From positions 2,666,001 to 2,730,000 of the forward strand of contig OZ361258.1 of NCBI GenBank assembly GCA_977018835.1: 64,000 bases of DNA. Direction: 5' to 3'. Origin of the DNA: Minutocellus sp. GHC0000111 (lineage: Eukaryota). The notes under the pieces are model-generated. The model had not been told where the DNA came from and made no database searches. It saw only the letters and a program-made list of their open reading frames with translations. The translations under genes and the position numbers were made by a program. The stretch's first letter is position 1. Each line of letters opens with the position of its first letter. This document shows positions 1 to 64,000 of this stretch, piece after piece.

Positions 1-165
1 CTCAGTGAGAACCACCACAAGATAGTGGACTTGGTCGGAGATATCTGGGGCATTTAAATGGAGAAAATATTCGCCCCAATCTTCTACTATCTATTGGTAC
101 ATCGCTAGCTAGAGCATCGCAGTATTGTTTAAAAATCATATGCTCATAAGAATATATCATAGATA

Positions 166-255
166 AATATCTAATGTATCTACACCCTCCGATCAACCGT
201 TACATTTTCTAGTTGTCGATGAATATCTAATGTATCTACACTCTCCGAACAACCG
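166..255. repeat. Direct repeat, two 34-bp copies (166-199, 222-255), 2 mismatches
   Basis: aatatctaatgtatctacaccctccgatcaaccg vs aatatctaatgtatctacactctccgaacaaccg; the second copy overlaps the stop codon of the 236-976 gene. Confidence 0.85.
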
Positions 256-976
256 GGACATCCTCTTGTCGTCGATGTCTATCCTTGGCCGCATAATAGT
301 CATTTCTCACCTTTTCTTTCAAGCTCCGCATGAACAATAAACCCAAGACAAAGTACAGGACACCGATCACAACCATTCCCCACGAACTAAGCTGCACAAA
401 AATTGAAATTAAATCACTTCCAAGGATGTTGCTGGTGGATGAATCGGACACTAGCACAGCAAAGGCCTCCTCCATACCCACCAGACCCAGGAACGAATAG
501 ATCCATCCCCGCATTAACCAATTGTTTGTCGGTAGATTTCGCATAATTTGTGGTGGCCAGTCCAGCTCCACCAACATAAAGACCAGACAAAATATCAGAA
601 TGTACAATCGGAGTGAAAACTGAAGGAAGGGCAGATGCTTCTTGGATAGAAGAATAATTTGCGATATCGACATGCAGGCGAGTACGATGACGGATAGAGT
701 CGTGATGGAAGCAAAGAACATGAAGCAACCCTTTGTGAATCCACCAATCTCCTCGTTGGAGGTGTATGGGCTTTGCTGGAGGGCAGAGTCGCCTGATGTT
801 GCAGTATTGTCGGAGTTACCACCATTTTGGGAATCATCAGCATTGTCGGCGTCAATCCCACCAGCCTCGATGTCAACTGCAGATTCGGCACGATCATCAG
901 CATCGCTCGCAATGAGCGGTGTTTTCTCATCAGCACCGCCGCTCGGCTTACCGGCCTCCTCTAGCGCAGAGCTCAT
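236..976 (-). CDS. Multi-pass membrane protein, COPI-associated/TVP15-like family
   Basis: ORF 236-1147, likely ATG at 976 (MSSALEE). Acidic N-tail then four hydrophobic helices with LRLYILIFCLVFMLVELDW and NWLMRGWIYSFLGL. Confidence 0.6.
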   Translation of the reverse strand: MSSALEEAGKPSGGADEKTPLIASDADDRAESAVDIEAGGIDADNADDSQNGGNSDNTATSGDSALQQSPYTSNEEIGGFTKGCFMFFASITTLSVIVLACMSISQIILLSKKHLPFLQFSLRLYILIFCLVFMLVELDWPPQIMRNLPTNNWLMRGWIYSFLGLVGMEEAFAVLVSDSSTSNILGSDLISIFVQLSSWGMVVIGVLYFVLGLLFMRSLKEKVRNDYYAAKDRHRRQEDVPVVRRV

Positions 977-1392
977 TGTTGGATCTCGTATAGGAAGCGT
1001 AATCCTGCAGAAAACTTGCTTTCCGACATGGAGCCGCAGCAGCATAAGATTGCCACTGCGTTCTGGCTTCGCAGAGAAGAGATGCTGCTGCTCTTGGCGC
1101 CACCACAATCTGAGAGTGTCGAAATTTATAGCTCTCAAATAACACAAATTTTATAAAAACACAAATTACAATAACATATTGAAATGTAAGAAGAATAGCG
1201 TCAATGAAGCATTCTCGAGCCGGCATCGCCCTGCAGCCTCTCTGAAGTCGCCGAAACCCAGTCAACGCCAGATCAGAAACACAAAATCCGTACCCCCAAA
1301 TCTGCCGGAGACTATCCAAACGCCAAACATACAGCGGTAAGAGATTGTCGGCAGGAATATTCTGGAGCGCTTGAGCTGCAGAGCCACCACCG

Positions 1393-3465
1393 ATGGTCGT
1401 AATCGATAGCTCGCAATCCAAGGAGCCTGCCCTCGAGGTCCCCTCCAGTCGCAACAATCATAGTCCGACGGCAGTGGCAGCAACAATGAGCGTCAGTTCG
1501 ATTGGGGCCGATGCCGACGATGAAGTCAAGTCTTATCACCACAACGCCATGGCCCATACTACCGCCACCGCAGTGCCAGGCTCGGATCAAACCGATGCGA
1601 CTGCATCGGTGGTGAGTAGTAGCGATGGCAGTGATGGCGGGGACATGACCAGCGACCAGCCCAGCACAAACGGTGGCGTGGAGACTGTCCTACTCACCAA
1701 GTCGGCCACAGGCATTACCAGCAACAACTCCGACGATCACTCGCACTTGGCTACCACACTCCTGTGCTGCATGCAAGATTCTTACGCCGAGGCGACAATG
1801 TCAGAGGCTACTGCTCCAGCTGCTCCGGTCACTTCTTGTCAAAATTCACATGATGGCGTCACCACCACAACCGACGCAGCAAACGAGAGGAAAGTCGAGG
1901 CATCAACCCAACCAACGTCGTGGACAGAGAGTACCCGCCGAAACATCGAAATGGGCATCGAGTCCCTTCTCTCTACCGTCGATAGTACCGGCACCCGAAA
2001 GAAGCAGAACGGGGCCGCCATTACCAGCAATGGCGGTCAAGATATGGCCGACACAAAAGTACTCTCGTCAGCATACGAAGAGAGGTACCGCTCCATGGTG
2101 CAGACCGGTCTCTCCAACCTCGAAGAAAAGTACGAGGCATCGACTTGCACCGAAAGTCGAACGGCTGACAACAATGTCAACCAGGTCCAGGAGGGTTCAC
2201 CGAGCGATTCACAGCCAGCACAAGCGAGTAGCGAAGATGAAACGGTCGTCAGCCCGAATCCTCTCACTCTCGCCCGGCGGAACTTCTCCCCCTTGGAACG
2301 ATCGGAGCGTCTCCGTCACATGAGGAGGGAGATGTCACTCTCGGACCGAGATGAGCCATCGGGTGGTGCTTCCTCCAGTAATGCAGGTCCCATTGGGACC
2401 TCGAGAACAAGCTCGGCACCGGTACAGGGAGCAAGTAGGAGCAAAAACAAGATCGCCCAATCATTTGATGACGAGCACTTTCGCAGTCAGGCGCAGATGA
2501 ATACTTCCGAGCAGAATTCCACAACGCAGTCAGGAGCTTCCAAGTTCAACTGCATTAGTGGAGGCAGCTCCATTGATATCAGCGGCAGCAACCGTTCCTC
2601 TGCGCCTTCGTCTTCCGCCGAAGGAAGCCTGCTCGCGAAATACTTTCAGAATGCCTGCATGTGCGGCGACGGGGGCCGATTGGATCCGGTCGATGAGGAA
2701 AACGATATCCTCGTTTCTTCCTCATTCATTGTTGGCCAGGCACAATTTTCTGGTGGCGACGATAATGAGTTGCTGCATGGGTATGACAGTGACCCGGAAT
2801 TGTTCCACGCTGCATCATCGAGTAGTTCCTTTGGCATCACAGTCAGAGACTCCAAGAAGGTCGTCTCAAAGGAAGGACAAAGTGCTGGCACCGGTAAGCT
2901 ATCAATGCATGAGACACGCTCTATTGATCTGGAAGATGACAAGGCCACATCAAAGCTTATTCAAGAGCTTGTGCATGACACAATGAACCTGGTTTTGCAC
3001 CCAGATGCTTCGGAATTGGCAGCAAGAACCAGCAGTGCCCCCAGCGGTCAGCGCGTCTGGGTCGAACTTGGAAGTCGCATCCAGGGCCAGATCATTCAGC
3101 CTAAGCTTGTGTGGCGAACTGCCCACCAGAAGAGCAAAGGTAAAAAGGGCGGTGCACCGAATGCCGATGAACCGACAACAAGCATTGACATTCTCGATAT
3201 TTCTCGAGTAAGAGAATTGTCTGACGCGGAGCGCAAGGATGGCTATCCCCTTGCCAAGAGAAGCCGCTCCTTTGCAATTGTAACAGCGGATCATTTGACA
3301 TATGTCTTCGAGGCAAAGAACGCCCAGGAGAAGGACCGCATCACCCTGGGACTGAAACTTCTCGTGGCTCGTCTTGCATCTCTTATCATTGTTGGTGACA
3401 AAAGGCTCTTTGCGGACTTTTTTTACCCTGATTCGGCGGCCGACTTCCATCGGACCTATGAGTAA
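1393..3465 (+). CDS. Hypothetical protein, disordered N-terminus with C-terminal PH-like domain
   Basis: 690-aa ORF. C-terminal SIDILDISRV...RSFAIVT...TYVFEAKNAQEKDRITLGLKLLV resembles a PLC-type PH fold. Confidence 0.65.
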   Translation: MVVIDSSQSKEPALEVPSSRNNHSPTAVAATMSVSSIGADADDEVKSYHHNAMAHTTATAVPGSDQTDATASVVSSSDGSDGGDMTSDQPSTNGGVETVLLTKSATGITSNNSDDHSHLATTLLCCMQDSYAEATMSEATAPAAPVTSCQNSHDGVTTTTDAANERKVEASTQPTSWTESTRRNIEMGIESLLSTVDSTGTRKKQNGAAITSNGGQDMADTKVLSSAYEERYRSMVQTGLSNLEEKYEASTCTESRTADNNVNQVQEGSPSDSQPAQASSEDETVVSPNPLTLARRNFSPLERSERLRHMRREMSLSDRDEPSGGASSSNAGPIGTSRTSSAPVQGASRSKNKIAQSFDDEHFRSQAQMNTSEQNSTTQSGASKFNCISGGSSIDISGSNRSSAPSSSAEGSLLAKYFQNACMCGDGGRLDPVDEENDILVSSSFIVGQAQFSGGDDNELLHGYDSDPELFHAASSSSSFGITVRDSKKVVSKEGQSAGTGKLSMHETRSIDLEDDKATSKLIQELVHDTMNLVLHPDASELAARTSSAPSGQRVWVELGSRIQGQIIQPKLVWRTAHQKSKGKKGGAPNADEPTTSIDILDISRVRELSDAERKDGYPLAKRSRSFAIVTADHLTYVFEAKNAQEKDRITLGLKLLVARLASLIIVGDKRLFADFFYPDSAADFHRTYE

Positions 3466-3648
3466 GATTCAGAGTGGAGTCTCTCCTTTCTTACTCGCCT
3501 CGATATGAGCGATACTACGAAAATTATAAAAAAACATTCTTTCTACTCAAAATTATATTATTTCTTGTCGTACGCCATTTATGAATAGCTCTCTCAAAAC
3601 GTTATATAACAAATACAGACATCCATCGCACTCACAAAAAAGGGCATC

Positions 3649-5076
3649 CTACTCAGGCTCTTCGACTTCTTCAGGCAAGGCACATTTCAAGAACCGAACT
3701 GCATTGTTCAAAGGTTCTTCTCCATCATAATCTTTGGCACGAATCCATGCAAACAATTTCGCGCCTCGCACAGTGGTCCTCTTCGAAGGATCCCAATGCG
3801 TGAGCGAGTGAATGAGCTGCCCAGCATCCGGGGGCAGCTCTTCGACGGACCGATACTTCTTCCCCCTTCCCTCCTTCTTACCAGTCATCTTCTTCAAAGC
3901 CTTGCTCGCAAGTTTCGACATCTTGGCGATGGGAGTCTTCTGCATCGCAATGAACTCATCAACTGCGATATGCGGCGGAACACCTGTCAACATATATCTG
4001 CATGTAGCACCAAGCGAGAAAGCGTCTGCGACCATGCCATAATCACTGACGCATTCGGCCAGAGGCCTATCAGAATCGGCATCTCTCCTACTCGAATGTC
4101 TACCAGAATTATGCCGACGATGAATAGACCCATGGATGGAGCTGCTAAGATTGCTTGTAAACTGCCTGACCCCTCTTGTGATTTCGGGCGCGGCATATGA
4201 TCGTTGTCCGAGAGCACTGAGATCGCGGACAATCTGACGGCTCATTGAGCGATCTAGTGCGGCTTTTCGTCCTCGCTTTGTCTTTTTCCCATGCTGGGAT
4301 CCATCATCGATTGGAGCTTCAAGAGATGCCAGTACTGCAGCGTTCAATTCTTTGTTTCCATTCTCCAATGGAAGGTCAGGCGCGATATTTTCAACTAGAT
4401 TGGAAAGGCCAAGATCGGTCTTTATCTCGCTCGGCTTTAGTGCCCTGGCAAAGCCGAAATCAATGAGGGTGATGTTGTATCTTTGTTGGCGGACAGCCTC
4501 CTCTCCATCGAGGCCATCCGAATAGCACTCCTCCGACGTTGGTTTGGCACCACTTATGATGATGTTATCGGGCTTTATGTCGCGATGAATTACGGCTCTA
4601 GAATGCAAATATGCAATGGTATCTACGAGTTGAATGGTTATCTCCCTGGCCATCGGTAGGCCGAGCGCTCCTCCCTTCTTCAGCATCAGTTCCAAGGTTG
4701 GTCCTCGAGCTAATGAAAGGACAATGCATCGCGGAACTGGATCGCCATCCTTCTTGTCATCGTCGTAAAATACATCAATGAGGCGCACGATGCGCGGATG
4801 TTCCAGCTCTGATAGAATTTGCACTTCGCGTTTGGCATAACCAGCCTCAGATCGGGTTCTGGATGTGGACGTACCCCTGCCGACGGTTTTCATCGCCACC
4901 AAGGTGTCAACACCTGTATCAGCACCTTCCGGCACGTCCCTCTTCTTGGCAAGATACACCGACCCAAAGCCACCCTTGCCGAGCGGCCTTATCGGCTCAT
5001 ACGCCTCCAGCGCCGAGGTCGGCCAGGGTGGGTTGCTTGACATCGCTTTCGTTTTTATTGATGCCATGGCATGCAT
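3649..5076 (-). CDS. Ser/Thr protein kinase
   Basis: GKGGFG, VAMK, HRDIKPDN, DFG, YAAPE, DAFSLG motifs; long activation-segment insert. Confidence 0.93.
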   Translation of the reverse strand: MHAMASIKTKAMSSNPPWPTSALEAYEPIRPLGKGGFGSVYLAKKRDVPEGADTGVDTLVAMKTVGRGTSTSRTRSEAGYAKREVQILSELEHPRIVRLIDVFYDDDKKDGDPVPRCIVLSLARGPTLELMLKKGGALGLPMAREITIQLVDTIAYLHSRAVIHRDIKPDNIIISGAKPTSEECYSDGLDGEEAVRQQRYNITLIDFGFARALKPSEIKTDLGLSNLVENIAPDLPLENGNKELNAAVLASLEAPIDDGSQHGKKTKRGRKAALDRSMSRQIVRDLSALGQRSYAAPEITRGVRQFTSNLSSSIHGSIHRRHNSGRHSSRRDADSDRPLAECVSDYGMVADAFSLGATCRYMLTGVPPHIAVDEFIAMQKTPIAKMSKLASKALKKMTGKKEGRGKKYRSVEELPPDAGQLIHSLTHWDPSKRTTVRGAKLFAWIRAKDYDGEEPLNNAVRFLKCALPEEVEEPE

Positions 5077-5275
5077 GGGGTGACTGGGGGAGGAGCCGGA
5101 GGAGCAGGCGGGGCATAAATGTTTGACTCGTTGCCGTACGTACGTAGGAGAAATGACGCGCCCGCCGCCGCTTTATGGCCTTCCTTGGTTTGTCGTCATT
5201 ACCGGTAGCCAATTGGTCGATAGGATCATCAAATCAATTATTTTCTAGATCTATCCATTCTTCTAATAAGATGCG

Positions 5276-7435
5276 CTATCTACCGGTACCTTCCGAATTC
5301 CATTTGTCTAGCCAATCCACCTTGTAGCCATTGACGATGCCTTTGAGCTCATCATCTCGATCGAATTGGTGTGCAACGGGGCTTATGCTTCCGTCCCAAT
5401 TGAGGACTTCGTTGGTTCCCTCCTTCAATAGACCTCGCTCTCTCAAGGGCTTATCCCTCAGGAGACCAAGGTTGTTGATAATGCCCTTGCCCTGCTCCCA
5501 GAGTTTGACGCTTTCAATTCCTTTCACTCCCTCCAAACCATGTGAGTAATGCAAGTAGTTGTGAAAGCCTTGGTCACAGCCTTTGACTTTGCAATGTGTC
5601 TCATCGAATTGGACCACCATCGCTCTCAAGTAAGCTTCGATGGCAACTTGCTCTCCCATAGTAGAACCAGAGCAAACCACTGGCTTATCGAAAAATGGAG
5701 ATACATTATCCACCCCGTATGCCGTCTTGAGCCATCGCGAGTTGAACTGACTCTGTCCAATGGTCGTGGCCTCGGCATTCTCCTCAAAAAAGTAGAGTTG
5801 TCCACTTTCGGCTTGCTCATCATCTTCTCTCGGCAGGCCCTTGAAGGGGTCGGTCTGGAATACTGCATCACGAGAATCAATCAGCATGAGCCAGCTATTG
5901 GCATGGTAAGCTAGACTCCATGCCCAGTACAGCTCATATCGGGCCGTTGCCACAGGTCTAGCCTCCCGAGGATCGTCCGCCGGTTGGGGTTTGGCATCGG
6001 GAGAATCGGCATCTGATGTGCCGTACATGCCACTGAATTGACATATGCGCATTCCCTCCTTAGGACCAGACGCAAGCTTTCCCGAGCCGGTGTAGCACTT
6101 CCAATCGACGGTGTACACAACCAAATTCGGTTGAGCACGCAGGTACTTCTCAACGCCTGGCTTCAACTTATCAAGAGACGATACACTCAAAACGACGTCG
6201 CCTGTAAAACCGGTAGCCTTGAGTGACTCCATAAATGCCAGATAGATCTTGATGTCGTATCCCTCGGCAAAGGCAAAGATGGCATCCTCGTCCGGTCGAT
6301 GCTTACCAAATGTCGGCTCGAGGATAACGACGGCGTCATCGCCCACCATGGCAGCTGGCGAGGGATATTCTTTGATTGGTTCGGCGCCATCTTTTTTAGT
6401 CACAGCAGCAGCTTCTGCTTCTTTCACTACTTCATCTTCTTTTGCCGTATTTTCAGCTTCATCGTCCTGAACAACCACTGTCTTCATGGCAACCATCTTT
6501 CCCATCGCCCCTTGGACTCGTCCGTTCTCCTCAACAACATGATCTTGCACCTTGGTCCAGAACTTGTCATCTTCTGCCTTCAATTCCGCCTTGCGCTGCT
6601 CTACCTTTTTGGTCCATTCGGCCTCATTCTCCTTGGTCGTCCATGCGGGTATGTCATCGCCCAGCCATTGCGTCAGCGTTTTGACCCCTCGATCCTTGCC
6701 CTTGGCCTGCCGTTCTTTCAACTTGCGCAACTCAACCTTGAGCTTCTTCTCACCATCGACAAAGGAGGATGGCTGAGCGAGCATTGCCGCCGTAGCTTCT
6801 CCTACTGTTGTTTGTGCATCATCTCCACCTTCGTCAATGTTGTCGCCACGGGCATCATCTGATGCAGCAGCTGCATCCGTATCTGCGTCTGCGTCTGCAT
6901 CCGTATCTGCATCTACCACTATTGCTCCAGAATCGTGGGGATGCGTATCCTCGGCATCTTTGTGCGGTTCCGGTGGCAGACGCTGCTGTTCGGGTGGTTC
7001 ACCATCGTCATGCTCGTGAAAGTTACGGGCAATTTTACCGGCATTTTTGTTCGTCGAATCTTCAACAACTGATGGACCTCGCTGCCCTATTGGCCTCTGG
7101 TTACTGTGGGTTGCTCCCGCACTGCTACTGGCAATATCTAGCGGAACAGTCTTTTCTGGTCGTCGGAGGTGACCCTTCTTATCACGCATGCTGCCCACAA
7201 CGAAAAGGAGCACGGCGAGTCCCAACAGCAGATAGCAGAACCAACCCGACGATGTACCCGGGGATGAGCGGTAGATGTTACCGCCGCCGCCAGGAGCAAC
7301 AGCACGGCCACGGGATCGGTGGGGATGCGTCTTGTCCTCACCATCCTTCTTGTGCTGTGCCGAGTACGACGCCGAGGGATGGCCTCCCAAGTGGGATGGC
7401 GATGACGCCTGCCCCTCGTGCTTCCGTCGCAGCAT
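5276..7435 (-). CDS. Type II membrane protein, putative GT-A glycosyltransferase-like
   Basis: One N-terminal TM helix, acidic stem, LIDSRDAVFQTDPF, CSGSTMG, DQGFHNYL and HQFDR motifs. Confidence 0.7.
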   Translation of the reverse strand: MLRRKHEGQASSPSHLGGHPSASYSAQHKKDGEDKTHPHRSRGRAVAPGGGGNIYRSSPGTSSGWFCYLLLGLAVLLFVVGSMRDKKGHLRRPEKTVPLDIASSSAGATHSNQRPIGQRGPSVVEDSTNKNAGKIARNFHEHDDGEPPEQQRLPPEPHKDAEDTHPHDSGAIVVDADTDADADADTDAAAASDDARGDNIDEGGDDAQTTVGEATAAMLAQPSSFVDGEKKLKVELRKLKERQAKGKDRGVKTLTQWLGDDIPAWTTKENEAEWTKKVEQRKAELKAEDDKFWTKVQDHVVEENGRVQGAMGKMVAMKTVVVQDDEAENTAKEDEVVKEAEAAAVTKKDGAEPIKEYPSPAAMVGDDAVVILEPTFGKHRPDEDAIFAFAEGYDIKIYLAFMESLKATGFTGDVVLSVSSLDKLKPGVEKYLRAQPNLVVYTVDWKCYTGSGKLASGPKEGMRICQFSGMYGTSDADSPDAKPQPADDPREARPVATARYELYWAWSLAYHANSWLMLIDSRDAVFQTDPFKGLPREDDEQAESGQLYFFEENAEATTIGQSQFNSRWLKTAYGVDNVSPFFDKPVVCSGSTMGEQVAIEAYLRAMVVQFDETHCKVKGCDQGFHNYLHYSHGLEGVKGIESVKLWEQGKGIINNLGLLRDKPLRERGLLKEGTNEVLNWDGSISPVAHQFDRDDELKGIVNGYKVDWLDKWNSEGTGR

Positions 7436-7846
7436 TGTTAATTTATATCAACCCCCCACGTAACAATCTCTACTAGTACGCAGGACAATCGCCCTTCTTC
7501 GACTTCTCCAGTGACCGGCGATTGCGAGTACACGTATGCGAAGTGATGATCGTTGCTTTCCTACAAAAGAGGCAATGCTGATGGTGAGGATACAACGAGG
7601 CGTTTACTTCGCACTTGTTGATGGCCATTTTTGTGGGAGATAAAAACGAACTTTCTGCAGAAAGCGCCAGAAAGCTGGAAAGTGTGAAACAATGTCCCGA
7701 TTCATGGTGTGGTTTTTACAGGCTGGGCAGGCTTGCGGAAAAACAAGTGTCAAAACCAATCGCCAGAGTTTGGCGATCGGGTTGCACATCATGTGAGCAA
7801 TGGCTCATTTGCGCTCGAAAGCAGCAGCACCTCATTATTCCTCGAC

Positions 7847-9889
7847 ATGAATATGCTGCGAGCGCAAGGAAAGCAGACCGCTGCGGCGGCGCTGCAGAAG
7901 AAGAGCGCAGTACAGCAGCCTTCTCCACAACAAGGTACTGCCGGCGCGGCAAGGCTGGCAGGCGATATGGGCCGCGCCGATTCTACAAAAGCCGCCGATG
8001 GGTCCGGCATAAAACTTTTCGATCACTTTCTCATCGAAGTGTTTGGCGGTGTTGCTTCTTCCGATTTGGACCCGTCGTATCTCGAGGACGGCGGCATCGA
8101 GCAGTTGGGCCGCGCATATGCCACATGGCTCGCAGATACTAACATACCACTCAATTTTGAAAAGTATCTCAACGATTCCAGTCTCGTCCCATCGAAATTC
8201 CTCAAGTACACGACCCTCAACGAATATTTGGGCAAGGCACTGAATTTGCTGGAGAAGATTTGCCCTGACGACCCTCTCTGGAAAGACGATGGTCTACGTG
8301 GAGAGTTTTCTGGTGCATCTTTTAAGAAGGCCTGCCAACGCAGCCAACAGCAAAAGAGTGACACCTTCGGACAGGAGCCGAAGCTTGCTCTGTATCGGAA
8401 AGCTCGTCATGGGGATGGAGAAACTACCACCGCGCCTCCCCACTGGATGAACCTCCTCAATGTTGAGGATATTGGAAAAAATATGCTCCGCGCTACGAAG
8501 ATTGGTGATGTTGCAACTGGCCTTGCTGCCAAACGCCTTGCACTTGTCCTTACCAAGCACGGTGTCGGCAGAGGAGGCGAAGTGAAGTACCTTGATACCG
8601 CTCACTTCAAATTCGATCCTTTTCTGATGGCGCTGGATACTATGTGGACCGAGCAGAAGACGCTCAACAGATATTCCTGCCCTTTCGTTCCAAACAAGGA
8701 TGAACCGTACAGCGATGTATTTCATGCTCTTGGATCACATGTGGTTGTTGAGAGGGGACTATATCGCATGCAGTCGGATGATGGGAAGAAACTGAACACC
8801 CACCTCTTTCCACAGCTGAGAACCATGGCTGGAAGTGGTGCATCGCGGTGGCAAACGTCGGCGATACAGAAGAATTTATCGGATGCGACACCAAAAGAAG
8901 AGAGGAAGAAGGTCACTGCCAAGTCGTCGCGTATCGGATCTATTACTGAAATGGGTGCTATGAATGTGGGGTTTTATCCCAGTCATGCTCGATCTGGCCA
9001 TACCGTTGGCACCAACCAAGAGAACTATTTCGACCGCTCCGATCCTTCTGTCTCTTTGTCAGCGGCGAAGGCTCTTGCTGGTTGGGTCGATTTTGGCGCC
9101 TTTGTTCATCCTCCTAATCTTCGTTGTCTGGGAGTTGATAAAGAGGTTACCGACAGGCTTATCATGAAACTCGTCAACTGCTCTCTCCCTGATTTTTTTC
9201 CGAACGGCCGTCTCTACCCAATCGTCGAAATATGCATCGCTTCTTTGATTATGTACGATGTCCAAGTCACTTCTGACCTCGGTCCAACGAATGCTGTGAG
9301 TCTTGCCCTTCGAGACGGATTCAAGGCAGCTAACATATTGGATTCTCGCTCCTCCTGTGGCACTTTTATTGGAGCTCTCAAATGCTGGTCCGAGCTCATC
9401 TTGAAAGACTTCAAATCCCGCAATCCTGATTTCCAGCCTCTTACTAATGCTAGCAATAGCATTCAAGTTATCAATACTCTCAATCAGCAATCTCAAATGC
9501 TGTCTCAGCTTTCGAACGAACTTGCCGACCTGAAGAGACAGAACATTCTGCTCCAGACTCTGCTTGAGGACGAGCGACAAGATCGGAAGGAGATGGGAAG
9601 TATGTTCAATTTGCCGAAATCGCCCGAGCCCAAGTCCAGCAAGAAGAGAAAGACAGACGAAAGTTTTATTACCAGCACCCCTGTGCAGTTGGATTACCCA
9701 CCTGAAGAGGTGGAATTGGAGAAGAATTATGACAGCGTCGACGCCGATCAACTTCATGGAGGAACTGCGTTGCACGACATTATATCCGGTGCATGCAAAC
9801 AGGGTCTGCTGAACGATGGATTTGTTTTTACGGGTTTGGAGAGGCCGGGCAGGTTTACAGACAACGCCAAGTACAACCACTGTCTTGAC
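7847..9889 (+). pseudogene. Tyrosine recombinase (Crypton-type), 5' part, 681 codons
   Basis: Catalytic-motif order R (GRGGE), K (EQKT), KxxR in place of HxxR (TAKSSRIGS), H (ARSGH), Y (ENYF), then KALAGW. Frame is cut at the TSD and the LTR supplies a stop at 9893-9895. Confidence 0.8.
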
Positions 9890-10084
9890 TGCTAAGAGGT
9901 CCTAAAGCTAAGCTAGATAGATATAGCTAGTAGAGGTAATAGGACCTACGTAGATGAAAAATGGGCCATCGGAGATGTCGTTGGCCCATGGATCAACGGT
10001 CAGGAGAGGGCACTGAGTCAGTGGTCTGATCACCGTACATACCGTACGTATGTATACGTACGTACGTATCCCACGGCATCAACA
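9890..10084 (-). repeat. 3' LTR (195 bp)
   Basis: Matches 15902-16097 except one 1-bp indel and one substitution (10039 A vs 16052 G). Confidence 0.97.
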
Positions 10085-10094
10085 CACCCTCGCA
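10085..10094 (-). promoter_or_regulatory. Polypurine-tract-like plus-strand primer site
   Basis: Element-sense TGCGAGGGTG directly abuts the 3' LTR. Confidence 0.6.
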
Positions 10095-10132
10095 GATCAA
10101 TGACTAGTGCCATTGAATCTACATGTAGAGTC

Positions 10133-13100
10133 CTAATTGGAATCTACATGTAAGTAGACTGGTCGCATGTCGACATGGTAGCGGGCGGGATGGTGCTTTG
10201 TAAAATAATCGGCCAAATTTTGCGCTCCTTTCCGCCAGTCAGCACACCTGGAATTGTCGTTGCTCTCCATGCGATCTTGGACCCAGTGGCAGAATCTCAT
10301 GTCCACAGCCTTAGACCGTCTTTGCTTGACGGTTTTATTGGCGATTCCAGATGCTGTAGAGTTGTCAACGACGATAGCAGTAGGGGGCTGCGGGTGACCC
10401 ATTTCTTCTAGTGCTGCCCGGATTGGTGCTGCATCTTTCATGTTGAAAAACAATCCTCCCAATTCGGCTTCAGCGGCTGAGGACATTACACATGCTTGAT
10501 GATGTTGGCATTGACGAGGATGGCTCCATTCATTGGTGGCATGGGATCACTTGAGTCAGGCTGGCGGTGCGGGTCCTTAGGTCGGGAGCTTAGGCAGAAG
10601 CACCCTCCGAGCTTGCTTCTTGATTTCGGGGCTGACAAGCAGGAGGCGTCGCTGTGTGCACATGTGGGATCATGTCTGACTTGACGTGTCGAATGACTGC
10701 GTCGGGATGGGTTGCAAGGTAATCTAGAAGCTTCTTGGCATCTTGTCGAGTGCGCTCGGTAGCTTTGGATTGTTCCGCTGAGATGCTGTTGAGCGCCGGT
10801 AAAATTGTTGAATCAATTGCTCGACCATGGCACAAGGAGCTGCCCACCACCTGTTGAATTTCGTTGATGCCTTCGGCGTCGAGTGGTGGTGAGTCGTCTT
10901 CCGGTTCTGGCAGCTGGGGTCCCGGGCCATGCGTCGGACGATTCCATCGATATGGCGCATGCTCGGGCCGTGAGGGGCGGTCGTGTTGGAACTTGAGGCG
11001 CATCTCCTTGACGTAGTTAGGCATAGATAGATCCACCCATTTGGCCTCGTAGTTCCACTCGAGTTGAACACCACAACAAAGTCGGCCTTCCCAATCGGTG
11101 GTGATCTTGTGCTTGGAGTTGAGGGCCTGAATGAGATGGTCTGCATGCTCTTTCCCGACATGCTTTACTCCAAAATCGTCAACGGTTAGGCAAAAGGTAA
11201 TTGGGCGGGTTTTGTGCCTCCAAAGGCCGGCAGCACGCTTGCAAGGGAAATAGCCATGGGGTTTGAGATGCTTGACAAGTTGATCGTAGGCTAGGCGCCC
11301 TGCCTGGGGTAATCCACACATTCCGCCATCGATTCTGACCAACACTCGACCATTTTTTACTTTGTCGTGGAGGTCGTAGGCTTCCATGACTTAGTCGGGG
11401 ATGAGAGCTACTGGCGCCCACATCCATTCTGGCTCTGGCATGGTGCTATTGAGATAGAAGTCACTGACATCAATTCCCATGAAACGAGCGTTGTCTGTAG
11501 AGATGACGCTGTTGAAAAGTAACTTTGCAGTCAACATTTCAGCGGTCGGGGTCGAGACTGTACGAGGGCAATGAATTTTGTCGCCTCCTGCAGTCCATCG
11601 AACTCGATTGGGATTTGGTTTATGGGAGCGATAGTCGGCGACAATGCGGAGGTATGTGGCTTTTTCCCCCCGAGGCAGTTCGGACCAGTGGACGAAAGCC
11701 ATTGTGTTGGAGAGAGTGCTAGCACTGTTTCCAACTCGGCCGTCCGTTAGCCGTCCAATTTCATCGATGTTTGCTTGAATGAATTGGTCCCTCATGTTTG
11801 TTTTGAGGAGGTCGCGGTATTCAAGCATTGCACCAGTATCGGGATGGACGACGGCGTTAGCAAAGTGTTGGAGGTTTGGTAAAGGCGAGAAAGCTGCCAT
11901 GTTGGCCACGTGGTGGGCACTGCGACGAGATGATGGCCGTGGGGGAGGGTTCCGATGTGGAATGTACCCTCGCTGACGGTATGATCGTCGTCGAGGTGGT
12001 TTGGCGGTCGATGGTTTGGACTTGCTTGTCGATTTTGCTGGAGCTGGCAATGTTGGAGTGGTGTCGATTGTTGGAGACTTGCGTTTACGTTGCCGACGGG
12101 AGGTGGGGGCATTGGAACTTTGATTGGATGTTATGACGGTTGCATCGTCGTCATGACTGTCATCATCGTCGCCGTTGGGCTCGTCTACTGCAGCCAAAGG
12201 ATTGTAGTAGTTGGAAGAAACTGACGAGCGAGGTGGCGCGTTGGATCGACGTGATCGACGGCTTTTTGTGGTGGCTGCATCACATGTGGAGGATTTTGCC
12301 ACCCTCGGAGGTTGCTGGGGCTGAGGTAACGGAGCGTTGGGGTTGGAGACAAGGTGATGGCCTACTTCAGTCTCGTTCATCTCTTCTACGTCGTCGTCCT
12401 CGTGTTTGATTTTGTAGCACTTATACTTCTTGTCAAATGCAACGACTCTACCCTTGTAATTGCGATCTCCAAACACTTTGGCGACGATGGCACCGAGGCG
12501 GAATCGTTGGGAGTCGTCATCGTTCTCCAGCACCCTCGGAGCTGCGGTTGTCTGCATCGTCTCATCAGAGGCGGAGGTGGCAGATTCTGCTGGGGTCACG
12601 CTGTTGAAAATCTCGGAGAGCTTTTCTAAAGCTTGACGATGCTCGTCTCGAAGGGGAGCAAGGGGTGCCGCTGGATGTGGATTCTGTAGAGCGTGCAGGA
12701 GTTCATGAGCTGCGACTATTGCTGCATCGGCCGACGACGTTTTGGGTACCGGAATCATTTTGGGGAGCCAGACGAGTGTGTTACCAGTGCGTTCCGCCCG
12801 AGTTTCCTCAATCCAAACCTTGTAACACCGGTAGTGTTCCATGGCTGGACCGACATAGTACCCATCAACGCCATGCGGGGACCAAGAGCCGCGTGCCGAG
12901 GGCATCTCGTGAAAGATGACCTTGCATCCGAGGGGGCCGAGAGGCGTGCGATTGAAATCAAAGCCGCCATTGAGTTGCTCGTACGCTGATAGTCGAGGGT
13001 TGACTCGGGATGCTCTCAGGAAATTGAGGGTCATTACCGCCTGCTCCAGCAATTTATCCCACAAGATGAGGGGAAAGTCGGGATCGGTACCACAGAGAAT

Positions 13101-14318
13101 CGCAATGAAATGATTCTTAAAGGTTCGAATGGCTCGTTCGGCCGCATTTCGGCGGTGGGAGTGCGTTGGGGTCAATTGAAAATCTACATCCTTTTCTTCC
13201 ATGAACTCCTTCAGCTCTCGACTCACTTCATTATCCAATCGTTGCAATTTTGGGCGAAATCCTCGCTTGGAGAGGCATTCGAAAATAGTTTGGCACGCTC
13301 GGCGCATTTCCGTTCCCGATCGGCTTTTCATTGGTTCGGCCAAGATGCTGTTGGAGTCATAGTCATAGACGACCATTGTGTGCTGGTGGCCAGAAATAGA
13401 CGATACCAAGAAACGGCCGGGCTGATCTGAGAAGATCTGGCCCGTTATGTCATGACAATCAGCAAAGACATAGTTGGTGCGCTGTTGGTGTTGTGCCGGG
13501 TGGAGATCCTGCTCGGTTTCGTCCACCCCAGGGAGAGATTTTGGCGCAGCCATCGACCGTTTGGGCTTGGTCGACCTGATGTTCTTGCGCTGCTGGTCTA
13601 AGTGACCTTTAATCATCGGTATCGACTGTGGCATGTGCTTACGTACAAGCTTTGATGTGAGGCCTGGCCAAGATCTATAAAATCCCGCATCGATTGCTTT
13701 GCACCAGGTAGATAGCTGAGGACTGCCAGCGCACCCATGTAAAAAGGCTACACGTTCCGGAACCGTCTCCTGGGCAATTGCGGCGTTGGCAGCATGTTGG
13801 ATGACGTTGGGGCCGGGGAGCGGCGACATGGTGGGCGAGCAATTAAGATCTACCATCCACAATTTCGTTGAGGGGTCTCGTTTACCTTGCAAAATGACGG
13901 TGTTGTCCTTGGCGATGACTACCGAATCCTTATCGAAAGTGGCAACACATCCATCGTCACACAGCTGCCCAATCGATAGGAGCGATGATGCCATATTATT
14001 GAAAATATAGGCCTTGCTAGCCGATGGGGAAACCCCAGGGAGGCGAAGCGTGGCCTCGTGGGTGTTCGTCATTGTGCTGTTATCCGGAAGGGTGACGCTG
14101 ATAGGAATTGCTGTCTGTTTTACGTTGAAAATAGGGCCATCGTACGACAGGTATTGGGGCTTCTGGACAAAATGTCCCGTCGTTCCAGTATCTGCTGCGA
14201 GGACGATTGGCTCTTGAGTTGGAGGTTTGCTTTTTGACGTAAGAAAAGCTAACGAAGGCGGGGAGGAGGTGGGTTCAGACATACTATCCTCTATTTTACA
14301 CTGATTAACATCCACCAT
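10133..14318 (-). pseudogene. pol: Copia pol (protease, integrase, RT, RNase H), disrupted
   Basis: PR ADTGTTGHF; IN FSDQPGRF / RLDNE / NAAERAIRTFKNHF; RT IDVSDFYL, LPQAG, VDD; RNaseH HSDAS, SSAAEAELGG, VDNSTA, NLADYFTK. In-frame TAA at 11391-11393 and frameshifts near 10655, 10490, 10265 and 10240. Confidence 0.95.
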
Positions 14319-14327
14319 CCCTCCCGC

Positions 14328-15608
14328 TCAGTTACGACGCGAGCTACCACCGCAAGGATTGCACTTGGTGGCGTTATCAACGTGGTTGGGCCCTTTGCAA
14401 GTGCATTCAAAGCTGGGGTGGTTGGACGAATAGCCGCACGTGTGGCAATAATGGCCTCTGGGGAGGATCGACTGCAGTTCCCGCTTCTCCTGGCGGTTGA
14501 GGTTAGGACCTTGGCCTGGGAAGTGGCCGGCGCCGTTCTGCTGGCCACCGCCGCGGTAGCCTCCACTGCCACCAGCATGGTTGCGTCCCTCACGCAGAAC
14601 GCGGTTCTCGGCCTTGAGTGAAGCTGTTTCTTGACGAAGTTTGGCAATGGTGTCATCCTTCTCGTTGCCCTTTTTTGCGAGGTTCGCCATCATGGCTTGG
14701 TTGGTCTTGAGGGCTTCGGTGGCATCAGCCAAAAGGAGATCGGCTCGAGAAAGAAATGGATCGTCCGAGGCCGATGAGGCCAAATTCGCGCCATGACATC
14801 CTGCCGCTTCGGTGGTGGTATTGGCCATCTTCTTATCATGCCAATCGCGGAAGTCCGACTGCATGTTGGCCCACGTGCGTTCGGCCTCCGGTCTGTCGTC
14901 CCAGTCCTCGCATGCCTTCTTTGCCAATGAGAACCTGCGCACGGAGCGGTAGAACTTGGAGACCTTTTGCTTGTTGGTGAAGGGTTCGCCGGCCGTTTCA
15001 AACGCCTTGAAGACTTTGTTGAATGTGGCGATGTGGGTGTCGATGGGTCCCCCGTCGCACTGCTTCTCGAGCTGCTTCTCTAATTCCTCCTTCTGAGTCT
15101 CGTTGAATTTCAAGTAGCGATCGGCAATGCTGTCGATGATTTGGCGGATGGTGACTGGCTGGAAACCGAGCATGTCATCTTCGAGATGATTGATGTAGAC
15201 GGCGTCGATCGAGTCGAGGAGGAGATTCTTGAGCGCCGTGTTGACTTGCTCGTACAAGTTGCAGTGGCCCTTTTCGATGTGATGTCCCCGGATTGCACGA
15301 TCGCGTTGGTCTAGATTGGCCACGGCGGGAATGGTGGGGCTGGGGCCAGGATTTGCCGGAGGCGCATGTGGTCGGCCGTCACTTTTGGTGGTGTGTTCGG
15401 CATCGCTGACGACGAGGCCCAAATGGCCGAGGTTGTGGTCATTGCACCCTGCTGGAATGCTGGCCGCCGCTTGTTGAAGTTCCTTGAGCGCTTTGGCAAC
15501 ACGCTCGCGTTGGGGAGGTTGTCCTGGGTCATTCATGCGTGTGATTAACTTGGTGGGGAGAATCGGCGCTGCGCCGAGAGGTTGGCCAAAAACTGCGTCG
15601 GGATTCAT
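14328..15608 (-). CDS. gag: Copia gag
   Basis: 426-aa ORF upstream of pol with GHLGLV, PANPG and C-terminal knuckle-like YCHTCGYSSNHPSFEC. Confidence 0.88.
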   Translation of the reverse strand: MNPDAVFGQPLGAAPILPTKLITRMNDPGQPPQRERVAKALKELQQAAASIPAGCNDHNLGHLGLVVSDAEHTTKSDGRPHAPPANPGPSPTIPAVANLDQRDRAIRGHHIEKGHCNLYEQVNTALKNLLLDSIDAVYINHLEDDMLGFQPVTIRQIIDSIADRYLKFNETQKEELEKQLEKQCDGGPIDTHIATFNKVFKAFETAGEPFTNKQKVSKFYRSVRRFSLAKKACEDWDDRPEAERTWANMQSDFRDWHDKKMANTTTEAAGCHGANLASSASDDPFLSRADLLLADATEALKTNQAMMANLAKKGNEKDDTIAKLRQETASLKAENRVLREGRNHAGGSGGYRGGGQQNGAGHFPGQGPNLNRQEKRELQSILPRGHYCHTCGYSSNHPSFECTCKGPNHVDNATKCNPCGGSSRRN

Positions 15609-15889
15609 GCTGCTGGTGTTTCAGTCAGCGAAGACAGGCAGCGCGGCGGTGTTGCTGCGAGACGTGTGATCAACAGAAGGTTCGATCCAGAGAAGTGTGA
15701 TCGATTGGATGGGTCGATCTGGTCAGGACTTTCGGGGAAGGGATTGGATCGTCGTTCCAATATTGTCGAAAGAAACGGTCGTTTTGGCCGATTGAAGATG
15801 TGTCGGTTTTTCTTGCGTGACGAGTGAGAACCCAAGACAAACCGGTGAGGTGCGAACCGAAATGGGGCGAGCACGGGTGGAAAAGATGT

Positions 15890-15901
15890 ATCACGTAGGT
15901 C
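15890..15901 (-). promoter_or_regulatory. Primer-binding-site position (non-canonical, no TGG)
   Basis: Element-sense GACCTACGTGAT immediately follows the 5' LTR. Confidence 0.55.
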
Positions 15902-16097
15902 TGCTAAGAGGTCCTAAAGCTAAGCTAGATAGATATAGCTAGTAGAGGTAAATAGGACCTACGTAGATGAAAAATGGGCCATCGGAGATGTCGTTGGCCC
16001 ATGGATCAACGGTCAGGAGAGGGCACTGAGTCAGTGGTCTGATCACCGTACGTACCGTACGTATGTATACGTACGTACGTATCCCACGGCATCAACA
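15902..16097 (-). repeat. 5' LTR (196 bp)
   Basis: Element-sense TGTTGATG...TAGCA, flanked by TSD TTGAC. Confidence 0.97.
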
Positions 16098-16102
16098 TTG
16101 AC

Positions 16103-16411
16103 CTTCTCGATGCTGTTGTTGAGGACGACGAGAAGAAATTCCTGTGTAAAAAAGGCCACAGTGATCAGGCTCTAGAAGATAAAGTCCGCAGTATTTCTCG
16201 GCGTGCATTAGACCTGCTAAACAAGATGGAAGGCTCTCCCGAAGATGGCAACCACACAAGGAAGGATGGATGCTCTCTGGTGTGGGTTCGTTCGCGAGCC
16301 CAAAAGATCAAAACTAAGCACAAAGCAAGCAGCATGAAGGAGGCATCGGAAAGCAACTCCCAGACATCACTTGATTCTCATTTTTTACGCAAAAGCGGCG
16401 GCAGTAAGTAG
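16103..16411 (+). pseudogene. 3' part of the Crypton tyrosine recombinase ORF (102 codons + TAG)
   Basis: Removing the Copia and one TSD joins ...NHCLD|LLDAVVEDD... in frame, giving a 783-aa ORF. Confidence 0.85.
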
Positions 16412-16921
16412 ATATGTAGCTCTCGAATTTATTTGTTGTGATGGTGCGTGATGTGATTCGGGTGCGCGATTTCGAGGGGGTTTCTGGAAAGAATTCGCCA
16501 CGTCAGCAGCGCTTTTAAGTCTCACTGGATGTCTTGCACTTTCCAGAAAGCGCGGCCGGCGCGCGCGGTGCGCCGTCCCGGCGTCGTCCGTTCCTCGCGG
16601 CGACACGTGGCCGCTGCGCGGCCACTTTCCAGCCGGAAAGTGTGATTTTTTTGCGGTTGCCGTTTGCTCTGCAACGTCAGCAGATTTCTTTTTGTGCTGG
16701 CTCATCCATGCATTGTGAGAGCCATGGTAAGGTAGGTGCCAACACTTGCGCATTGCACGACACAGACGAATGGTGTGGTGGACCTACCACGTAGCTCCAT
16801 AGAGGCAGATCACGTACCGTGTCCACGCCAAGAGCACTTCATGAGGCCCGTGGTCAGCGCTCCGATACCTTTATTCGCTCACATTCACCGAAGCCGGCCA
16901 CACTCCTTGCCTCCTCTCTTC

Positions 16922-17679
16922 ATGATGACTGCCGGCGGCGTTGGTGACACAAGCCCTCTGCTATCGAAGCCGCAGGCGCTGCTTTCCCTCCCTTCTGCTC
17001 TATCATCCATCCAGCTTCCACCGATACCGCTTTTATGTCTCTATTCCGCGATACTGATCATTGCATCGGCCGCAACGTGGTTGTATTTGCGCCTCTACCA
17101 TCCAATAGTTCATCCCTACCCCTGGACGCTGGCATTTTCTCCCTCACGACGGATAAGGTGGTGTTGGCAGGGTCGTACAATCCACCGCATCGGGGACATG
17201 TCGCCATGCTGTCCTATTTGTCGCAGAGATACGGCGAGGTGATTGCCGTGGTGGGGATGAATCCAGCCAAAAAGTATGCCGTAAGTCCACAACAGCGGGC
17301 AGAATTCATCCAGCAAATGATCGATGCCGAGGAAGAAATCAAGGACAATGTCCGTGTCGAGGTGGTGCAGGGGTACATCTGGCGCTTCGCTTTTCGAGAG
17401 GGTGTGTCGATCATGTTCCGTGGCATCCGCAGCTGGGCCAAGGATGGTGACGAAGAACGATATCTGCATTTTCTCAATACGTGGGGACCCATGGTGTTCG
17501 GTCCACTGCGTTGGCCATTGCCGACGCAATTCTTGGAGGGAAAGCCAGAATACAATCACATATCGAGCACGTTGATTCGAAACATGTGTGTGGAGGCCAA
17601 GAAGAAAGGAACCGAGGCGGATTTAACTGCATTGGTTCCGGAAGGAGTTGCCGACGGTGTTGCCAAGGCATATTGCTAG
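16922..17679 (+). CDS. coaD: Phosphopantetheine adenylyltransferase (CoaD-like), apparent frameshift between N-terminal TM segment and catalytic domain
   Basis: LAGSYNPPHRGH (HxGH), NPAKK, RGIR and ISSTLIR in frame 17035-17679; hydrophobic leader from ATG 16922 lies in another frame. Confidence 0.8.
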
Positions 17680-17753
17680 CTAGCTACACTAATAAGTACA
17701 TAAATATCACGTGAATGTCTCTAGCTACTAATAAGCACATAAATATCACATGA
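17680..17753. repeat. Short imperfect tandem repeat (~34 bp x2) between convergent genes; second instance at 32256-32329
   Basis: ctagctacactaataagtacataaatatcacgtga / ctagctactaataagcacataaatatcacatga. Confidence 0.75.
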
Positions 17754-17888
17754 GGCTACCTATTCAGTTGAATATGGTTCTAACTTTTCATTATGATAGA
17801 TAGATTTAAGCTATATTTAGCGGGACGAACACCACCACCAAAATATCACGTGAAGTCTCTACTGTAGCCAAGACTCGCTCTGGCGAGC

Positions 17889-18911
17889 TCACTCTCTGGC
17901 CTTATTGTGCTGCTTGTAGTCAGGCAGATAAGGAGCCGCCATGGTGAACATCTCCGTGAAAAAGTTGTAGGGGATGAAAAAGGTTCCCATGCGCGTACCC
18001 CAAGCCATACTTCCCAAGTCGCGAAGGGCACAGACACCGATACTACGGAGGATATCGTTGGGGAGCTTCTGGGGTGGCACGGCACTCTTCTGCGCGGCCT
18101 CCATAAGCTCAATCTTGTGATCGACCTTGTCGTAAAAGTTACTGGCCACCGGTGATGGGTGTACGGCGACGACATCAATCCCGAGATTCTGAACCTCGAT
18201 GTGCAGACTGCAGGCGAATTGCGACACAAAGGCCTTCGTCGAGGCATACATGGCAGCGAATGGAGTGGGGATGAATCCCGCCACAGACGACGTGAAGACA
18301 ATGCAACCCTTCAGCTTCTTCTCCACCAGAATCTTGACAAAGTGATGCGTAACGTTGACCGAGGCTGTGGCATTGCACTCCACATTGGCCAAAAGCTTGC
18401 CGATGGGCGCCTGGTCCAGAAATCCGGTAACGATGAAGCCAGCGTTGTTGAAAATAACCTGCACATCAATGTCCTTGGTCTTGGCCTTGATGGACTTCAT
18501 GTAATCCACACCCGGACTGAAGTTCACACCGACGGGCCGGAACTCCAAATCGGGATACTCGGCCTGCAATTCCTTGATGGTGGTCTTGAGGAAATCATCG
18601 TCGAGCGACACCACCACAACGTTGAGCCCCTGCGAGGCCAGCTTGAAGCACAGGGCCTTGCCAATACCGCTGCCACCGCCCGTGACGAGGGCCCACTTGG
18701 CTCCGTACTTCTTCTTCAAGTCGGGCACGGGACGGAAGGCCATGAACAGCTGGGGGATGAGGTAGGCAATGAACCAAAAGGTGGCCGGAACGGCCAGGAC
18801 GGCGATCAAATAAACGGCATATGGCGACAAAATGGCCGGAACCTCGACGGGATCCGGCATGATGCATTCCGGCACCGCCGGCTCCTGGGATGAGAACAAC
18901 GACCAGCCCAT
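17889..18911 (-). CDS. Short-chain dehydrogenase/reductase, KCR/17beta-HSD12-like
   Basis: N-terminal TM, YGAKWALVTGGGSGIG, NNAG, YASTK; likely ATG at 18911. Confidence 0.9.
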   Translation of the reverse strand: MGWSLFSSQEPAVPECIMPDPVEVPAILSPYAVYLIAVLAVPATFWFIAYLIPQLFMAFRPVPDLKKKYGAKWALVTGGGSGIGKALCFKLASQGLNVVVVSLDDDFLKTTIKELQAEYPDLEFRPVGVNFSPGVDYMKSIKAKTKDIDVQVIFNNAGFIVTGFLDQAPIGKLLANVECNATASVNVTHHFVKILVEKKLKGCIVFTSSVAGFIPTPFAAMYASTKAFVSQFACSLHIEVQNLGIDVVAVHPSPVASNFYDKVDHKIELMEAAQKSAVPPQKLPNDILRSIGVCALRDLGSMAWGTRMGTFFIPYNFFTEMFTMAAPYLPDYKQHNKARE

Positions 18912-19410
18912 GTTGGTTTTGTTATCGGATAACAAAATGGCGCTGCGATGATAACAGCTGATGATAACCCAAATGGCCAATGACGTCGTGGCCCATTGAT
19001 CAAAAAGGAGTTATTGCGTATGAGGGGCCCTGCAGCCCTTTTCTTTGTGACGTCCGTGCTTTCCGTTGGCCGCCTCCATTTTTCGATACCGCGTTGGAGT
19101 CAAATAGCCCAAGAATACATCAGCCAGGACATATTGCTGGCTGGGGTGGAGCTGAACCTCCTCGCTTTGCTTTATACCATTGAAAGGAGTTGGTTTGATA
19201 GCGACCGCCTCCTGATTGATTCAGCGTAGTCAACACATCTTGTGCCGATTTTTATCGGATCGTGTCTGATTCCCGGTTGACCAGCGGCCAAGCCGGAGGC
19301 AATCCCATCAACGTTTTTGTACCTTTCTTCAGTTGAACCGGTTCAGATAAACCTTGAAAAACTGCCACCAGGACCTTAACGGCAGGTCCATTTATAGAAA
19401 AGCAGCAACT

Positions 19411-20802
19411 ATGGAGTCCTCCTCCGAAAAAGTGGCACGAAGGATACGAAGGAGAGGTGCGAAAGTGGCCACCACCACTACTACTGCTGGGTCACGCCCC
19501 GCGCCTCTCGCGATCCTGCTTCACGCCCTCCTCACATTCTTCGCCGTCGTCCAACGTAACGTCCGGCCAGTACAAGCTCAGAGCATCAACATAGGGTCCT
19601 TTATTGATCAAGACACCCTCGATCGATGCAAGGCTGCGCTCAACGAGGCTGACACCGACGACGATCTGATGGTGACGGCCGAGGAATACATTACGTACGT
19701 CAAGGGTGAATCCGGCCTGGCCATCGAGACGGAAGCCGATGAGCTAGTTGAGATCCCACTGTCGTTGGTCATGCTGTTCATTCGATATGCCTGTCAGTGC
19801 GTCCAGCGTCCCGGTGCGACGCCGCAGTGCTGCCACGGAGAGAATGCCCACCTCAACATTGCCGACGATGGATCGACCACCCAGTCGGTGTTCTTTTTGG
19901 ATTTCTGTCTGGATGCGCAGGATGCCATCGAGGAGGTGATGGTGACGGCATCGCCCACTCCAGCCCCGACCGTGGCACCGACCTTTGAGAACCAAATGTC
20001 AGTGAGGTTTCAGTACACTCTGACCAACGAAGATGGGCTGAATGCCGAGGCAGTCATGACGGGTGCTGGTGGAAACACGCTCAAGGCTGATCTGGAGGCC
20101 GCTACAAGGACCATCGTAATTCGAACACTGAACGAGACCAATCCTGATGCCTTCCGGGGACGTAAGAGCGTGGACAGTACCATTGGGTCCATTCCTCACG
20201 CCACTCAGGGTCGTGATCCGAGTACTGCACGCAAATCATCAATATTCGAAAAAGTCAGGAAGAACAAACTCGAGAGGCATCAGCAGCTGCACAGCGACGA
20301 GCCTGCAGATGTGGAAGGCGATGATACCGACCGGAGACTATTTGATTACGATGCCAACATGCAGCTATACCTTGACGATGGTGCAGGTCCATTTCTTCAA
20401 AAGTGCGGCATCGATGTTTATCGCCTCGACGAGGACACCTTGGAGGAGAGAGCGATTGCTCTGTCTCTCGCGGAGCTTTACCACCGAGCACAGCAAGCGA
20501 AGAGAGGTGATCGCCAAGTGCAACAAGGAGGTCAAGGGGTAGAATATCAGGATGGTCATCGGCACGACCGGCGTCGACTGGTAATTTACACGGATTTGTT
20601 GTTTATTGATATTTATCTTGTGCTCGATGATCCAACCTGCCCGCCGCTGTCTTCTATCGAGTGCCTAGTGATATTCACTCGCATACGTCTCCTCCTGGAA
20701 GAGGGAGATGACCAAGAGATGGTAAGAGACTTGGTTTCACAAGGAATGCGAAATAGCTTCGCCGATGGGTCCTTCATCGCAGCGATACCTGATAGCGAAT
20801 AG
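19411..20802 (+). CDS. Hypothetical secreted/membrane protein with EF-hand-like and Cys-rich segment
   Basis: Hydrophobic signal-like stretch, ADTDDDLMVTAEEY, CQC...CC, TASPTPAPT linker. Confidence 0.6.
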   Translation: MESSSEKVARRIRRRGAKVATTTTTAGSRPAPLAILLHALLTFFAVVQRNVRPVQAQSINIGSFIDQDTLDRCKAALNEADTDDDLMVTAEEYITYVKGESGLAIETEADELVEIPLSLVMLFIRYACQCVQRPGATPQCCHGENAHLNIADDGSTTQSVFFLDFCLDAQDAIEEVMVTASPTPAPTVAPTFENQMSVRFQYTLTNEDGLNAEAVMTGAGGNTLKADLEAATRTIVIRTLNETNPDAFRGRKSVDSTIGSIPHATQGRDPSTARKSSIFEKVRKNKLERHQQLHSDEPADVEGDDTDRRLFDYDANMQLYLDDGAGPFLQKCGIDVYRLDEDTLEERAIALSLAELYHRAQQAKRGDRQVQQGGQGVEYQDGHRHDRRRLVIYTDLLFIDIYLVLDDPTCPPLSSIECLVIFTRIRLLLEEGDDQEMVRDLVSQGMRNSFADGSFIAAIPDSE

Positions 20803-20975
20803 TGGACTTGATAGTGGTGATGCTACGGTACAAGGATGTTGATGTTGCAATGAGGAATGCTAATGCAATGGGATCTTTCGGGGCAGCAACACCAACATCA
20901 ATGCATGTAATTTAAATGGCATAATAATACTTATTATTGAAATTTTAGGACGTTTCAATGCCATTTGTATGTACT

Positions 20976-21776
20976 TTATTTATCGCTCTCATCATTACTA
21001 CCCTCATCTCCCTGCTCATCTTCATCGCTCTCTCCATCGGTTGGCACCGCCTCCACCTCTCCTTCACGATACAACCACGCTCCCTGTCGGATATGCTTTC
21101 CAGCCCTGGCAAAGGTTGACGTTTCCATGAAAGCCGTCTTTTCCCTTGAATCACGTTGCGTCATCGTTGCAACAAACTTGACTTTGGCAATCTGTTGGTC
21201 TCCTTCTCCTTCGAATGACTCTTCCAAAATGTTGCACTGTTTGAGCTCAAAGTTATCGTAGCAATTGATCTCAATGTCGTGCTTCATTTGATCTATATCT
21301 GCCTGGAAATTCTTGTTCAGTGGATGGACCGAGCCGACAATGAAATCAATCTCACGCTTGGCATACGCCGAATACCGGGCCCGCACAATCTGCTCCGGAG
21401 TTGCATTTGCGAACGCATCCGCACTCTTGTGGATGCCACCGCAGCATTTCATATATTCGAGTCCAGACCCACAGGGACAATCCTCAACCGCCGCACCGCC
21501 GAAACCAGAGGTGGAACGCTGTCGGTTGCCCACACCCCTGATCTTTTTCTTCTTCTTGGTGCCACCCTTCTTGGCAGTGAGAGTGGTTGTGGTGAGAGCT
21601 GGAAAATCAGATGCCGATCGAGCCGTGGAAGTGCCGATGGCGCGGGATGCAGTGAAGGCACATACCGCCGCTGGAGTTGTGGCCAACAAGGCGAGGAGAA
21701 GAACAATTCTTCGGGCCGTCATCGTGGTGGCTGAAGCAAGCAAGGGCGACTTGGCTGAAGGCAGAGAGTCGATCAA
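20976..21776 (-). CDS. YchJ/SEC-C motif protein, plastid-targeted
   Basis: CPCGSGLEYMKCC, TPEQIVRARYSAY, WLYREG; signal peptide with VCA-FT cleavage motif. Confidence 0.88.
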   Translation of the reverse strand: MIDSLPSAKSPLLASATTMTARRIVLLLALLATTPAAVCAFTASRAIGTSTARSASDFPALTTTTLTAKKGGTKKKKKIRGVGNRQRSTSGFGGAAVEDCPCGSGLEYMKCCGGIHKSADAFANATPEQIVRARYSAYAKREIDFIVGSVHPLNKNFQADIDQMKHDIEINCYDNFELKQCNILEESFEGEGDQQIAKVKFVATMTQRDSREKTAFMETSTFARAGKHIRQGAWLYREGEVEAVPTDGESDEDEQGDEGSNDESDK

Positions 21777-22240
21777 TGGCGCACAATGAGCTGCACAATG
21801 GCAAGTACGTGGACGGTGCGGTGTTGGAAGTATCGATCAGCGATTACTTTATTTGTTCATTTAGAAAGCCCCCGCAGTATGTGGTGTCAAACCGCATCTT
21901 TTGAAGATGACATGCTCCCATGTTTTGCGTGTTGTTTAGCATTACTAACATTTTAAGCTTGGCGAGTACAAGATACCGCCCAGTGACATAGCACACCTGC
22001 GTGTTCTCTGTCCCGCGACCTTCGCGCATCTCGTTTTTCAACATGCGGTGGACGATGCGACACGTCAAACTGAAATTTGGCACATCATATCGAAAGTAAG
22101 CCAAATGCCAACGATGACCTCTTGCCGCGGCCGCATAAAATGAGATGTGCACGAGAACGACCGTTTATTATGACCGGGTGATGACCACAATCTTTTCTTA
22201 ATCTGTATATCTAAAACGCACCCGAATTTATCATTTCATC

Positions 22241-24016
22241 ATGACGCTCGAAATCTCCTCGCCATCGGCGTCGGCCCCTCTTACGGCCTCTGCATCGCCG
22301 GTCGTTGGCGGTGGTGGCAAAAGCAAATGGTCACCTTGGGTGAAGAAGCCATTATGGGCCGCAACCGATCCGCACTTAGTGGCATCCGTGGATGGGGAGG
22401 CTGGAGCACAGACGCATCTGGCGCGACATCTGACGCTGTTCGATCTCATCTGTATTGGAGTTGGTGCTACGATTGGAAGCGGCGTATTTGTGCTGTGTGG
22501 CCTGGTCGCACATAGCTATGCTGGTCCTGCGACCTTTCTCTCGTGGGGAATCGCTTGCATGGCAGCTACATTAAGCGGACTATGTTACGCAGAATTGGCC
22601 GGTCGTTTCCCTGCTGCTGGGTCATCCTATGCCTACAGTTTTATCGCGTTGGGAGAATTACCAGCAGTTCTAGCTGGCTCTTGCATGACTTTGGAATATG
22701 TCTTCTCTGCAAGTGCCGTTGCCAGGTCCTGCGGAGACAAGGTCGTGGAATATGCAAAGGCGAACATGGATCCAGATTCGAATCACCCTATACTCAATTT
22801 TCTGGAGCCAGGTGGCGGAGTGAATCCATTTGCATTCATCATCTCGACTGTGGCAATAGGGTTGCATCTCCGCGGAGCACGCGAATCGAAGGGCGTTACC
22901 AACGTCTTTTCACTTCTCAAGGTGTCCTTGGTGATCTTCATGACGGCGGTAGGTTACAGCCTACTTCAGCCAGCAAATCTTACACCAGTGGTTCCACAAG
23001 AGTTTGGTATTTCAGGCGTATTCAGAGGCGCTTCGACCTTGTTCTTCGGTTACATTGGTTACGATGAGATCTGTTGCGTCGCGGGAGAAGCTATTAATCC
23101 ATCTCGAAATCTGCCACGGGCAGTAATCGCTTCGCTGGTGACCGTTACGATCCTCTACATGGTAGCTGCAGTAGCACTGACTGGAATGGTACCATACGAA
23201 GAAATTAGTGAAACATCTCCATTCCCGGATGGCTTCCGTTACCGTGGCGTAGAGTGGGCATCACATCTAAGTGCAATTGGCGAGCTTGTCACTCTGCCCT
23301 TGGTCGTGCTGGTATCAATCATGGCACAACCGCGGCTGCAGTACGCCATGGCCCACGATGGTCTTCTCCCAGCAATATTTGCTTCCCTCGATTCGAAGGG
23401 GAATCTGTGGTGGGGAACTTTGATCTCAGGCGTGGTCATGATAATCATTGCCACGTTTGTGCCATTCACGTATCTCAATGATCTCATTAGCGCAGGAATC
23501 CTCATTGCTTTTTCAATGACCGATGCCAGCGTGATTCTGCTCAGACACAAGTCTCCAGAGAATAAGCCACTCTACTTGGAGAAGTTATTGGGCGCATTCA
23601 ATGTCCTTGCAATAATATCTGGAATTCTGGTTTCGTACTGCGCAGACACATTTGAAGGACAATGCTTCTCAGCATTATTTGGCTTGCTTCTGCTTGCGGT
23701 TGGATTCGAATTGCAAAAAGTTTGCGCTCGATCTCCTTCTTCGGAATCTACTCCGGCCGACAAGGAGGGCTTCAAGACACCCATGGTGCCATTGTTGCCT
23801 CTACTTGGAATGGCTGTGAATTGGTACCTGATTGCACATCTTGCCACGTTCAGTCTTATCCTCTTGGCAATATATCTCGTCATTACATTCGCAATCTATT
23901 TTCTGTATTCTTCTAGGCATAGCGTGGCCAATACTACTGGTTGGATTCGGCATGATGGTGATGATTCCGGCGGAGACGGTAATTTTGAGCTAGCAACTGG
24001 GCACAAGATAACTTAA
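22241..24016 (+). CDS. Cationic amino-acid transporter (APC/CAT family)
   Basis: LTLFDLICIGVGATIGSGVFV, CYAELAGRFPAAGSSY, FFGYIGYD, PRLQYAMAHDGLLP. Confidence 0.93.
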   Translation: MTLEISSPSASAPLTASASPVVGGGGKSKWSPWVKKPLWAATDPHLVASVDGEAGAQTHLARHLTLFDLICIGVGATIGSGVFVLCGLVAHSYAGPATFLSWGIACMAATLSGLCYAELAGRFPAAGSSYAYSFIALGELPAVLAGSCMTLEYVFSASAVARSCGDKVVEYAKANMDPDSNHPILNFLEPGGGVNPFAFIISTVAIGLHLRGARESKGVTNVFSLLKVSLVIFMTAVGYSLLQPANLTPVVPQEFGISGVFRGASTLFFGYIGYDEICCVAGEAINPSRNLPRAVIASLVTVTILYMVAAVALTGMVPYEEISETSPFPDGFRYRGVEWASHLSAIGELVTLPLVVLVSIMAQPRLQYAMAHDGLLPAIFASLDSKGNLWWGTLISGVVMIIIATFVPFTYLNDLISAGILIAFSMTDASVILLRHKSPENKPLYLEKLLGAFNVLAIISGILVSYCADTFEGQCFSALFGLLLLAVGFELQKVCARSPSSESTPADKEGFKTPMVPLLPLLGMAVNWYLIAHLATFSLILLAIYLVITFAIYFLYSSRHSVANTTGWIRHDGDDSGGDGNFELATGHKIT

Positions 24017-24096
24017 AGGCCATGGTGGCTACGAAGACTTGTCGGGTACTGATTGCTAGTCGGAATCTAATTCTATTATTAATTTGTTTATTACAA

Positions 24097-25473
24097 TCAT
24101 TCAACCTCCGCATCAATGACGCCCCCAGCGAGTCGCCTTTGTCCAGTAGATGTACCTCTATCAGACGATGCACTTCTCCTCGCTGGTCTTGTCGGTTCCT
24201 TTCCAAGCACCCAATTGCAAATCTCATTCACCGCTCCCTGCATGATGTTCTCATCACCAAAAGAAGCTCCCTGAAAGCCGCCAGAAACTTCTCCCGCAAT
24301 ATCTCGGGCCTCTTCGGGAAGATCGAAATCATTGAGATTGAGATTTATAAACACAGGACCAAGATGCGATCCCTCCAAACCAGAGACTTTTGGACCATTT
24401 CCACCAGCTGTTCGGCACGCATTGAGGAATCCTTCGGAACTGTCCAATCCATCATCGTCAAACACAAAAAGCCGGGTCTTGTCCTGAAGAGCCTGATCAT
24501 ACTTACTGCTCACAATCCTTTCTGTATCAGCAGGTGACGGCTTGAATTCGAGACCAATCATTCCTATCGCCATCTCGGCTATCTGGCCAATGTTATCAAA
24601 CATTGCCTCATCCATTCCGCTCCCAAGGTTGCCCTGTAGCTCTCGAGCAAACGACTTGGTTTGCTGAACGATGGAAGAGAATCCAAAATTATTGTAGGAC
24701 ATAAAACCGACACCTGAAAGATCGGCTCCAATTCCCGTCGCCGCCAAGGATATTGTCTGGAGCTTGCAGCCCAGACTGTGGCTCAGAAAGAATTTTGGCA
24801 GAGAGCTTGCATATCCTCGTTCGTCTTCCAACTTGATTATGGCTTTTCGGAGAGATTCACCATTCTTCTTGGCTATCTCAAAGTGGTCAATACCCAAATC
24901 ATATGGTGCAGCAATCACGGCAGCATTGAGGCGGGCAGAGACGCGTTTGAGAAGCTCGCTGTAAGCAATGTGCGGGTAGGTGCCCAATCCAGCTCCACCG
25001 GTGAACAAAATGACACAGGAAGGTGTTGACGGAGGTGATGGCTCCAACAGATACACAAATTCCTCTTTCATCGATGGCGGAGGTGTGAGATCGTCATTCC
25101 ATTTGTAGTCCGTGGGTTCCTCAGATAAGACGACCTTTTCCCATTCGCCAATCCGTCGGTTATTACTTAATTCATATTGCTGATCAAGACGTGCCAACGC
25201 CGAGACTAATTCTCCTGTCCCACCCATCCCTTCGCCGTCACCAAGAGACATGGATAGACCGTTTGGCGAAGATGATTGCCTCCACGTGGTGTTGATGTTC
25301 CTCTTCGTCAGCAATTTCTTTGCCCTCTGACGAAGGGCGGCGTGAGTAGCACCGGCGGCAGCAGTGGCGACATTCCCTCTATTACCCGGCGCATCATTCA
25401 GCACGAAAGCAGAAGACAACCACAAAGATGATAGTGGGGAAATCCCAGATATGGAAGCTGGAAGACTCTTCAT
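24097..25473 (-). CDS. DUF1350-like alpha/beta-hydrolase-fold protein, probably plastid-targeted
   Basis: FTGGAGLGTYPHIAYSELL, HSLGCKL, SYNNF; SSA-FV presequence motif. Confidence 0.8.
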   Translation of the reverse strand: MKSLPASISGISPLSSLWLSSAFVLNDAPGNRGNVATAAAGATHAALRQRAKKLLTKRNINTTWRQSSSPNGLSMSLGDGEGMGGTGELVSALARLDQQYELSNNRRIGEWEKVVLSEEPTDYKWNDDLTPPPSMKEEFVYLLEPSPPSTPSCVILFTGGAGLGTYPHIAYSELLKRVSARLNAAVIAAPYDLGIDHFEIAKKNGESLRKAIIKLEDERGYASSLPKFFLSHSLGCKLQTISLAATGIGADLSGVGFMSYNNFGFSSIVQQTKSFARELQGNLGSGMDEAMFDNIGQIAEMAIGMIGLEFKPSPADTERIVSSKYDQALQDKTRLFVFDDDGLDSSEGFLNACRTAGGNGPKVSGLEGSHLGPVFINLNLNDFDLPEEARDIAGEVSGGFQGASFGDENIMQGAVNEICNWVLGKEPTRPARRSASSDRGTSTGQRRLAGGVIDAEVE

Positions 25474-25689
25474 TGGTTGTCTCAAACGTGGGGTGCGTTC
25501 GTGGCTCGGCCCAGTGAAGAATGAAGGCGACTGAATGAAGCGAAGCGAAGGGAAATAAAAATCAGGGGGGGGGGGGGCAATTGGTCATTCCGTCATCCGA
25601 GCCGAACGAACTCTGTCGAACAGGGAAGAAGCTTTTCTCAGTGCCCCTCGGCCCTCGCCTCCTTGCCGTGGTCGCATAAGAATGGAACG

Positions 25690-26888
25690 ATGGCCCTCCT
25701 GGTTGCACCGTCTCTACGCTCGAGGACGACGGCTCGGGTGGTCCTACCCGCCATCTCCTCAGTATGGTTTTCCTCCTCCTCTTCTCCATCGCCCAAATAC
25801 TACATCCCGCGTAAGCAACGAACCACAACTGATGGGATTTACGAGATCGATCGAGTGTACGACAGCAGATTGAAAAGGAGAAGAAGGATAGACCCGACGC
25901 GGGAGCTGAATTATCAAGCTGAGAACTGGGAGAGCCACAAAAGTGTGTACCCAACGTTCGGTGCCAGCCCCTTCCAACGACTGTTGTTCCCCGACCTGTT
26001 CATAACCTCCGCCATTGCTGGAGGTCTGACGTACTACAATGAATTTGTTGACACCGAAGCACTTTGGATGGATGGCAAAGGTCTTGCAGCTGGAACGACG
26101 GCAATAGCTCTACTCTCGGGTTTTCGTCTGAACGCATCTTACGGTCGTTATGTCGAAGCTCGCACATTGCTCGGTGCGGTCAATACAGCTTCCCGTGATC
26201 TGGCATCGAATGCCAATATGTGGCTGACCACAGAAGAAAGCAAAGATCGAATGATGAGACTGATAAAGGCTTTCTCAGTTACGCTGATATTTCACTTGAA
26301 TGCCAAAGGTGGTCATAAACAAATCCGAAGGAACCAGGCAAACTTTCGTGATCAAGTTTATTCCGAATTTAGAGCCGAGTTGCTCGATGTGTTTCTAGGC
26401 CATGAAAGAGATGAAGATTTTGTACGGATTTGCAACTGGTTTTGCACGTAAGGAACAAATGTTCCATTGGGAATCACTCTGATGATGCGAGAAATTATTT
26501 CCCAAAACAGTACAGACGAAGACGGGGCAGTGCCTTTGTCCGTCTACAATCGTGAGCTTGATATCCACGTTCAAAAGTTTGTGGCCAGTTTGGGCGGATG
26601 TGAACGCATACAAAAGACGCCCATCCCGACCTGCTTTACGAGACACACCTCGCGGCTTATATTCATGTGGTCGACGTTGCTTCCGTTTGCGATTTATCCG
26701 GTATGTGGCCCTTTCTTCACTTTTCCTTCAACCCAATTACCTACTCAATACTGGGTCTTGAGGATATTGGAGTCCAGATCGAGGAGCCGTTCAACATCTT
26801 ACCTCTTCGCCAGTACTCTGATGGTGTTTACGACGGTGTCGATTTCATCAGATCGGCCAGCACATTCCCCCCAGATAAGAATACTTGA
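25690..26888 (+). pseudogene. Bestrophin-like (UPF0187/YneE) channel, disrupted
   Basis: FRLNASYGRYVEAR, GGCERIQKTPIP..FTRHTSR, LEDIGVQIEEPF; in-frame TAA at 26449-26451 and frameshift near 26735. Confidence 0.8.
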
Positions 26889-27222
26889 TGTGCTTATTTG
26901 AGACCTCAGATTGTGGGGACATTTGTTTGCTCTCTCTAGTACATGTATCTACATGTACCGGTAGGATTCCTAGTCTAATTCTAACGCACCTTGTCGAGCT
27001 ACAGGCTTTTACGTCGTAAGAAAGAAAAATATTCAAAACCGTTGGCTTGGTCATCATCACACGGCACGAGGCACGGGGCCCAGAGCCGGCCCAGGCAGCG
27101 CAGCTAGTAGCAGCGCATCCGCATCCAGCCACAAATTAAATACTAGCTAGAGTGCGGCGAGTAAGTCACAGCATGAGCATGACTTGATGATATGCCTTGG
27201 TCGGAGGTCGTCGGTACCAATA

Positions 27223-29265
27223 ATGACCAACACTGACGATGAGGGCCATTCTTCAGCCACAGCCACAGCCTCTGCGCTCATTGTGTCGGCGGCCGACAAG
27301 GCAGGAATGGAGGGTGTTGATCGGGCCAAAATCGACGCCATCATTCTCCGCGAATCGGGCAATTCCAATTTCATGAAGCAGCAACGCAAACGGGATGCTG
27401 CCGTGGATGAGAGGATAGCCAAGATGCAAAGACGGTTGGATGAACACAAGGTCGGACCTCATACGTGGGCCGAGGCGGAACGTCGGATGGAGCCCGAGAT
27501 TGAACGGCTCACGAAGAAACGGAAACGTCTGTCAACTTGCGTCGTTGTTGACATGGACGCGTTCTACATGTCGTGTGAGTTACTTTCTCGGCCCGATCTC
27601 AACGATAAGCCGGCGGTAGTAGGACGGGGAATGGTTCTAACGTCCAACTATGTTGCAAGAAGGTACGGTGTTCGGTCTGCAATGGCTGGGTGGATAGCAG
27701 ACAAGCTAGTAGAGGAATTGTCCAATGGAAAGGAGAAACTCGTCCACGTCCCATCCAACTTTGATCTGTACACAAGCAAAGCGCACGAAGTCCGATCGGT
27801 TTTGGCGGAATATGATCCAAAGATGCGTGCCTATTCTCTCGACGAAGCGTACTTGGATTTAGAGCCATATCTTGCTCTTCGAATTGGAAAGAAATTGAGT
27901 CACGAAGAAGTAGTGGCACTGTTGACCAAGGCTGAGCAAACCACGTCTAATGACGATGAGGAAGAACAAGATGAAGATGAAGTTGAAGGAGACAATATCG
28001 ATGCAAAGCCTGCGGCAAAAGATGAAGACGCCTCTCTTGAACACCTCAGTCCTGACTTTGTGTTAAAAGCAACGGCAGCTATTGTGGACGAAATGCGAAA
28101 GAAGGTTACCAAAGCCACTGGCGGTCTCACATGTTCCGCTGGACTTGCCAATAATTTCATGTTATCAAAGATTGCGTCAGATCTCAACAAGCCCAACGGC
28201 CAGTGTATTGTTGGACCTTCAAACAAGGAGGTCCTTGCTTTTATTCGACCAATGAAGGTTCGAAAAGTCGGCGGTATCGGACGCGTTACGGAAAAGATCT
28301 TGAATGCTTTTGAGATTCGAACCGTAGAGGAACTGTACGACAAAAGGGCTTTGGTTCAATTCATATTTGACGGACAAGCCACGGCTAATTTTTTGTTGCA
28401 GCGGTCAATTGGGTGGTCCAATTCTGATTCCAATAGCAAAGACGACGAAGAGGAGTCATCGTTGGGACAAAAAGGCATCAGCAAGGAACGGACATTCCGT
28501 GCGGGGCGAACATGGGGTGAAGTGAATGCCAAACTTGAGGAAATTGCTGAGAAATTATCTGAAGCCATGAAGAGGAAGAAATTATTTGCACACACGATCA
28601 CTCTCAAAGTCAAGCTCTCAACCTTTGACGTATTATCAAGAGCAAAAAGCATGGCGCGGGGAGTGTACATTCAATCCGCTCAGGATATGATCCCTATTGC
28701 GTCCAAAATACTCTCCGATTTGAAGAATGAACACAAGGGTCTCTTTAGCGTTCGCTTATTGGGGATTCGGTGCAGCAATTTTAGAGAGGAGTCCGATTCT
28801 CGTCAAAAACAACTCGACACATTTCTGGTCAAGAAGCAGGCCGATTCATCGGATGCTCGGCCAACCTCTACTGATGCTGTATGTTCGCCAAAGAAGCCAG
28901 AGGATCAAGAAGGGATGACGAATGAGAAGCAAGATCGAAAGTTGATAGTATCCCCTTACCGAAAGGGAATCATTGGCAACAAATCGAGTCCTCATGCTCG
29001 GGGAAACGTTTCGTCCCCTGGACCTTCGACGCCCATAGCCGTAGCTGCTGTATCCGATCCCGCTGACTCTTCGTCAGTTGAAACAGTATGTCCAATATGC
29101 TCAAAGACCGTCGCGGGAGACAACAATGATCTAAATCGACACGTCGATGCGTGCCTGAATGCCGGCACAGTTGCCGAGCTCGTCGAGCAGTCGAATGCAG
29201 AAGCCGATGAAAGGTCAAGCAAGAAGCGCCGGGTTCTCAAGGATTTCTTCGCCAGCAGTAAGTAA
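27223..29265 (+). CDS. POLK: DNA polymerase kappa (Y-family)
   Basis: DKAGMEG N-clasp, VDMDAFY, SNYVARRYGVRSAM, SLDEAYLD, SDLNKPNGQ, VRLLGIR, UBZ4 CPIC...HVDAC, PIP-like LKDFF. Confidence 0.95.
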   Translation: MTNTDDEGHSSATATASALIVSAADKAGMEGVDRAKIDAIILRESGNSNFMKQQRKRDAAVDERIAKMQRRLDEHKVGPHTWAEAERRMEPEIERLTKKRKRLSTCVVVDMDAFYMSCELLSRPDLNDKPAVVGRGMVLTSNYVARRYGVRSAMAGWIADKLVEELSNGKEKLVHVPSNFDLYTSKAHEVRSVLAEYDPKMRAYSLDEAYLDLEPYLALRIGKKLSHEEVVALLTKAEQTTSNDDEEEQDEDEVEGDNIDAKPAAKDEDASLEHLSPDFVLKATAAIVDEMRKKVTKATGGLTCSAGLANNFMLSKIASDLNKPNGQCIVGPSNKEVLAFIRPMKVRKVGGIGRVTEKILNAFEIRTVEELYDKRALVQFIFDGQATANFLLQRSIGWSNSDSNSKDDEEESSLGQKGISKERTFRAGRTWGEVNAKLEEIAEKLSEAMKRKKLFAHTITLKVKLSTFDVLSRAKSMARGVYIQSAQDMIPIASKILSDLKNEHKGLFSVRLLGIRCSNFREESDSRQKQLDTFLVKKQADSSDARPTSTDAVCSPKKPEDQEGMTNEKQDRKLIVSPYRKGIIGNKSSPHARGNVSSPGPSTPIAVAAVSDPADSSSVETVCPICSKTVAGDNNDLNRHVDACLNAGTVAELVEQSNAEADERSSKKRRVLKDFFASSK

Positions 29266-29450
29266 TCAAACTGCAGCTAGCTGAGGCAGACAATACGATA
29301 GAATCTACAAGATATTTGCATAGTAGATAACCGTTCATACGTATAACAATATTTTGCATGACAAGCTCCCAATAATATGTAGTATAGATCTAGCCGACGA
29401 AGCGAGGAGAGGTCCTGAATGGATGTTTATTTCTTTACCAAATATTGACA

Positions 29451-30674
29451 TCATGCCTCTTCGTTGTCATAATATTCATCGTAGCTGTACTCATCGTACG
29501 CATCGTAATCATCTTCATCTTCAAGTGCATCGTCATCCTCAGCATTTGCTTCGTCCTCCTTGTCGTCGGCAGGAGCATCCTCCTTTTCTTCATCGGCCTC
29601 GGCCTCAGCTTCCTTCTCCTCTTCTATCGGGGCCTCTTCTTCCTCCTCGTCACCACCCTGCAGTCCCTTCTGCAACAGCTCACCCGAGACCGACGCCCCC
29701 ATTCTCGATGGCAAGAACATACCAAACGCATCGAGCTCCGGAGTCGTCCTCTTCATCAAACCCTTGGTCTGGGGCAAAAGCTCCTCCGAGTAGAACTGAC
29801 ACCACTTCTTGACAATGGCGGGGTCGGCACCCTTGGAATCCTTTCCACCCTTGAGGGCGCGGTTGAGAGCCACCGCAGTGGCGGTCGTCAGGCCAATGAG
29901 ATCGGAAACCACCCGCTCCACGCACATGGCCGTCGATTCGCAAACCTCACCGTCCTTCAGAGCACAGGCACATCCGGCCTTGAGGATCATCTGCGCCGCC
30001 TCGAGGTGCTCGGTGCGAAGAGCTGTGGCAGTGATGGGCTTCGCCGCGGCCTTGGACGAGCGGGACGATCGCGAGGAGGGACCAGGACCGGCACTCTCCT
30101 GAGAGATTTCATTGAACATGCCGCCGAAGCACTGAGCACGGAGCAACACGTAGTGCGCATAGCGCGACATGTAGTCCGCGAAGGGCTTGACCTCGGGCGA
30201 CGCGTCGGAGGGGATGAGGGTCTTGGAGTTGAAGTACTTCTCCCCCTTCCTCTTGGGGTCGCGGGTCCGGCGCAATTCGCGCAGGCGGGCCTTGAGGGCG
30301 GCCTGATGGTCGGGCGCGCCGTCGGCCGAGAAGCGGTGGAGGATGTACAGCGACTTGAGGGTGGTGCGCCAATCCTTCTCGGCCATCTTGCTCCAGAGCT
30401 TGCGCAACACGGCGTCGTAGATGTCGTACCGGCCGGAGATCTGGTAGGTGACGCCGACGAGACGCTCGACGTGCTTGCCCTTGACGGGCTCGTCGTTGGG
30501 CTTGGTCGCCTTGAGCATGACCTGTTCGAGCTCGGACGAGGTGAGGCCCTTGACCTCGCGGTAGATGTTGGACGAGAGCTTGGTGGTGGTCTCCCTGGCG
30601 GCCGTTACGGAGGATACGGCGGCGTACGTACCGTACGTATGTATACGTACGTACGTATCCCACGGCATCAACAT
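29451..30674 (-). CDS. Chimeric ORF: 17 TSD/LTR-derived codons fused in frame to the ANTH domain and acidic tail
   Basis: MLMPWDTYVRIHTYGTY|AAVSSVTAARE...; downstream part identical to the C-terminal part of 44027-45904. Confidence 0.6.
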   Translation of the reverse strand: MLMPWDTYVRIHTYGTYAAVSSVTAARETTTKLSSNIYREVKGLTSSELEQVMLKATKPNDEPVKGKHVERLVGVTYQISGRYDIYDAVLRKLWSKMAEKDWRTTLKSLYILHRFSADGAPDHQAALKARLRELRRTRDPKRKGEKYFNSKTLIPSDASPEVKPFADYMSRYAHYVLLRAQCFGGMFNEISQESAGPGPSSRSSRSSKAAAKPITATALRTEHLEAAQMILKAGCACALKDGEVCESTAMCVERVVSDLIGLTTATAVALNRALKGGKDSKGADPAIVKKWCQFYSEELLPQTKGLMKRTTPELDAFGMFLPSRMGASVSGELLQKGLQGGDEEEEEAPIEEEKEAEAEADEEKEDAPADDKEDEANAEDDDALEDEDDYDAYDEYSYDEYYDNEEA

Positions 30675-30678
30675 TGAC
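30623..30678 (-). mobile_element. 51-bp terminal fragment of the Copia 5' LTR plus TSD copy
   Basis: cgtacgtaccg...catcaaca|ttgac; carries the 5'-LTR variant (G). Confidence 0.92.
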
Positions 30679-31303
30679 CTTCTCGATGCTGTTGTTGAGG
30701 ACGACGAGAAGAAATTCCTGTGTAAAAAAGGCCACAGTGATCAGGCTCTAGAAGATAAAGTCCGCAGTATTTCTCGGCGTGCATTAGACCTGCTAAACAA
30801 GATGGAAGGCTCTCCCGAAGATGGCAACCACACAAGGAAGGATGGATGCTCTCTGGTGTGGGTTCGTTCGCGAGCCCAAAAGATCAAAACTAAGCACAAA
30901 GCAAGCAGCATGAAGGAGGCATCGGAAAGCAACTCCCAGACATCACTTGATTCTCATTTTTTACGCAAAAGCGGCGGCAGTAAGTAGATATGTAGCTCTC
31001 GAATTTATTTGTTGTGATGGTGCGTGATGTGATTCGGGTGCGCGATTTCGAGGGGGTTTCTGGAAAGAATTCGCCACGTCAGCAGCGCTTTTAAGTCTCA
31101 CTGGATGTCTTGCACTTTCCAGAAAGCGCGGCCGGCGCGCGCGGTGCGCCGTCCCGGCGTCGTCCGTTCCTCGCGGCGACACGTGGCCGCTGCGCGGCCA
31201 CTTTCCAGCCGGAAAGTGTGATTTTTTTGCGGTTGCCGTTTGCTCTGCAACGTCAGCAGATTTCTTTTTGTGCTGGCTCATCCATGCATTGTGAGAGCCA
31301 TGG
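30679..31303 (+). mobile_element. Duplicated 3' end of the Crypton-like element
   Basis: Copy of 16103-16727. Confidence 0.7.
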
Positions 31304-31497
31304 TAAGGTAGGTGCCAACACTTGCGCATTGCACGACACAGACGAATGGTGTGGTGGACCTACCACGTAGCTCCATAGAGGCAGATCACGTACCGTGTCC
31401 ACGCCAAGAGCACTTCATGAGGCCCGTGGTCAGCGCTCCGATACCTTTATTCGCTCACATTCACCGAAGCCGGCCACACTCCTTGCCTCCTCTCTTC

Positions 31498-32255
31498 ATG
31501 ATGACTGCCGGCGGCGTTGGTGACACAAGCCCTCTGCTATCGAAGCCGCAGGCGCTGCTTTCCCTCCCTTCTGCTCTATCATCCATCCAGCTTCCACCGA
31601 TACCGCTTTTATGTCTCTATTCCGCGATACTGATCATTGCATCGGCCGCAACGTGGTTGTATTTGCGCCTCTACCATCCAATAGTTCATCCCTACCCCTG
31701 GACGCTGGCATTTTCTCCCTCACGACGGATAAGGTGGTGTTGGCAGGGTCGTACAATCCACCGCATCGGGGACATGTCGCCATGCTGTCCTATTTGTCGC
31801 AGAGATACGGCGAGGTGATTGCCGTGGTGGGGATGAATCCAGCCAAAAAGTATGCCGTAAGTCCACAACAGCGGGCAGAATTCATCCAGCAAATGATCGA
31901 TGCCGAGGAAGAAATCAAGGACAATGTCCGTGTCGAGGTGGTGCAGGGGTACATCTGGCGCTTCGCTTTTCGAGAGGGTGTGTCGATCATGTTCCGTGGC
32001 ATCCGCAGCTGGGCCAAGGATGGTGACGAAGAACGATATCTGCATTTTCTCAATACGTGGGGACCCATGGTGTTCGGTCCACTGCGTTGGCCATTGCCGA
32101 CGCAATTCTTGGAGGGAAAGCCAGAATACAATCACATATCGAGCACGTTGATTCGAAACATGTGTGTGGAGGCCAAGAAGAAAGGAACCGAGGCGGATTT
32201 AACTGCATTGGTTCCGGAAGGAGTTGCCGACGGTGTTGCCAAGGCATATTGCTAG
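31498..32255 (+). CDS. coaD: Phosphopantetheine adenylyltransferase, copy 2 (same frameshift)
   Basis: Identical translation to copy 1. Confidence 0.8.
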
Positions 32256-32464
32256 CTAGCTACACTAATAAGTACATAAATATCACGTGAATGTCTCTAG
32301 CTACTAATAAGCACATAAATATCACATGAGGCTACCTATTCAATTGAATATGGTTCTAACTTTTCATTATGATAGATAGATTTAAGCTATATTTAGCGGG
32401 ACGAACACCACCACCAAAATATCACGTGAAGTCTCTACTGTAGCCAAGACTCGCTCTGGCGAGC

Positions 32465-33487
32465 TCACTCTCTGGCCTTATTGTGCTGCTTGTAGTCAGG
32501 CAGATAAGGAGCCGCCATGGTGAACATCTCCGTGAAAAAGTTGTAGGGGATGAAAAAGGTTCCCATGCGCGTACCCCAAGCCATACTTCCCAAGTCGCGA
32601 AGGGCACAGACACCGATACTACGGAGGATATCGTTGGGGAGCTTCTGGGGTGGCACGGCACTCTTCTGCGCGGCCTCCATAAGCTCAATCTTGTGATCGA
32701 CCTTGTCGTAAAAGTTACTGGCCACCGGTGATGGGTGTACGGCGACGACATCAATCCCGAGATTCTGAACCTCGATGTGCAGACTGCAGGCGAATTGCGA
32801 CACAAAGGCCTTCGTCGAGGCATACATGGCAGCGAATGGAGTGGGGATGAATCCCGCCACAGACGACGTGAAGACAATGCAACCCTTCAGCTTCTTCTCC
32901 ACCAGAATCTTGACAAAGTGATGCGTAACGTTGACCGAGGCTGTGGCATTGCACTCCACATTGGCCAAAAGCTTGCCGATGGGCGCCTGGTCCAGAAATC
33001 CGGTAACGATGAAGCCAGCGTTGTTGAAAATAACCTGCACATCAATGTCCTTGGTCTTGGCCTTGATGGACTTCATGTAATCCACACCCGGACTGAAGTT
33101 CACACCGACGGGCCGGAACTCCAAATCGGGATACTCGGCCTGCAATTCCTTGATGGTGGTCTTGAGGAAATCATCGTCGAGCGACACCACCACAACGTTG
33201 AGCCCCTGCGAGGCCAGCTTGAAGCACAGGGCCTTGCCAATACCGCTGCCACCGCCCGTGACGAGGGCCCACTTGGCTCCGTACTTCTTCTTCAAGTCGG
33301 GCACGGGACGGAAGGCCATGAACAGCTGGGGGATGAGGTAGGCAATGAACCAAAAGGTGGCCGGAACGGCCAGGACGGCGATCAAATAAACGGCATATGG
33401 CGACAAAATGGCCGGAACCTCGACGGGATCCGGCATGATGCATTCCGGCACCGCCGGCTCCTGGGATGAGAACAACGACCAGCCCAT
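32465..33487 (-). CDS. SDR, KCR-like, copy 2
   Basis: Identical translation to copy 1. Confidence 0.9.
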   Translation of the reverse strand: MGWSLFSSQEPAVPECIMPDPVEVPAILSPYAVYLIAVLAVPATFWFIAYLIPQLFMAFRPVPDLKKKYGAKWALVTGGGSGIGKALCFKLASQGLNVVVVSLDDDFLKTTIKELQAEYPDLEFRPVGVNFSPGVDYMKSIKAKTKDIDVQVIFNNAGFIVTGFLDQAPIGKLLANVECNATASVNVTHHFVKILVEKKLKGCIVFTSSVAGFIPTPFAAMYASTKAFVSQFACSLHIEVQNLGIDVVAVHPSPVASNFYDKVDHKIELMEAAQKSAVPPQKLPNDILRSIGVCALRDLGSMAWGTRMGTFFIPYNFFTEMFTMAAPYLPDYKQHNKARE

Positions 33488-33986
33488 GTTGGTTTTGTTA
33501 TCGGATAACAAAATGGCGCTGCGATGATAACAGCTGATGATAACCCAAATGGCCAATGACGTCGTGGCCCATTGATCAAAAAGGAGTTATTGCGTATGAG
33601 GGGCCCTGCAGCCCTTTTCTTTGTGACGTCCGTGCTTTCCGTTGGCCGCCTCCATTTTTCGATACCGCGTTGGAGTCAAATAGCCCAAGAATACATCAGC
33701 CAGGACATATTGCTGGCTGGGGTGGAGCTGAACCTCCTCGCTTTGCTTTATACCATTGAAAGGAGTTGGTTTGATAGCGACCGCCTCCTGATTGATTCAG
33801 CGTAGTCAACACATCTTGTGCCGATTTTTATCGGATCGTGTCTGATTCCCGGTTGACCAGCGGCCAAGCCGGAGGCAATCCCATCAACGTTTTTGTACCT
33901 TTCTTCAGTTGAACCGGTTCAGATAAACCTTGAAAAACTGCCACCAGGACCTTAACGGCAGGTCCATTTATAGAAAAGCAGCAACT

Positions 33987-35378
33987 ATGGAGTCCTCCTC
34001 CGAAAAAGTGGCACGAAGGATACGAAGGAGAGGTGCGAAAGTGGCCACCACCACTACTACTGCTGGGTCACGCCCCGCGCCTCTCGCGATCCTGCTTCAC
34101 GCCCTCCTCACATTCTTCGCCGTCGTCCAACGTAACGTCCGGCCAGTACAAGCTCAGAGCATCAACATAGGGTCCTTTATTGATCAAGACACCCTCGATC
34201 GATGCAAGGCTGCGCTCAACGAGGCTGACACCGACGACGATCTGATGGTGACGGCCGAGGAATACATTACGTACGTCAAGGGTGAATCCGGCCTGGCCAT
34301 CGAGACGGAAGCCGATGAGCTAGTTGAGATCCCACTGTCGTTGGTCATGCTGTTCATTCGATATGCCTGTCAGTGCGTCCAGCGTCCCGGTGCGACGCCG
34401 CAGTGCTGCCACGGAGAGAATGCCCACCTCAACATTGCCGACGATGGATCGACCACCCAGTCGGTGTTCTTTTTGGATTTCTGTCTGGATGCGCAGGATG
34501 CCATCGAGGAGGTGATGGTGACGGCATCGCCCACTCCAGCCCCGACCGTGGCACCGACCTTTGAGAACCAAATGTCAGTGAGGTTTCAGTACACTCTGAC
34601 CAACGAAGATGGGCTGAATGCCGAGGCAGTCATGACGGGTGCTGGTGGAAACACGCTCAAGGCTGATCTGGAGGCCGCTACAAGGACCATCGTAATTCGA
34701 ACACTGAACGAGACCAATCCTGATGCCTTCCGGGGACGTAAGAGCGTGGACAGTACCATTGGGTCCATTCCTCACGCCACTCAGGGTCGTGATCCGAGTA
34801 CTGCACGCAAATCATCAATATTCGAAAAAGTCAGGAAGAACAAACTCGAGAGGCATCAGCAGCTGCACAGCGACGAGCCTGCAGATGTGGAAGGCGATGA
34901 TACCGACCGGAGACTATTTGATTACGATGCCAACATGCAGCTATACCTTGACGATGGTGCAGGTCCATTTCTTCAAAAGTGCGGCATCGATGTTTATCGC
35001 CTCGACGAGGACACCTTGGAGGAGAGAGCGATTGCTCTGTCTCTCGCGGAGCTTTACCACCGAGCACAGCAAGCGAAGAGAGGTGATCGCCAAGTGCAAC
35101 AAGGAGGTCAAGGGGTAGAATATCAGGATGGTCATCGGCACGACCGGCGTCGACTGGTAATTTACACGGATTTGTTGTTTATTGATATTTATCTTGTGCT
35201 CGATGATCCAACCTGCCCGCCGCTGTCTTCTATCGAGTGCCTAGTGATATTCACTCGCATACGTCTCCTCCTGGAAGAGGGAGATGACCAAGAGATGGTA
35301 AGAGACTTGGTTTCACAAGGAATGCGAAATAGCTTCGCCGATGGGTCCTTCATCGCAGCGATACCTGATAGCGAATAG
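33987..35378 (+). CDS. Hypothetical secreted/membrane protein, copy 2
   Basis: Identical translation to copy 1. Confidence 0.6.
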   Translation: MESSSEKVARRIRRRGAKVATTTTTAGSRPAPLAILLHALLTFFAVVQRNVRPVQAQSINIGSFIDQDTLDRCKAALNEADTDDDLMVTAEEYITYVKGESGLAIETEADELVEIPLSLVMLFIRYACQCVQRPGATPQCCHGENAHLNIADDGSTTQSVFFLDFCLDAQDAIEEVMVTASPTPAPTVAPTFENQMSVRFQYTLTNEDGLNAEAVMTGAGGNTLKADLEAATRTIVIRTLNETNPDAFRGRKSVDSTIGSIPHATQGRDPSTARKSSIFEKVRKNKLERHQQLHSDEPADVEGDDTDRRLFDYDANMQLYLDDGAGPFLQKCGIDVYRLDEDTLEERAIALSLAELYHRAQQAKRGDRQVQQGGQGVEYQDGHRHDRRRLVIYTDLLFIDIYLVLDDPTCPPLSSIECLVIFTRIRLLLEEGDDQEMVRDLVSQGMRNSFADGSFIAAIPDSE

Positions 35379-35551
35379 TGGACTTGATAGTGGTGATGCT
35401 ACGGTACAAGGATGTTGATGTTGCAATGAGGAATGCTAATGCAATGGGATCTTTCGGGGCAGCAACACCAACATCAATGCATGTAATTTAAATGGCATAA
35501 TAATACTTATTATTGAAATTTTAGGACGTTTCAATGCCATTTGTATGTACT

Positions 35552-36352
35552 TTATTTATCGCTCTCATCATTACTACCCTCATCTCCCTGCTCATCTTCA
35601 TCGCTCTCTCCATCGGTTGGCACCGCCTCCACCTCTCCTTCACGATACAACCACGCTCCCTGTCGGATATGCTTTCCAGCCCTGGCAAAGGTTGACGTTT
35701 CCATGAAAGCCGTCTTTTCCCTTGAATCACGTTGCGTCATCGTTGCAACAAACTTGACTTTGGCAATCTGTTGGTCTCCTTCTCCTTCGAATGACTCTTC
35801 CAAAATGTTGCACTGTTTGAGCTCAAAGTTATCGTAGCAATTGATCTCAATGTCGTGCTTCATTTGATCTATATCTGCCTGGAAATTCTTGTTCAGTGGA
35901 TGGACCGAGCCGACAATGAAATCAATCTCACGCTTGGCATACGCCGAATACCGGGCCCGCACAATCTGCTCCGGAGTTGCATTTGCGAACGCATCCGCAC
36001 TCTTGTGGATGCCACCGCAGCATTTCATATATTCGAGTCCAGACCCACAGGGACAATCCTCAACCGCCGCACCGCCGAAACCAGAGGTGGAACGCTGTCG
36101 GTTGCCCACACCCCTGATCTTTTTCTTCTTCTTGGTGCCACCCTTCTTGGCAGTGAGAGTGGTTGTGGTGAGAGCTGGAAAATCAGATGCCGATCGAGCC
36201 GTGGAAGTGCCGATGGCGCGGGATGCAGTGAAGGCACATACCGCCGCTGGAGTTGTGGCCAACAAGGCGAGGAGAAGAACAATTCTTCGGGCCGTCATCG
36301 TGGTGGCTGAAGCAAGCAAGGGCGACTTGGCTGAAGGCAGAGAGTCGATCAA
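35552..36352 (-). CDS. YchJ/SEC-C protein, copy 2
   Basis: Identical translation to copy 1. Confidence 0.88.
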   Translation of the reverse strand: MIDSLPSAKSPLLASATTMTARRIVLLLALLATTPAAVCAFTASRAIGTSTARSASDFPALTTTTLTAKKGGTKKKKKIRGVGNRQRSTSGFGGAAVEDCPCGSGLEYMKCCGGIHKSADAFANATPEQIVRARYSAYAKREIDFIVGSVHPLNKNFQADIDQMKHDIEINCYDNFELKQCNILEESFEGEGDQQIAKVKFVATMTQRDSREKTAFMETSTFARAGKHIRQGAWLYREGEVEAVPTDGESDEDEQGDEGSNDESDK

Positions 36353-36816
36353 TGGCGCACAATGAGCTGCACAATGGCAAGTACGTGGACGGTGCGGTGT
36401 TGGAAGTATCGATCAGCGATTACTTTATTTGTTCATTTAGAAAGCCCCCGCAGTATGTGGTGTCAAACCGCATCTTTTGAAGATGACATGCTCCCATGTT
36501 TTGCGTGTTGTTTAGCATTACTAACATTTTAAGCTTGGCGAGTACAAGATACCGCCCAGTGACATAGCACACCTGCGTGTTCTCTGTCCCGCGACCTTCG
36601 CGCATCTCGTTTTTCAACATGCGGTGGACGATGCGACACGTCAAACTGAAATTTGGCACATCATATCGAAAGTAAGCCAAATGCCAACGATGACCTCTTG
36701 CCGCGGCCGCATAAAATGAGATGTGCACGAGAACGACCGTTTATTATGACCGGGTGATGACCACAATCTTTTCTTAATCTGTATATCTAAAACGCACCCG
36801 AATTTATCATTTCATC

Positions 36817-38592
36817 ATGACGCTCGAAATCTCCTCGCCATCGGCGTCGGCCCCTCTTACGGCCTCTGCATCGCCGGTCGTTGGCGGTGGTGGCAAAAGC
36901 AAATGGTCACCTTGGGTGAAGAAGCCATTATGGGCCGCAACCGATCCGCACTTAGTGGCATCCGTGGATGGGGAGGCTGGAGCACAGACGCATCTGGCGC
37001 GACATCTGACGCTGTTCGATCTCATCTGTATTGGAGTTGGTGCTACGATTGGAAGCGGCGTATTTGTGCTGTGTGGCCTGGTCGCACATAGCTATGCTGG
37101 TCCTGCGACCTTTCTCTCGTGGGGAATCGCTTGCATGGCAGCTACATTAAGCGGACTATGTTACGCAGAATTGGCCGGTCGTTTCCCTGCTGCTGGGTCA
37201 TCCTATGCCTACAGTTTTATCGCGTTGGGAGAATTACCAGCAGTTCTAGCTGGCTCTTGCATGACTTTGGAATATGTCTTCTCTGCAAGTGCCGTTGCCA
37301 GGTCCTGCGGAGACAAGGTCGTGGAATATGCAAAGGCGAACATGGATCCAGATTCGAATCACCCTATACTCAATTTTCTGGAGCCAGGTGGCGGAGTGAA
37401 TCCATTTGCATTCATCATCTCGACTGTGGCAATAGGGTTGCATCTCCGCGGAGCACGCGAATCGAAGGGCGTTACCAACGTCTTTTCACTTCTCAAGGTG
37501 TCCTTGGTGATCTTCATGACGGCGGTAGGTTACAGCCTACTTCAGCCAGCAAATCTTACACCAGTGGTTCCACAAGAGTTTGGTATTTCAGGCGTATTCA
37601 GAGGCGCTTCGACCTTGTTCTTCGGTTACATTGGTTACGATGAGATCTGTTGCGTCGCGGGAGAAGCTATTAATCCATCTCGAAATCTGCCACGGGCAGT
37701 AATCGCTTCGCTGGTGACCGTTACGATCCTCTACATGGTAGCTGCAGTAGCACTGACTGGAATGGTACCATACGAAGAAATTAGTGAAACATCTCCATTC
37801 CCGGATGGCTTCCGTTACCGTGGCGTAGAGTGGGCATCACATCTAAGTGCAATTGGCGAGCTTGTCACTCTGCCCTTGGTCGTGCTGGTATCAATCATGG
37901 CACAACCGCGGCTGCAGTACGCCATGGCCCACGATGGTCTTCTCCCAGCAATATTTGCTTCCCTCGATTCGAAGGGGAATCTGTGGTGGGGAACTTTGAT
38001 CTCAGGCGTGGTCATGATAATCATTGCCACGTTTGTGCCATTCACGTATCTCAATGATCTCATTAGCGCAGGAATCCTCATTGCTTTTTCAATGACCGAT
38101 GCCAGCGTGATTCTGCTCAGACACAAGTCTCCAGAGAATAAGCCACTCTACTTGGAGAAGTTATTGGGCGCATTCAATGTCCTTGCAATAATATCTGGAA
38201 TTCTGGTTTCGTACTGCGCAGACACATTTGAAGGACAATGCTTCTCAGCATTATTTGGCTTGCTTCTGCTTGCGGTTGGATTCGAATTGCAAAAAGTTTG
38301 CGCTCGATCTCCTTCTTCGGAATCTACTCCGGCCGACAAGGAGGGCTTCAAGACACCCATGGTGCCATTGTTGCCTCTACTTGGAATGGCTGTGAATTGG
38401 TACCTGATTGCACATCTTGCCACGTTCAGTCTTATCCTCTTGGCAATATATCTCGTCATTACATTCGCAATCTATTTTCTGTATTCTTCTAGGCATAGCG
38501 TGGCCAATACTACTGGTTGGATTCGGCATGATGGTGATGATTCCGGCGGAGACGGTAATTTTGAGCTAGCAACTGGGCACAAGATAACTTAA
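36817..38592 (+). CDS. Cationic amino-acid transporter, copy 2
   Basis: Identical translation to copy 1. Confidence 0.93.
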   Translation: MTLEISSPSASAPLTASASPVVGGGGKSKWSPWVKKPLWAATDPHLVASVDGEAGAQTHLARHLTLFDLICIGVGATIGSGVFVLCGLVAHSYAGPATFLSWGIACMAATLSGLCYAELAGRFPAAGSSYAYSFIALGELPAVLAGSCMTLEYVFSASAVARSCGDKVVEYAKANMDPDSNHPILNFLEPGGGVNPFAFIISTVAIGLHLRGARESKGVTNVFSLLKVSLVIFMTAVGYSLLQPANLTPVVPQEFGISGVFRGASTLFFGYIGYDEICCVAGEAINPSRNLPRAVIASLVTVTILYMVAAVALTGMVPYEEISETSPFPDGFRYRGVEWASHLSAIGELVTLPLVVLVSIMAQPRLQYAMAHDGLLPAIFASLDSKGNLWWGTLISGVVMIIIATFVPFTYLNDLISAGILIAFSMTDASVILLRHKSPENKPLYLEKLLGAFNVLAIISGILVSYCADTFEGQCFSALFGLLLLAVGFELQKVCARSPSSESTPADKEGFKTPMVPLLPLLGMAVNWYLIAHLATFSLILLAIYLVITFAIYFLYSSRHSVANTTGWIRHDGDDSGGDGNFELATGHKIT

Positions 38593-38672
38593 AGGCCATG
38601 GTGGCTACGAAGACTTGTCGGGTACTGATTGCTAGTCGGAATCTAATTCTATTATTAATTTGTTTATTACAA

Positions 38673-40049
38673 TCATTCAACCTCCGCATCAATGACGCCC
38701 CCAGCGAGTCGCCTTTGTCCAGTAGATGTACCTCTATCAGACGATGCACTTCTCCTCGCTGGTCTTGTCGGTTCCTTTCCAAGCACCCAATTGCAAATCT
38801 CATTCACCGCTCCCTGCATGATGTTCTCATCACCAAAAGAAGCTCCCTGAAAGCCGCCAGAAACTTCTCCCGCAATATCTCGGGCCTCTTCGGGAAGATC
38901 GAAATCATTGAGATTGAGATTTATAAACACAGGACCAAGATGCGATCCCTCCAAACCAGAGACTTTTGGACCATTTCCACCAGCTGTTCGGCACGCATTG
39001 AGGAATCCTTCGGAACTGTCCAATCCATCATCGTCAAACACAAAAAGCCGGGTCTTGTCCTGAAGAGCCTGATCATACTTACTGCTCACAATCCTTTCTG
39101 TATCAGCAGGTGACGGCTTGAATTCGAGACCAATCATTCCTATCGCCATCTCGGCTATCTGGCCAATGTTATCAAACATTGCCTCATCCATTCCGCTCCC
39201 AAGGTTGCCCTGTAGCTCTCGAGCAAACGACTTGGTTTGCTGAACGATGGAAGAGAATCCAAAATTATTGTAGGACATAAAACCGACACCTGAAAGATCG
39301 GCTCCAATTCCCGTCGCCGCCAAGGATATTGTCTGGAGCTTGCAGCCCAGACTGTGGCTCAGAAAGAATTTTGGCAGAGAGCTTGCATATCCTCGTTCGT
39401 CTTCCAACTTGATTATGGCTTTTCGGAGAGATTCACCATTCTTCTTGGCTATCTCAAAGTGGTCAATACCCAAATCATATGGTGCAGCAATCACGGCAGC
39501 ATTGAGGCGGGCAGAGACGCGTTTGAGAAGCTCGCTGTAAGCAATGTGCGGGTAGGTGCCCAATCCAGCTCCACCGGTGAACAAAATGACACAGGAAGGT
39601 GTTGACGGAGGTGATGGCTCCAACAGATACACAAATTCCTCTTTCATCGATGGCGGAGGTGTGAGATCGTCATTCCATTTGTAGTCCGTGGGTTCCTCAG
39701 ATAAGACGACCTTTTCCCATTCGCCAATCCGTCGGTTATTACTTAATTCATATTGCTGATCAAGACGTGCCAACGCCGAGACTAATTCTCCTGTCCCACC
39801 CATCCCTTCGCCGTCACCAAGAGACATGGATAGACCGTTTGGCGAAGATGATTGCCTCCACGTGGTGTTGATGTTCCTCTTCGTCAGCAATTTCTTTGCC
39901 CTCTGACGAAGGGCGGCGTGAGTAGCACCGGCGGCAGCAGTGGCGACATTCCCTCTATTACCCGGCGCATCATTCAGCACGAAAGCAGAAGACAACCACA
40001 AAGATGATAGTGGGGAAATCCCAGATATGGAAGCTGGAAGACTCTTCAT
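38673..40049 (-). CDS. DUF1350-like protein, copy 2
   Basis: Identical translation to copy 1. Confidence 0.8.
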   Translation of the reverse strand: MKSLPASISGISPLSSLWLSSAFVLNDAPGNRGNVATAAAGATHAALRQRAKKLLTKRNINTTWRQSSSPNGLSMSLGDGEGMGGTGELVSALARLDQQYELSNNRRIGEWEKVVLSEEPTDYKWNDDLTPPPSMKEEFVYLLEPSPPSTPSCVILFTGGAGLGTYPHIAYSELLKRVSARLNAAVIAAPYDLGIDHFEIAKKNGESLRKAIIKLEDERGYASSLPKFFLSHSLGCKLQTISLAATGIGADLSGVGFMSYNNFGFSSIVQQTKSFARELQGNLGSGMDEAMFDNIGQIAEMAIGMIGLEFKPSPADTERIVSSKYDQALQDKTRLFVFDDDGLDSSEGFLNACRTAGGNGPKVSGLEGSHLGPVFINLNLNDFDLPEEARDIAGEVSGGFQGASFGDENIMQGAVNEICNWVLGKEPTRPARRSASSDRGTSTGQRRLAGGVIDAEVE

Positions 40050-40265
40050 TGGTTGTCTCAAACGTGGGGTGCGTTCGTGGCTCGGCCCAGTGAAGAATGA
40101 AGGCGACTGAATGAAGCGAAGCGAAGGGAAATAAAAATCAGGGGGGGGGGGGGCAATTGGTCATTCCGTCATCCGAGCCGAACGAACTCTGTCGAACAGG
40201 GAAGAAGCTTTTCTCAGTGCCCCTCGGCCCTCGCCTCCTTGCCGTGGTCGCATAAGAATGGAACG

Positions 40266-41464
40266 ATGGCCCTCCTGGTTGCACCGTCTCTACGCTCGAG
40301 GACGACGGCTCGGGTGGTCCTACCCGCCATCTCCTCAGTATGGTTTTCCTCCTCCTCTTCTCCATCGCCCAAATACTACATCCCGCGTAAGCAACGAACC
40401 ACAACTGATGGGATTTACGAGATCGATCGAGTGTACGACAGCAGATTGAAAAGGAGAAGAAGGATAGACCCGACGCGGGAGCTGAATTATCAAGCTGAGA
40501 ACTGGGAGAGCCACAAAAGTGTGTACCCAACGTTCGGTGCCAGCCCCTTCCAACGACTGTTGTTCCCCGACCTGTTCATAACCTCCGCCATTGCTGGAGG
40601 TCTGACGTACTACAATGAATTTGTTGACACCGAAGCACTTTGGATGGATGGCAAAGGTCTTGCAGCTGGAACGACGGCAATAGCTCTACTCTCGGGTTTT
40701 CGTCTGAACGCATCTTACGGTCGTTATGTCGAAGCTCGCACATTGCTCGGTGCGGTCAATACAGCTTCCCGTGATCTGGCATCGAATGCCAATATGTGGC
40801 TGACCACAGAAGAAAGCAAAGATCGAATGATGAGACTGATAAAGGCTTTCTCAGTTACGCTGATATTTCACTTGAATGCCAAAGGTGGTCATAAACAAAT
40901 CCGAAGGAACCAGGCAAACTTTCGTGATCAAGTTTATTCCGAATTTAGAGCCGAGTTGCTCGATGTGTTTCTAGGCCATGAAAGAGATGAAGATTTTGTA
41001 CGGATTTGCAACTGGTTTTGCACGTAAGGAACAAATGTTCCATTGGGAATCACTCTGATGATGCGAGAAATTATTTCCCAAAACAGTACAGACGAAGACG
41101 GGGCAGTGCCTTTGTCCGTCTACAATCGTGAGCTTGATATCCACGTTCAAAAGTTTGTGGCCAGTTTGGGCGGATGTGAACGCATACAAAAGACGCCCAT
41201 CCCGACCTGCTTTACGAGACACACCTCGCGGCTTATATTCATGTGGTCGACGTTGCTTCCGTTTGCGATTTATCCGGTATGTGGCCCTTTCTTCACTTTT
41301 CCTTCAACCCAATTACCTACTCAATACTGGGTCTTGAGGATATTGGAGTCCAGATCGAGGAGCCGTTCAACATCTTACCTCTTCGCCAGTACTCTGATGG
41401 TGTTTACGACGGTGTCGATTTCATCAGATCGGCCAGCACATTCCCCCCAGATAAGAATACTTGA
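40266..41464 (+). pseudogene. Bestrophin-like pseudogene, copy 2
   Basis: Same stop and frameshift as copy 1. Confidence 0.8.
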
Positions 41465-41798
41465 TGTGCTTATTTGAGACCTCAGATTGTGGGGACATTT
41501 GTTTGCTCTCTCTAGTACATGTATCTACATGTACCGGTAGGATTCCTAGTCTAATTCTAACGCACCTTGTCGAGCTACAGGCTTTTACGTCGTAAGAAAG
41601 AAAAATATTCAAAACCGTTGGCTTGGTCATCATCACACGGCACGAGGCACGGGGCCCAGAGCCGGCCCAGGCAGCGCAGCTAGTAGCAGCGCATCCGCAT
41701 CCAGCCACAAATTAAATACTAGCTAGAGTGCGGCGAGTAAGTCACAGCATGAGCATGACTTGATGATATGCCTTGGTCGGAGGTCGTCGGTACCAATA

Positions 41799-43841
41799 AT
41801 GACCAACACTGACGATGAGGGCCATTCTTCAGCCACAGCCACAGCCTCTGCGCTCATTGTGTCGGCGGCCGACAAGGCAGGAATGGAGGGTGTTGATCGG
41901 GCCAAAATCGACGCCATCATTCTCCGCGAATCGGGCAATTCCAATTTCATGAAGCAGCAACGCAAACGGGATGCTGCCGTGGATGAGAGGATAGCCAAGA
42001 TGCAAAGACGGTTGGATGAACACAAGGTCGGACCTCATACGTGGGCCGAGGCGGAACGTCGGATGGAGCCCGAGATTGAACGGCTCACGAAGAAACGGAA
42101 ACGTCTGTCAACTTGCGTCGTTGTTGACATGGACGCGTTCTACATGTCGTGTGAGTTACTTTCTCGGCCCGATCTCAACGATAAGCCGGCGGTAGTAGGA
42201 CGGGGAATGGTTCTAACGTCCAACTATGTTGCAAGAAGGTACGGTGTTCGGTCTGCAATGGCTGGGTGGATAGCAGACAAGCTAGTAGAGGAATTGTCCA
42301 ATGGAAAGGAGAAACTCGTCCACGTCCCATCCAACTTTGATCTGTACACAAGCAAAGCGCACGAAGTCCGATCGGTTTTGGCGGAATATGATCCAAAGAT
42401 GCGTGCCTATTCTCTCGACGAAGCGTACTTGGATTTAGAGCCATATCTTGCTCTTCGAATTGGAAAGAAATTGAGTCACGAAGAAGTAGTGGCACTGTTG
42501 ACCAAGGCTGAGCAAACCACGTCTAATGACGATGAGGAAGAACAAGATGAAGATGAAGTTGAAGGAGACAATATCGATGCAAAGCCTGCGGCAAAAGATG
42601 AAGACGCCTCTCTTGAACACCTCAGTCCTGACTTTGTGTTAAAAGCAACGGCAGCTATTGTGGACGAAATGCGAAAGAAGGTTACCAAAGCCACTGGCGG
42701 TCTCACATGTTCCGCTGGACTTGCCAATAATTTCATGTTATCAAAGATTGCGTCAGATCTCAACAAGCCCAACGGCCAGTGTATTGTTGGACCTTCAAAC
42801 AAGGAGGTCCTTGCTTTTATTCGACCAATGAAGGTTCGAAAAGTCGGCGGTATCGGACGCGTTACGGAAAAGATCTTGAATGCTTTTGAGATTCGAACCG
42901 TAGAGGAACTGTACGACAAAAGGGCTTTGGTTCAATTCATATTTGACGGACAAGCCACGGCTAATTTTTTGTTGCAGCGGTCAATTGGGTGGTCCAATTC
43001 TGATTCCAATAGCAAAGACGACGAAGAGGAGTCATCGTTGGGACAAAAAGGCATCAGCAAGGAACGGACATTCCGTGCGGGGCGAACATGGGGTGAAGTG
43101 AATGCCAAACTTGAGGAAATTGCTGAGAAATTATCTGAAGCCATGAAGAGGAAGAAATTATTTGCACACACGATCACTCTCAAAGTCAAGCTCTCAACCT
43201 TTGACGTATTATCAAGAGCAAAAAGCATGGCGCGGGGAGTGTACATTCAATCCGCTCAGGATATGATCCCTATTGCGTCCAAAATACTCTCCGATTTGAA
43301 GAATGAACACAAGGGTCTCTTTAGCGTTCGCTTATTGGGGATTCGGTGCAGCAATTTTAGAGAGGAGTCCGATTCTCGTCAAAAACAACTCGACACATTT
43401 CTGGTCAAGAAGCAGGCCGATTCATCGGATGCTCGGCCAACCTCTACTGATGCTGTATGTTCGCCAAAGAAGCCAGAGGATCAAGAAGGGATGACGAATG
43501 AGAAGCAAGATCGAAAGTTGATAGTATCCCCTTACCGAAAGGGAATCATTGGCAACAAATCGAGTCCTCATGCTCGGGGAAACGTTTCGTCCCCTGGACC
43601 TTCGACGCCCATAGCCGTAGCTGCTGTATCCGATCCCGCTGACTCTTCGTCAGTTGAAACAGTATGTCCAATATGCTCAAAGACCGTCGCGGGAGACAAC
43701 AATGATCTAAATCGACACGTCGATGCGTGCCTGAATGCCGGCACAGTTGCCGAGCTCGTCGAGCAGTCGAATGCAGAAGCCGATGAAAGGTCAAGCAAGA
43801 AGCGCCGGGTTCTCAAGGATTTCTTCGCCAGCAGTAAGTAA
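41799..43841 (+). CDS. POLK: DNA polymerase kappa, copy 2
   Basis: Identical translation to copy 1. Confidence 0.95.
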   Translation: MTNTDDEGHSSATATASALIVSAADKAGMEGVDRAKIDAIILRESGNSNFMKQQRKRDAAVDERIAKMQRRLDEHKVGPHTWAEAERRMEPEIERLTKKRKRLSTCVVVDMDAFYMSCELLSRPDLNDKPAVVGRGMVLTSNYVARRYGVRSAMAGWIADKLVEELSNGKEKLVHVPSNFDLYTSKAHEVRSVLAEYDPKMRAYSLDEAYLDLEPYLALRIGKKLSHEEVVALLTKAEQTTSNDDEEEQDEDEVEGDNIDAKPAAKDEDASLEHLSPDFVLKATAAIVDEMRKKVTKATGGLTCSAGLANNFMLSKIASDLNKPNGQCIVGPSNKEVLAFIRPMKVRKVGGIGRVTEKILNAFEIRTVEELYDKRALVQFIFDGQATANFLLQRSIGWSNSDSNSKDDEEESSLGQKGISKERTFRAGRTWGEVNAKLEEIAEKLSEAMKRKKLFAHTITLKVKLSTFDVLSRAKSMARGVYIQSAQDMIPIASKILSDLKNEHKGLFSVRLLGIRCSNFREESDSRQKQLDTFLVKKQADSSDARPTSTDAVCSPKKPEDQEGMTNEKQDRKLIVSPYRKGIIGNKSSPHARGNVSSPGPSTPIAVAAVSDPADSSSVETVCPICSKTVAGDNNDLNRHVDACLNAGTVAELVEQSNAEADERSSKKRRVLKDFFASSK

Positions 43842-44026
43842 TCAAACTGCAGCTAGCTGAGGCAGACAATACGATAGAATCTACAAGATATTTGCATAGT
43901 AGATAACCGTTCATACGTATAACAATATTTTGCATGACAAGCTCCCAATAATATGTAGTATAGATCTAGCCGACGAAGCGAGGAGAGGTCCTGAATGGAT
44001 GTTTATTTCTTTACCAAATATTGACA

Positions 44027-45904
44027 TCATGCCTCTTCGTTGTCATAATATTCATCGTAGCTGTACTCATCGTACGCATCGTAATCATCTTCATCTTCAA
44101 GTGCATCGTCATCCTCAGCATTTGCTTCGTCCTCCTTGTCGTCGGCAGGAGCATCCTCCTTTTCTTCATCGGCCTCGGCCTCAGCTTCCTTCTCCTCTTC
44201 TATCGGGGCCTCTTCTTCCTCCTCGTCACCACCCTGCAGTCCCTTCTGCAACAGCTCACCCGAGACCGACGCCCCCATTCTCGATGGCAAGAACATACCA
44301 AACGCATCGAGCTCCGGAGTCGTCCTCTTCATCAAACCCTTGGTCTGGGGCAAAAGCTCCTCCGAGTAGAACTGACACCACTTCTTGACAATGGCGGGGT
44401 CGGCACCCTTGGAATCCTTTCCACCCTTGAGGGCGCGGTTGAGAGCCACCGCAGTGGCGGTCGTCAGGCCAATGAGATCGGAAACCACCCGCTCCACGCA
44501 CATGGCCGTCGATTCGCAAACCTCACCGTCCTTCAGAGCACAGGCACATCCGGCCTTGAGGATCATCTGCGCCGCCTCGAGGTGCTCGGTGCGAAGAGCT
44601 GTGGCAGTGATGGGCTTCGCCGCGGCCTTGGACGAGCGGGACGATCGCGAGGAGGGACCAGGACCGGCACTCTCCTGAGAGATTTCATTGAACATGCCGC
44701 CGAAGCACTGAGCACGGAGCAACACGTAGTGCGCATAGCGCGACATGTAGTCCGCGAAGGGCTTGACCTCGGGCGACGCGTCGGAGGGGATGAGGGTCTT
44801 GGAGTTGAAGTACTTCTCCCCCTTCCTCTTGGGGTCGCGGGTCCGGCGCAATTCGCGCAGGCGGGCCTTGAGGGCGGCCTGATGGTCGGGCGCGCCGTCG
44901 GCCGAGAAGCGGTGGAGGATGTACAGCGACTTGAGGGTGGTGCGCCAATCCTTCTCGGCCATCTTGCTCCAGAGCTTGCGCAACACGGCGTCGTAGATGT
45001 CGTACCGGCCGGAGATCTGGTAGGTGACGCCGACGAGACGCTCGACGTGCTTGCCCTTGACGGGCTCGTCGTTGGGCTTGGTCGCCTTGAGCATGACCTG
45101 TTCGAGCTCGGACGAGGTGAGGCCCTTGACCTCGCGGTAGATGTTGGACGAGAGCTTGGTGGTGGTCTCCCTGGCGGCCGTTACGGAGGATACGGCGGCG
45201 TTCTTTACGGTTTCAACGTCGGGCACGCGATCGCGGATGGCCGCCAAGCCCCGCGTGAACGCCGAGGGTTGCTGCTGCCGCCGACCGTACGGGACGACCG
45301 ATCCGCGACCACGGGGAGGACCACGGCCACCGGGACGTCCACCGCGGGGAGGACCGCGACCTCCACGAGACGGCGGACCAGCACGGCGTCCCCGCGGCCG
45401 GTAGTCGTCCTCGTAGGCATCGTAGTCGTCCTCGTAGTCGTCGTAGCGAGACTTGCCGCCGCGCGAGGGAGGAGCAGAGGGACCGCCGCGACGTCCGCCT
45501 CTTCCACCGCGCGCCGGGGGAGGTCCACGCTTGCTCGAGGGACGGCGGGACTGAGCCACGGGCCGCTCGTCGTATTCGTCCTCGTACGCCGCATCGGAAT
45601 CGTCCGCATCGCTCACATCGTCATCGGGAAAGCCAAAGGGAAGCTCCTCCTCGTTGTCGTCATCGGCGGGATCGTCGTACCCATCGTCGTACGATGCTGC
45701 TGCTGCTCTTTGGCTGGTGCGCGCCTTGGACTGCGGAGGAGGCCCCCTGCTGCGACTACCGCCACCGCCACCACCAGATCTGCGAGGCGCAGCACCAGAC
45801 GATCGACTCGGTCGCTTGGCAGCCTCGGCAAAGGGGGAGGATCCACCGCTGATGGATGACACTACCAGCAGGGCAAGGACCGAGGTTGCAATTGTGATCC
45901 TCAT
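44027..45904 (-). CDS. ANTH/ENTH-domain protein with signal peptide, RGG/acidic disordered N-region and acidic tail
   Basis: MRITIATSVLALLVVSSISGG leader; LKATKPNDEPVKGKH...KDWRTTLKSLYILHRFSADG is ANTH-like. Confidence 0.8.
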   Translation of the reverse strand: MRITIATSVLALLVVSSISGGSSPFAEAAKRPSRSSGAAPRRSGGGGGGSRSRGPPPQSKARTSQRAAAASYDDGYDDPADDDNEEELPFGFPDDDVSDADDSDAAYEDEYDERPVAQSRRPSSKRGPPPARGGRGGRRGGPSAPPSRGGKSRYDDYEDDYDAYEDDYRPRGRRAGPPSRGGRGPPRGGRPGGRGPPRGRGSVVPYGRRQQQPSAFTRGLAAIRDRVPDVETVKNAAVSSVTAARETTTKLSSNIYREVKGLTSSELEQVMLKATKPNDEPVKGKHVERLVGVTYQISGRYDIYDAVLRKLWSKMAEKDWRTTLKSLYILHRFSADGAPDHQAALKARLRELRRTRDPKRKGEKYFNSKTLIPSDASPEVKPFADYMSRYAHYVLLRAQCFGGMFNEISQESAGPGPSSRSSRSSKAAAKPITATALRTEHLEAAQMILKAGCACALKDGEVCESTAMCVERVVSDLIGLTTATAVALNRALKGGKDSKGADPAIVKKWCQFYSEELLPQTKGLMKRTTPELDAFGMFLPSRMGASVSGELLQKGLQGGDEEEEEAPIEEEKEAEAEADEEKEDAPADDKEDEANAEDDDALEDEDDYDAYDEYSYDEYYDNEEA

Positions 45905-46407
45905 ATTGCCTTGCTTCTTTGTATTGTGCTGGAAATTAGTATCGAATGTCCAAAATCAATACACACGATATGCTGCTTGGATATCACTAGGGGTATACTG
46001 AGAACAATCACGCGACTACGTGGAGCCTGCCCTCTGACTTCGAGGTTGTGATTCGAGGAGATGATGGCGGCCGATGGCGTGCTCGAACCTCCAGATGGCG
46101 GCGGCGGCGCACTTCAACTTCGTGCGTTTTGCAGGAGCAAACGGACGATGGCCAGACATTATTAGTGAAGGCAAGGGAAGACACTCCTCAACCGAATTTT
46201 CCGCTTTAAGTAGCCTCAACTCTTAAATTAGAGGAGTAATTAACATCAGGTCTGCCCTTCGTCAGTCACAGCGGGTCAGATGGCGCCAAAACCGCCCAAA
46301 ATCGAATAATCGAATCGAACAAGCAAGGGCAACCAAAGGCATCGCCTCTCGGTTAGCTGAAGTAGTTTAATCAGACGAAGAAACACGCAAAGTCAACAGC
46401 ACAAACA

Positions 46408-46968
46408 ATGACCGACTCCGCCGCAGCCGAACATCCCGAACGAACCAGGCCCAACATCCTCATCACCGGTACACCTGGGGTTGGCAAGACCGCGACAGCT
46501 TCTCTCATGGCTCGGTTGGGGTTTCAGCACATTTGCGTCGGTGATTTGGTCAAGCAGCACAAATTTTACGAGGGCAAGGACGAGAAGTTCGATTCCATGA
46601 TCCTCGACGAGGATCGGCTCCTCGATCACATGGAGCAAATGTTGGCCGATGCCGCCGAGGAGGAACGGGGGGTGGTGGTGGATTATCACGGGTGCGACTT
46701 CTTCCCCGAGCGGTGGTTCGATCTGGTCCTGGTGCTGCGGGCCAAGACGGATGTACTGTACGATCGGCTGGTGCAGAGAGGATATTCGGAAACGAAGCGC
46801 AACGAAAACATGGAATGCGAAATCATGCAGATTGTTCTCGATGAGGCCAAGGACAGTTATGCCCAGGAGATTGTGCACGAGGTTCAGTCCAATACGTTGG
46901 ACGATATGGAGGGCAATGTTACCAGAGTGGAGCAGTGGGTGCAACAGTGGATCAAGGATAATGAATAA
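46408..46968 (+). CDS. AK6: Adenylate kinase 6 (Fap7/CINAP)
   Basis: PNILITGTPGVGKT, VVDYHGCDFFPERWFDLVLVLR, ENMECEI. Confidence 0.95.
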   Translation: MTDSAAAEHPERTRPNILITGTPGVGKTATASLMARLGFQHICVGDLVKQHKFYEGKDEKFDSMILDEDRLLDHMEQMLADAAEEERGVVVDYHGCDFFPERWFDLVLVLRAKTDVLYDRLVQRGYSETKRNENMECEIMQIVLDEAKDSYAQEIVHEVQSNTLDDMEGNVTRVEQWVQQWIKDNE

Positions 46969-47227
46969 GTAATGGATGGTTCGAAAAAAAATGACGAGCT
47001 AGCTACGTCGTTACTCCGTGCCTTCTACCTACTATAGAGGCATGGGTGGATACATGTAAGTTAATTTTAGACGTGACTTTCAACTCTGAGTTGTATCAAA
47101 TTTCTGGAGAATGTGTTCCTGAAGAAAGACTCAAATTGCAGTATGCCGTGTTCCTATCTATTCTTCTTTATTGTTATCTACATATTTTAGAGTGCCTAGC
47201 TACGTAGTGTCTGCACATCATAGAAAA

Positions 47228-50002
47228 TTATTCAAAGTCCTTGACGAGGGGGAAGCGTTCCTTGACAGCGGCAATCCACTTGGTCTTGGCCGCTGAAGCC
47301 TCGTCGCCGAACTCCTTCAAGCAGGCAAGTGCCGCCTTGGCAGTTTCCACGGACACTCCACGTCCATCGATACCTTGATCGACGATCAAATTGGCCGCGT
47401 CGCTTGTAGAGCCACTCTTTGTCTTGACAATTGCCTTGGCAATCGCAATCCTCAGTGTCAGATTGGTCGATGCATCGCTCTCGGCGCCCGCAGCTGCGTC
47501 TTGGACATATTGCGAGAGTTCCTTGCCATCGTACAGATTTGGCAATTCGCCCTGGATAATTTCCTGAACGGCATCATGACTATCATCCTCTGGACTGGCC
47601 TTGTCGGCAAAATCTACAATGCGAGTGAAGAGCTCGCCATTCTTGGGGTCAAGGGCCCGTCCCTTGAAGAGCGCCTGCATAGCCAAAAGAGTCTTCTTTC
47701 GTCGGATCGCTACGTCGTACTGCAAAAGCCACGTCGACAAACGGAACGGTGCGTGCCTCGAAAGGATTGCGCTGAACTTTTTGGCTTCTTCCAATGGGTC
47801 TTGTTTCAATAAGGCTTCCCCGTTGGGATCCTCATCAACGGCCGCCGGCTTGGTACCCTTCTTCTGATTCGCCTTGGCCGCAGCTTCGGCAGCCGCCATT
47901 TCTTCCTCCTTCTTCTTTTCGGCGGCTTTTTTCTTCTTCCGAGCAATAGCCTTGGCCTTCTTGCGCTCTGCAGCAGTCATGGCAGAATAGTCTGGCTCCT
48001 CGTCTTCCTTCGTGAGGCTTGGGTTGTCGTACAGATGAATGTAGAGACGGCTCATGCCTTCTGCGGCTCTGGCAAAATTGTCGAGACCCCAGAGCTCGTC
48101 TTCGAATCGAAGGACGTCAGCGTAAGCACGGAGAGTGCCCTTGCGAATGCAATACGAATGAAAGTCGAACTGATCTTCGTGCCAGTCTTCGAAGTGCTTG
48201 ACGACAGAAGTAAAATTCTTGAGACTCTTTCCCCATTCACTCTTTCTTCTCAAACACTCGGCGAGTTCAAGTTCGTACCACGAACACTGCATATCCGACA
48301 ACATCTGCTCGGGGTTGCCTTCATGCTTGACAAAGAGCGCAATTCTTTCCAGGGCTACATCTTCCTTGTTCGCCTGCAGCATATACTTGGTCGTCTGGTT
48401 GTTGATATAGCGATCTTGTTTGTCAAGATCACGTCCAGCATCCAGGCACTCAGCTGCGGCCTCGATATCACCAGATGCCTTGAGAATCTGGCCCTTGAGC
48501 TCGTACAGATCGACACCGGTAGGCGTATGCTCGATGCATTTGTCAACCATGGCAAGCCCTGCAGAATACTCGCCGCAAATCTCGTGCAGATAGGCCCTCA
48601 AGTACCACGCCCACATTATGGTTGACGGCGACTCGCTGCTCTCGCCATTGGGAAACTTGGACTCGGAGGAGAGCGATGTAATATAGGATTCGACGAGATT
48701 GGTAATCATAGCGGTAGTGGGATGGGCCCTCACATCGCTAGGGTCGGTGGCTGGTGCATACTTTCCATCCTCTTCAACGAGGAGAAGAGCACTGAGATCA
48801 CAGCCCAGGGAGGGCACGCCCTTCGAGAGTCCCTTCCGACAGTATACATTGATAGCAGCCTTCAGTTCCTCTCCCTCAAGAAGAGTAAGCGGTATCCTTC
48901 GAACGGCAGCGGACCTAGGGAAGCGCTCAGCGAGACTTCCCTGGTAGATATTCAGCAATGCCTGCCGTTGGTCGCCTGTCAATGGTTTCATCGTTGCCAA
49001 CGTTCTCGTGCCCTTCAGCTTTGCTGCTGCCTGGCAAGTTTCGTCGTCGGCCTCAAGAAGTGCGCACATGTATCCCGAATGGACTCGGTAGTCCTCCGTA
49101 AGGCCACGTTTCAGCAGAGACATGAACGTTTGTTGCGCATCTTCATATCGACCAAGTCGCAACTGATACGTTCCTTTGGTCATCAGCCACGCCGTCTCAT
49201 CCACAACGACCTTCTTGCACTCATCGAGATGATCCAAAGCTACCTGCAAATTGTCGGGCATCTCAGATAGCAAGCGATTCTTGTACATGGCAAGTTCGCT
49301 GCTCTCATATCCGCGCTTCAATTCATCAGAATCTTCGGGAACCGTCCCAATGTAAATGTCAATCACAGACACCGAACCCCCCAGATCACCATTCATGTGC
49401 TTGGCAACCGCGTACGTGAGCCAGTTGATCTTTTGGTTGGACTTCAGAGTCAGGATGGTGTTGCGCGTCTTGAGGAAGCCGGAAAGATCCCGCATTTGCA
49501 CTTGAAGGAGGGACAGGTCACGAAGAATCTGAAGATTCTCAGAATCAATCCGGAGCGCCTGCTTGTAGGCCTTGATGGACTCGTTGTACTCGCGATCGGC
49601 ACGGTGGAGCAAGCCATACACGTGCCAGCAGACGTGAGATCTGTTTTGGTTGGAGAAGAGAGAGAGAGATTGGTGAGTGAAATAGAATTCATAGCAAGGT
49701 GCTCATAATGAAGAGCGTATATCGCTTCGAAATAGTTTGGCTTACCTCATATCTTGCATAAGTCCCTGCTTGACGAGGACGACGGCCTCATCCTTCTTGC
49801 CCATGCACTGCAGGGTGAGGCCCTTCATGCAAAGCGTTTCGCCATGGTTGGGAAATTTTTTGAGGATGTTATCGGCGGCCTTGATTCCCTTCTTGTAATG
49901 CTTGGTCTCATAATGCTTGACGACCGACTTGAAGAGATCCTGCTCCTTCTTGGGGAGCGGCTGGCCCTTGCCGGCCTGGGGATTGTCCTTGGCGGAGCTC
50001 AT
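47228..50002 (-). CDS. NAA15: NatA auxiliary subunit; exons 50002-49746 and 49640-47228
   Basis: HYETKHYKKGIK, HGETLCMKGL, R|SHVCWHVYGL across GT-AG intron 49745-49641, DQFDFHSYCIRK, DEDPNG. Confidence 0.95.
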
Positions 50003-50382
50003 CGGCGGATTCGGTTGGTGGGGGCGGGAAGCAGGAGCGAAGAAACTTCGTGCTACGTGCGATTTGTCAGTTCTGAAAGCCGACGCGAGCTAGAACCAGC
50101 TTCGAGACCAACCAACTACTTGGCGATGAAAGGAAAAGCGCAAGAGAGCGAGGTGGCTCTGTGTGAGAGATACACCTATTTCAGTCTCTCCAGGCAATGG
50201 CGAGGTCACGCGGGTGATCCTTTCGAGATGGGATCATAACCCATTGGACAAACTCGGCGGGATCAACGGGATCTCAATGAACGGCCGATGCATGCAGGGA
50301 GGGAGCCAGGCCGAGACTGCAAACTGTAGCTGTAAATGTAGTGAACGCTAACGTGCCGCAAGGCGTAACTTGCGAAGCTAAG

Positions 50383-50649
50383 ATGGCACCAACTGCAGCG
50401 ACGAGAGCTCGAGCGCTTTCGCTGTATCGGCAACTGATCCGCTCGGCGAAGCGAATGCCAACGCCCAACCGGCAGAATTATGTGATACGGAAAACACGCA
50501 AGGAATATCGCGACAATATGCATCTGACAGATACAGAGAAGATCGATTTTGCCATTCGATTGGCCGATACCAATTTGGACACGGTGATGGTCCAGGCTGA
50601 GCATTTGACACGATTATTCAACGATCCAAAGTATCAGGACGATGAGTGA
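50383..50649 (+). CDS. LYR-motif protein (Complex1_LYR family)
   Basis: ALSLYRQLIRSAKRMPTPNRQNYV..K.R.EYR. Confidence 0.85.
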   Translation: MAPTAATRARALSLYRQLIRSAKRMPTPNRQNYVIRKTRKEYRDNMHLTDTEKIDFAIRLADTNLDTVMVQAEHLTRLFNDPKYQDDE

Positions 50650-51005
50650 TGAATGAACAAAAAGAAGAGGAAGACCTTCTTGAGTGTTCGTGGTTCGTGG
50701 GGATGCGCATGTATCAGGAGCTTTGGTCGAAGAGTTTTTCCCTACGTAGGTAGTATTATCTTCGGCTGTGGAGAAACAGTGGTCTTCGAGCCAAACTAGT
50801 TCAGCAGCTCTACCCAAAATATCAGGAGAGATGCTCTGATATGACTGTATCCCTCTCGGCAGATGTCTCTATCTTTCAGTGGATGGGATAGATGGCTTTT
50901 TACTTTCGGGGGATTTCTGCTGCTGCTGGATATAGTAGGGCCGTGGTTAATACGTACATGCCTAACTAGACCTAGGCACTTGTAAAATACTACAATTTGC
51001 TTCAC

Positions 51006-51752
51006 TTATTGCGGATCCAGCATGCTGTATTTCCTAATATCACTTGCAGACAATATCAAGCCTTTTGCTGGTTCGTCGGAAACGCAATGGACCATGGCTT
51101 TGCTCACGGCATGCACAGGCACCATCGAACCACATTCAGTGCCCACAAATGGAATGGATTGAATGAGAGACGATACCGAACCAAGTTGCGTGGAGACAAA
51201 GCTGATGGGAGCACCAATTTGGTGAAGCGGGAGAGGACCGACAGCGCCGGCCATTCGAGGGCCATATACAAATCCAGGGCGTAAAATGGCATGTGCCTCC
51301 GGAAATGCTTCAGAGATGGCCGCCTCGGCCTTTTCCTTGCCCTTGAAGTAGCCATAGAGAGGAAAGGAGGGAGAGAATTTCATCGACCCGCCCACCTGTG
51401 CTGATGAAACGAATCCAAAACGTCTCACGTTGTGTTTGACGGCGGTATCAACCGCCTCTACAGTGGCATCGCCACATATCTTCTCCATGAAATCATTGCT
51501 CCCGAACGCACCGATTGTGGATACAATTACATCAACTCCTTCAAATACCTCATCTCTCCGTTGAGCATCGAAAATGTCTCCCTCCAGCCATTCGACCTTA
51601 TCCATCATTTCGTTGGCCAGGCAGGGGCCAGGATTGGACGGCTTGCCCGACCTGCTGAGACTTGAAACCGAAAACTTGCCGCTGTCCGATGCAGCACGGC
51701 AAATGTTCTGGCCGACGTAGCCGTTTCCACCGAGGACGAGAAGGCGCTGCAT
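51006..51752 (-). CDS. Atypical SDR / NAD(P)-binding Rossmann protein (Coq11/NDUFA9-like)
   Basis: LLVLGGNGYVGQNIC, SRSG, GYFKGKEKAE, LRPGFVYG. Confidence 0.85.
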   Translation of the reverse strand: MQRLLVLGGNGYVGQNICRAASDSGKFSVSSLSRSGKPSNPGPCLANEMMDKVEWLEGDIFDAQRRDEVFEGVDVIVSTIGAFGSNDFMEKICGDATVEAVDTAVKHNVRRFGFVSSAQVGGSMKFSPSFPLYGYFKGKEKAEAAISEAFPEAHAILRPGFVYGPRMAGAVGPLPLHQIGAPISFVSTQLGSVSSLIQSIPFVGTECGSMVPVHAVSKAMVHCVSDEPAKGLILSASDIRKYSMLDPQ

Positions 51753-52070
51753 TGTTTTTCTATTGTTATTGATGGCTTTGAAAATGAGTGAGTCAGCAGG
51801 CTTTTCTTGCGCGCGCTTACGCTTTTGCAGTTTCTAGGTTTGTCTGTCGCCCGTCATGCCCGCCCGTCGGCTTGTTGAACCTGTGAACCTGATGTGTCTT
51901 CATCACACAAAAGATACGACTGTGCCGTGCGTGCCGAAAGGAAAACATCTGACTGGTGGAAGGGACAACCAAAGGATAGTTTAGATATACTACGTAGTAG
52001 ATTGGCAAAGGCGAGGTGAGGAGTGGAGTACGACCAGCCTACTCTCTAGCTCTAGCTAGAGTACGACATC

Positions 52071-54505
52071 ATGACGAGCGCGGGCGAAATTCCGAGCGAA
52101 TATTATGTCTCTGATGATGAAGAGAATTCCAATTCAAGCGGTGATGAGGGCAACATTGAGAATGACAAAGAGGCAAAGGAGGACGACTCCTCTGAAAGTA
52201 GTGGCTTTGAATCGGACGATGATGACGAATTGTCAACATCTTCCGATGAATCCATGATTATGCCCTACACGATCGATGACATCCAGCTGCCGCCGCACCC
52301 GAAGCGCATCAAATGGAGCGACGAGGCTTTCAGTAGTAGCACAGGCGACGGTACCGGTGGCGGTGACGACGAGGGCACAGACGCATTGTCGCTGCTCGTT
52401 TCCACCCGCCTCATCCCCGGAGGCCGACTCGGAAGACATTTCTGGACGCTGGACGATGTCCCGGAAGGTTCGAGCTTCCGCTTCAGCAATGTGTCGAACA
52501 AGGATCGACGAAGAATGAGAAAGGAAAGGATGCATAGTGTTGCCCAGGAGCGGAAGGAGGAGAAAAAGAAGGAGAAGGCCGACAGCGCGTCAGAAGCCGC
52601 TCCTCAGTGCCAAGGTGATGGAGTTAGCTCGGACATATCGTCGGGGACGACAAAAATTACGCCCGACGATTGTGTTTCCGATCATGAAGATTTGGATGAT
52701 ATCATCGGGGACACTGGTGATTATGGTAATGGTGATGATGACGACGCCGAGTCGGCGACAAGCGAGGGAAGTGGGTGGGGAGGCTCGCGACGTCTCAGTG
52801 ACATCGGAGGAGATCTGGATGATGAAGATGATGACGATGAGGAGGAGACAGATGATAATCTCGCTGCTGGTCAGCGCATTGAGCATTCAATTCAGAATAT
52901 GGATACAGTCCAGCGAGAGAAGCTGGTTGAGGCGATGATGAATGATATCCTAAAGAGTATGAGAGCCATTGAGAAGAGGAAGAGAGAAGAGAGCGAAGAA
53001 CAGCCGGAAAAGAATGACGAAGAAGGTCCTACTACGCCGATGTCAATCGATACTGAGAAGCCGGTAGATGAGAGGTTGATGCACCAATCAATCAGAGGAA
53101 ATTCGATATTGACCCTATTGATGAAGACGACAACAAAACCAACCCGGGCAACGAAGTCAAAGCTGAAACCGAAGAAGAATATGATGGGTCTGATGAAGAC
53201 GAATCTGATTTCTTCGTTGATTTGTTGACAGACGAGAATGTTGATGATTTCGTTCAGGCACAAGCGGTTGAATGGATGGACGACGCGCAGAAAGATGATG
53301 ACGACGGCGATGAGGATGAAGAGGATGAATTCGATAAATTTTTGGAGGACTATTCGAGTAGCAGGCTCAGCGATGGTGAGGAGGACGTTGGCGTCAATGC
53401 CACCGGCAGCCTTTCGCCTGGTCGTACCAACGAAGATGATGAACTGGTCTTCAAGCATAGATTCATGGACGGCGGGGATGACGTGGACATTGATGAAGAT
53501 ACTGCTGACTTGAAGAAGCCTGCTGTAGAGCAACGACGTAAAGGATCGGCCCCAGCTGCTTCTAGGGTCTCGAGCCGTTCGCAGAGGCCGGCGAGACCTA
53601 CGCTACCCCCAAGGCAGATCAGCAGCAAGAGGAATCTTAGTTCGAAATCAACTTCGAAGAAGAAAAAGAAGAAGAAATCATTTGCCAAGAGAATGTTTAA
53701 GATTTCTCTTCAAGGTGAAATAGATGAGACGAAGAGAAAGATGGAGATGAGACGCCATGGCAGTCATACGAGTGGTTTGAGCGACCACGATAGTATTGGC
53801 ACCGACCTAAACGGAAGCCACGGGAGCTTCCGATCAAATGCTACTGGTCGTGACTCCATGGGTCGTCTTGGTAGTGGTAGCGGTAGGGAGCAGTCCATGA
53901 TGCACGATCATCGTCCAGTTCCGTCAGGACGGCATGCGCAGATGCGATGGTCGACTGGTAGTGGCAGTACTGTCAGTAGTGGTGGTAGTGGGGGTAGCGT
54001 CGACGCTAGTAGGAGGCAGCATCGGCACATACCTGGAGGGAGATCTTCCGTTGCCAGAGGACAAGGTCCCCGCCCCCCGGGCAGTAGTCGGGGTTCGACC
54101 AGTAGCGTTAGAGGAAGAGGGCCTATATCCCGACCTCCTGGCGGTGCAGCACCCAGGGAAGAGCGAAGCAGCGTCAGAGGTACCGGTAGGGGTAGCGGAG
54201 CAAGGGGCACGGCGATGCGAGCTCCTGGAAGGGGAGCGAGGGGAGCACCGCCACAGCGTACTAATGTCCGGTCTGGTAGAAATTCTACCAGTGGGCAGAG
54301 CAAGAACATCAGACCACCAACCGAAGGACAACGTGGTCACAACCTGCGGACTTCTTTATCATCATCTGGCACCGGTGGAAAAGCTACTACTGCAGCACCC
54401 AAGGGCAGTAGATCTAATCAGCAGCAGCACGCCACCACTGAGGGGGAGAAGAAGAAAAAGAAGAAGCTTTTCAAGCTCAATCTCAAATCAGAGTTGGTTG
54501 ATTGA
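52071..54505 (+). CDS. Low-complexity acidic then R/G/S-rich hypothetical protein; one gene with frameshift near 53072
   Basis: Acidic composition continues in the second frame from 53072 (EVDAPINQRKFDIDPIDEDD...) into ORF 53222-54505. Confidence 0.6.
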
Positions 54506-54661
54506 CCAACTATACATGTAGAACATGGTACCGGCGGTAGATGCAGTATTTTTTCTCTCGTACGTAATAACAATTAATTAGTACTGTAGCTTAATCTATT
54601 TGGAATCCATCATGACAAAAAAACTTGGCGCAAAAGAGGACAATAGTCCAGAATAAACATT

Positions 54662-55491
54662 TTAGGCCGAGCAAAGACCTGAGCCTAGACACTCTCCGGA
54701 GCAGCAATGAGTAGAGTGAGCACAGATCGCACCTGCAGCGGAGCAAAGCAAGAGGCCAGGAAGCTCCACCTGGCTCACCACCATGTCTGAACCCGATTTC
54801 TTAACTGTGGGAAATGTAACTCTATATTGACTGTACGACACGGTGTTCTCAAACATTACCTCATCGTGGGCCATGTCTGGGGTCAAGGGCAGCGTGTGGG
54901 CGTTGCGCGCGCTAGGCAGAGCCAGATCACCGTCGGCAATCAGCTGCCAGTCTTCACTAGCACTATTCCTGCCCCGGAGGATGAATGAGGCCGGATCGCG
55001 ATCGGTTGTGTCGCTGCTCGTGTAAACGCGGATGCCGTGCACAACAGATCGTGGCCAAGCAGGGATTACCTCGAATCCCGGCTTCTTTGACCCGAAGTTC
55101 TTTACCATGAACTTGCTCGTCGTGCGGTCATAGGGACGAGTGGGGTCCGGGCTGTTGGCACCGCCCACCATAATGGCTGTGCTTTCGATTGCCAAGACTG
55201 TGGCAACTTCCTCTCCAGTAGGGCCCTCGTTGGAGGGTGTGGGAGCCGATACAGGAGCTGAAGTCGTAATAACAGGAGCTGGAGTCGGATTGACGGCACT
55301 AGTAGCCGGCGTTGGTTCAGCAGTGGCAGGGGCGGCCGTGGCGGGGCTGCCCGTAGGAGCAGACGCTTCCGTCGGCGATTCCGTTGCAGTGTCCTGTAGC
55401 ACCAAGACACTGTCCACGTTCGGTCCGCCATTTGATGTCGATGCTGTTAAACGGACAGCAATCGGACCCGGCAGACAGGTTGCATGGAGCA
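54662..55491 (-). pseudogene. 3' exon/fragment of a secreted carbohydrate-binding-type protein (CBM-like end, P/T linker, discoidin-like domain, Cys-rich tail); 5' end unclear
   Basis: GGPNVD, TESPT/APT linker, GIRVYTSSD..DRDPASFILRG..W, YSQYRVTFP, CSAAGAICAHSTHCCSGEC; probable intron 55572-55492 (gtagt...ctaat...cacag). Confidence 0.5.
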
Positions 55492-55779
55492 CTGTGGGAA
55501 GGCAGATTGTAAAGAAGGGCGAAAAAAACAGGATGCGATTAGTCTGATGACTGACACATGTAAAGCGCACTACCTGCAATTTTCACTCTGCAGCACGAAG
55601 ACACAGCATTGCACTCCGCTGCAGAAGATGGCATGGTTCCTTCTCCATTCGTCCAGGCTGCCTTGAAGCAGTTCAGAGTGTCATCCCCTAGCCCGATCGT
55701 GACCACTCTCTTGCCGCCGGCGTCTTCCTCAGGGCAGTCGACCCTGGCGATCACAACAGCCCCTAGCTAGCAGGTGACT

Positions 55780-56567
55780 TGTGCCAATTGGTACGGTTTT
55801 ACAAGGAATGTAGGTGAGGTTTCTTGGTTGTGTTTTTTTTCAGGCCATCGTCGTCTTCACCTCCACGAGCGTCATCATTGCCATCGATGGTGAGTGCGCC
55901 TTCATCGGGAACCCTGACGACCCCATGTTCGAGGCCGCGATGGAGGAGGCCAAAAACATCGGCCTTCCTGGCATCGGTTCGGTGGAAGTGTGGGCCCCGG
56001 GCGGCGCGATGGACTCGAACGTCGTCGAGTTCTATGAGGCCATCGTCGACTGCCGTGAGGGAGGTCGCGACGCCCTGAGGAACGGCAGAACACCCACCTA
56101 CGTAGGCCCGAGACTCACCGAGCTTTGCCATCGTGCTGGAGGCGAGAGTGCCTGGACGCGAGCCAGCAGTGACGAAGAAGAGGAGGAGGAGTTTCCCTGA
56201 GAGCACCCAGGAGCTCCTGCGGCGAAACGAGCCCGAAAGAACTAGTTGTGCACCATCCTTTTTGTCCTTTTCGAACGGACGCACTCAACGGTGAGCAACG
56301 GTTGTTTTCGCATCAGCGTGCACGTTGGCTCTTTGTGCTTTCTTGCTCCATTGGCTTGTGCTGCACGTCTCTGCCACTCTCCTGTCCAGCTCATGTCCCA
56401 CCTTCCCCCAAAACTGTTTTTCTCTCCATCATCGCATCGATTTGTTGGCGGCCAAGTTGACTGGCTGAAATCCGGGTTACAAATGCATCACAAGCTAGAA
56501 ATTTAGCATAATAAAATTAAAGTAGCCAAGGAACCTCACCGACAAACCCACCAGGACCATTGGCACA
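55780..56567. mobile_element. Possible decayed non-autonomous TIR element
   Basis: tgtgccaattggt at 55780 vs accattggcaca ending at 56567 (inverted, one indel); no clear TSD. Confidence 0.3.
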
Positions 56568-57117
56568 CAGAAAAAAATGTTCCTGCAGTTCCCAAGTAAG
56601 TTCCCGCCTTCCCGCCCATCCACTCTCCTGGAATTTTGGTCTGGCCGTCTTCCGCGCATACGTTGACTACTCGTACGTACATGTACGTAGAGACACTCGA
56701 TATTCCGATGACGTCAGGCCAGCTGCTGAATTTGCCCACACGGCAATTTCCAGCAAACTTCGAAACTTGCAAACTGTCCGAATTATCAACGCGCATCGCG
56801 GCACGGGCAAACAACGCAACCAACACAACGACCCCCTTACGAGTACTTAGTACCAAACCAGCCGGTAGGAAGAGTAGAGAGCAAGAGAGAGCCAAATCCC
56901 TGCGCTATGAGGAGTTCATGATCCGGGAATCTTCGTAATAGGTAGGGACTGATCGACCAGACGAGTGAGTCTTTGTGCAAGAACTCTTGAGACGGCGAAT
57001 AGCGGCAGCGCAGACTCCACTCACTCGGCACAAGACTCCGCCCCTACGAGTAAGTCGCTCGTAATTGCATCGATCTCACCTCTGCTGGATACATAGGCCT
57101 ACTATCTGCGGTGGAAG

Positions 57118-60100
57118 ATGGTCGCTACCGAGCAGCAGCAGCAGCAACGGCGGAGGAGGCGGAAGCGCGATGAGATACTGCAGACAGATAATTCCAGCAC
57201 ATCACATGCTGCTGCGGCACCACCGAGCAATGTCGGAATTTCTTCGACCGACCATCTTCCGGAAGTGTCCCACACTCACACTGACAACGCAGCGGAGAGC
57301 AGCGAGGACCAATCCGGCGATGCGAGCACCGGTTCCGACAGCGGCGGGACCGCTGATGAGTCGGGACACTTGTCCAAGAAGCGATCGCTGATACCGCAGC
57401 AGCCCATGGGCGGCGGTGGGACCGTCCAGGGCCTTGGAGGACTCGGACCCGCCAGAGTCGTTACGGCCGACGCTCCTGCAACGGGCGCCGACAGCGACGA
57501 TGGATATGCAGTCGGAATCGATTTGGAGGGCGGCACCGGAGACAGCTATGGTGACTTTGGCGGCCTGGACGGCGGTAGCACGGATCGGATGATGACCAGC
57601 GCCCCCGCCTCGCCGCGCGAAGGACAACGATCCCCGCTGTCGCCGACGCAACCGCCCAAGAATACGGGTTCGATCGGAACGGAGGGTTCCGGTGACACAA
57701 CCGCCGCGGAGACCACCGACATTACCATGGAGGAGGCCCATTCCAACGACGCCAGCGCGGCCAACAGCCCAACTCGGCCGATCGGTACGAGTCGACGAGT
57801 TCAGACGGCGCGTCCTCGACAGGGAGCAGACTCCTCTTGCGCCATGGACGCCGAGGTGACGGCTTCGGATCTTGCCGAGTCTTCCGCCAGCAGGAGTGCG
57901 CCAGCGGGATTGTCGGGACGGCATAAACTATCGGCCGATGGAGATGATGACGACAGACCAAAAGATCCCCCGGAAACGAAAAGCAGTACGAGCGACGATG
58001 GGAGCAGCGACCAGTCGTCGATCCGGTCGGCCAGTGGCCGGAGGAGGCTGCGCCGAGAACTGGAGGCGGTCGAGAAGGAACGCAGAGCCGAGGAGGGACA
58101 GGCCCAGAAGCGGAAGTTACCATCACTGCCAAAATCTCCGGAACCACCGGAACCCATCTTCCCTGCTCAGCAGCTGGAGGAAAACTTGCTCCAAGCACCA
58201 AGGAAGGAGTCCGTCCTGAGGAGCCTATCAGAGGTGTTGGGAAGAGGTTCGCTCACGATGATCAACTTATCACAACGTGGCCTTTCATCAGCTGATGCAC
58301 CTCAAATTAAGGCAGCGCTACTCCAGAATCCTCATCTGACGGCACTAAAGCTGAGCTACAACAATTTGGGTGACGAGGGAGCGGCGATAATAGCTTCCGG
58401 GATCGGACGACAGATGACGGCCGACGAGGCCGCGTCGGCGTCAGCTTCTACCTCGTTGCAGATTAGCAAGTTCAGACACCATGCATCATTGTCCCTCCTT
58501 GACGTTGGCTTCAATTGCATCGGCGACATTGGTTGTGCATCATTATCGACAATGGCGGTCGCTGGTAACTCCGAGCTCAGAACTCTGTATTTATCAGGAA
58601 ACAATATTCGAGGCCCGGGAGCAATGGCGCTTGCTGCGGCCATTGCCAAGGGAGGATGTGGTTTGTCCCGATTGCATCTATCCGCAAATCGCATTGGCAT
58701 TCTTGGCACTCGAAGTATATCCGTTGCTGTGGCGGAGGCGGAGGCAAGGCGACAACAAATTGACGCCGCCAAGGCCACGGCAGAGGCTGCGGCAGCTGCA
58801 GCTGGTACTACTCTCGGCACCGCATTCCCCACCTTACAGTCCATGCGAGAGCTTCATCTAGGAGGCGTCCATATGGGCCCCACGGGATGCTTGGCAATAT
58901 CAAACATGGTGTTGACAAACCAAACACTGCGAGTTTTGTCCTTGTCCAATAATGGCATCAATGATCGCGACCTGGCCCTCTTCTCTCAGTCCATTTCAAG
59001 AAACAAGTCTGTTCCTCTGGAAAAGATTCAATTTTCATTTAATCGAGTCACATGTGTCGGTATCGAAAGCCTGATGAATGCTATCTGGGGCTCTCCGACA
59101 TTGAAGGAGGTTCGACTCGACAATAATCACATAAAGGATCGCGGAGCTCAACTTGCTGCTGTTACATTGACTTCGGTCAATCTAATGGTTTTGGATTTGG
59201 GGTTCAATCGGATAACGACAGTCGGAATCAAAGCAATCATGAAGAGCCTATCGGAAAATACTTCGCTGGAGTCATTGGTGTTGTCAGGAAATCCCCTCGA
59301 TGTTAATGCTTCCAAGGCAGTATCCTATGCACTTGCGTACAACAGAACGCTGAAGGGATTTCATGTGGATAATTGCTCTGTCGGCTATGCTGCGCAGCGA
59401 CACATTGCTGCGGGTATTGTATCCAACTCAGGTCTGACACTTCGAGCAATTTCAGGTTTCCGTCTGGGATCGATAGCAGTCACGTTGGGTCTACCGCCGG
59501 CTTTGGACAAGTGGTCCAATGAACAAACACTGAAATTCATTCGAATAATGTGGGAACAGAAACGGCGGGAAGAATTGGAGCTTGCAGGTAGTAATGATGA
59601 AGATGACGAAGATGAATCGAACATGGACCAAGAAGATAGCGGCAAAACCAGATATTCAAAGCTGGGAAAACCAGGTCCGGCTGACCCAACTCTTGTGGTC
59701 AGCGCTGCGAAGAGTGCTTTCGAGGCAATGGGCGATTCAGAGGGCGAAGATCTTTTGGCAGATACTATTCCACCGAGGGAGCGTTTGGACAGCTGTCCTC
59801 TTGTTGTTCATGACGCGGTGATGCTTGAAAGATCTCCTTCTGGTAATATTCAGGTTCCCGTTGTTGATGAAAAGCGAGAAAGACGGTTGAGCGACGAGGT
59901 CACACCGATGCGCCGAGTGATGTCCACAAGTCCTGTTCCTGGTGCTTCAGCCAAAAAGGAAGATATTTCTTTGGATCCGGCAAAACGAAAGCGATTGGAA
60001 GAGTGGATCGGACAGCACATAACTTCTCTCACCGAGTTGGCGAATTTACCGTTTAATGACGCAGATCTTTGGAAGTTGCACCAATACTTCTTCTCTCCCG

Positions 60101-60585
60101 TGGGAACTTCAATCTTCAAGAAGTCCACTGATGGGCCTCAAACTCCAACGTCGAATGATTCTGAAGCCAAATCCTCGCCGACAAAAACGATCAATCCCAC
60201 TACTAAGAAGGCTGGCGGACTAACTCGAAAGCTATCATTTGGGCACCTTGGAGATGCAGAGGCTACCACAGAAATGTCTGGTGTCAATCGTCGGCGATCC
60301 CTGGAGATGGTCGATGGTGGAGGAAGCGGGGATAATGATGATGGTGCTCCGGCCACAAAACGAGCGCGGAGCAACAAGCCACGCATCGAATATTACCCCC
60401 GGGTGAAAAGAGCGCTTGATACCCTGCGCTATCAGACGAATCAGAACCAAGTTCTTGTCAAGTTGAGACAGCTTAAATATGTGGAGGGAGCAATGTTCCA
60501 GGGACGAAGCTTACATTGCGATGTTAGTTTGAACCCAAATGGCTTTACCACCACCGATGTAGAAGCGGTCTTGGAAATGTTGTGA
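57118..60585 (+). CDS. RNI-like leucine-rich repeat protein (LRR_6 / NLRC3-like repeats)
   Basis: Repeated LxLxxNxIGxxG units (LKLSYNNLGDEGA, LYLSGNNIRGPGA, VRLDNNHIKDRGA). Confidence 0.9.
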   Translation: MVATEQQQQQRRRRRKRDEILQTDNSSTSHAAAAPPSNVGISSTDHLPEVSHTHTDNAAESSEDQSGDASTGSDSGGTADESGHLSKKRSLIPQQPMGGGGTVQGLGGLGPARVVTADAPATGADSDDGYAVGIDLEGGTGDSYGDFGGLDGGSTDRMMTSAPASPREGQRSPLSPTQPPKNTGSIGTEGSGDTTAAETTDITMEEAHSNDASAANSPTRPIGTSRRVQTARPRQGADSSCAMDAEVTASDLAESSASRSAPAGLSGRHKLSADGDDDDRPKDPPETKSSTSDDGSSDQSSIRSASGRRRLRRELEAVEKERRAEEGQAQKRKLPSLPKSPEPPEPIFPAQQLEENLLQAPRKESVLRSLSEVLGRGSLTMINLSQRGLSSADAPQIKAALLQNPHLTALKLSYNNLGDEGAAIIASGIGRQMTADEAASASASTSLQISKFRHHASLSLLDVGFNCIGDIGCASLSTMAVAGNSELRTLYLSGNNIRGPGAMALAAAIAKGGCGLSRLHLSANRIGILGTRSISVAVAEAEARRQQIDAAKATAEAAAAAAGTTLGTAFPTLQSMRELHLGGVHMGPTGCLAISNMVLTNQTLRVLSLSNNGINDRDLALFSQSISRNKSVPLEKIQFSFNRVTCVGIESLMNAIWGSPTLKEVRLDNNHIKDRGAQLAAVTLTSVNLMVLDLGFNRITTVGIKAIMKSLSENTSLESLVLSGNPLDVNASKAVSYALAYNRTLKGFHVDNCSVGYAAQRHIAAGIVSNSGLTLRAISGFRLGSIAVTLGLPPALDKWSNEQTLKFIRIMWEQKRREELELAGSNDEDDEDESNMDQEDSGKTRYSKLGKPGPADPTLVVSAAKSAFEAMGDSEGEDLLADTIPPRERLDSCPLVVHDAVMLERSPSGNIQVPVVDEKRERRLSDEVTPMRRVMSTSPVPGASAKKEDISLDPAKRKRLEEWIGQHITSLTELANLPFNDADLWKLHQYFFSPVGTSIFKKSTDGPQTPTSNDSEAKSSPTKTINPTTKKAGGLTRKLSFGHLGDAEATTEMSGVNRRRSLEMVDGGGSGDNDDGAPATKRARSNKPRIEYYPRVKRALDTLRYQTNQNQVLVKLRQLKYVEGAMFQGRSLHCDVSLNPNGFTTTDVEAVLEML

Positions 60586-61020
60586 TCATTGAACGAGTTT
60601 CTTAGGTGGAAGTGACGGTGGGAATAGTGCAATCCAAAACGGCGGGATTGCACGCTTGCTACTTACGTACTAGCTAGTAGTCGCTATGCTACATACTACT
60701 TACTTAATATTCAATTCATATCAAATCAATTCATATACAAATGCAATGCGGTAGATACTCTCCACTCCTCTACTAACTAAAATCGATGTATTACATTAAA
60801 TGTCGGCACGGCGAAGAGAAGCAGTGGCATTGTCGAAGACTATGATCGGAACCAGCGGCTCTTCGAACTTGCGTTTCCACCAAACCAAATCCTTCTTTTC
60901 CCTCGCCATCAACCCCCACATTGACCCTTCCATGTGATAGTGGTACATGTCAATACAGTAACCCTTTTCGATTTTCGATTTCAGCAGAAGTTGATGCTCC
61001 CTGTCCGTCAACCGTCTGGC

Positions 61021-61048
61021 CTGTGAGCTGTGAGCTGTGAGCTGTGAG
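61021..61048. repeat. Microsatellite (CTGTGAG)4
   Basis: Four exact 7-bp units upstream of the rhomboid gene. Confidence 0.9.
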
Positions 61049-61136
61049 ATACCAGCACATCATATGTCCCATTCGCTATCCAGCACCGTAGTGAACCGCT
61101 GTCTGCCAATCCGGCCTACTTTCCGATTCAACACCA

Positions 61137-62372
61137 ATGGCCCGACCATGCATTCATAGTCGCTGCCACGTCGGCGGTGATCGGCGCCGGCGGTCCCTCC
61201 TCCTGTTGCTCCTGCTTGGAACCATCGGCTCTTCGTCAGCATTGTTTGGTCGGAGACGTGGAGGCAGATACCGTGGAGGCGTTCCCCGTCCGGACATTCA
61301 CCGGTATGATCCAGCCTACAAGGCTTATCGGCAAAAGGTGTACGGAGAGGCGGCAACCACATTTCGACCGCATGCCAGAGAGGATGAAGACGAAGAGGCA
61401 GCGGCGGATTACGACTATGGGCAACAACGGCAGAAACAAGATGAGGAAACTACACTATCCAAAATTCGTCGTGATGCCATAAAAAAGAAGCAGGAGCGTG
61501 AATTGGCCGTTTTGGAAAAGGCCGGAATGCGCCCCTACAAATTACAGCCTCCACCAAAGTTCGGCCGGTCTTCTCTCAGTAACAAAATCGTCATGACAAA
61601 TGTAGCAATGTACGCGTTACAGGTGTGGAAGCCTGAACTTACCCGACGATTTGCCAAGCGATCGGATCTGATATTGCAGGGGAAGGAATTGTATCGGCTG
61701 ATCACGCCAGTATTTTTGCATGGCAGTGTCCTTCATCTGATGATGAATTCTTACTCGCTACAAAATATTGGTCCGCGAATCGAAGAAACTTTTGGCAGTG
61801 GACGATTCCTCGCAACCTATTTGGCCTCTGGAATTGCGGGGAATCTACTTAGTTCATACATGTCGCCGAATCCAGCGGTGGGCGCATCTGGAGCTATCTT
61901 CGGACTAATGGGTGCCCACTATGCTTTTCTGAGTGAGAATAATCTCGGGGCTTACAGCCAAAGAGGAATAGCAGCGGTGACAGAAACAGTTGCAGTCAAT
62001 CTTTTGTTTGGATTCCTCAACCCGATGATTGACAATTGGGGTCACGGCGGCGGGCTGATCGGTGGAGCAGCAATGGCGGCAGCGATTGGGCCAAGATTGC
62101 GCATGTTGAATTTCTCTGACGGTCGACCTCCGATGGTTGTCGACCAGCCACGTTTCCGTTTGCCGAAAGCTTACGAGGAGCTCGGAAGGAAGATCAGCGC
62201 AACATTCTCTGCGCCTGAAAAGTTGACGGGCCAAACAATTCCAGTCCAGTCAGATCTTGGTGCGAATCCATGGGGCGCATCATCTTCTTCCAGATCTTTC
62301 CGAACATTAAATCCCACGAGAGAAATGCTAAAACCTCGGGCAAGATGGACTAGACCCGTATTGCCACAGTAA
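61137..62372 (+). CDS. Rhomboid-family intramembrane serine protease
   Basis: YRLITPVFLHG..HLMMN, VGASGAIFG, IDNWGHGGG. Confidence 0.93.
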   Translation: MARPCIHSRCHVGGDRRRRSLLLLLLLGTIGSSSALFGRRRGGRYRGGVPRPDIHRYDPAYKAYRQKVYGEAATTFRPHAREDEDEEAAADYDYGQQRQKQDEETTLSKIRRDAIKKKQERELAVLEKAGMRPYKLQPPPKFGRSSLSNKIVMTNVAMYALQVWKPELTRRFAKRSDLILQGKELYRLITPVFLHGSVLHLMMNSYSLQNIGPRIEETFGSGRFLATYLASGIAGNLLSSYMSPNPAVGASGAIFGLMGAHYAFLSENNLGAYSQRGIAAVTETVAVNLLFGFLNPMIDNWGHGGGLIGGAAMAAAIGPRLRMLNFSDGRPPMVVDQPRFRLPKAYEELGRKISATFSAPEKLTGQTIPVQSDLGANPWGASSSSRSFRTLNPTREMLKPRARWTRPVLPQ

Positions 62373-62442
62373 GAAAAAGTGTTTAGCACCGTATCTATCT
62401 ACAAACGATATTATTATTTATGCTCTATTGTAGTACCTAATA

Positions 62443-64000
62443 CTATCTCTGAAGGTCAGACAAAGTGAAAGTGGGCGCTCGTTTTCCGGTTACTTGCTCA
62501 TAAGCGATGCGTCTTGCGGTATCTTCGTAGGGATCGTGTTTCCTTGCTCGAAGAACATCGTCGAATCCTCTCTTCATCTCTTGTTGAATATTTTGGTAAA
62601 TATTGTGGCAGGCATCCTTGTCCTTGTGGTGGATATCTGCCGTGCTAAACGGCTTTCCGAAAACGAAATAATGCCGAGCTGGAAGTGGCTTAGGGAGGGC
62701 AAAGGGCGGTTGGAACAACTCGTCGCTATTTCCGGCGTCGAATCGTGCAGATATGGTATTGGCTGAATTATTGGCAATGCGTTCGCCAAGACCAAACGGT
62801 AATTGCACCAAATCCGGTGCATCAATCAAGATGTTGACACTGTCGGCGGCTCCAACGGCAGAGAGAGGCACAATAGTTGCGTTGAATCGCGCCGCTGTTC
62901 TTACAAAATCTGTGGTCTCGGGCCAAAACAACTGGTAAGCTTCGTCCTTGCCATGGAACACCTCCCTTACTCCTCCAGGGAACAGCAGACCCGCCTGCTT
63001 GGTTTGCATAAGGCGATAGTAGTTACGAGGTGTGACCATAACCGCGCCAAACTTCTGAAAAAGGCCGTCCTTGTTTGGATCACCTCCACCTGGAGGTTGC
63101 TGGCCTGTGGCAGGGCCACCTCCTGCAAATTGACCCCCACCAGCCGCAAAAATCACAGGATGTGCCAACCCTCTAGCCTTGATGTTGCGTTCTTCGATAA
63201 GCTGTGAAATGATGAGGCCTAAATCAATTCCACCAAACTGATGGTTGGCAACAAACAACAATGGTCTGCCCTCTTCTCCACTGGGGACATTGCCAAGCCC
63301 CATAATTCTCTTTCCGTTAGAGTCAGTACTGAAAAAGACGGGGCTGACGAGATTCCGAAGTGGTTTCACCTGCCTCTCAATGACGTCATGAACCTCCTCC
63401 TCAGGTGGTAACGACCAATCGGTAATTGGATCATATTTGGGCTCGTCTTTCTTGTTGAATGGGTCGAAATTTGTTGACTCGATAATTGCTTTCGTTAGAT
63501 TGACCCTCTCATCCAAAACGAAATGTCCAGATCCACGAACATCCAACTTCATTGCATCGGGCATTGTATCAACCAAGCGCTTTCCCTCCTCCTTGGTCGG
63601 GAGCATATTATCGTCTTGTCCAGCAACAATCAAAGTCGGCACATCGAGCTTGGAAAGGCGAGGATTGACAATTGAGGTACCGACCGGTAGCCATCTTCCC
63701 ACTCGAAATTCAAAGCTTCCGGCAGGCAGACTGGAGTCCAATATGCCAAAGCCGGCAACCATGCTCTCCATCGTCGCGGTAAGTTCTTCCGAATTTGTCA
63801 CAGAGCTTTGAAGGATCAAATCAACAATTCGCCGAAGCTGGGTGCTGTCTGGAATCGTTGCCGCCAATGCCAACCCACCGACGACGCTGTATGGAGATGG
63901 CAATTTGATGGGTCCAATGCTGGGAACATCTCGACTGTCGTCACGCAAATGTTTGAGAGTGCTCAACAAGGGAGCAAATACATCCCATTGCGTTTCATCA
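62443..64000 (-). CDS. Esterase/lipase-acyltransferase (phytyl ester synthase/ELT-like), 5' end outside window
   Basis: Hydrolase tail (DNMLP..E, GSGH) then LLFVANHQFGGID, RGLAHP, LLFPGGVRE, FVRTAARFNATIVP. Confidence 0.88.
   Translation of the reverse strand, partial: DETQWDVFAPLLSTLKHLRDDSRDVPSIGPIKLPSPYSVVGGLALAATIPDSTQLRRIVDLILQSSVTNSEELTATMESMVAGFGILDSSLPAGSFEFRVGRWLPVGTSIVNPRLSKLDVPTLIVAGQDDNMLPTKEEGKRLVDTMPDAMKLDVRGSGHFVLDERVNLTKAIIESTNFDPFNKKDEPKYDPITDWSLPPEEEVHDVIERQVKPLRNLVSPVFFSTDSNGKRIMGLGNVPSGEEGRPLLFVANHQFGGIDLGLIISQLIEERNIKARGLAHPVIFAAGGGQFAGGGPATGQQPPGGGDPNKDGLFQKFGAVMVTPRNYYRLMQTKQAGLLFPGGVREVFHGKDEAYQLFWPETTDFVRTAARFNATIVPLSAVGAADSVNILIDAPDLVQLPFGLGERIANNSANTISARFDAGNSDELFQPPFALPKPLPARHYFVFGKPFSTADIHHKDKDACHNIYQNIQQEMKRGFDDVLRARKHDPYEDTARRIAYEQVTGKRAPTFTLSDLQR

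What the first reader, a model, noticed from the sequence alone, without database searches (positions are those of the whole stretch)
7611..16727. Crypton ends show the same TpA loss, and reverting to TA restores perfect palindromic subterminal sites
Seen: copies of one motif differ only at dinucleotides reading CA, TG or CG. gcactttccagaaagcgc (16536-53) becomes gtactttctagaaagtac; cactttccagccggaaagtg (16623-42) becomes tactttctagctagaaagta; tttctggaaa (16481-90) becomes tttctagaaa. The left end 7651-86 becomes ctttctatagaaagtactagaaagctagaaagtata. There is about 1 TpA in 16431-16727, and TpA resumes immediately after cATGG. Knowledge (recalled): CryptonS elements often end in TATGG, so CATGG would be a mutated terminus. 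Inference: a transposon with no RNA intermediate was hit, so the process acts on DNA and could destroy recombinase binding sites. TA->CG implies both strands were hit. Caveat: for these non-coding motifs alone, ancestral CpG with ordinary 5mC decay explains CA/TG/CG equally well.
Basis: partly seen in the sequence, partly recalled or inferred. Interest (0 to 1): 0.8.

Follow-up and report, generated by a model that had tools for sequence, protein, structure and literature searches.

The report
TpA-erasing mutation in nested diatom transposons
A diatom DNA transposon carries an inserted retrotransposon whose TA steps have been heavily rewritten to TG or CA on both strands, likely by an undescribed host mutator acting on DNA, but the DNA transposon's TA-poor end motifs are shared with sister lineages and are not ruined palindromes.

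Summary
The element is a 2.8-kb Crypton-like tyrosine-recombinase transposon split by a Copia insertion. Contig evidence places its ends at TGTGG (7632-36) and TGCGG (16652-56), so CATGG (16723-27) is likely host DNA. Sister-lineage contigs carry the same CA/TG/CG letters in the right-end motifs, and the 16623-42 'palindrome' is made by a 15-base deletion private to the window. The mutational process itself is real. In the nested Copia pol, A>G changes hit TA contexts at 19 of 129 chances versus 1 of 567 elsewhere, on both strands, mostly in TAY; a host gene shows 0 of 54. The Crypton gene shows a weak version (3 of 55 versus 1 of 253, p about 0.02), the only evidence here that an element without an RNA stage was hit. 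My literature searches found no description. This scan noted the same process earlier in two other diatom genomes.

The parts
7632..7636 (+). Inferred left terminal direct repeat (TGTGG) of the Crypton-like element
   Evidence: Single-locus contigs of X1 and X2 end at 7663, which by 31-mer overlap puts the divergence from another copy at 7633; X14 joint from 7635 to 16674
7637..7852 (+). Left subterminal region with motif cluster at 7649-7686; TpA observed/expected 0.20
   Evidence: no other letters in X1 over 7300-7663 or X5 over 7453-7716; sister-lineage letters not seen
7853..9889 (+). Tyrosine-recombinase-like gene, first part; candidate TpA hits at codons 8738 (Y>H), 8888 (I>T), 9731 (N>D), 9794 (Y>C)
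   Evidence: 24 homologues, alignment A1, fold closest to Flp, Ndc10, XerH, Cre, polarised changes
9885..9889 (+). Target-site duplication TTGAC of the Copia insertion (repeated at 16098-16102)
   Evidence: joint 9884 to 16098 with 5 letters fitting both sides in X1, X2, X5
9890..10084 (-). Copia 3' LTR, TpA-rich (observed/expected 1.69)
   Evidence: one substitution (CG/CA) and one indel against the other LTR
10085..15901 (-). Copia internal region (gag 14328-15608, pol about 10100-14318, with a premature stop and frameshifts) carrying the strong TpA signature
15902..16097 (-). Copia 5' LTR
16103..16407 (+). Recombinase gene, last part; conserved GY(T/S)GVG tyrosine reads cysteine at codon 16271
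16538..16629 (+). Right subterminal block conserved in sister lineages in its TpA-free form; likely protein-binding sites
   Evidence: X14 record 1 has 0 other letters over 16538-78; X15 and X17 have 6 other letters and 2 gap letters over 16538-16629 while neighbouring sequence does not align
16623..16642 (+). Apparent palindrome made by a 15-base deletion that fuses two motifs
   Evidence: X2 insertions behind 16630 and 16631; matching loose ends in X14, X15, X17
16652..16656 (+). Inferred right terminal direct repeat (TGCGG)
   Evidence: Multi-copy X2 contig ends at 16652, so another copy diverges at 16653
16657..16727 (.).
   Evidence: X14 contigs join the left flank to 16671-16708 and go on to 16751-76 without the element

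Best explanation
A Crypton-like DNA transposon with likely ends at 7632 and 16656 was split by a Copia retrotransposon, and a host process that likely acts on chromosomal DNA has changed A to G in TA steps, mostly TAC and TAT, on both strands: heavily in the Copia and probably lightly in the Crypton gene. Shown: the nesting, the context-specific two-strand signature in the Copia, its absence in one host gene, and the conservation of the right-end motifs in sister lineages. Inferred: the chemistry, for which I commit to adenine deamination in TAY by a TadA-like enzyme on silenced repeats (a thymine lesion on the other strand would look the same); and that the conserved CYRG/GAAAG motifs are recombinase binding sites that were already TpA-free before the lineages split, so this copy did not lose them by TpA mutation.
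For: Copia pol against three outgroups (84, 79, 66% identical): 13 of 37 invariant Tyr are Cys (7) or His (6); TA-context A>G 19 of 129, other A>G contexts 1 of 567, p=7e-14; reverse (RIP-direction) TG-context 0 of 204; sense 13 of 68, antisense 6 of 61. Host NAA15-like gene with matched outgroups: 0 of 54 (p=0.001). A second family copy (P0025) has Cys where the window has His, or the reverse, at 3 ancestral Tyr. In the 40 rows that one search listed, 8 of 9 Copia transitions supported by runs X1, X2 or X5 are window CA/TG against family TA (1,181 rows were not shown). Crypton gene: 3 of 55 against 1 of 253, p=0.019; 3 of 20 Tyr of P0001 read His or Cys. Ends.
Against: The Crypton signal is small: 3 polarised changes, one of them (N>D) at a weakly conserved site, and the intact relative P0001 also shows 2 TA-context changes among its 13 derived ones. 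The host control is under purifying selection, so it is not a neutral baseline. The TpA-rich LTRs show no TA-context difference, which a uniform post-insertion sweep would not predict. Across 120 Copia and 24 Crypton homologues, Tyr-to-His/Cys excess over 120 host homologues is slight (p=0.02 and 0.08). No enzyme was identified; no genome is held. The empty-site joint rests on single metagenome contigs with a 28-letter side at 80% likeness, a class the tool flags as unreliable.
Confidence: 0.55

Rival explanations
1. The process acts only on retrotransposon intermediates (RNA and reverse-transcribed DNA strands); the few changes in the Crypton gene are ordinary substitutions.
For: Strong signal only in the Copia (13 of 37 Tyr against 3 of 20, though the difference is not significant, p=0.13); the two LTRs do not differ at TA sites; 5 of 8 listed TA-context sites are shared by part of the family.
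Against: Editing of one RNA would give only sense-strand A>G, but 6 of 19 hits are antisense; TpA-rich LTRs would also be hit in the intermediates, yet keep observed/expected 1.69; Crypton enrichment p=0.019.
Confidence: 0.2
2. One reading: the end motifs once contained TA and were purged by the same process in the family's ancestors, with the recombinase tolerating any pyrimidine-purine step; the TA-free state was then fixed.
For: The core occurs as CA, TG and CG but never TA; the one TpA left in 16432-16656 sits in TAA on both strands, the coldest context (0 of 18); the inferred terminal repeats differ from the oomycete TATGG at the A.
Against: CTAG is a cold context (TAG 1 of 25); host upstream regions can be as TA-poor; an empty-site contig has G at the left repeat position, so it looks host-derived; the one diatom CryptonS in the paper's table ends in CTGTAAG. 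This model is compatible with the best explanation and only adds a history to it.
Confidence: 0.3
3. Ordinary 5-methylcytosine decay of ancestral CG motifs explains the CA/TG/CG variety at the ends.
For: Diatom transposons carry cytosine methylation by DNMT5 (PMC9998398, passages and abstract start seen); single CG-to-CA differences at 7799 and between the LTRs.
Against: CG is over-represented at the right end (1.48); CG-context changes in the Copia are 6 of 210, like the host gene's 3 of 122; the motifs are the same in sister lineages; it cannot explain Tyr-to-His/Cys changes.
Confidence: 0.1
4. Error-prone repair synthesis (polymerase-eta-like, A>G at WA; signature recalled) in methylated repeats produces the changes, with no dedicated defence enzyme.
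For: Both strands, A>G, after T, in repeats.
Against: AA context 0 of 167, where a WA signature predicts many; strong preference for a pyrimidine after the A (p=0.004).
Confidence: 0.1

Closest known systems
CryptonS DNA transposons of oomycetes and Phaeodactylum (Kojima and Jurka 2011, PMC3212892; passages, supplement 1 whole, excerpts of supplements 3 and 4 seen)
   Same: Single tyrosine-recombinase-fold gene, stramenopile host, about 2.8 kb, low copy number, 5-base terminal direct repeats, no GCR1_C hit, conserved C-terminal region.
   Different: Repeats are TGTGG/TGCGG, not TATGG; the His of the R-H-R-Y tetrad is missing in the family alignment; no direct sequence comparison with described CryptonS proteins was made.
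Repeat-induced point mutation (RIP) of ascomycetes (recalled; mentioned in PMC9998398 passages)
   Same: Dense, context-specific transitions on both strands of repeated DNA, sparing the host gene tested, breaking transposon genes.
   Different: Opposite direction and base: RIP makes TpA by C-to-T; here TpA is removed by A-to-G and RIP-direction changes are 0 of 204. Dependence on homology pairing or on the sexual cycle was not tested.
ADAR and APOBEC hypermutation of retroelements; TadA adenine deaminase (recalled)
   Same: A-to-G with a 5' T/U preference, TAC-like context.
   Different: ADAR editing is confined to one strand of an RNA; APOBEC changes are C-to-T; here both strands are hit and a DNA transposon is weakly affected.
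5-hydroxymethyluracil on dinoflagellate transposons (PMC11572971, listing and abstract start only; PMC11071213, passages)
   Same: A thymine modification tied to transposon silencing in algae; its oxidised form reads as C; older studies cited there reported TA and TC contexts.
   Different: Described as a mark, not a mutator, and the paper itself found no sequence preference; not tested in this diatom.

Membership tests
Crypton (CryptonS) | Tyrosine-recombinase fold as the only encoded enzyme | tested here: met
   Model pLDDT 63.5; best Foldseek matches Flp (E 2e-4, low TM-scores), Ndc10, XerH, Cre; single long ORF. Weak match: Pfam and PDB sequence searches found nothing.
Crypton (CryptonS) | Catalytic tetrad R-H-R-Y | tested here: inconclusive
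   R242 invariant, R362, H385 and Y394 nearly invariant in A1; the HxxR His is Lys or Val. Assignment is by recalled motif order.
Crypton (CryptonS) | 5- or 6-base terminal direct repeats, no long or inverted terminal repeats | tested here: met
   TGTGG/TGCGG, 4 of 5 alike, at ends inferred from contig branching and an empty-site path; no inverted repeat of 40 bases or more.
Crypton (CryptonS) | TATGG termini (majority trait only) | tested here: not met
   Neither inferred end is TATGG; the paper's table lists other termini too, and CTGTAAG for the diatom member.
Crypton (CryptonS) | No GCR1_C domain | tested here: met
   No such Pfam hit in 7 family proteins at E up to 1 or in the window ORF.
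Crypton (CryptonS) | Clusters with described CryptonS recombinases in a tree | not tested
   Described sequences were not held as usable records.
Copia LTR retrotransposon | TG...CA LTRs, 5-base target duplication, gag then integrase before an RVT_2 reverse transcriptase | tested here: met
   RVT_2 hit (E 2.5e-5, below the curated cut-off) late in the 84% relative P0026, weak DDE hit earlier.
RIP | C-to-T transitions that create TpA | tested here: not met
   0 of 204 TG-context G>A; 19 of 129 in the opposite direction.
RIP | Restricted to repeated DNA | tested here: inconclusive
   One host gene 0 of 54, but under selection; host 3' noncoding DNA keeps TpA at 1.06.
RIP | Homology-triggered, premeiotic, needs a RID-type methyltransferase | not testable with these tools
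   No genome or crosses available.
ADAR-type RNA editing of retroelements | A-to-G on the sense strand only | tested here: not met
   6 of 19 hits antisense; His/Cys alternatives at the same Tyr.

The most novel reading that the evidence does not exclude
Diatoms have a genome-defence mutator that rewrites TAY to TGY on chromosomal transposon DNA of both classes, a natural DNA adenine-editing counterpart of fungal RIP, and long-lived transposon families escape it by fixing TpA-free binding sites and terminal repeats (TATGG-type ends becoming TGTGG/TGCGG).
Probability: 0.3. Interest if true: 0.88.

Novelty: new variant of a known kind. Interest (0 to 1): 0.58.

Why it matters
If the TAY-specific A-to-G process works on chromosomal DNA, it would be a eukaryotic repeat-targeted mutator with a chemistry unlike RIP, and a lead to a natural DNA adenine deaminase or mutagenic thymine mark. 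This locus adds a sharper context (TAY over TAR, none in AA), opposite outcomes at the same site in two copies, and a first weak test on a DNA transposon. It also warns that reverting CA/TG/CG to TA by eye can build false ancestral palindromes.

Tried and rejected
No whole genome was held, so other copies could not be aligned directly. Searches for family loci in viral and prokaryotic collections found none. Names for the Crypton homologues could not be looked up, so their hosts are unknown. Pfam and PDB sequence searches did not classify the recombinase; a second structural alignment was not run. The breadth test on homologous proteins was slight and is biased towards intact genes. The duplicate right end was rejected as independent evidence. 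GATGG at 7620-24 and CATGG at 16723-27 were rejected as termini. Of 24 listed runs, 6 were laid (X1, X2, X5, X14, X15, X17), all as contigs; the tool showed only the best-supported rows. Paper searches listed no title or abstract start describing TpA-to-TpG/CpA hypermutation of diatom transposons; only listings were read for most, and subscription papers and bioRxiv supplements were not covered.

Full report
Setting. The window is from a diatom: named homologues of a host gene are diatom proteins. No genome is held. A 682-codon ORF at 7847 is cut at 9889 by a Copia element on the minus strand (LTRs 9890-10084 and 15902-16097, target duplication TTGAC) and resumes at 16103 to a stop at 16407. 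Contigs of runs X1, X2 and X5 join 9884 to 16098, so Copia-free alleles exist. The protein has 24 homologues, the best 85% identical and intact (P0001). Its model (mean pLDDT 63.5) matches Flp best, then Ndc10, XerH and Cre, with weak scores. I file it as Crypton-like and close to CryptonS; tree membership was not tested.

Observation. The four quoted motifs are present and 16431-16727 has 1 TpA against 11.9 expected. This is low but not unique: 787 of 63,703 windows do as well, and 2 of 13 host upstream regions have TpA observed/expected of 0.11 and 0.17, against 0.20 and 0.13 for the corrected ends. Some of those upstream regions may be coding. The gene itself keeps TpA at 0.52, like host genes.

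Boundaries. Single-locus contigs of X1 and X2 stop at 7663 and depth rises beyond; a multi-copy X2 contig stops at 16652 and overlaps the single-locus one by 30 letters. With 31-letter words this puts the divergence from another copy at 7633 and 16653, the second letter of TGTGG (7632-36) and of TGCGG (16652-56), each preceded by a T run. A variant at 7664 would also end the left contig, so this is inference. Independently, run X14 has a joint from 7635 to 16674 (1 contig, 28-letter side), a contig that goes from 16674-16701 on to 16751-76, and another whose loose end before 16671 resembles the left flank. The tool warns that such short joints can come from other organisms or repeats, but the three pieces agree with the branching. 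The element is then 2,812 bases without the Copia, in the range of oomycete CryptonS, and CATGG lies 67 bases outside it. TATGG is a majority trait of oomycete CryptonS; the one diatom member ends in CTGTAAG (PMC3212892, passages and supplement 1).

End motifs. X14 record 1 matches 16538-78 with no other letter; X15 and X17 match 16538-16629 with 6 other letters and 2 gap letters, and the 4 substitutions the tool listed there are not in TA context. Neighbouring sequence does not align at 80%, so the block is conserved in its TpA-free form. The X15 contig is 2,871 bases, the length listed for P0001's contig, and its geometry fits a whole element with a 779-codon gene; that it is the intact relative is likely, not verified. 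The motifs at 16481 and 16540 are one 10-mer in opposite orientations. The reverted motif was found only at unrelated loci. The left-end motifs are unchanged in X1 and X5; sister-lineage letters there were not displayed.

The process. In Copia pol, at 764 columns where three outgroups agree, 49 differ in the window and 19 are TA to TG or CA; 13 of 37 Tyr became Cys or His. Per opportunity, TA-context A>G is 19 of 129, AA 0 of 167, CA 0 of 185, GA 1 of 215; CG-context decay is 6 of 210 and the RIP direction 0 of 204. Both strands are hit (13 of 68, 6 of 61). TAC and TAT take 18 of 86, TAA and TAG 1 of 43 (p=0.004); codon structure may bias this. A host gene with matched outgroups has 0 of 54, keeping 20 of 21 Tyr. 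A second family copy has the other outcome at three shared Tyr, which fixes TA as ancestral. Among the 40 rows listed, 8 of 9 Copia transitions seen in X1, X2 or X5 are window CA/TG against family TA; 3 are close to private to the window and 5 shared by part of the family.

Was the DNA transposon hit? At 318 polarisable columns the window has 17 derived changes, 3 in TA context (3 of 55 against 1 of 253 other A>G chances, p=0.019). Two more (Y>H at 8738, I>T at 8888) appear against the 99% relative P0002 and are on the opposite strand. P0001 has 2 TA-context changes among 13 of its own. This is suggestive, not decisive. Against a simple sweep after insertion, the TpA-rich LTRs (1.69) differ by one CG/CA substitution and one indel; many internal hits were probably inherited from a damaged parent copy moved in trans, while sequences needed in cis stay under selection. 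That is inference. A wider test on homologous proteins was slight.

Mechanism. I commit to A-to-G change in TAY on chromosomal transposon DNA, most likely adenine deamination by a TadA-like enzyme, at about 0.55 for the whole reading; no enzyme was identified and a thymine lesion on the other strand cannot be told apart (5-formyluracil reads as C; PMC11071213, passages). RNA-only editing fails the two-strand test; a WA-type polymerase signature (recalled) fails at AA; CpG decay is weak here. Diatoms have DNMT4 enzymes of unknown function related to the RIP enzyme RID (PMC9998398, passages), but RIP's defining C-to-T change is absent, so this works like RIP without being RIP. Whether the TA-free ends are an old imprint of the process or native sites stays open (about 0.3).

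Novelty. Eight paper searches listed nothing describing this signature in diatoms; I read listings only for most, and subscription papers and bioRxiv supplements were not covered. Two earlier notes of this scan report the same process in other diatom genomes; they are not independent proof, and my counts were made here. Verdict: the specific claim about the ends is largely wrong, the Crypton is an ordinary new family member, and the mutational signature around it is real and apparently undescribed.

Noticed in passing
window 16047-30622 and 30623-45198: 14.6-kb tandem duplication with 1 mismatch that begins inside the Copia 5' LTR and truncates the first copy of the gene at 44027-45904; a very recent LTR-linked duplication or an assembly artefact.
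   Followed up: partly
window 9890-10084 and 15902-16097: The Copia LTRs are rich in TpA (1.69) and full of short palindromic runs, in a family whose internal region is losing TpA.
   Followed up: partly
window 8022-9141 and 8487-9333: Joints in X1 and X2 (the first also in X5) at about half the flank depth point to internally deleted Crypton derivatives elsewhere in the genome.
   Followed up: no
window about 9580, 16250-16290, 16425, 16630: The window's Crypton allele has several small indels against X1, X2 or P0001 (21, 19 and 15 bases missing; short insertions in the last part of the gene).
   Followed up: partly
window 7637-7655 and 16636-16651: The two ends form imperfect inverted arms (GAAAGT, short spacer, T run) around the terminal repeat, as a tyrosine-recombinase circle junction would need.
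   Followed up: partly
window 12360-12495 region of pol (residues 609-652 of ORF 11391-14318): The Copia pol carries a Tudor-like domain (PF21743, E 8e-11) between integrase and reverse transcriptase, shared by its closest relatives.
   Followed up: no
window 7436-7631 and 16657-16920: The Crypton sits in a short region between two divergently oriented host genes.
   Followed up: no
L004:2550-3050 and L007:1711-1752: Unrelated metagenome loci: L004 has a cluster of similar TpA-containing motifs, L007 a 42-base near-perfect palindrome.
   Followed up: no

What the first reader, a model, noticed from the sequence alone, without database searches (positions are those of the whole stretch)
10133..15888. 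Strand-symmetric TpA->TpG/CpA hypermutation of the Copia interior: a 'reverse-RIP' genome-defence signature
Seen: at positions where Copia/CoDi proteins normally have Tyr, this element has Cys (TGY) or His (CAY), each one transition from TAY. Sites: GM[C]GLPQAG 11316-18; VDDFGVK[H]V 11160-62; K[H]KITTDW 11109-11; L[C]CG 11076-78; PT[H]G 10929-31; L[C][H]GRAID 10827-32; IR[H] 10686-88; SDAS[C]L 10639-41; IH[C]P 11568-70; RA[C]Q 13293-95; K[H]EDDD 12402-04; Q[H] 13380-82. Other changes fit the same rule: MI[P]H CCA<CTA 10665-67, [T]MV ACA<ATA 13377-79, T[A]GG GCA<GTA 11589-91. Hand counts: 9 TpA in 14641-15600 vs about 21 in host gene sequence 17941-18900, and 1 TpA in the leader 15609-15888. 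Knowledge: RIP and 5mC decay give C->T and create TpA, the opposite direction. ADAR editing of the genomic RNA would give A->G on one strand only. Inference: A->G on both strands in a TpA context points to DNA adenine deamination, or a mutagenic adenine modification, aimed at repeats. I know no described eukaryotic system with this signature. No candidate enzyme is encoded in this window.
Basis: partly seen in the sequence, partly recalled or inferred. Interest (0 to 1): 0.95.

Follow-up and report, generated by a model that had tools for sequence, protein, structure and literature searches.

The report
TA-erasing hypermutation of diatom retrotransposon family
In a diatom genome, copies of one jumping-gene family have had about half of their tyrosine codons rewritten by TA-to-TG or TA-to-CA changes on both DNA strands while their end repeats and the neighbouring genes are almost untouched, likely the footprint of an unidentified DNA-editing defence that I found described only in one 2026 preprint on an unrelated alga.

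Summary
Real, and much stronger than one copy shows. The window holds a diatom Ty1/copia element (9890-16097, minus strand). Across it and 50 sister-copy proteins, 329 of 687 ancestral Tyr cells are Cys (186) or His (143); only 3 are anything else, and other residues change at most 2.7%. The target is RTAY > YTAY > RTAR > YTAR (0.37, 0.18, 0.05, 0.015 per strand). It is strand-symmetric (131 vs 133 of 373), and copies were hit largely independently. Both LTRs keep all 10 RTAY sites, nearly all family LTR depth is unedited, and the interrupted flanking gene is untouched. Copy number is therefore not the trigger, and 'reverse RIP' is a loose name. The signature is in print once: TpA hypermutation of integrated viruses in Bigelowiella natans (bioRxiv 10.64898/2026.01.13.699255). 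I found no diatom report. This scan noted the same process before in another diatom genome (94 findings). Best mechanism (inferred): an enzyme-made lesion, likely adenine deamination, on integrated silent DNA. No enzyme was identified, and no genome was available.

The parts
15902..16097 (-). 5' LTR (TG...CA), 22 TpA steps including 10 RTAY, none edited; nine RTAY lie in an array at 16048-16083
   Evidence: no variant row at 2% or more at the nine array sites in runs X1, X2, X4
9890..10084 (-). 3' LTR; differs from the 5' LTR by one C/T at a CpG and one 1-base indel, with no TpA difference
9885..9889 (+). Target-site duplication TTGAC (left copy)
   Evidence: empty-site contig joining 9884 to 16098 in runs X1 and X3
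16098..16102 (+). Target-site duplication TTGAC (right copy)
15609..15901 (-). Leader. TA-poor in the whole family; its lone inner TpA (15761-62) is edited both ways in other copies, while the TpAs at 15889 and 15896 beside the LTR are not
14328..15608 (-). gag ORF (426 aa), still open; 8 of 13 ancestral Tyr are Cys or His
10133..14315 (-). pol (protease, integrase, RT, RNase H in copia order); 14 of 39 ancestral Tyr in 10686-14315 are Cys or His; dead, with a stop at 11391-93 and five private 2-4 base insertions near 10655, 10488, 10287, 10268 and 10240
12363..12494 (-). PTM/DIR17-like Tudor domain (PF21743) inside pol, after the integrase core
   Evidence: E 7.6e-11; also precomputed on P0001-P0004
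7688..9889 (+). Flanking ORF interrupted by the insertion; Crypton-like by language-model look-alikes; not edited (31 RTAY vs 34.2 expected); internal control
16103..16411 (+). In-frame continuation (102 codons) of the interrupted flanking ORF

Best explanation
Copies of this diatom copia family carry TA-to-TG and TA-to-CA transitions on both strands, mostly at RTAY, throughout the coding interior and almost never in the LTRs or flanks; they were likely made after integration by a host enzyme, most likely an adenine deaminase, that would act on silent mobile DNA. Shown: direction, purity of transitions, motif, strand symmetry, near-independence of copies, uneven load between copies, LTR and flank sparing. 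Inferred: a lesion (A to hypoxanthine) placed singly on either strand of chromosomal DNA and fixed as G:C at the next replication; episodic action; guidance by silent chromatin that stops some 200-350 bases short of the neighbouring host DNA; and a defensive effect through Tyr-to-Cys/His and similar missense damage.
For: 329 of 332 changed Tyr cells are the two transitions. Rates per strand are RTAY 385/1053, YTAY 129/703, RTAR 40/791, YTAR 3/202, and palindromic Tyr sites give 131 A>G vs 133 T>C of 373. Non-TA adenines change at 0-0.9%, with AAY highest at 17/1934. The same column holds Tyr, Cys and His in different copies. Sharing between pol copies is no greater than in shuffles (P 0.32), with a slight excess spread in gag (P 0.006). 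Neighbouring edits are not strand-coordinated. Load is strongly overdispersed (chi2 256, 52 rows), matching the on/off behaviour of B. natans lines. In this copy 31 of 54 visible interior RTAY sites are edited against 0 of 20 in the LTRs (P about 4e-8). A rare divergent LTR form (about 1-4% of depth) does carry five clustered TA transitions, so LTR sequence can be edited and sparing looks positional. B. natans shows the same signature arising in mitotic lines on integrated, non-retro DNA. [quoted passage not shown]
Against: No enzyme was found or could be searched, as no genome was held. A lesion on A cannot be told from a lesion on the paired T by spectrum. Edit load does not track each copy's private non-TA changes (rho 0.15, P 0.29, 50 rows, low power), so a steady post-insertion clock is not shown. 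No same-locus allele pair was available to prove timing. TAG is a poor target here, although ADAT2/3 anticodon and ADAR substrates often have G after the A (recalled). Chromatin state was not measured. The family spectrum is inferred from proteins, so silent changes are invisible; it uses 50 listed proteins of about 200 cluster members, assumed to come from the window's own assembly or species. Frequent 2-4 base tandem insertions in the copies are not explained by simple deamination.
Confidence: 0.5

Rival explanations
1. The lesion is on thymine. A TET/JBP-type oxidase modifies T in RTA within silenced elements (5hmU, then 5-formyl-U), and the modified base pairs with G, giving T>C on either strand.
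For: It gives an identical spectrum. In dinoflagellates 5hmU is made on DNA by TET/JBP enzymes, is enriched in repeats and prefers TA and TC (PMC11572971 passages).
Against: That paper does not mention diatoms (0 occurrences) and its passages describe silencing, not mutation. TC steps are barely hit here (GA/TC class 12 of 6435). 5-formyl-U:G mispairing is recalled, not tested.
Confidence: 0.15
2. Editing happens once per retrotransposition cycle, on the cDNA in the particle or just at integration, so that each new copy is born edited.
For: Copies are nearly independent. Load does not track private divergence. This insertion is absent from runs X1, X3 and X4, which show only the empty site, yet it carries an average load. 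LTRs are spared.
Against: Exact strand symmetry with no strand runs, and no significant positional gradient in pol (rho -0.15, P 0.15), are hard to get from transient single-stranded cDNA. Rare old LTRs are edited. B. natans shows the signature without reverse transcription.
Confidence: 0.15
3. Error-prone gap filling by a Pol eta-like polymerase, recruited by repair of methylated transposon DNA, makes A>G at WA motifs and occasional short duplications.
For: The 5' ranking TA > AA > GA/CA fits the WA motif (bioRxiv 10.1101/783118 passages). Copies carry many 2-4 base insertions (26 unique in 20,395 aligned residues), weakly tied to edit load (rho 0.30, P 0.04, n 49).
Against: Transitions are 329 of 332 here. 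In Pol eta-linked hypermutation A>G, A>C and A>T make up 28%, 13% and 12% of mutations. TAY is hit 20-40 times more than AAY. There are no strand-coordinated clusters. Insertions are no closer to TA than chance (6 of 26 within 3 bases vs 7.4 expected). The Y-family gene in the window is kappa, not eta.
Confidence: 0.1
4. ADAR-type A-to-I editing of the element's RNA, fixed by reverse transcription.
For: U before A is the ADAR preference (preprint discussion).
Against: Sense-strand T>C is as common as A>G (133 vs 131). TAG is disfavoured. LTR sequence, which is part of the RNA, is spared.
Confidence: 0.02
5. Artefact of long-read basecalling or assembly, or wrong polarity (RIP or 5mC decay creating TA in the other copies).
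For: The source assembly is unknown, and modified bases can cause systematic miscalls (recalled).
Against: Edited alleles in both directions stand in Illumina RNA-seq contigs of two studies (X7, X12) and at high depth in X1 and X3. Outgroups at 57-84% identity keep Tyr. DNA outgroup L001 has 38 RTAY where the window has 15; TA to TG/CA counts 39 against 14 in the reverse direction.
Confidence: 0.03

Closest known systems
TpA-specific hypermutation of integrated NCLDV and virophage DNA in Bigelowiella natans (Mettrop et al., bioRxiv 10.64898/2026.01.13.699255)
   Same: TpA to TpG/CpA, almost pure transitions, both strands, confined to foreign or mobile DNA, uneven between lineages, enzyme unknown (the authors propose an ADAT2-like A-deaminase). 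RT and DDE domains are enriched among their TpA-poor genes.
   Different: The host here is a diatom (stramenopile), not a chlorarachniophyte. The target is a high-copy LTR retrotransposon about 6 kb long, not 25-186 kb viral inserts. An RTAY preference and LTR sparing are measured here; the preprint's main text has no mention of diatom, LTR, trinucleotide or polymerase. The rate per generation was measured there and not here.
Repeat-induced point mutation (RIP) of filamentous fungi (recalled; RIPCAL abstract start seen)
   Same: Dinucleotide-specific transitions on both strands that ruin transposon coding sequence.
   Different: Opposite direction (RIP is C:G to T:A and creates TpA). RIP keys on repeatedness, whereas here the most repeated part (the LTR) and an exact host-gene duplication are spared.
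Pol eta A:T phase of somatic hypermutation (WA motif)
   Same: A>G dominant, with TA preferred over AA.
   Different: Near half of A:T changes there are transversions, against about 1% here; the TA:AA ratio is far more extreme here.
Dinoflagellate 5-hydroxymethyluracil made by TET/JBP (PMC11572971)
   Same: An enzymatic DNA modification enriched in repeats with a TA preference.
   Different: Described as a silencing mark, also at TC; no mutational signature in the passages seen; diatoms not mentioned.
CoDi (Copia-like in diatoms) Ty1/copia retrotransposons
   Same: LTR-gag-PR-IN-RT-RNase H order, 5-base target duplication, VDDFG RT motif, nearest named relatives in diatoms.
   Different: Carries a PF21743 Tudor-like domain after the integrase; CoDi subgroup not determined.

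Membership tests
B. natans-type TpA hypermutation | A:T to G:C transitions almost only at TpA | tested here: met
   329 of 332 Tyr changes; TA 557 of 2749 strand-observations vs 0-0.9% at other adenines
B. natans-type TpA hypermutation | Both TpG and CpA outcomes (both strands) | tested here: met
   131 vs 133 of 373 at palindromic sites
B. natans-type TpA hypermutation | Confined to foreign or mobile DNA, host genes spared | tested here: met
   RTAY O/E 0.05-0.51 in the interior vs 0.72-0.84 in host DNA; flanking ORF 31 vs 34.2 expected. One window only.
B. natans-type TpA hypermutation | Non-constitutive, uneven activity | tested here: inconclusive
   Load overdispersed between copies, but differences in age or position could also cause this
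B. natans-type TpA hypermutation | Acts on integrated DNA in mitotic cells at about 1000 times background | not testable with these tools
   Needs mutation-accumulation lines or allele pairs
B. natans-type TpA hypermutation | Same (homologous) enzyme | not testable with these tools
   Enzyme unknown in both; no genome held
RIP | C:G to T:A transitions | tested here: not met
   C>T 0.14-0.33% per observation vs 20% at TA
RIP | Triggered by sequence repetition | tested here: not met
   LTRs spared; 14.6 kb duplication has one non-TA mismatch, though its age and reality are unknown
ADAR RNA editing | A>G on the transcribed strand only | tested here: not met
Pol eta signature | WA motif with a large share of transversions | tested here: not met
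   WA ranking met, transversion share about 1%
Ty1/copia (CoDi) | Paired TG...CA LTRs, short TSD, integrase before RT | tested here: met
Ty1/copia (CoDi) | Placement in a numbered CoDi clade | not tested
   No tree was built

The most novel reading that the evidence does not exclude
It would be the mirror image of fungal RIP and may be widespread across SAR eukaryotes.
Probability: 0.35. Interest if true: 0.93.

Novelty: new variant of a known kind. Interest (0 to 1): 0.76.

Why it matters
It extends a mutator known from one preprint on viral inserts in a rhizarian to LTR retrotransposons in a diatom, a group with genetic tools, so the enzyme can be hunted. The RTAY preference, the near-pure transitions and the sharp LTR/edge sparing are fingerprints that any candidate must reproduce. 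A natural DNA adenine editor (or a mutagenic thymine mark) used as defence would be a new class beside RIP and APOBEC and of interest for base editing. In practice, the process inflates divergence between copies, so ages of diatom transposons taken from interior divergence would be badly overestimated.

Tried and rejected
Own-genome analysis: no genome is held, so no DNA-level alignment of copies, genome-wide TpA scan or enzyme search was possible. Raw TpA O/E as evidence: the element overall (0.47) equals host coding DNA. Leader TA-poverty as evidence for this copy: it is family-wide. Site 11589-91: not a private edit. Strand-coordinated tracts: none. U-shaped gradient along pol: suggested by raw bins, not significant after adjusting for copy and context. 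Load vs age: no correlation, low power. Insertions next to TA sites: all five private RNase H insertions of the window lie at or beside TA sites by my reading of the sequence, but family-wide they are not closer than chance; rejected as a rule. Descent of edited copies from one another: one gag pair is identical at 16 of 16 TA sites, but this is not beyond shuffles (P 0.17). Pol kappa in the window as candidate: an ordinary orthologue. Edited copies in other organisms: none evident among the 79 of 80 metagenome loci with an RT match or 118 related proteins; these are mostly collapsed short-read contigs or intact ORFs, so this is no evidence of absence. Rfam: 0 matches in 9800-16200. Run X15 laid nothing. 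Contig depths are not copy numbers and are used only as rough shares.
Full report
The element. The finding lies in a Ty1/copia retrotransposon on the minus strand. Its LTRs are 15902-16097 and 9890-10084, they differ by one C/T at a CpG and one single-base indel, and a TTGAC target duplication flanks them. gag (14328-15608) is open. pol is dead, with a stop at 11391-93 and five small insertions in the RNase H end that the sister proteins covering those places lack. The host is a diatom: the named relatives of the window's Pol kappa are Epithemia, Mayamaea, Fistulifera, Phaeodactylum and Pseudo-nitzschia, those of pol are Fragilaria and Fistulifera, and a gag relative comes from Arcocellulus. 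No whole genome is held. Runs X1 and X3 hold a contig across the empty site and X4 shows the same junction, so the insertion is polymorphic.

The observation. All 15 listed ranges and the three hand counts are correct. Fourteen of the 15 are derived changes. T[A]GG at 11589-91 is Ala in 6 of 6 sister copies and 1 of 3 outgroups and should be dropped. Raw TpA counts prove little: the element's O/E of 0.47 equals host coding DNA, and the leader is TA-poor in the whole family.

The family test. The pol cluster has 113 members and the main gag cluster 71. I used the listed proteins that are 92-97% identical to the window: 17 for pol and 33 for gag. Most lie on contigs of 0.2-5 Mb and probably come from the same assembly or species, which is an assumption. 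Three or four relatives at 57-84% identity served as outgroups. At 52 columns where the outgroups have Tyr, 687 cells (window included) give 355 Tyr, 186 Cys, 143 His and 3 others. Ten control residues change at 0-2.7%. The same column often holds all three states, so the ancestor was TAY and either strand was hit. At 25 widely conserved Tyr columns, Cys fills 48 of 202 cells in sister copies and 2 of 2805 in 118 other relatives. The only DNA outgroup, L001, has 38 RTAY where the window has 15. Short-read contigs agree: 24 of the 40 variant rows shown (119 more were hidden) are TA/TG/CA switches by my count, and edited alleles in both directions occur in Illumina RNA contigs X7 and X12. This excludes a long-read artefact.

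The fingerprint. Over 166 inferred TA sites, edits per strand are RTAY 385/1053, YTAY 129/703, RTAR 40/791 and YTAR 3/202. At palindromic Tyr sites there are 131 sense A>G and 133 sense T>C of 373, so the overall excess of Cys is a context effect. Other adenines change rarely: AAY 17/1934, AAR 5/1972, GAY 7/3115, GAR 5/3320, CAY 0/761, CAR 1/1026; classes that may hide a TA were set apart. Adjacent edits do not share a strand more than in shuffles. Pol copies share edits no more than in shuffles; gag shows a slight excess spread (P 0.006) and one identical pair. Load varies widely between copies (0.14 to 2.2 times expectation; chi2 256 over 52 rows) and does not track private non-TA changes (rho 0.15, P 0.29).

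What is spared. Each LTR has 10 RTAY and none is edited, against 31 of 54 visible interior RTAY sites in this copy. Across the family, the nine RTAY of the LTR array show no variant at 2% or more in X1, X2 or X4. Sparing is not absolute. A divergent LTR form at about 1-4% of depth carries five TA transitions (15934-15961), position 15953 reaches 7% in X1, and one X3 contig has two edits at 10045 and 10049. LTR sequence can therefore be edited. The leader TA at 15761-62, about 340 bases from the flank, is edited both ways, while those at 15889 and 15896 are not. The ORF the element landed in, Crypton-like by look-alikes with NDC10_II/GCR1_C domains, keeps its RTAY. An exact 14.6 kb duplication of host genes differs at one non-TA base; it may be very recent or an assembly artefact. 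Together these argue against repeat counting and for a positional cue. The edge reading was prompted by earlier scan notes on another diatom genome and is only partly tested here.

Mechanism. Near-pure transitions at one motif, placed singly on either strand, fit a base-modifying enzyme better than an error-prone polymerase: Pol eta-linked hypermutation has A>G, A>C and A>T at 28, 13 and 12%. Adenine deamination is the simplest chemistry, since inosine is read as G. A thymine lesion gives the same spectrum, and 5hmU made by TET/JBP prefers TA in dinoflagellate DNA and is enriched in repeats. Silent chromatin as the guide is inferred from the CG-methylated transposon islands of diatoms. Timing after insertion rests on the symmetry, the edited old LTRs and the B. 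natans precedent, and is not proven here. The many 2-4 base insertions (26 unique in 20,395 residues, 20 of them in gag) are unexplained; they are not nearer to TA than chance and lack a host control. The window's Y-family polymerase is Pol kappa.

What is in print. bioRxiv 10.64898/2026.01.13.699255 reports TpA to TpG/CpA hypermutation of integrated viruses in Bigelowiella natans, about 1000 times background, in some lines only, with an ADAT2 homologue as candidate. I read parts 1-3 of 5 (abstract to conclusion) and ran a term search of its main text. Its supplements were not seen, and its mutation table bears directly on the RTAY comparison. For PMC11572971, PMC9998398, PMC12344493 and bioRxiv 10.1101/783118 I saw term passages only; all other papers were seen as search listings. 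Searches found no report of this signature in diatoms; the library lacks most subscription journals. RIP, ADAR and ADAT context details, 5-formyl-U pairing and basecalling errors are recalled. This scan has 94 earlier findings of the same kind in at least one other diatom genome, including the RTAY/YTAR order. These are unchecked notes and are not counted as evidence; my motif and sparing results were computed before those two look-ups.

Verdict. The feature is real. It works like the B. natans process and meets its testable features, but shared enzyme and timing are untested. It is not RIP, not RNA editing and not a standard Pol eta signature. I class it as a new variant of a barely known kind, with interest 0.76.

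Noticed in passing
window 12363-12494 (-): The pol polyprotein carries a PTM/DIR17-like Tudor domain (PF21743, E 7.6e-11) after the integrase core. It is listed for P0001-P0004 but not for the other 116 hits shown. It could be a chromatin-reading insertion-targeting module, like the chromodomain of chromoviruses (recalled). One paper search showed no obvious description in its listing.
   Followed up: partly
window 7688-9889 and 16103-16411 (+): The copia landed in frame in an ORF of about 780-830 codons whose look-alikes are Crypton-like NDC10_II/GCR1_C tyrosine-recombinase proteins (no Pfam hit of its own). It is not TA-edited.
   Followed up: partly
window 16047-30625 and 30623-45201: Exact tandem duplication of 14.6 kb of host genes with one mismatch (17767), starting inside the 5' LTR; recent copy-number gain or assembly artefact.
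   Followed up: partly
window 27151-29265 and 41727-43841 (+): DNA polymerase kappa gene, present twice through the duplication.
   Followed up: yes
window 16048-16083 and 10035-10070: The LTR begins with an array of ACGT/TACGTA motifs (6 TACGTA per LTR vs 1 in the 5.5 kb interior), resembling bZIP A-boxes (recalled); possibly the promoter, and possibly protein-protected.
   Followed up: no
window 10236-10660; sister proteins P0169, P0170, P0184, P0192, P0194: Clusters of 2-5 base tandem insertions, some recurring at the same place in differently edited copies (15440, 15471, 14897); similar small insertions occur in short-read contigs of the leader.
   Followed up: partly
window 55250-56660: A second stretch nearly free of RTAY (an 867-base gap from 55791), with no Pfam hit in the one ORF scanned nearby; could be another edited remnant or simply GC-rich sequence.
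   Followed up: no
window 15902-16097, run X1: Summed contig depth over the LTR is roughly 3-5 times that of the leader and interior, hinting at many solo LTRs or internally deleted copies (depth is not copy number).
   Followed up: no
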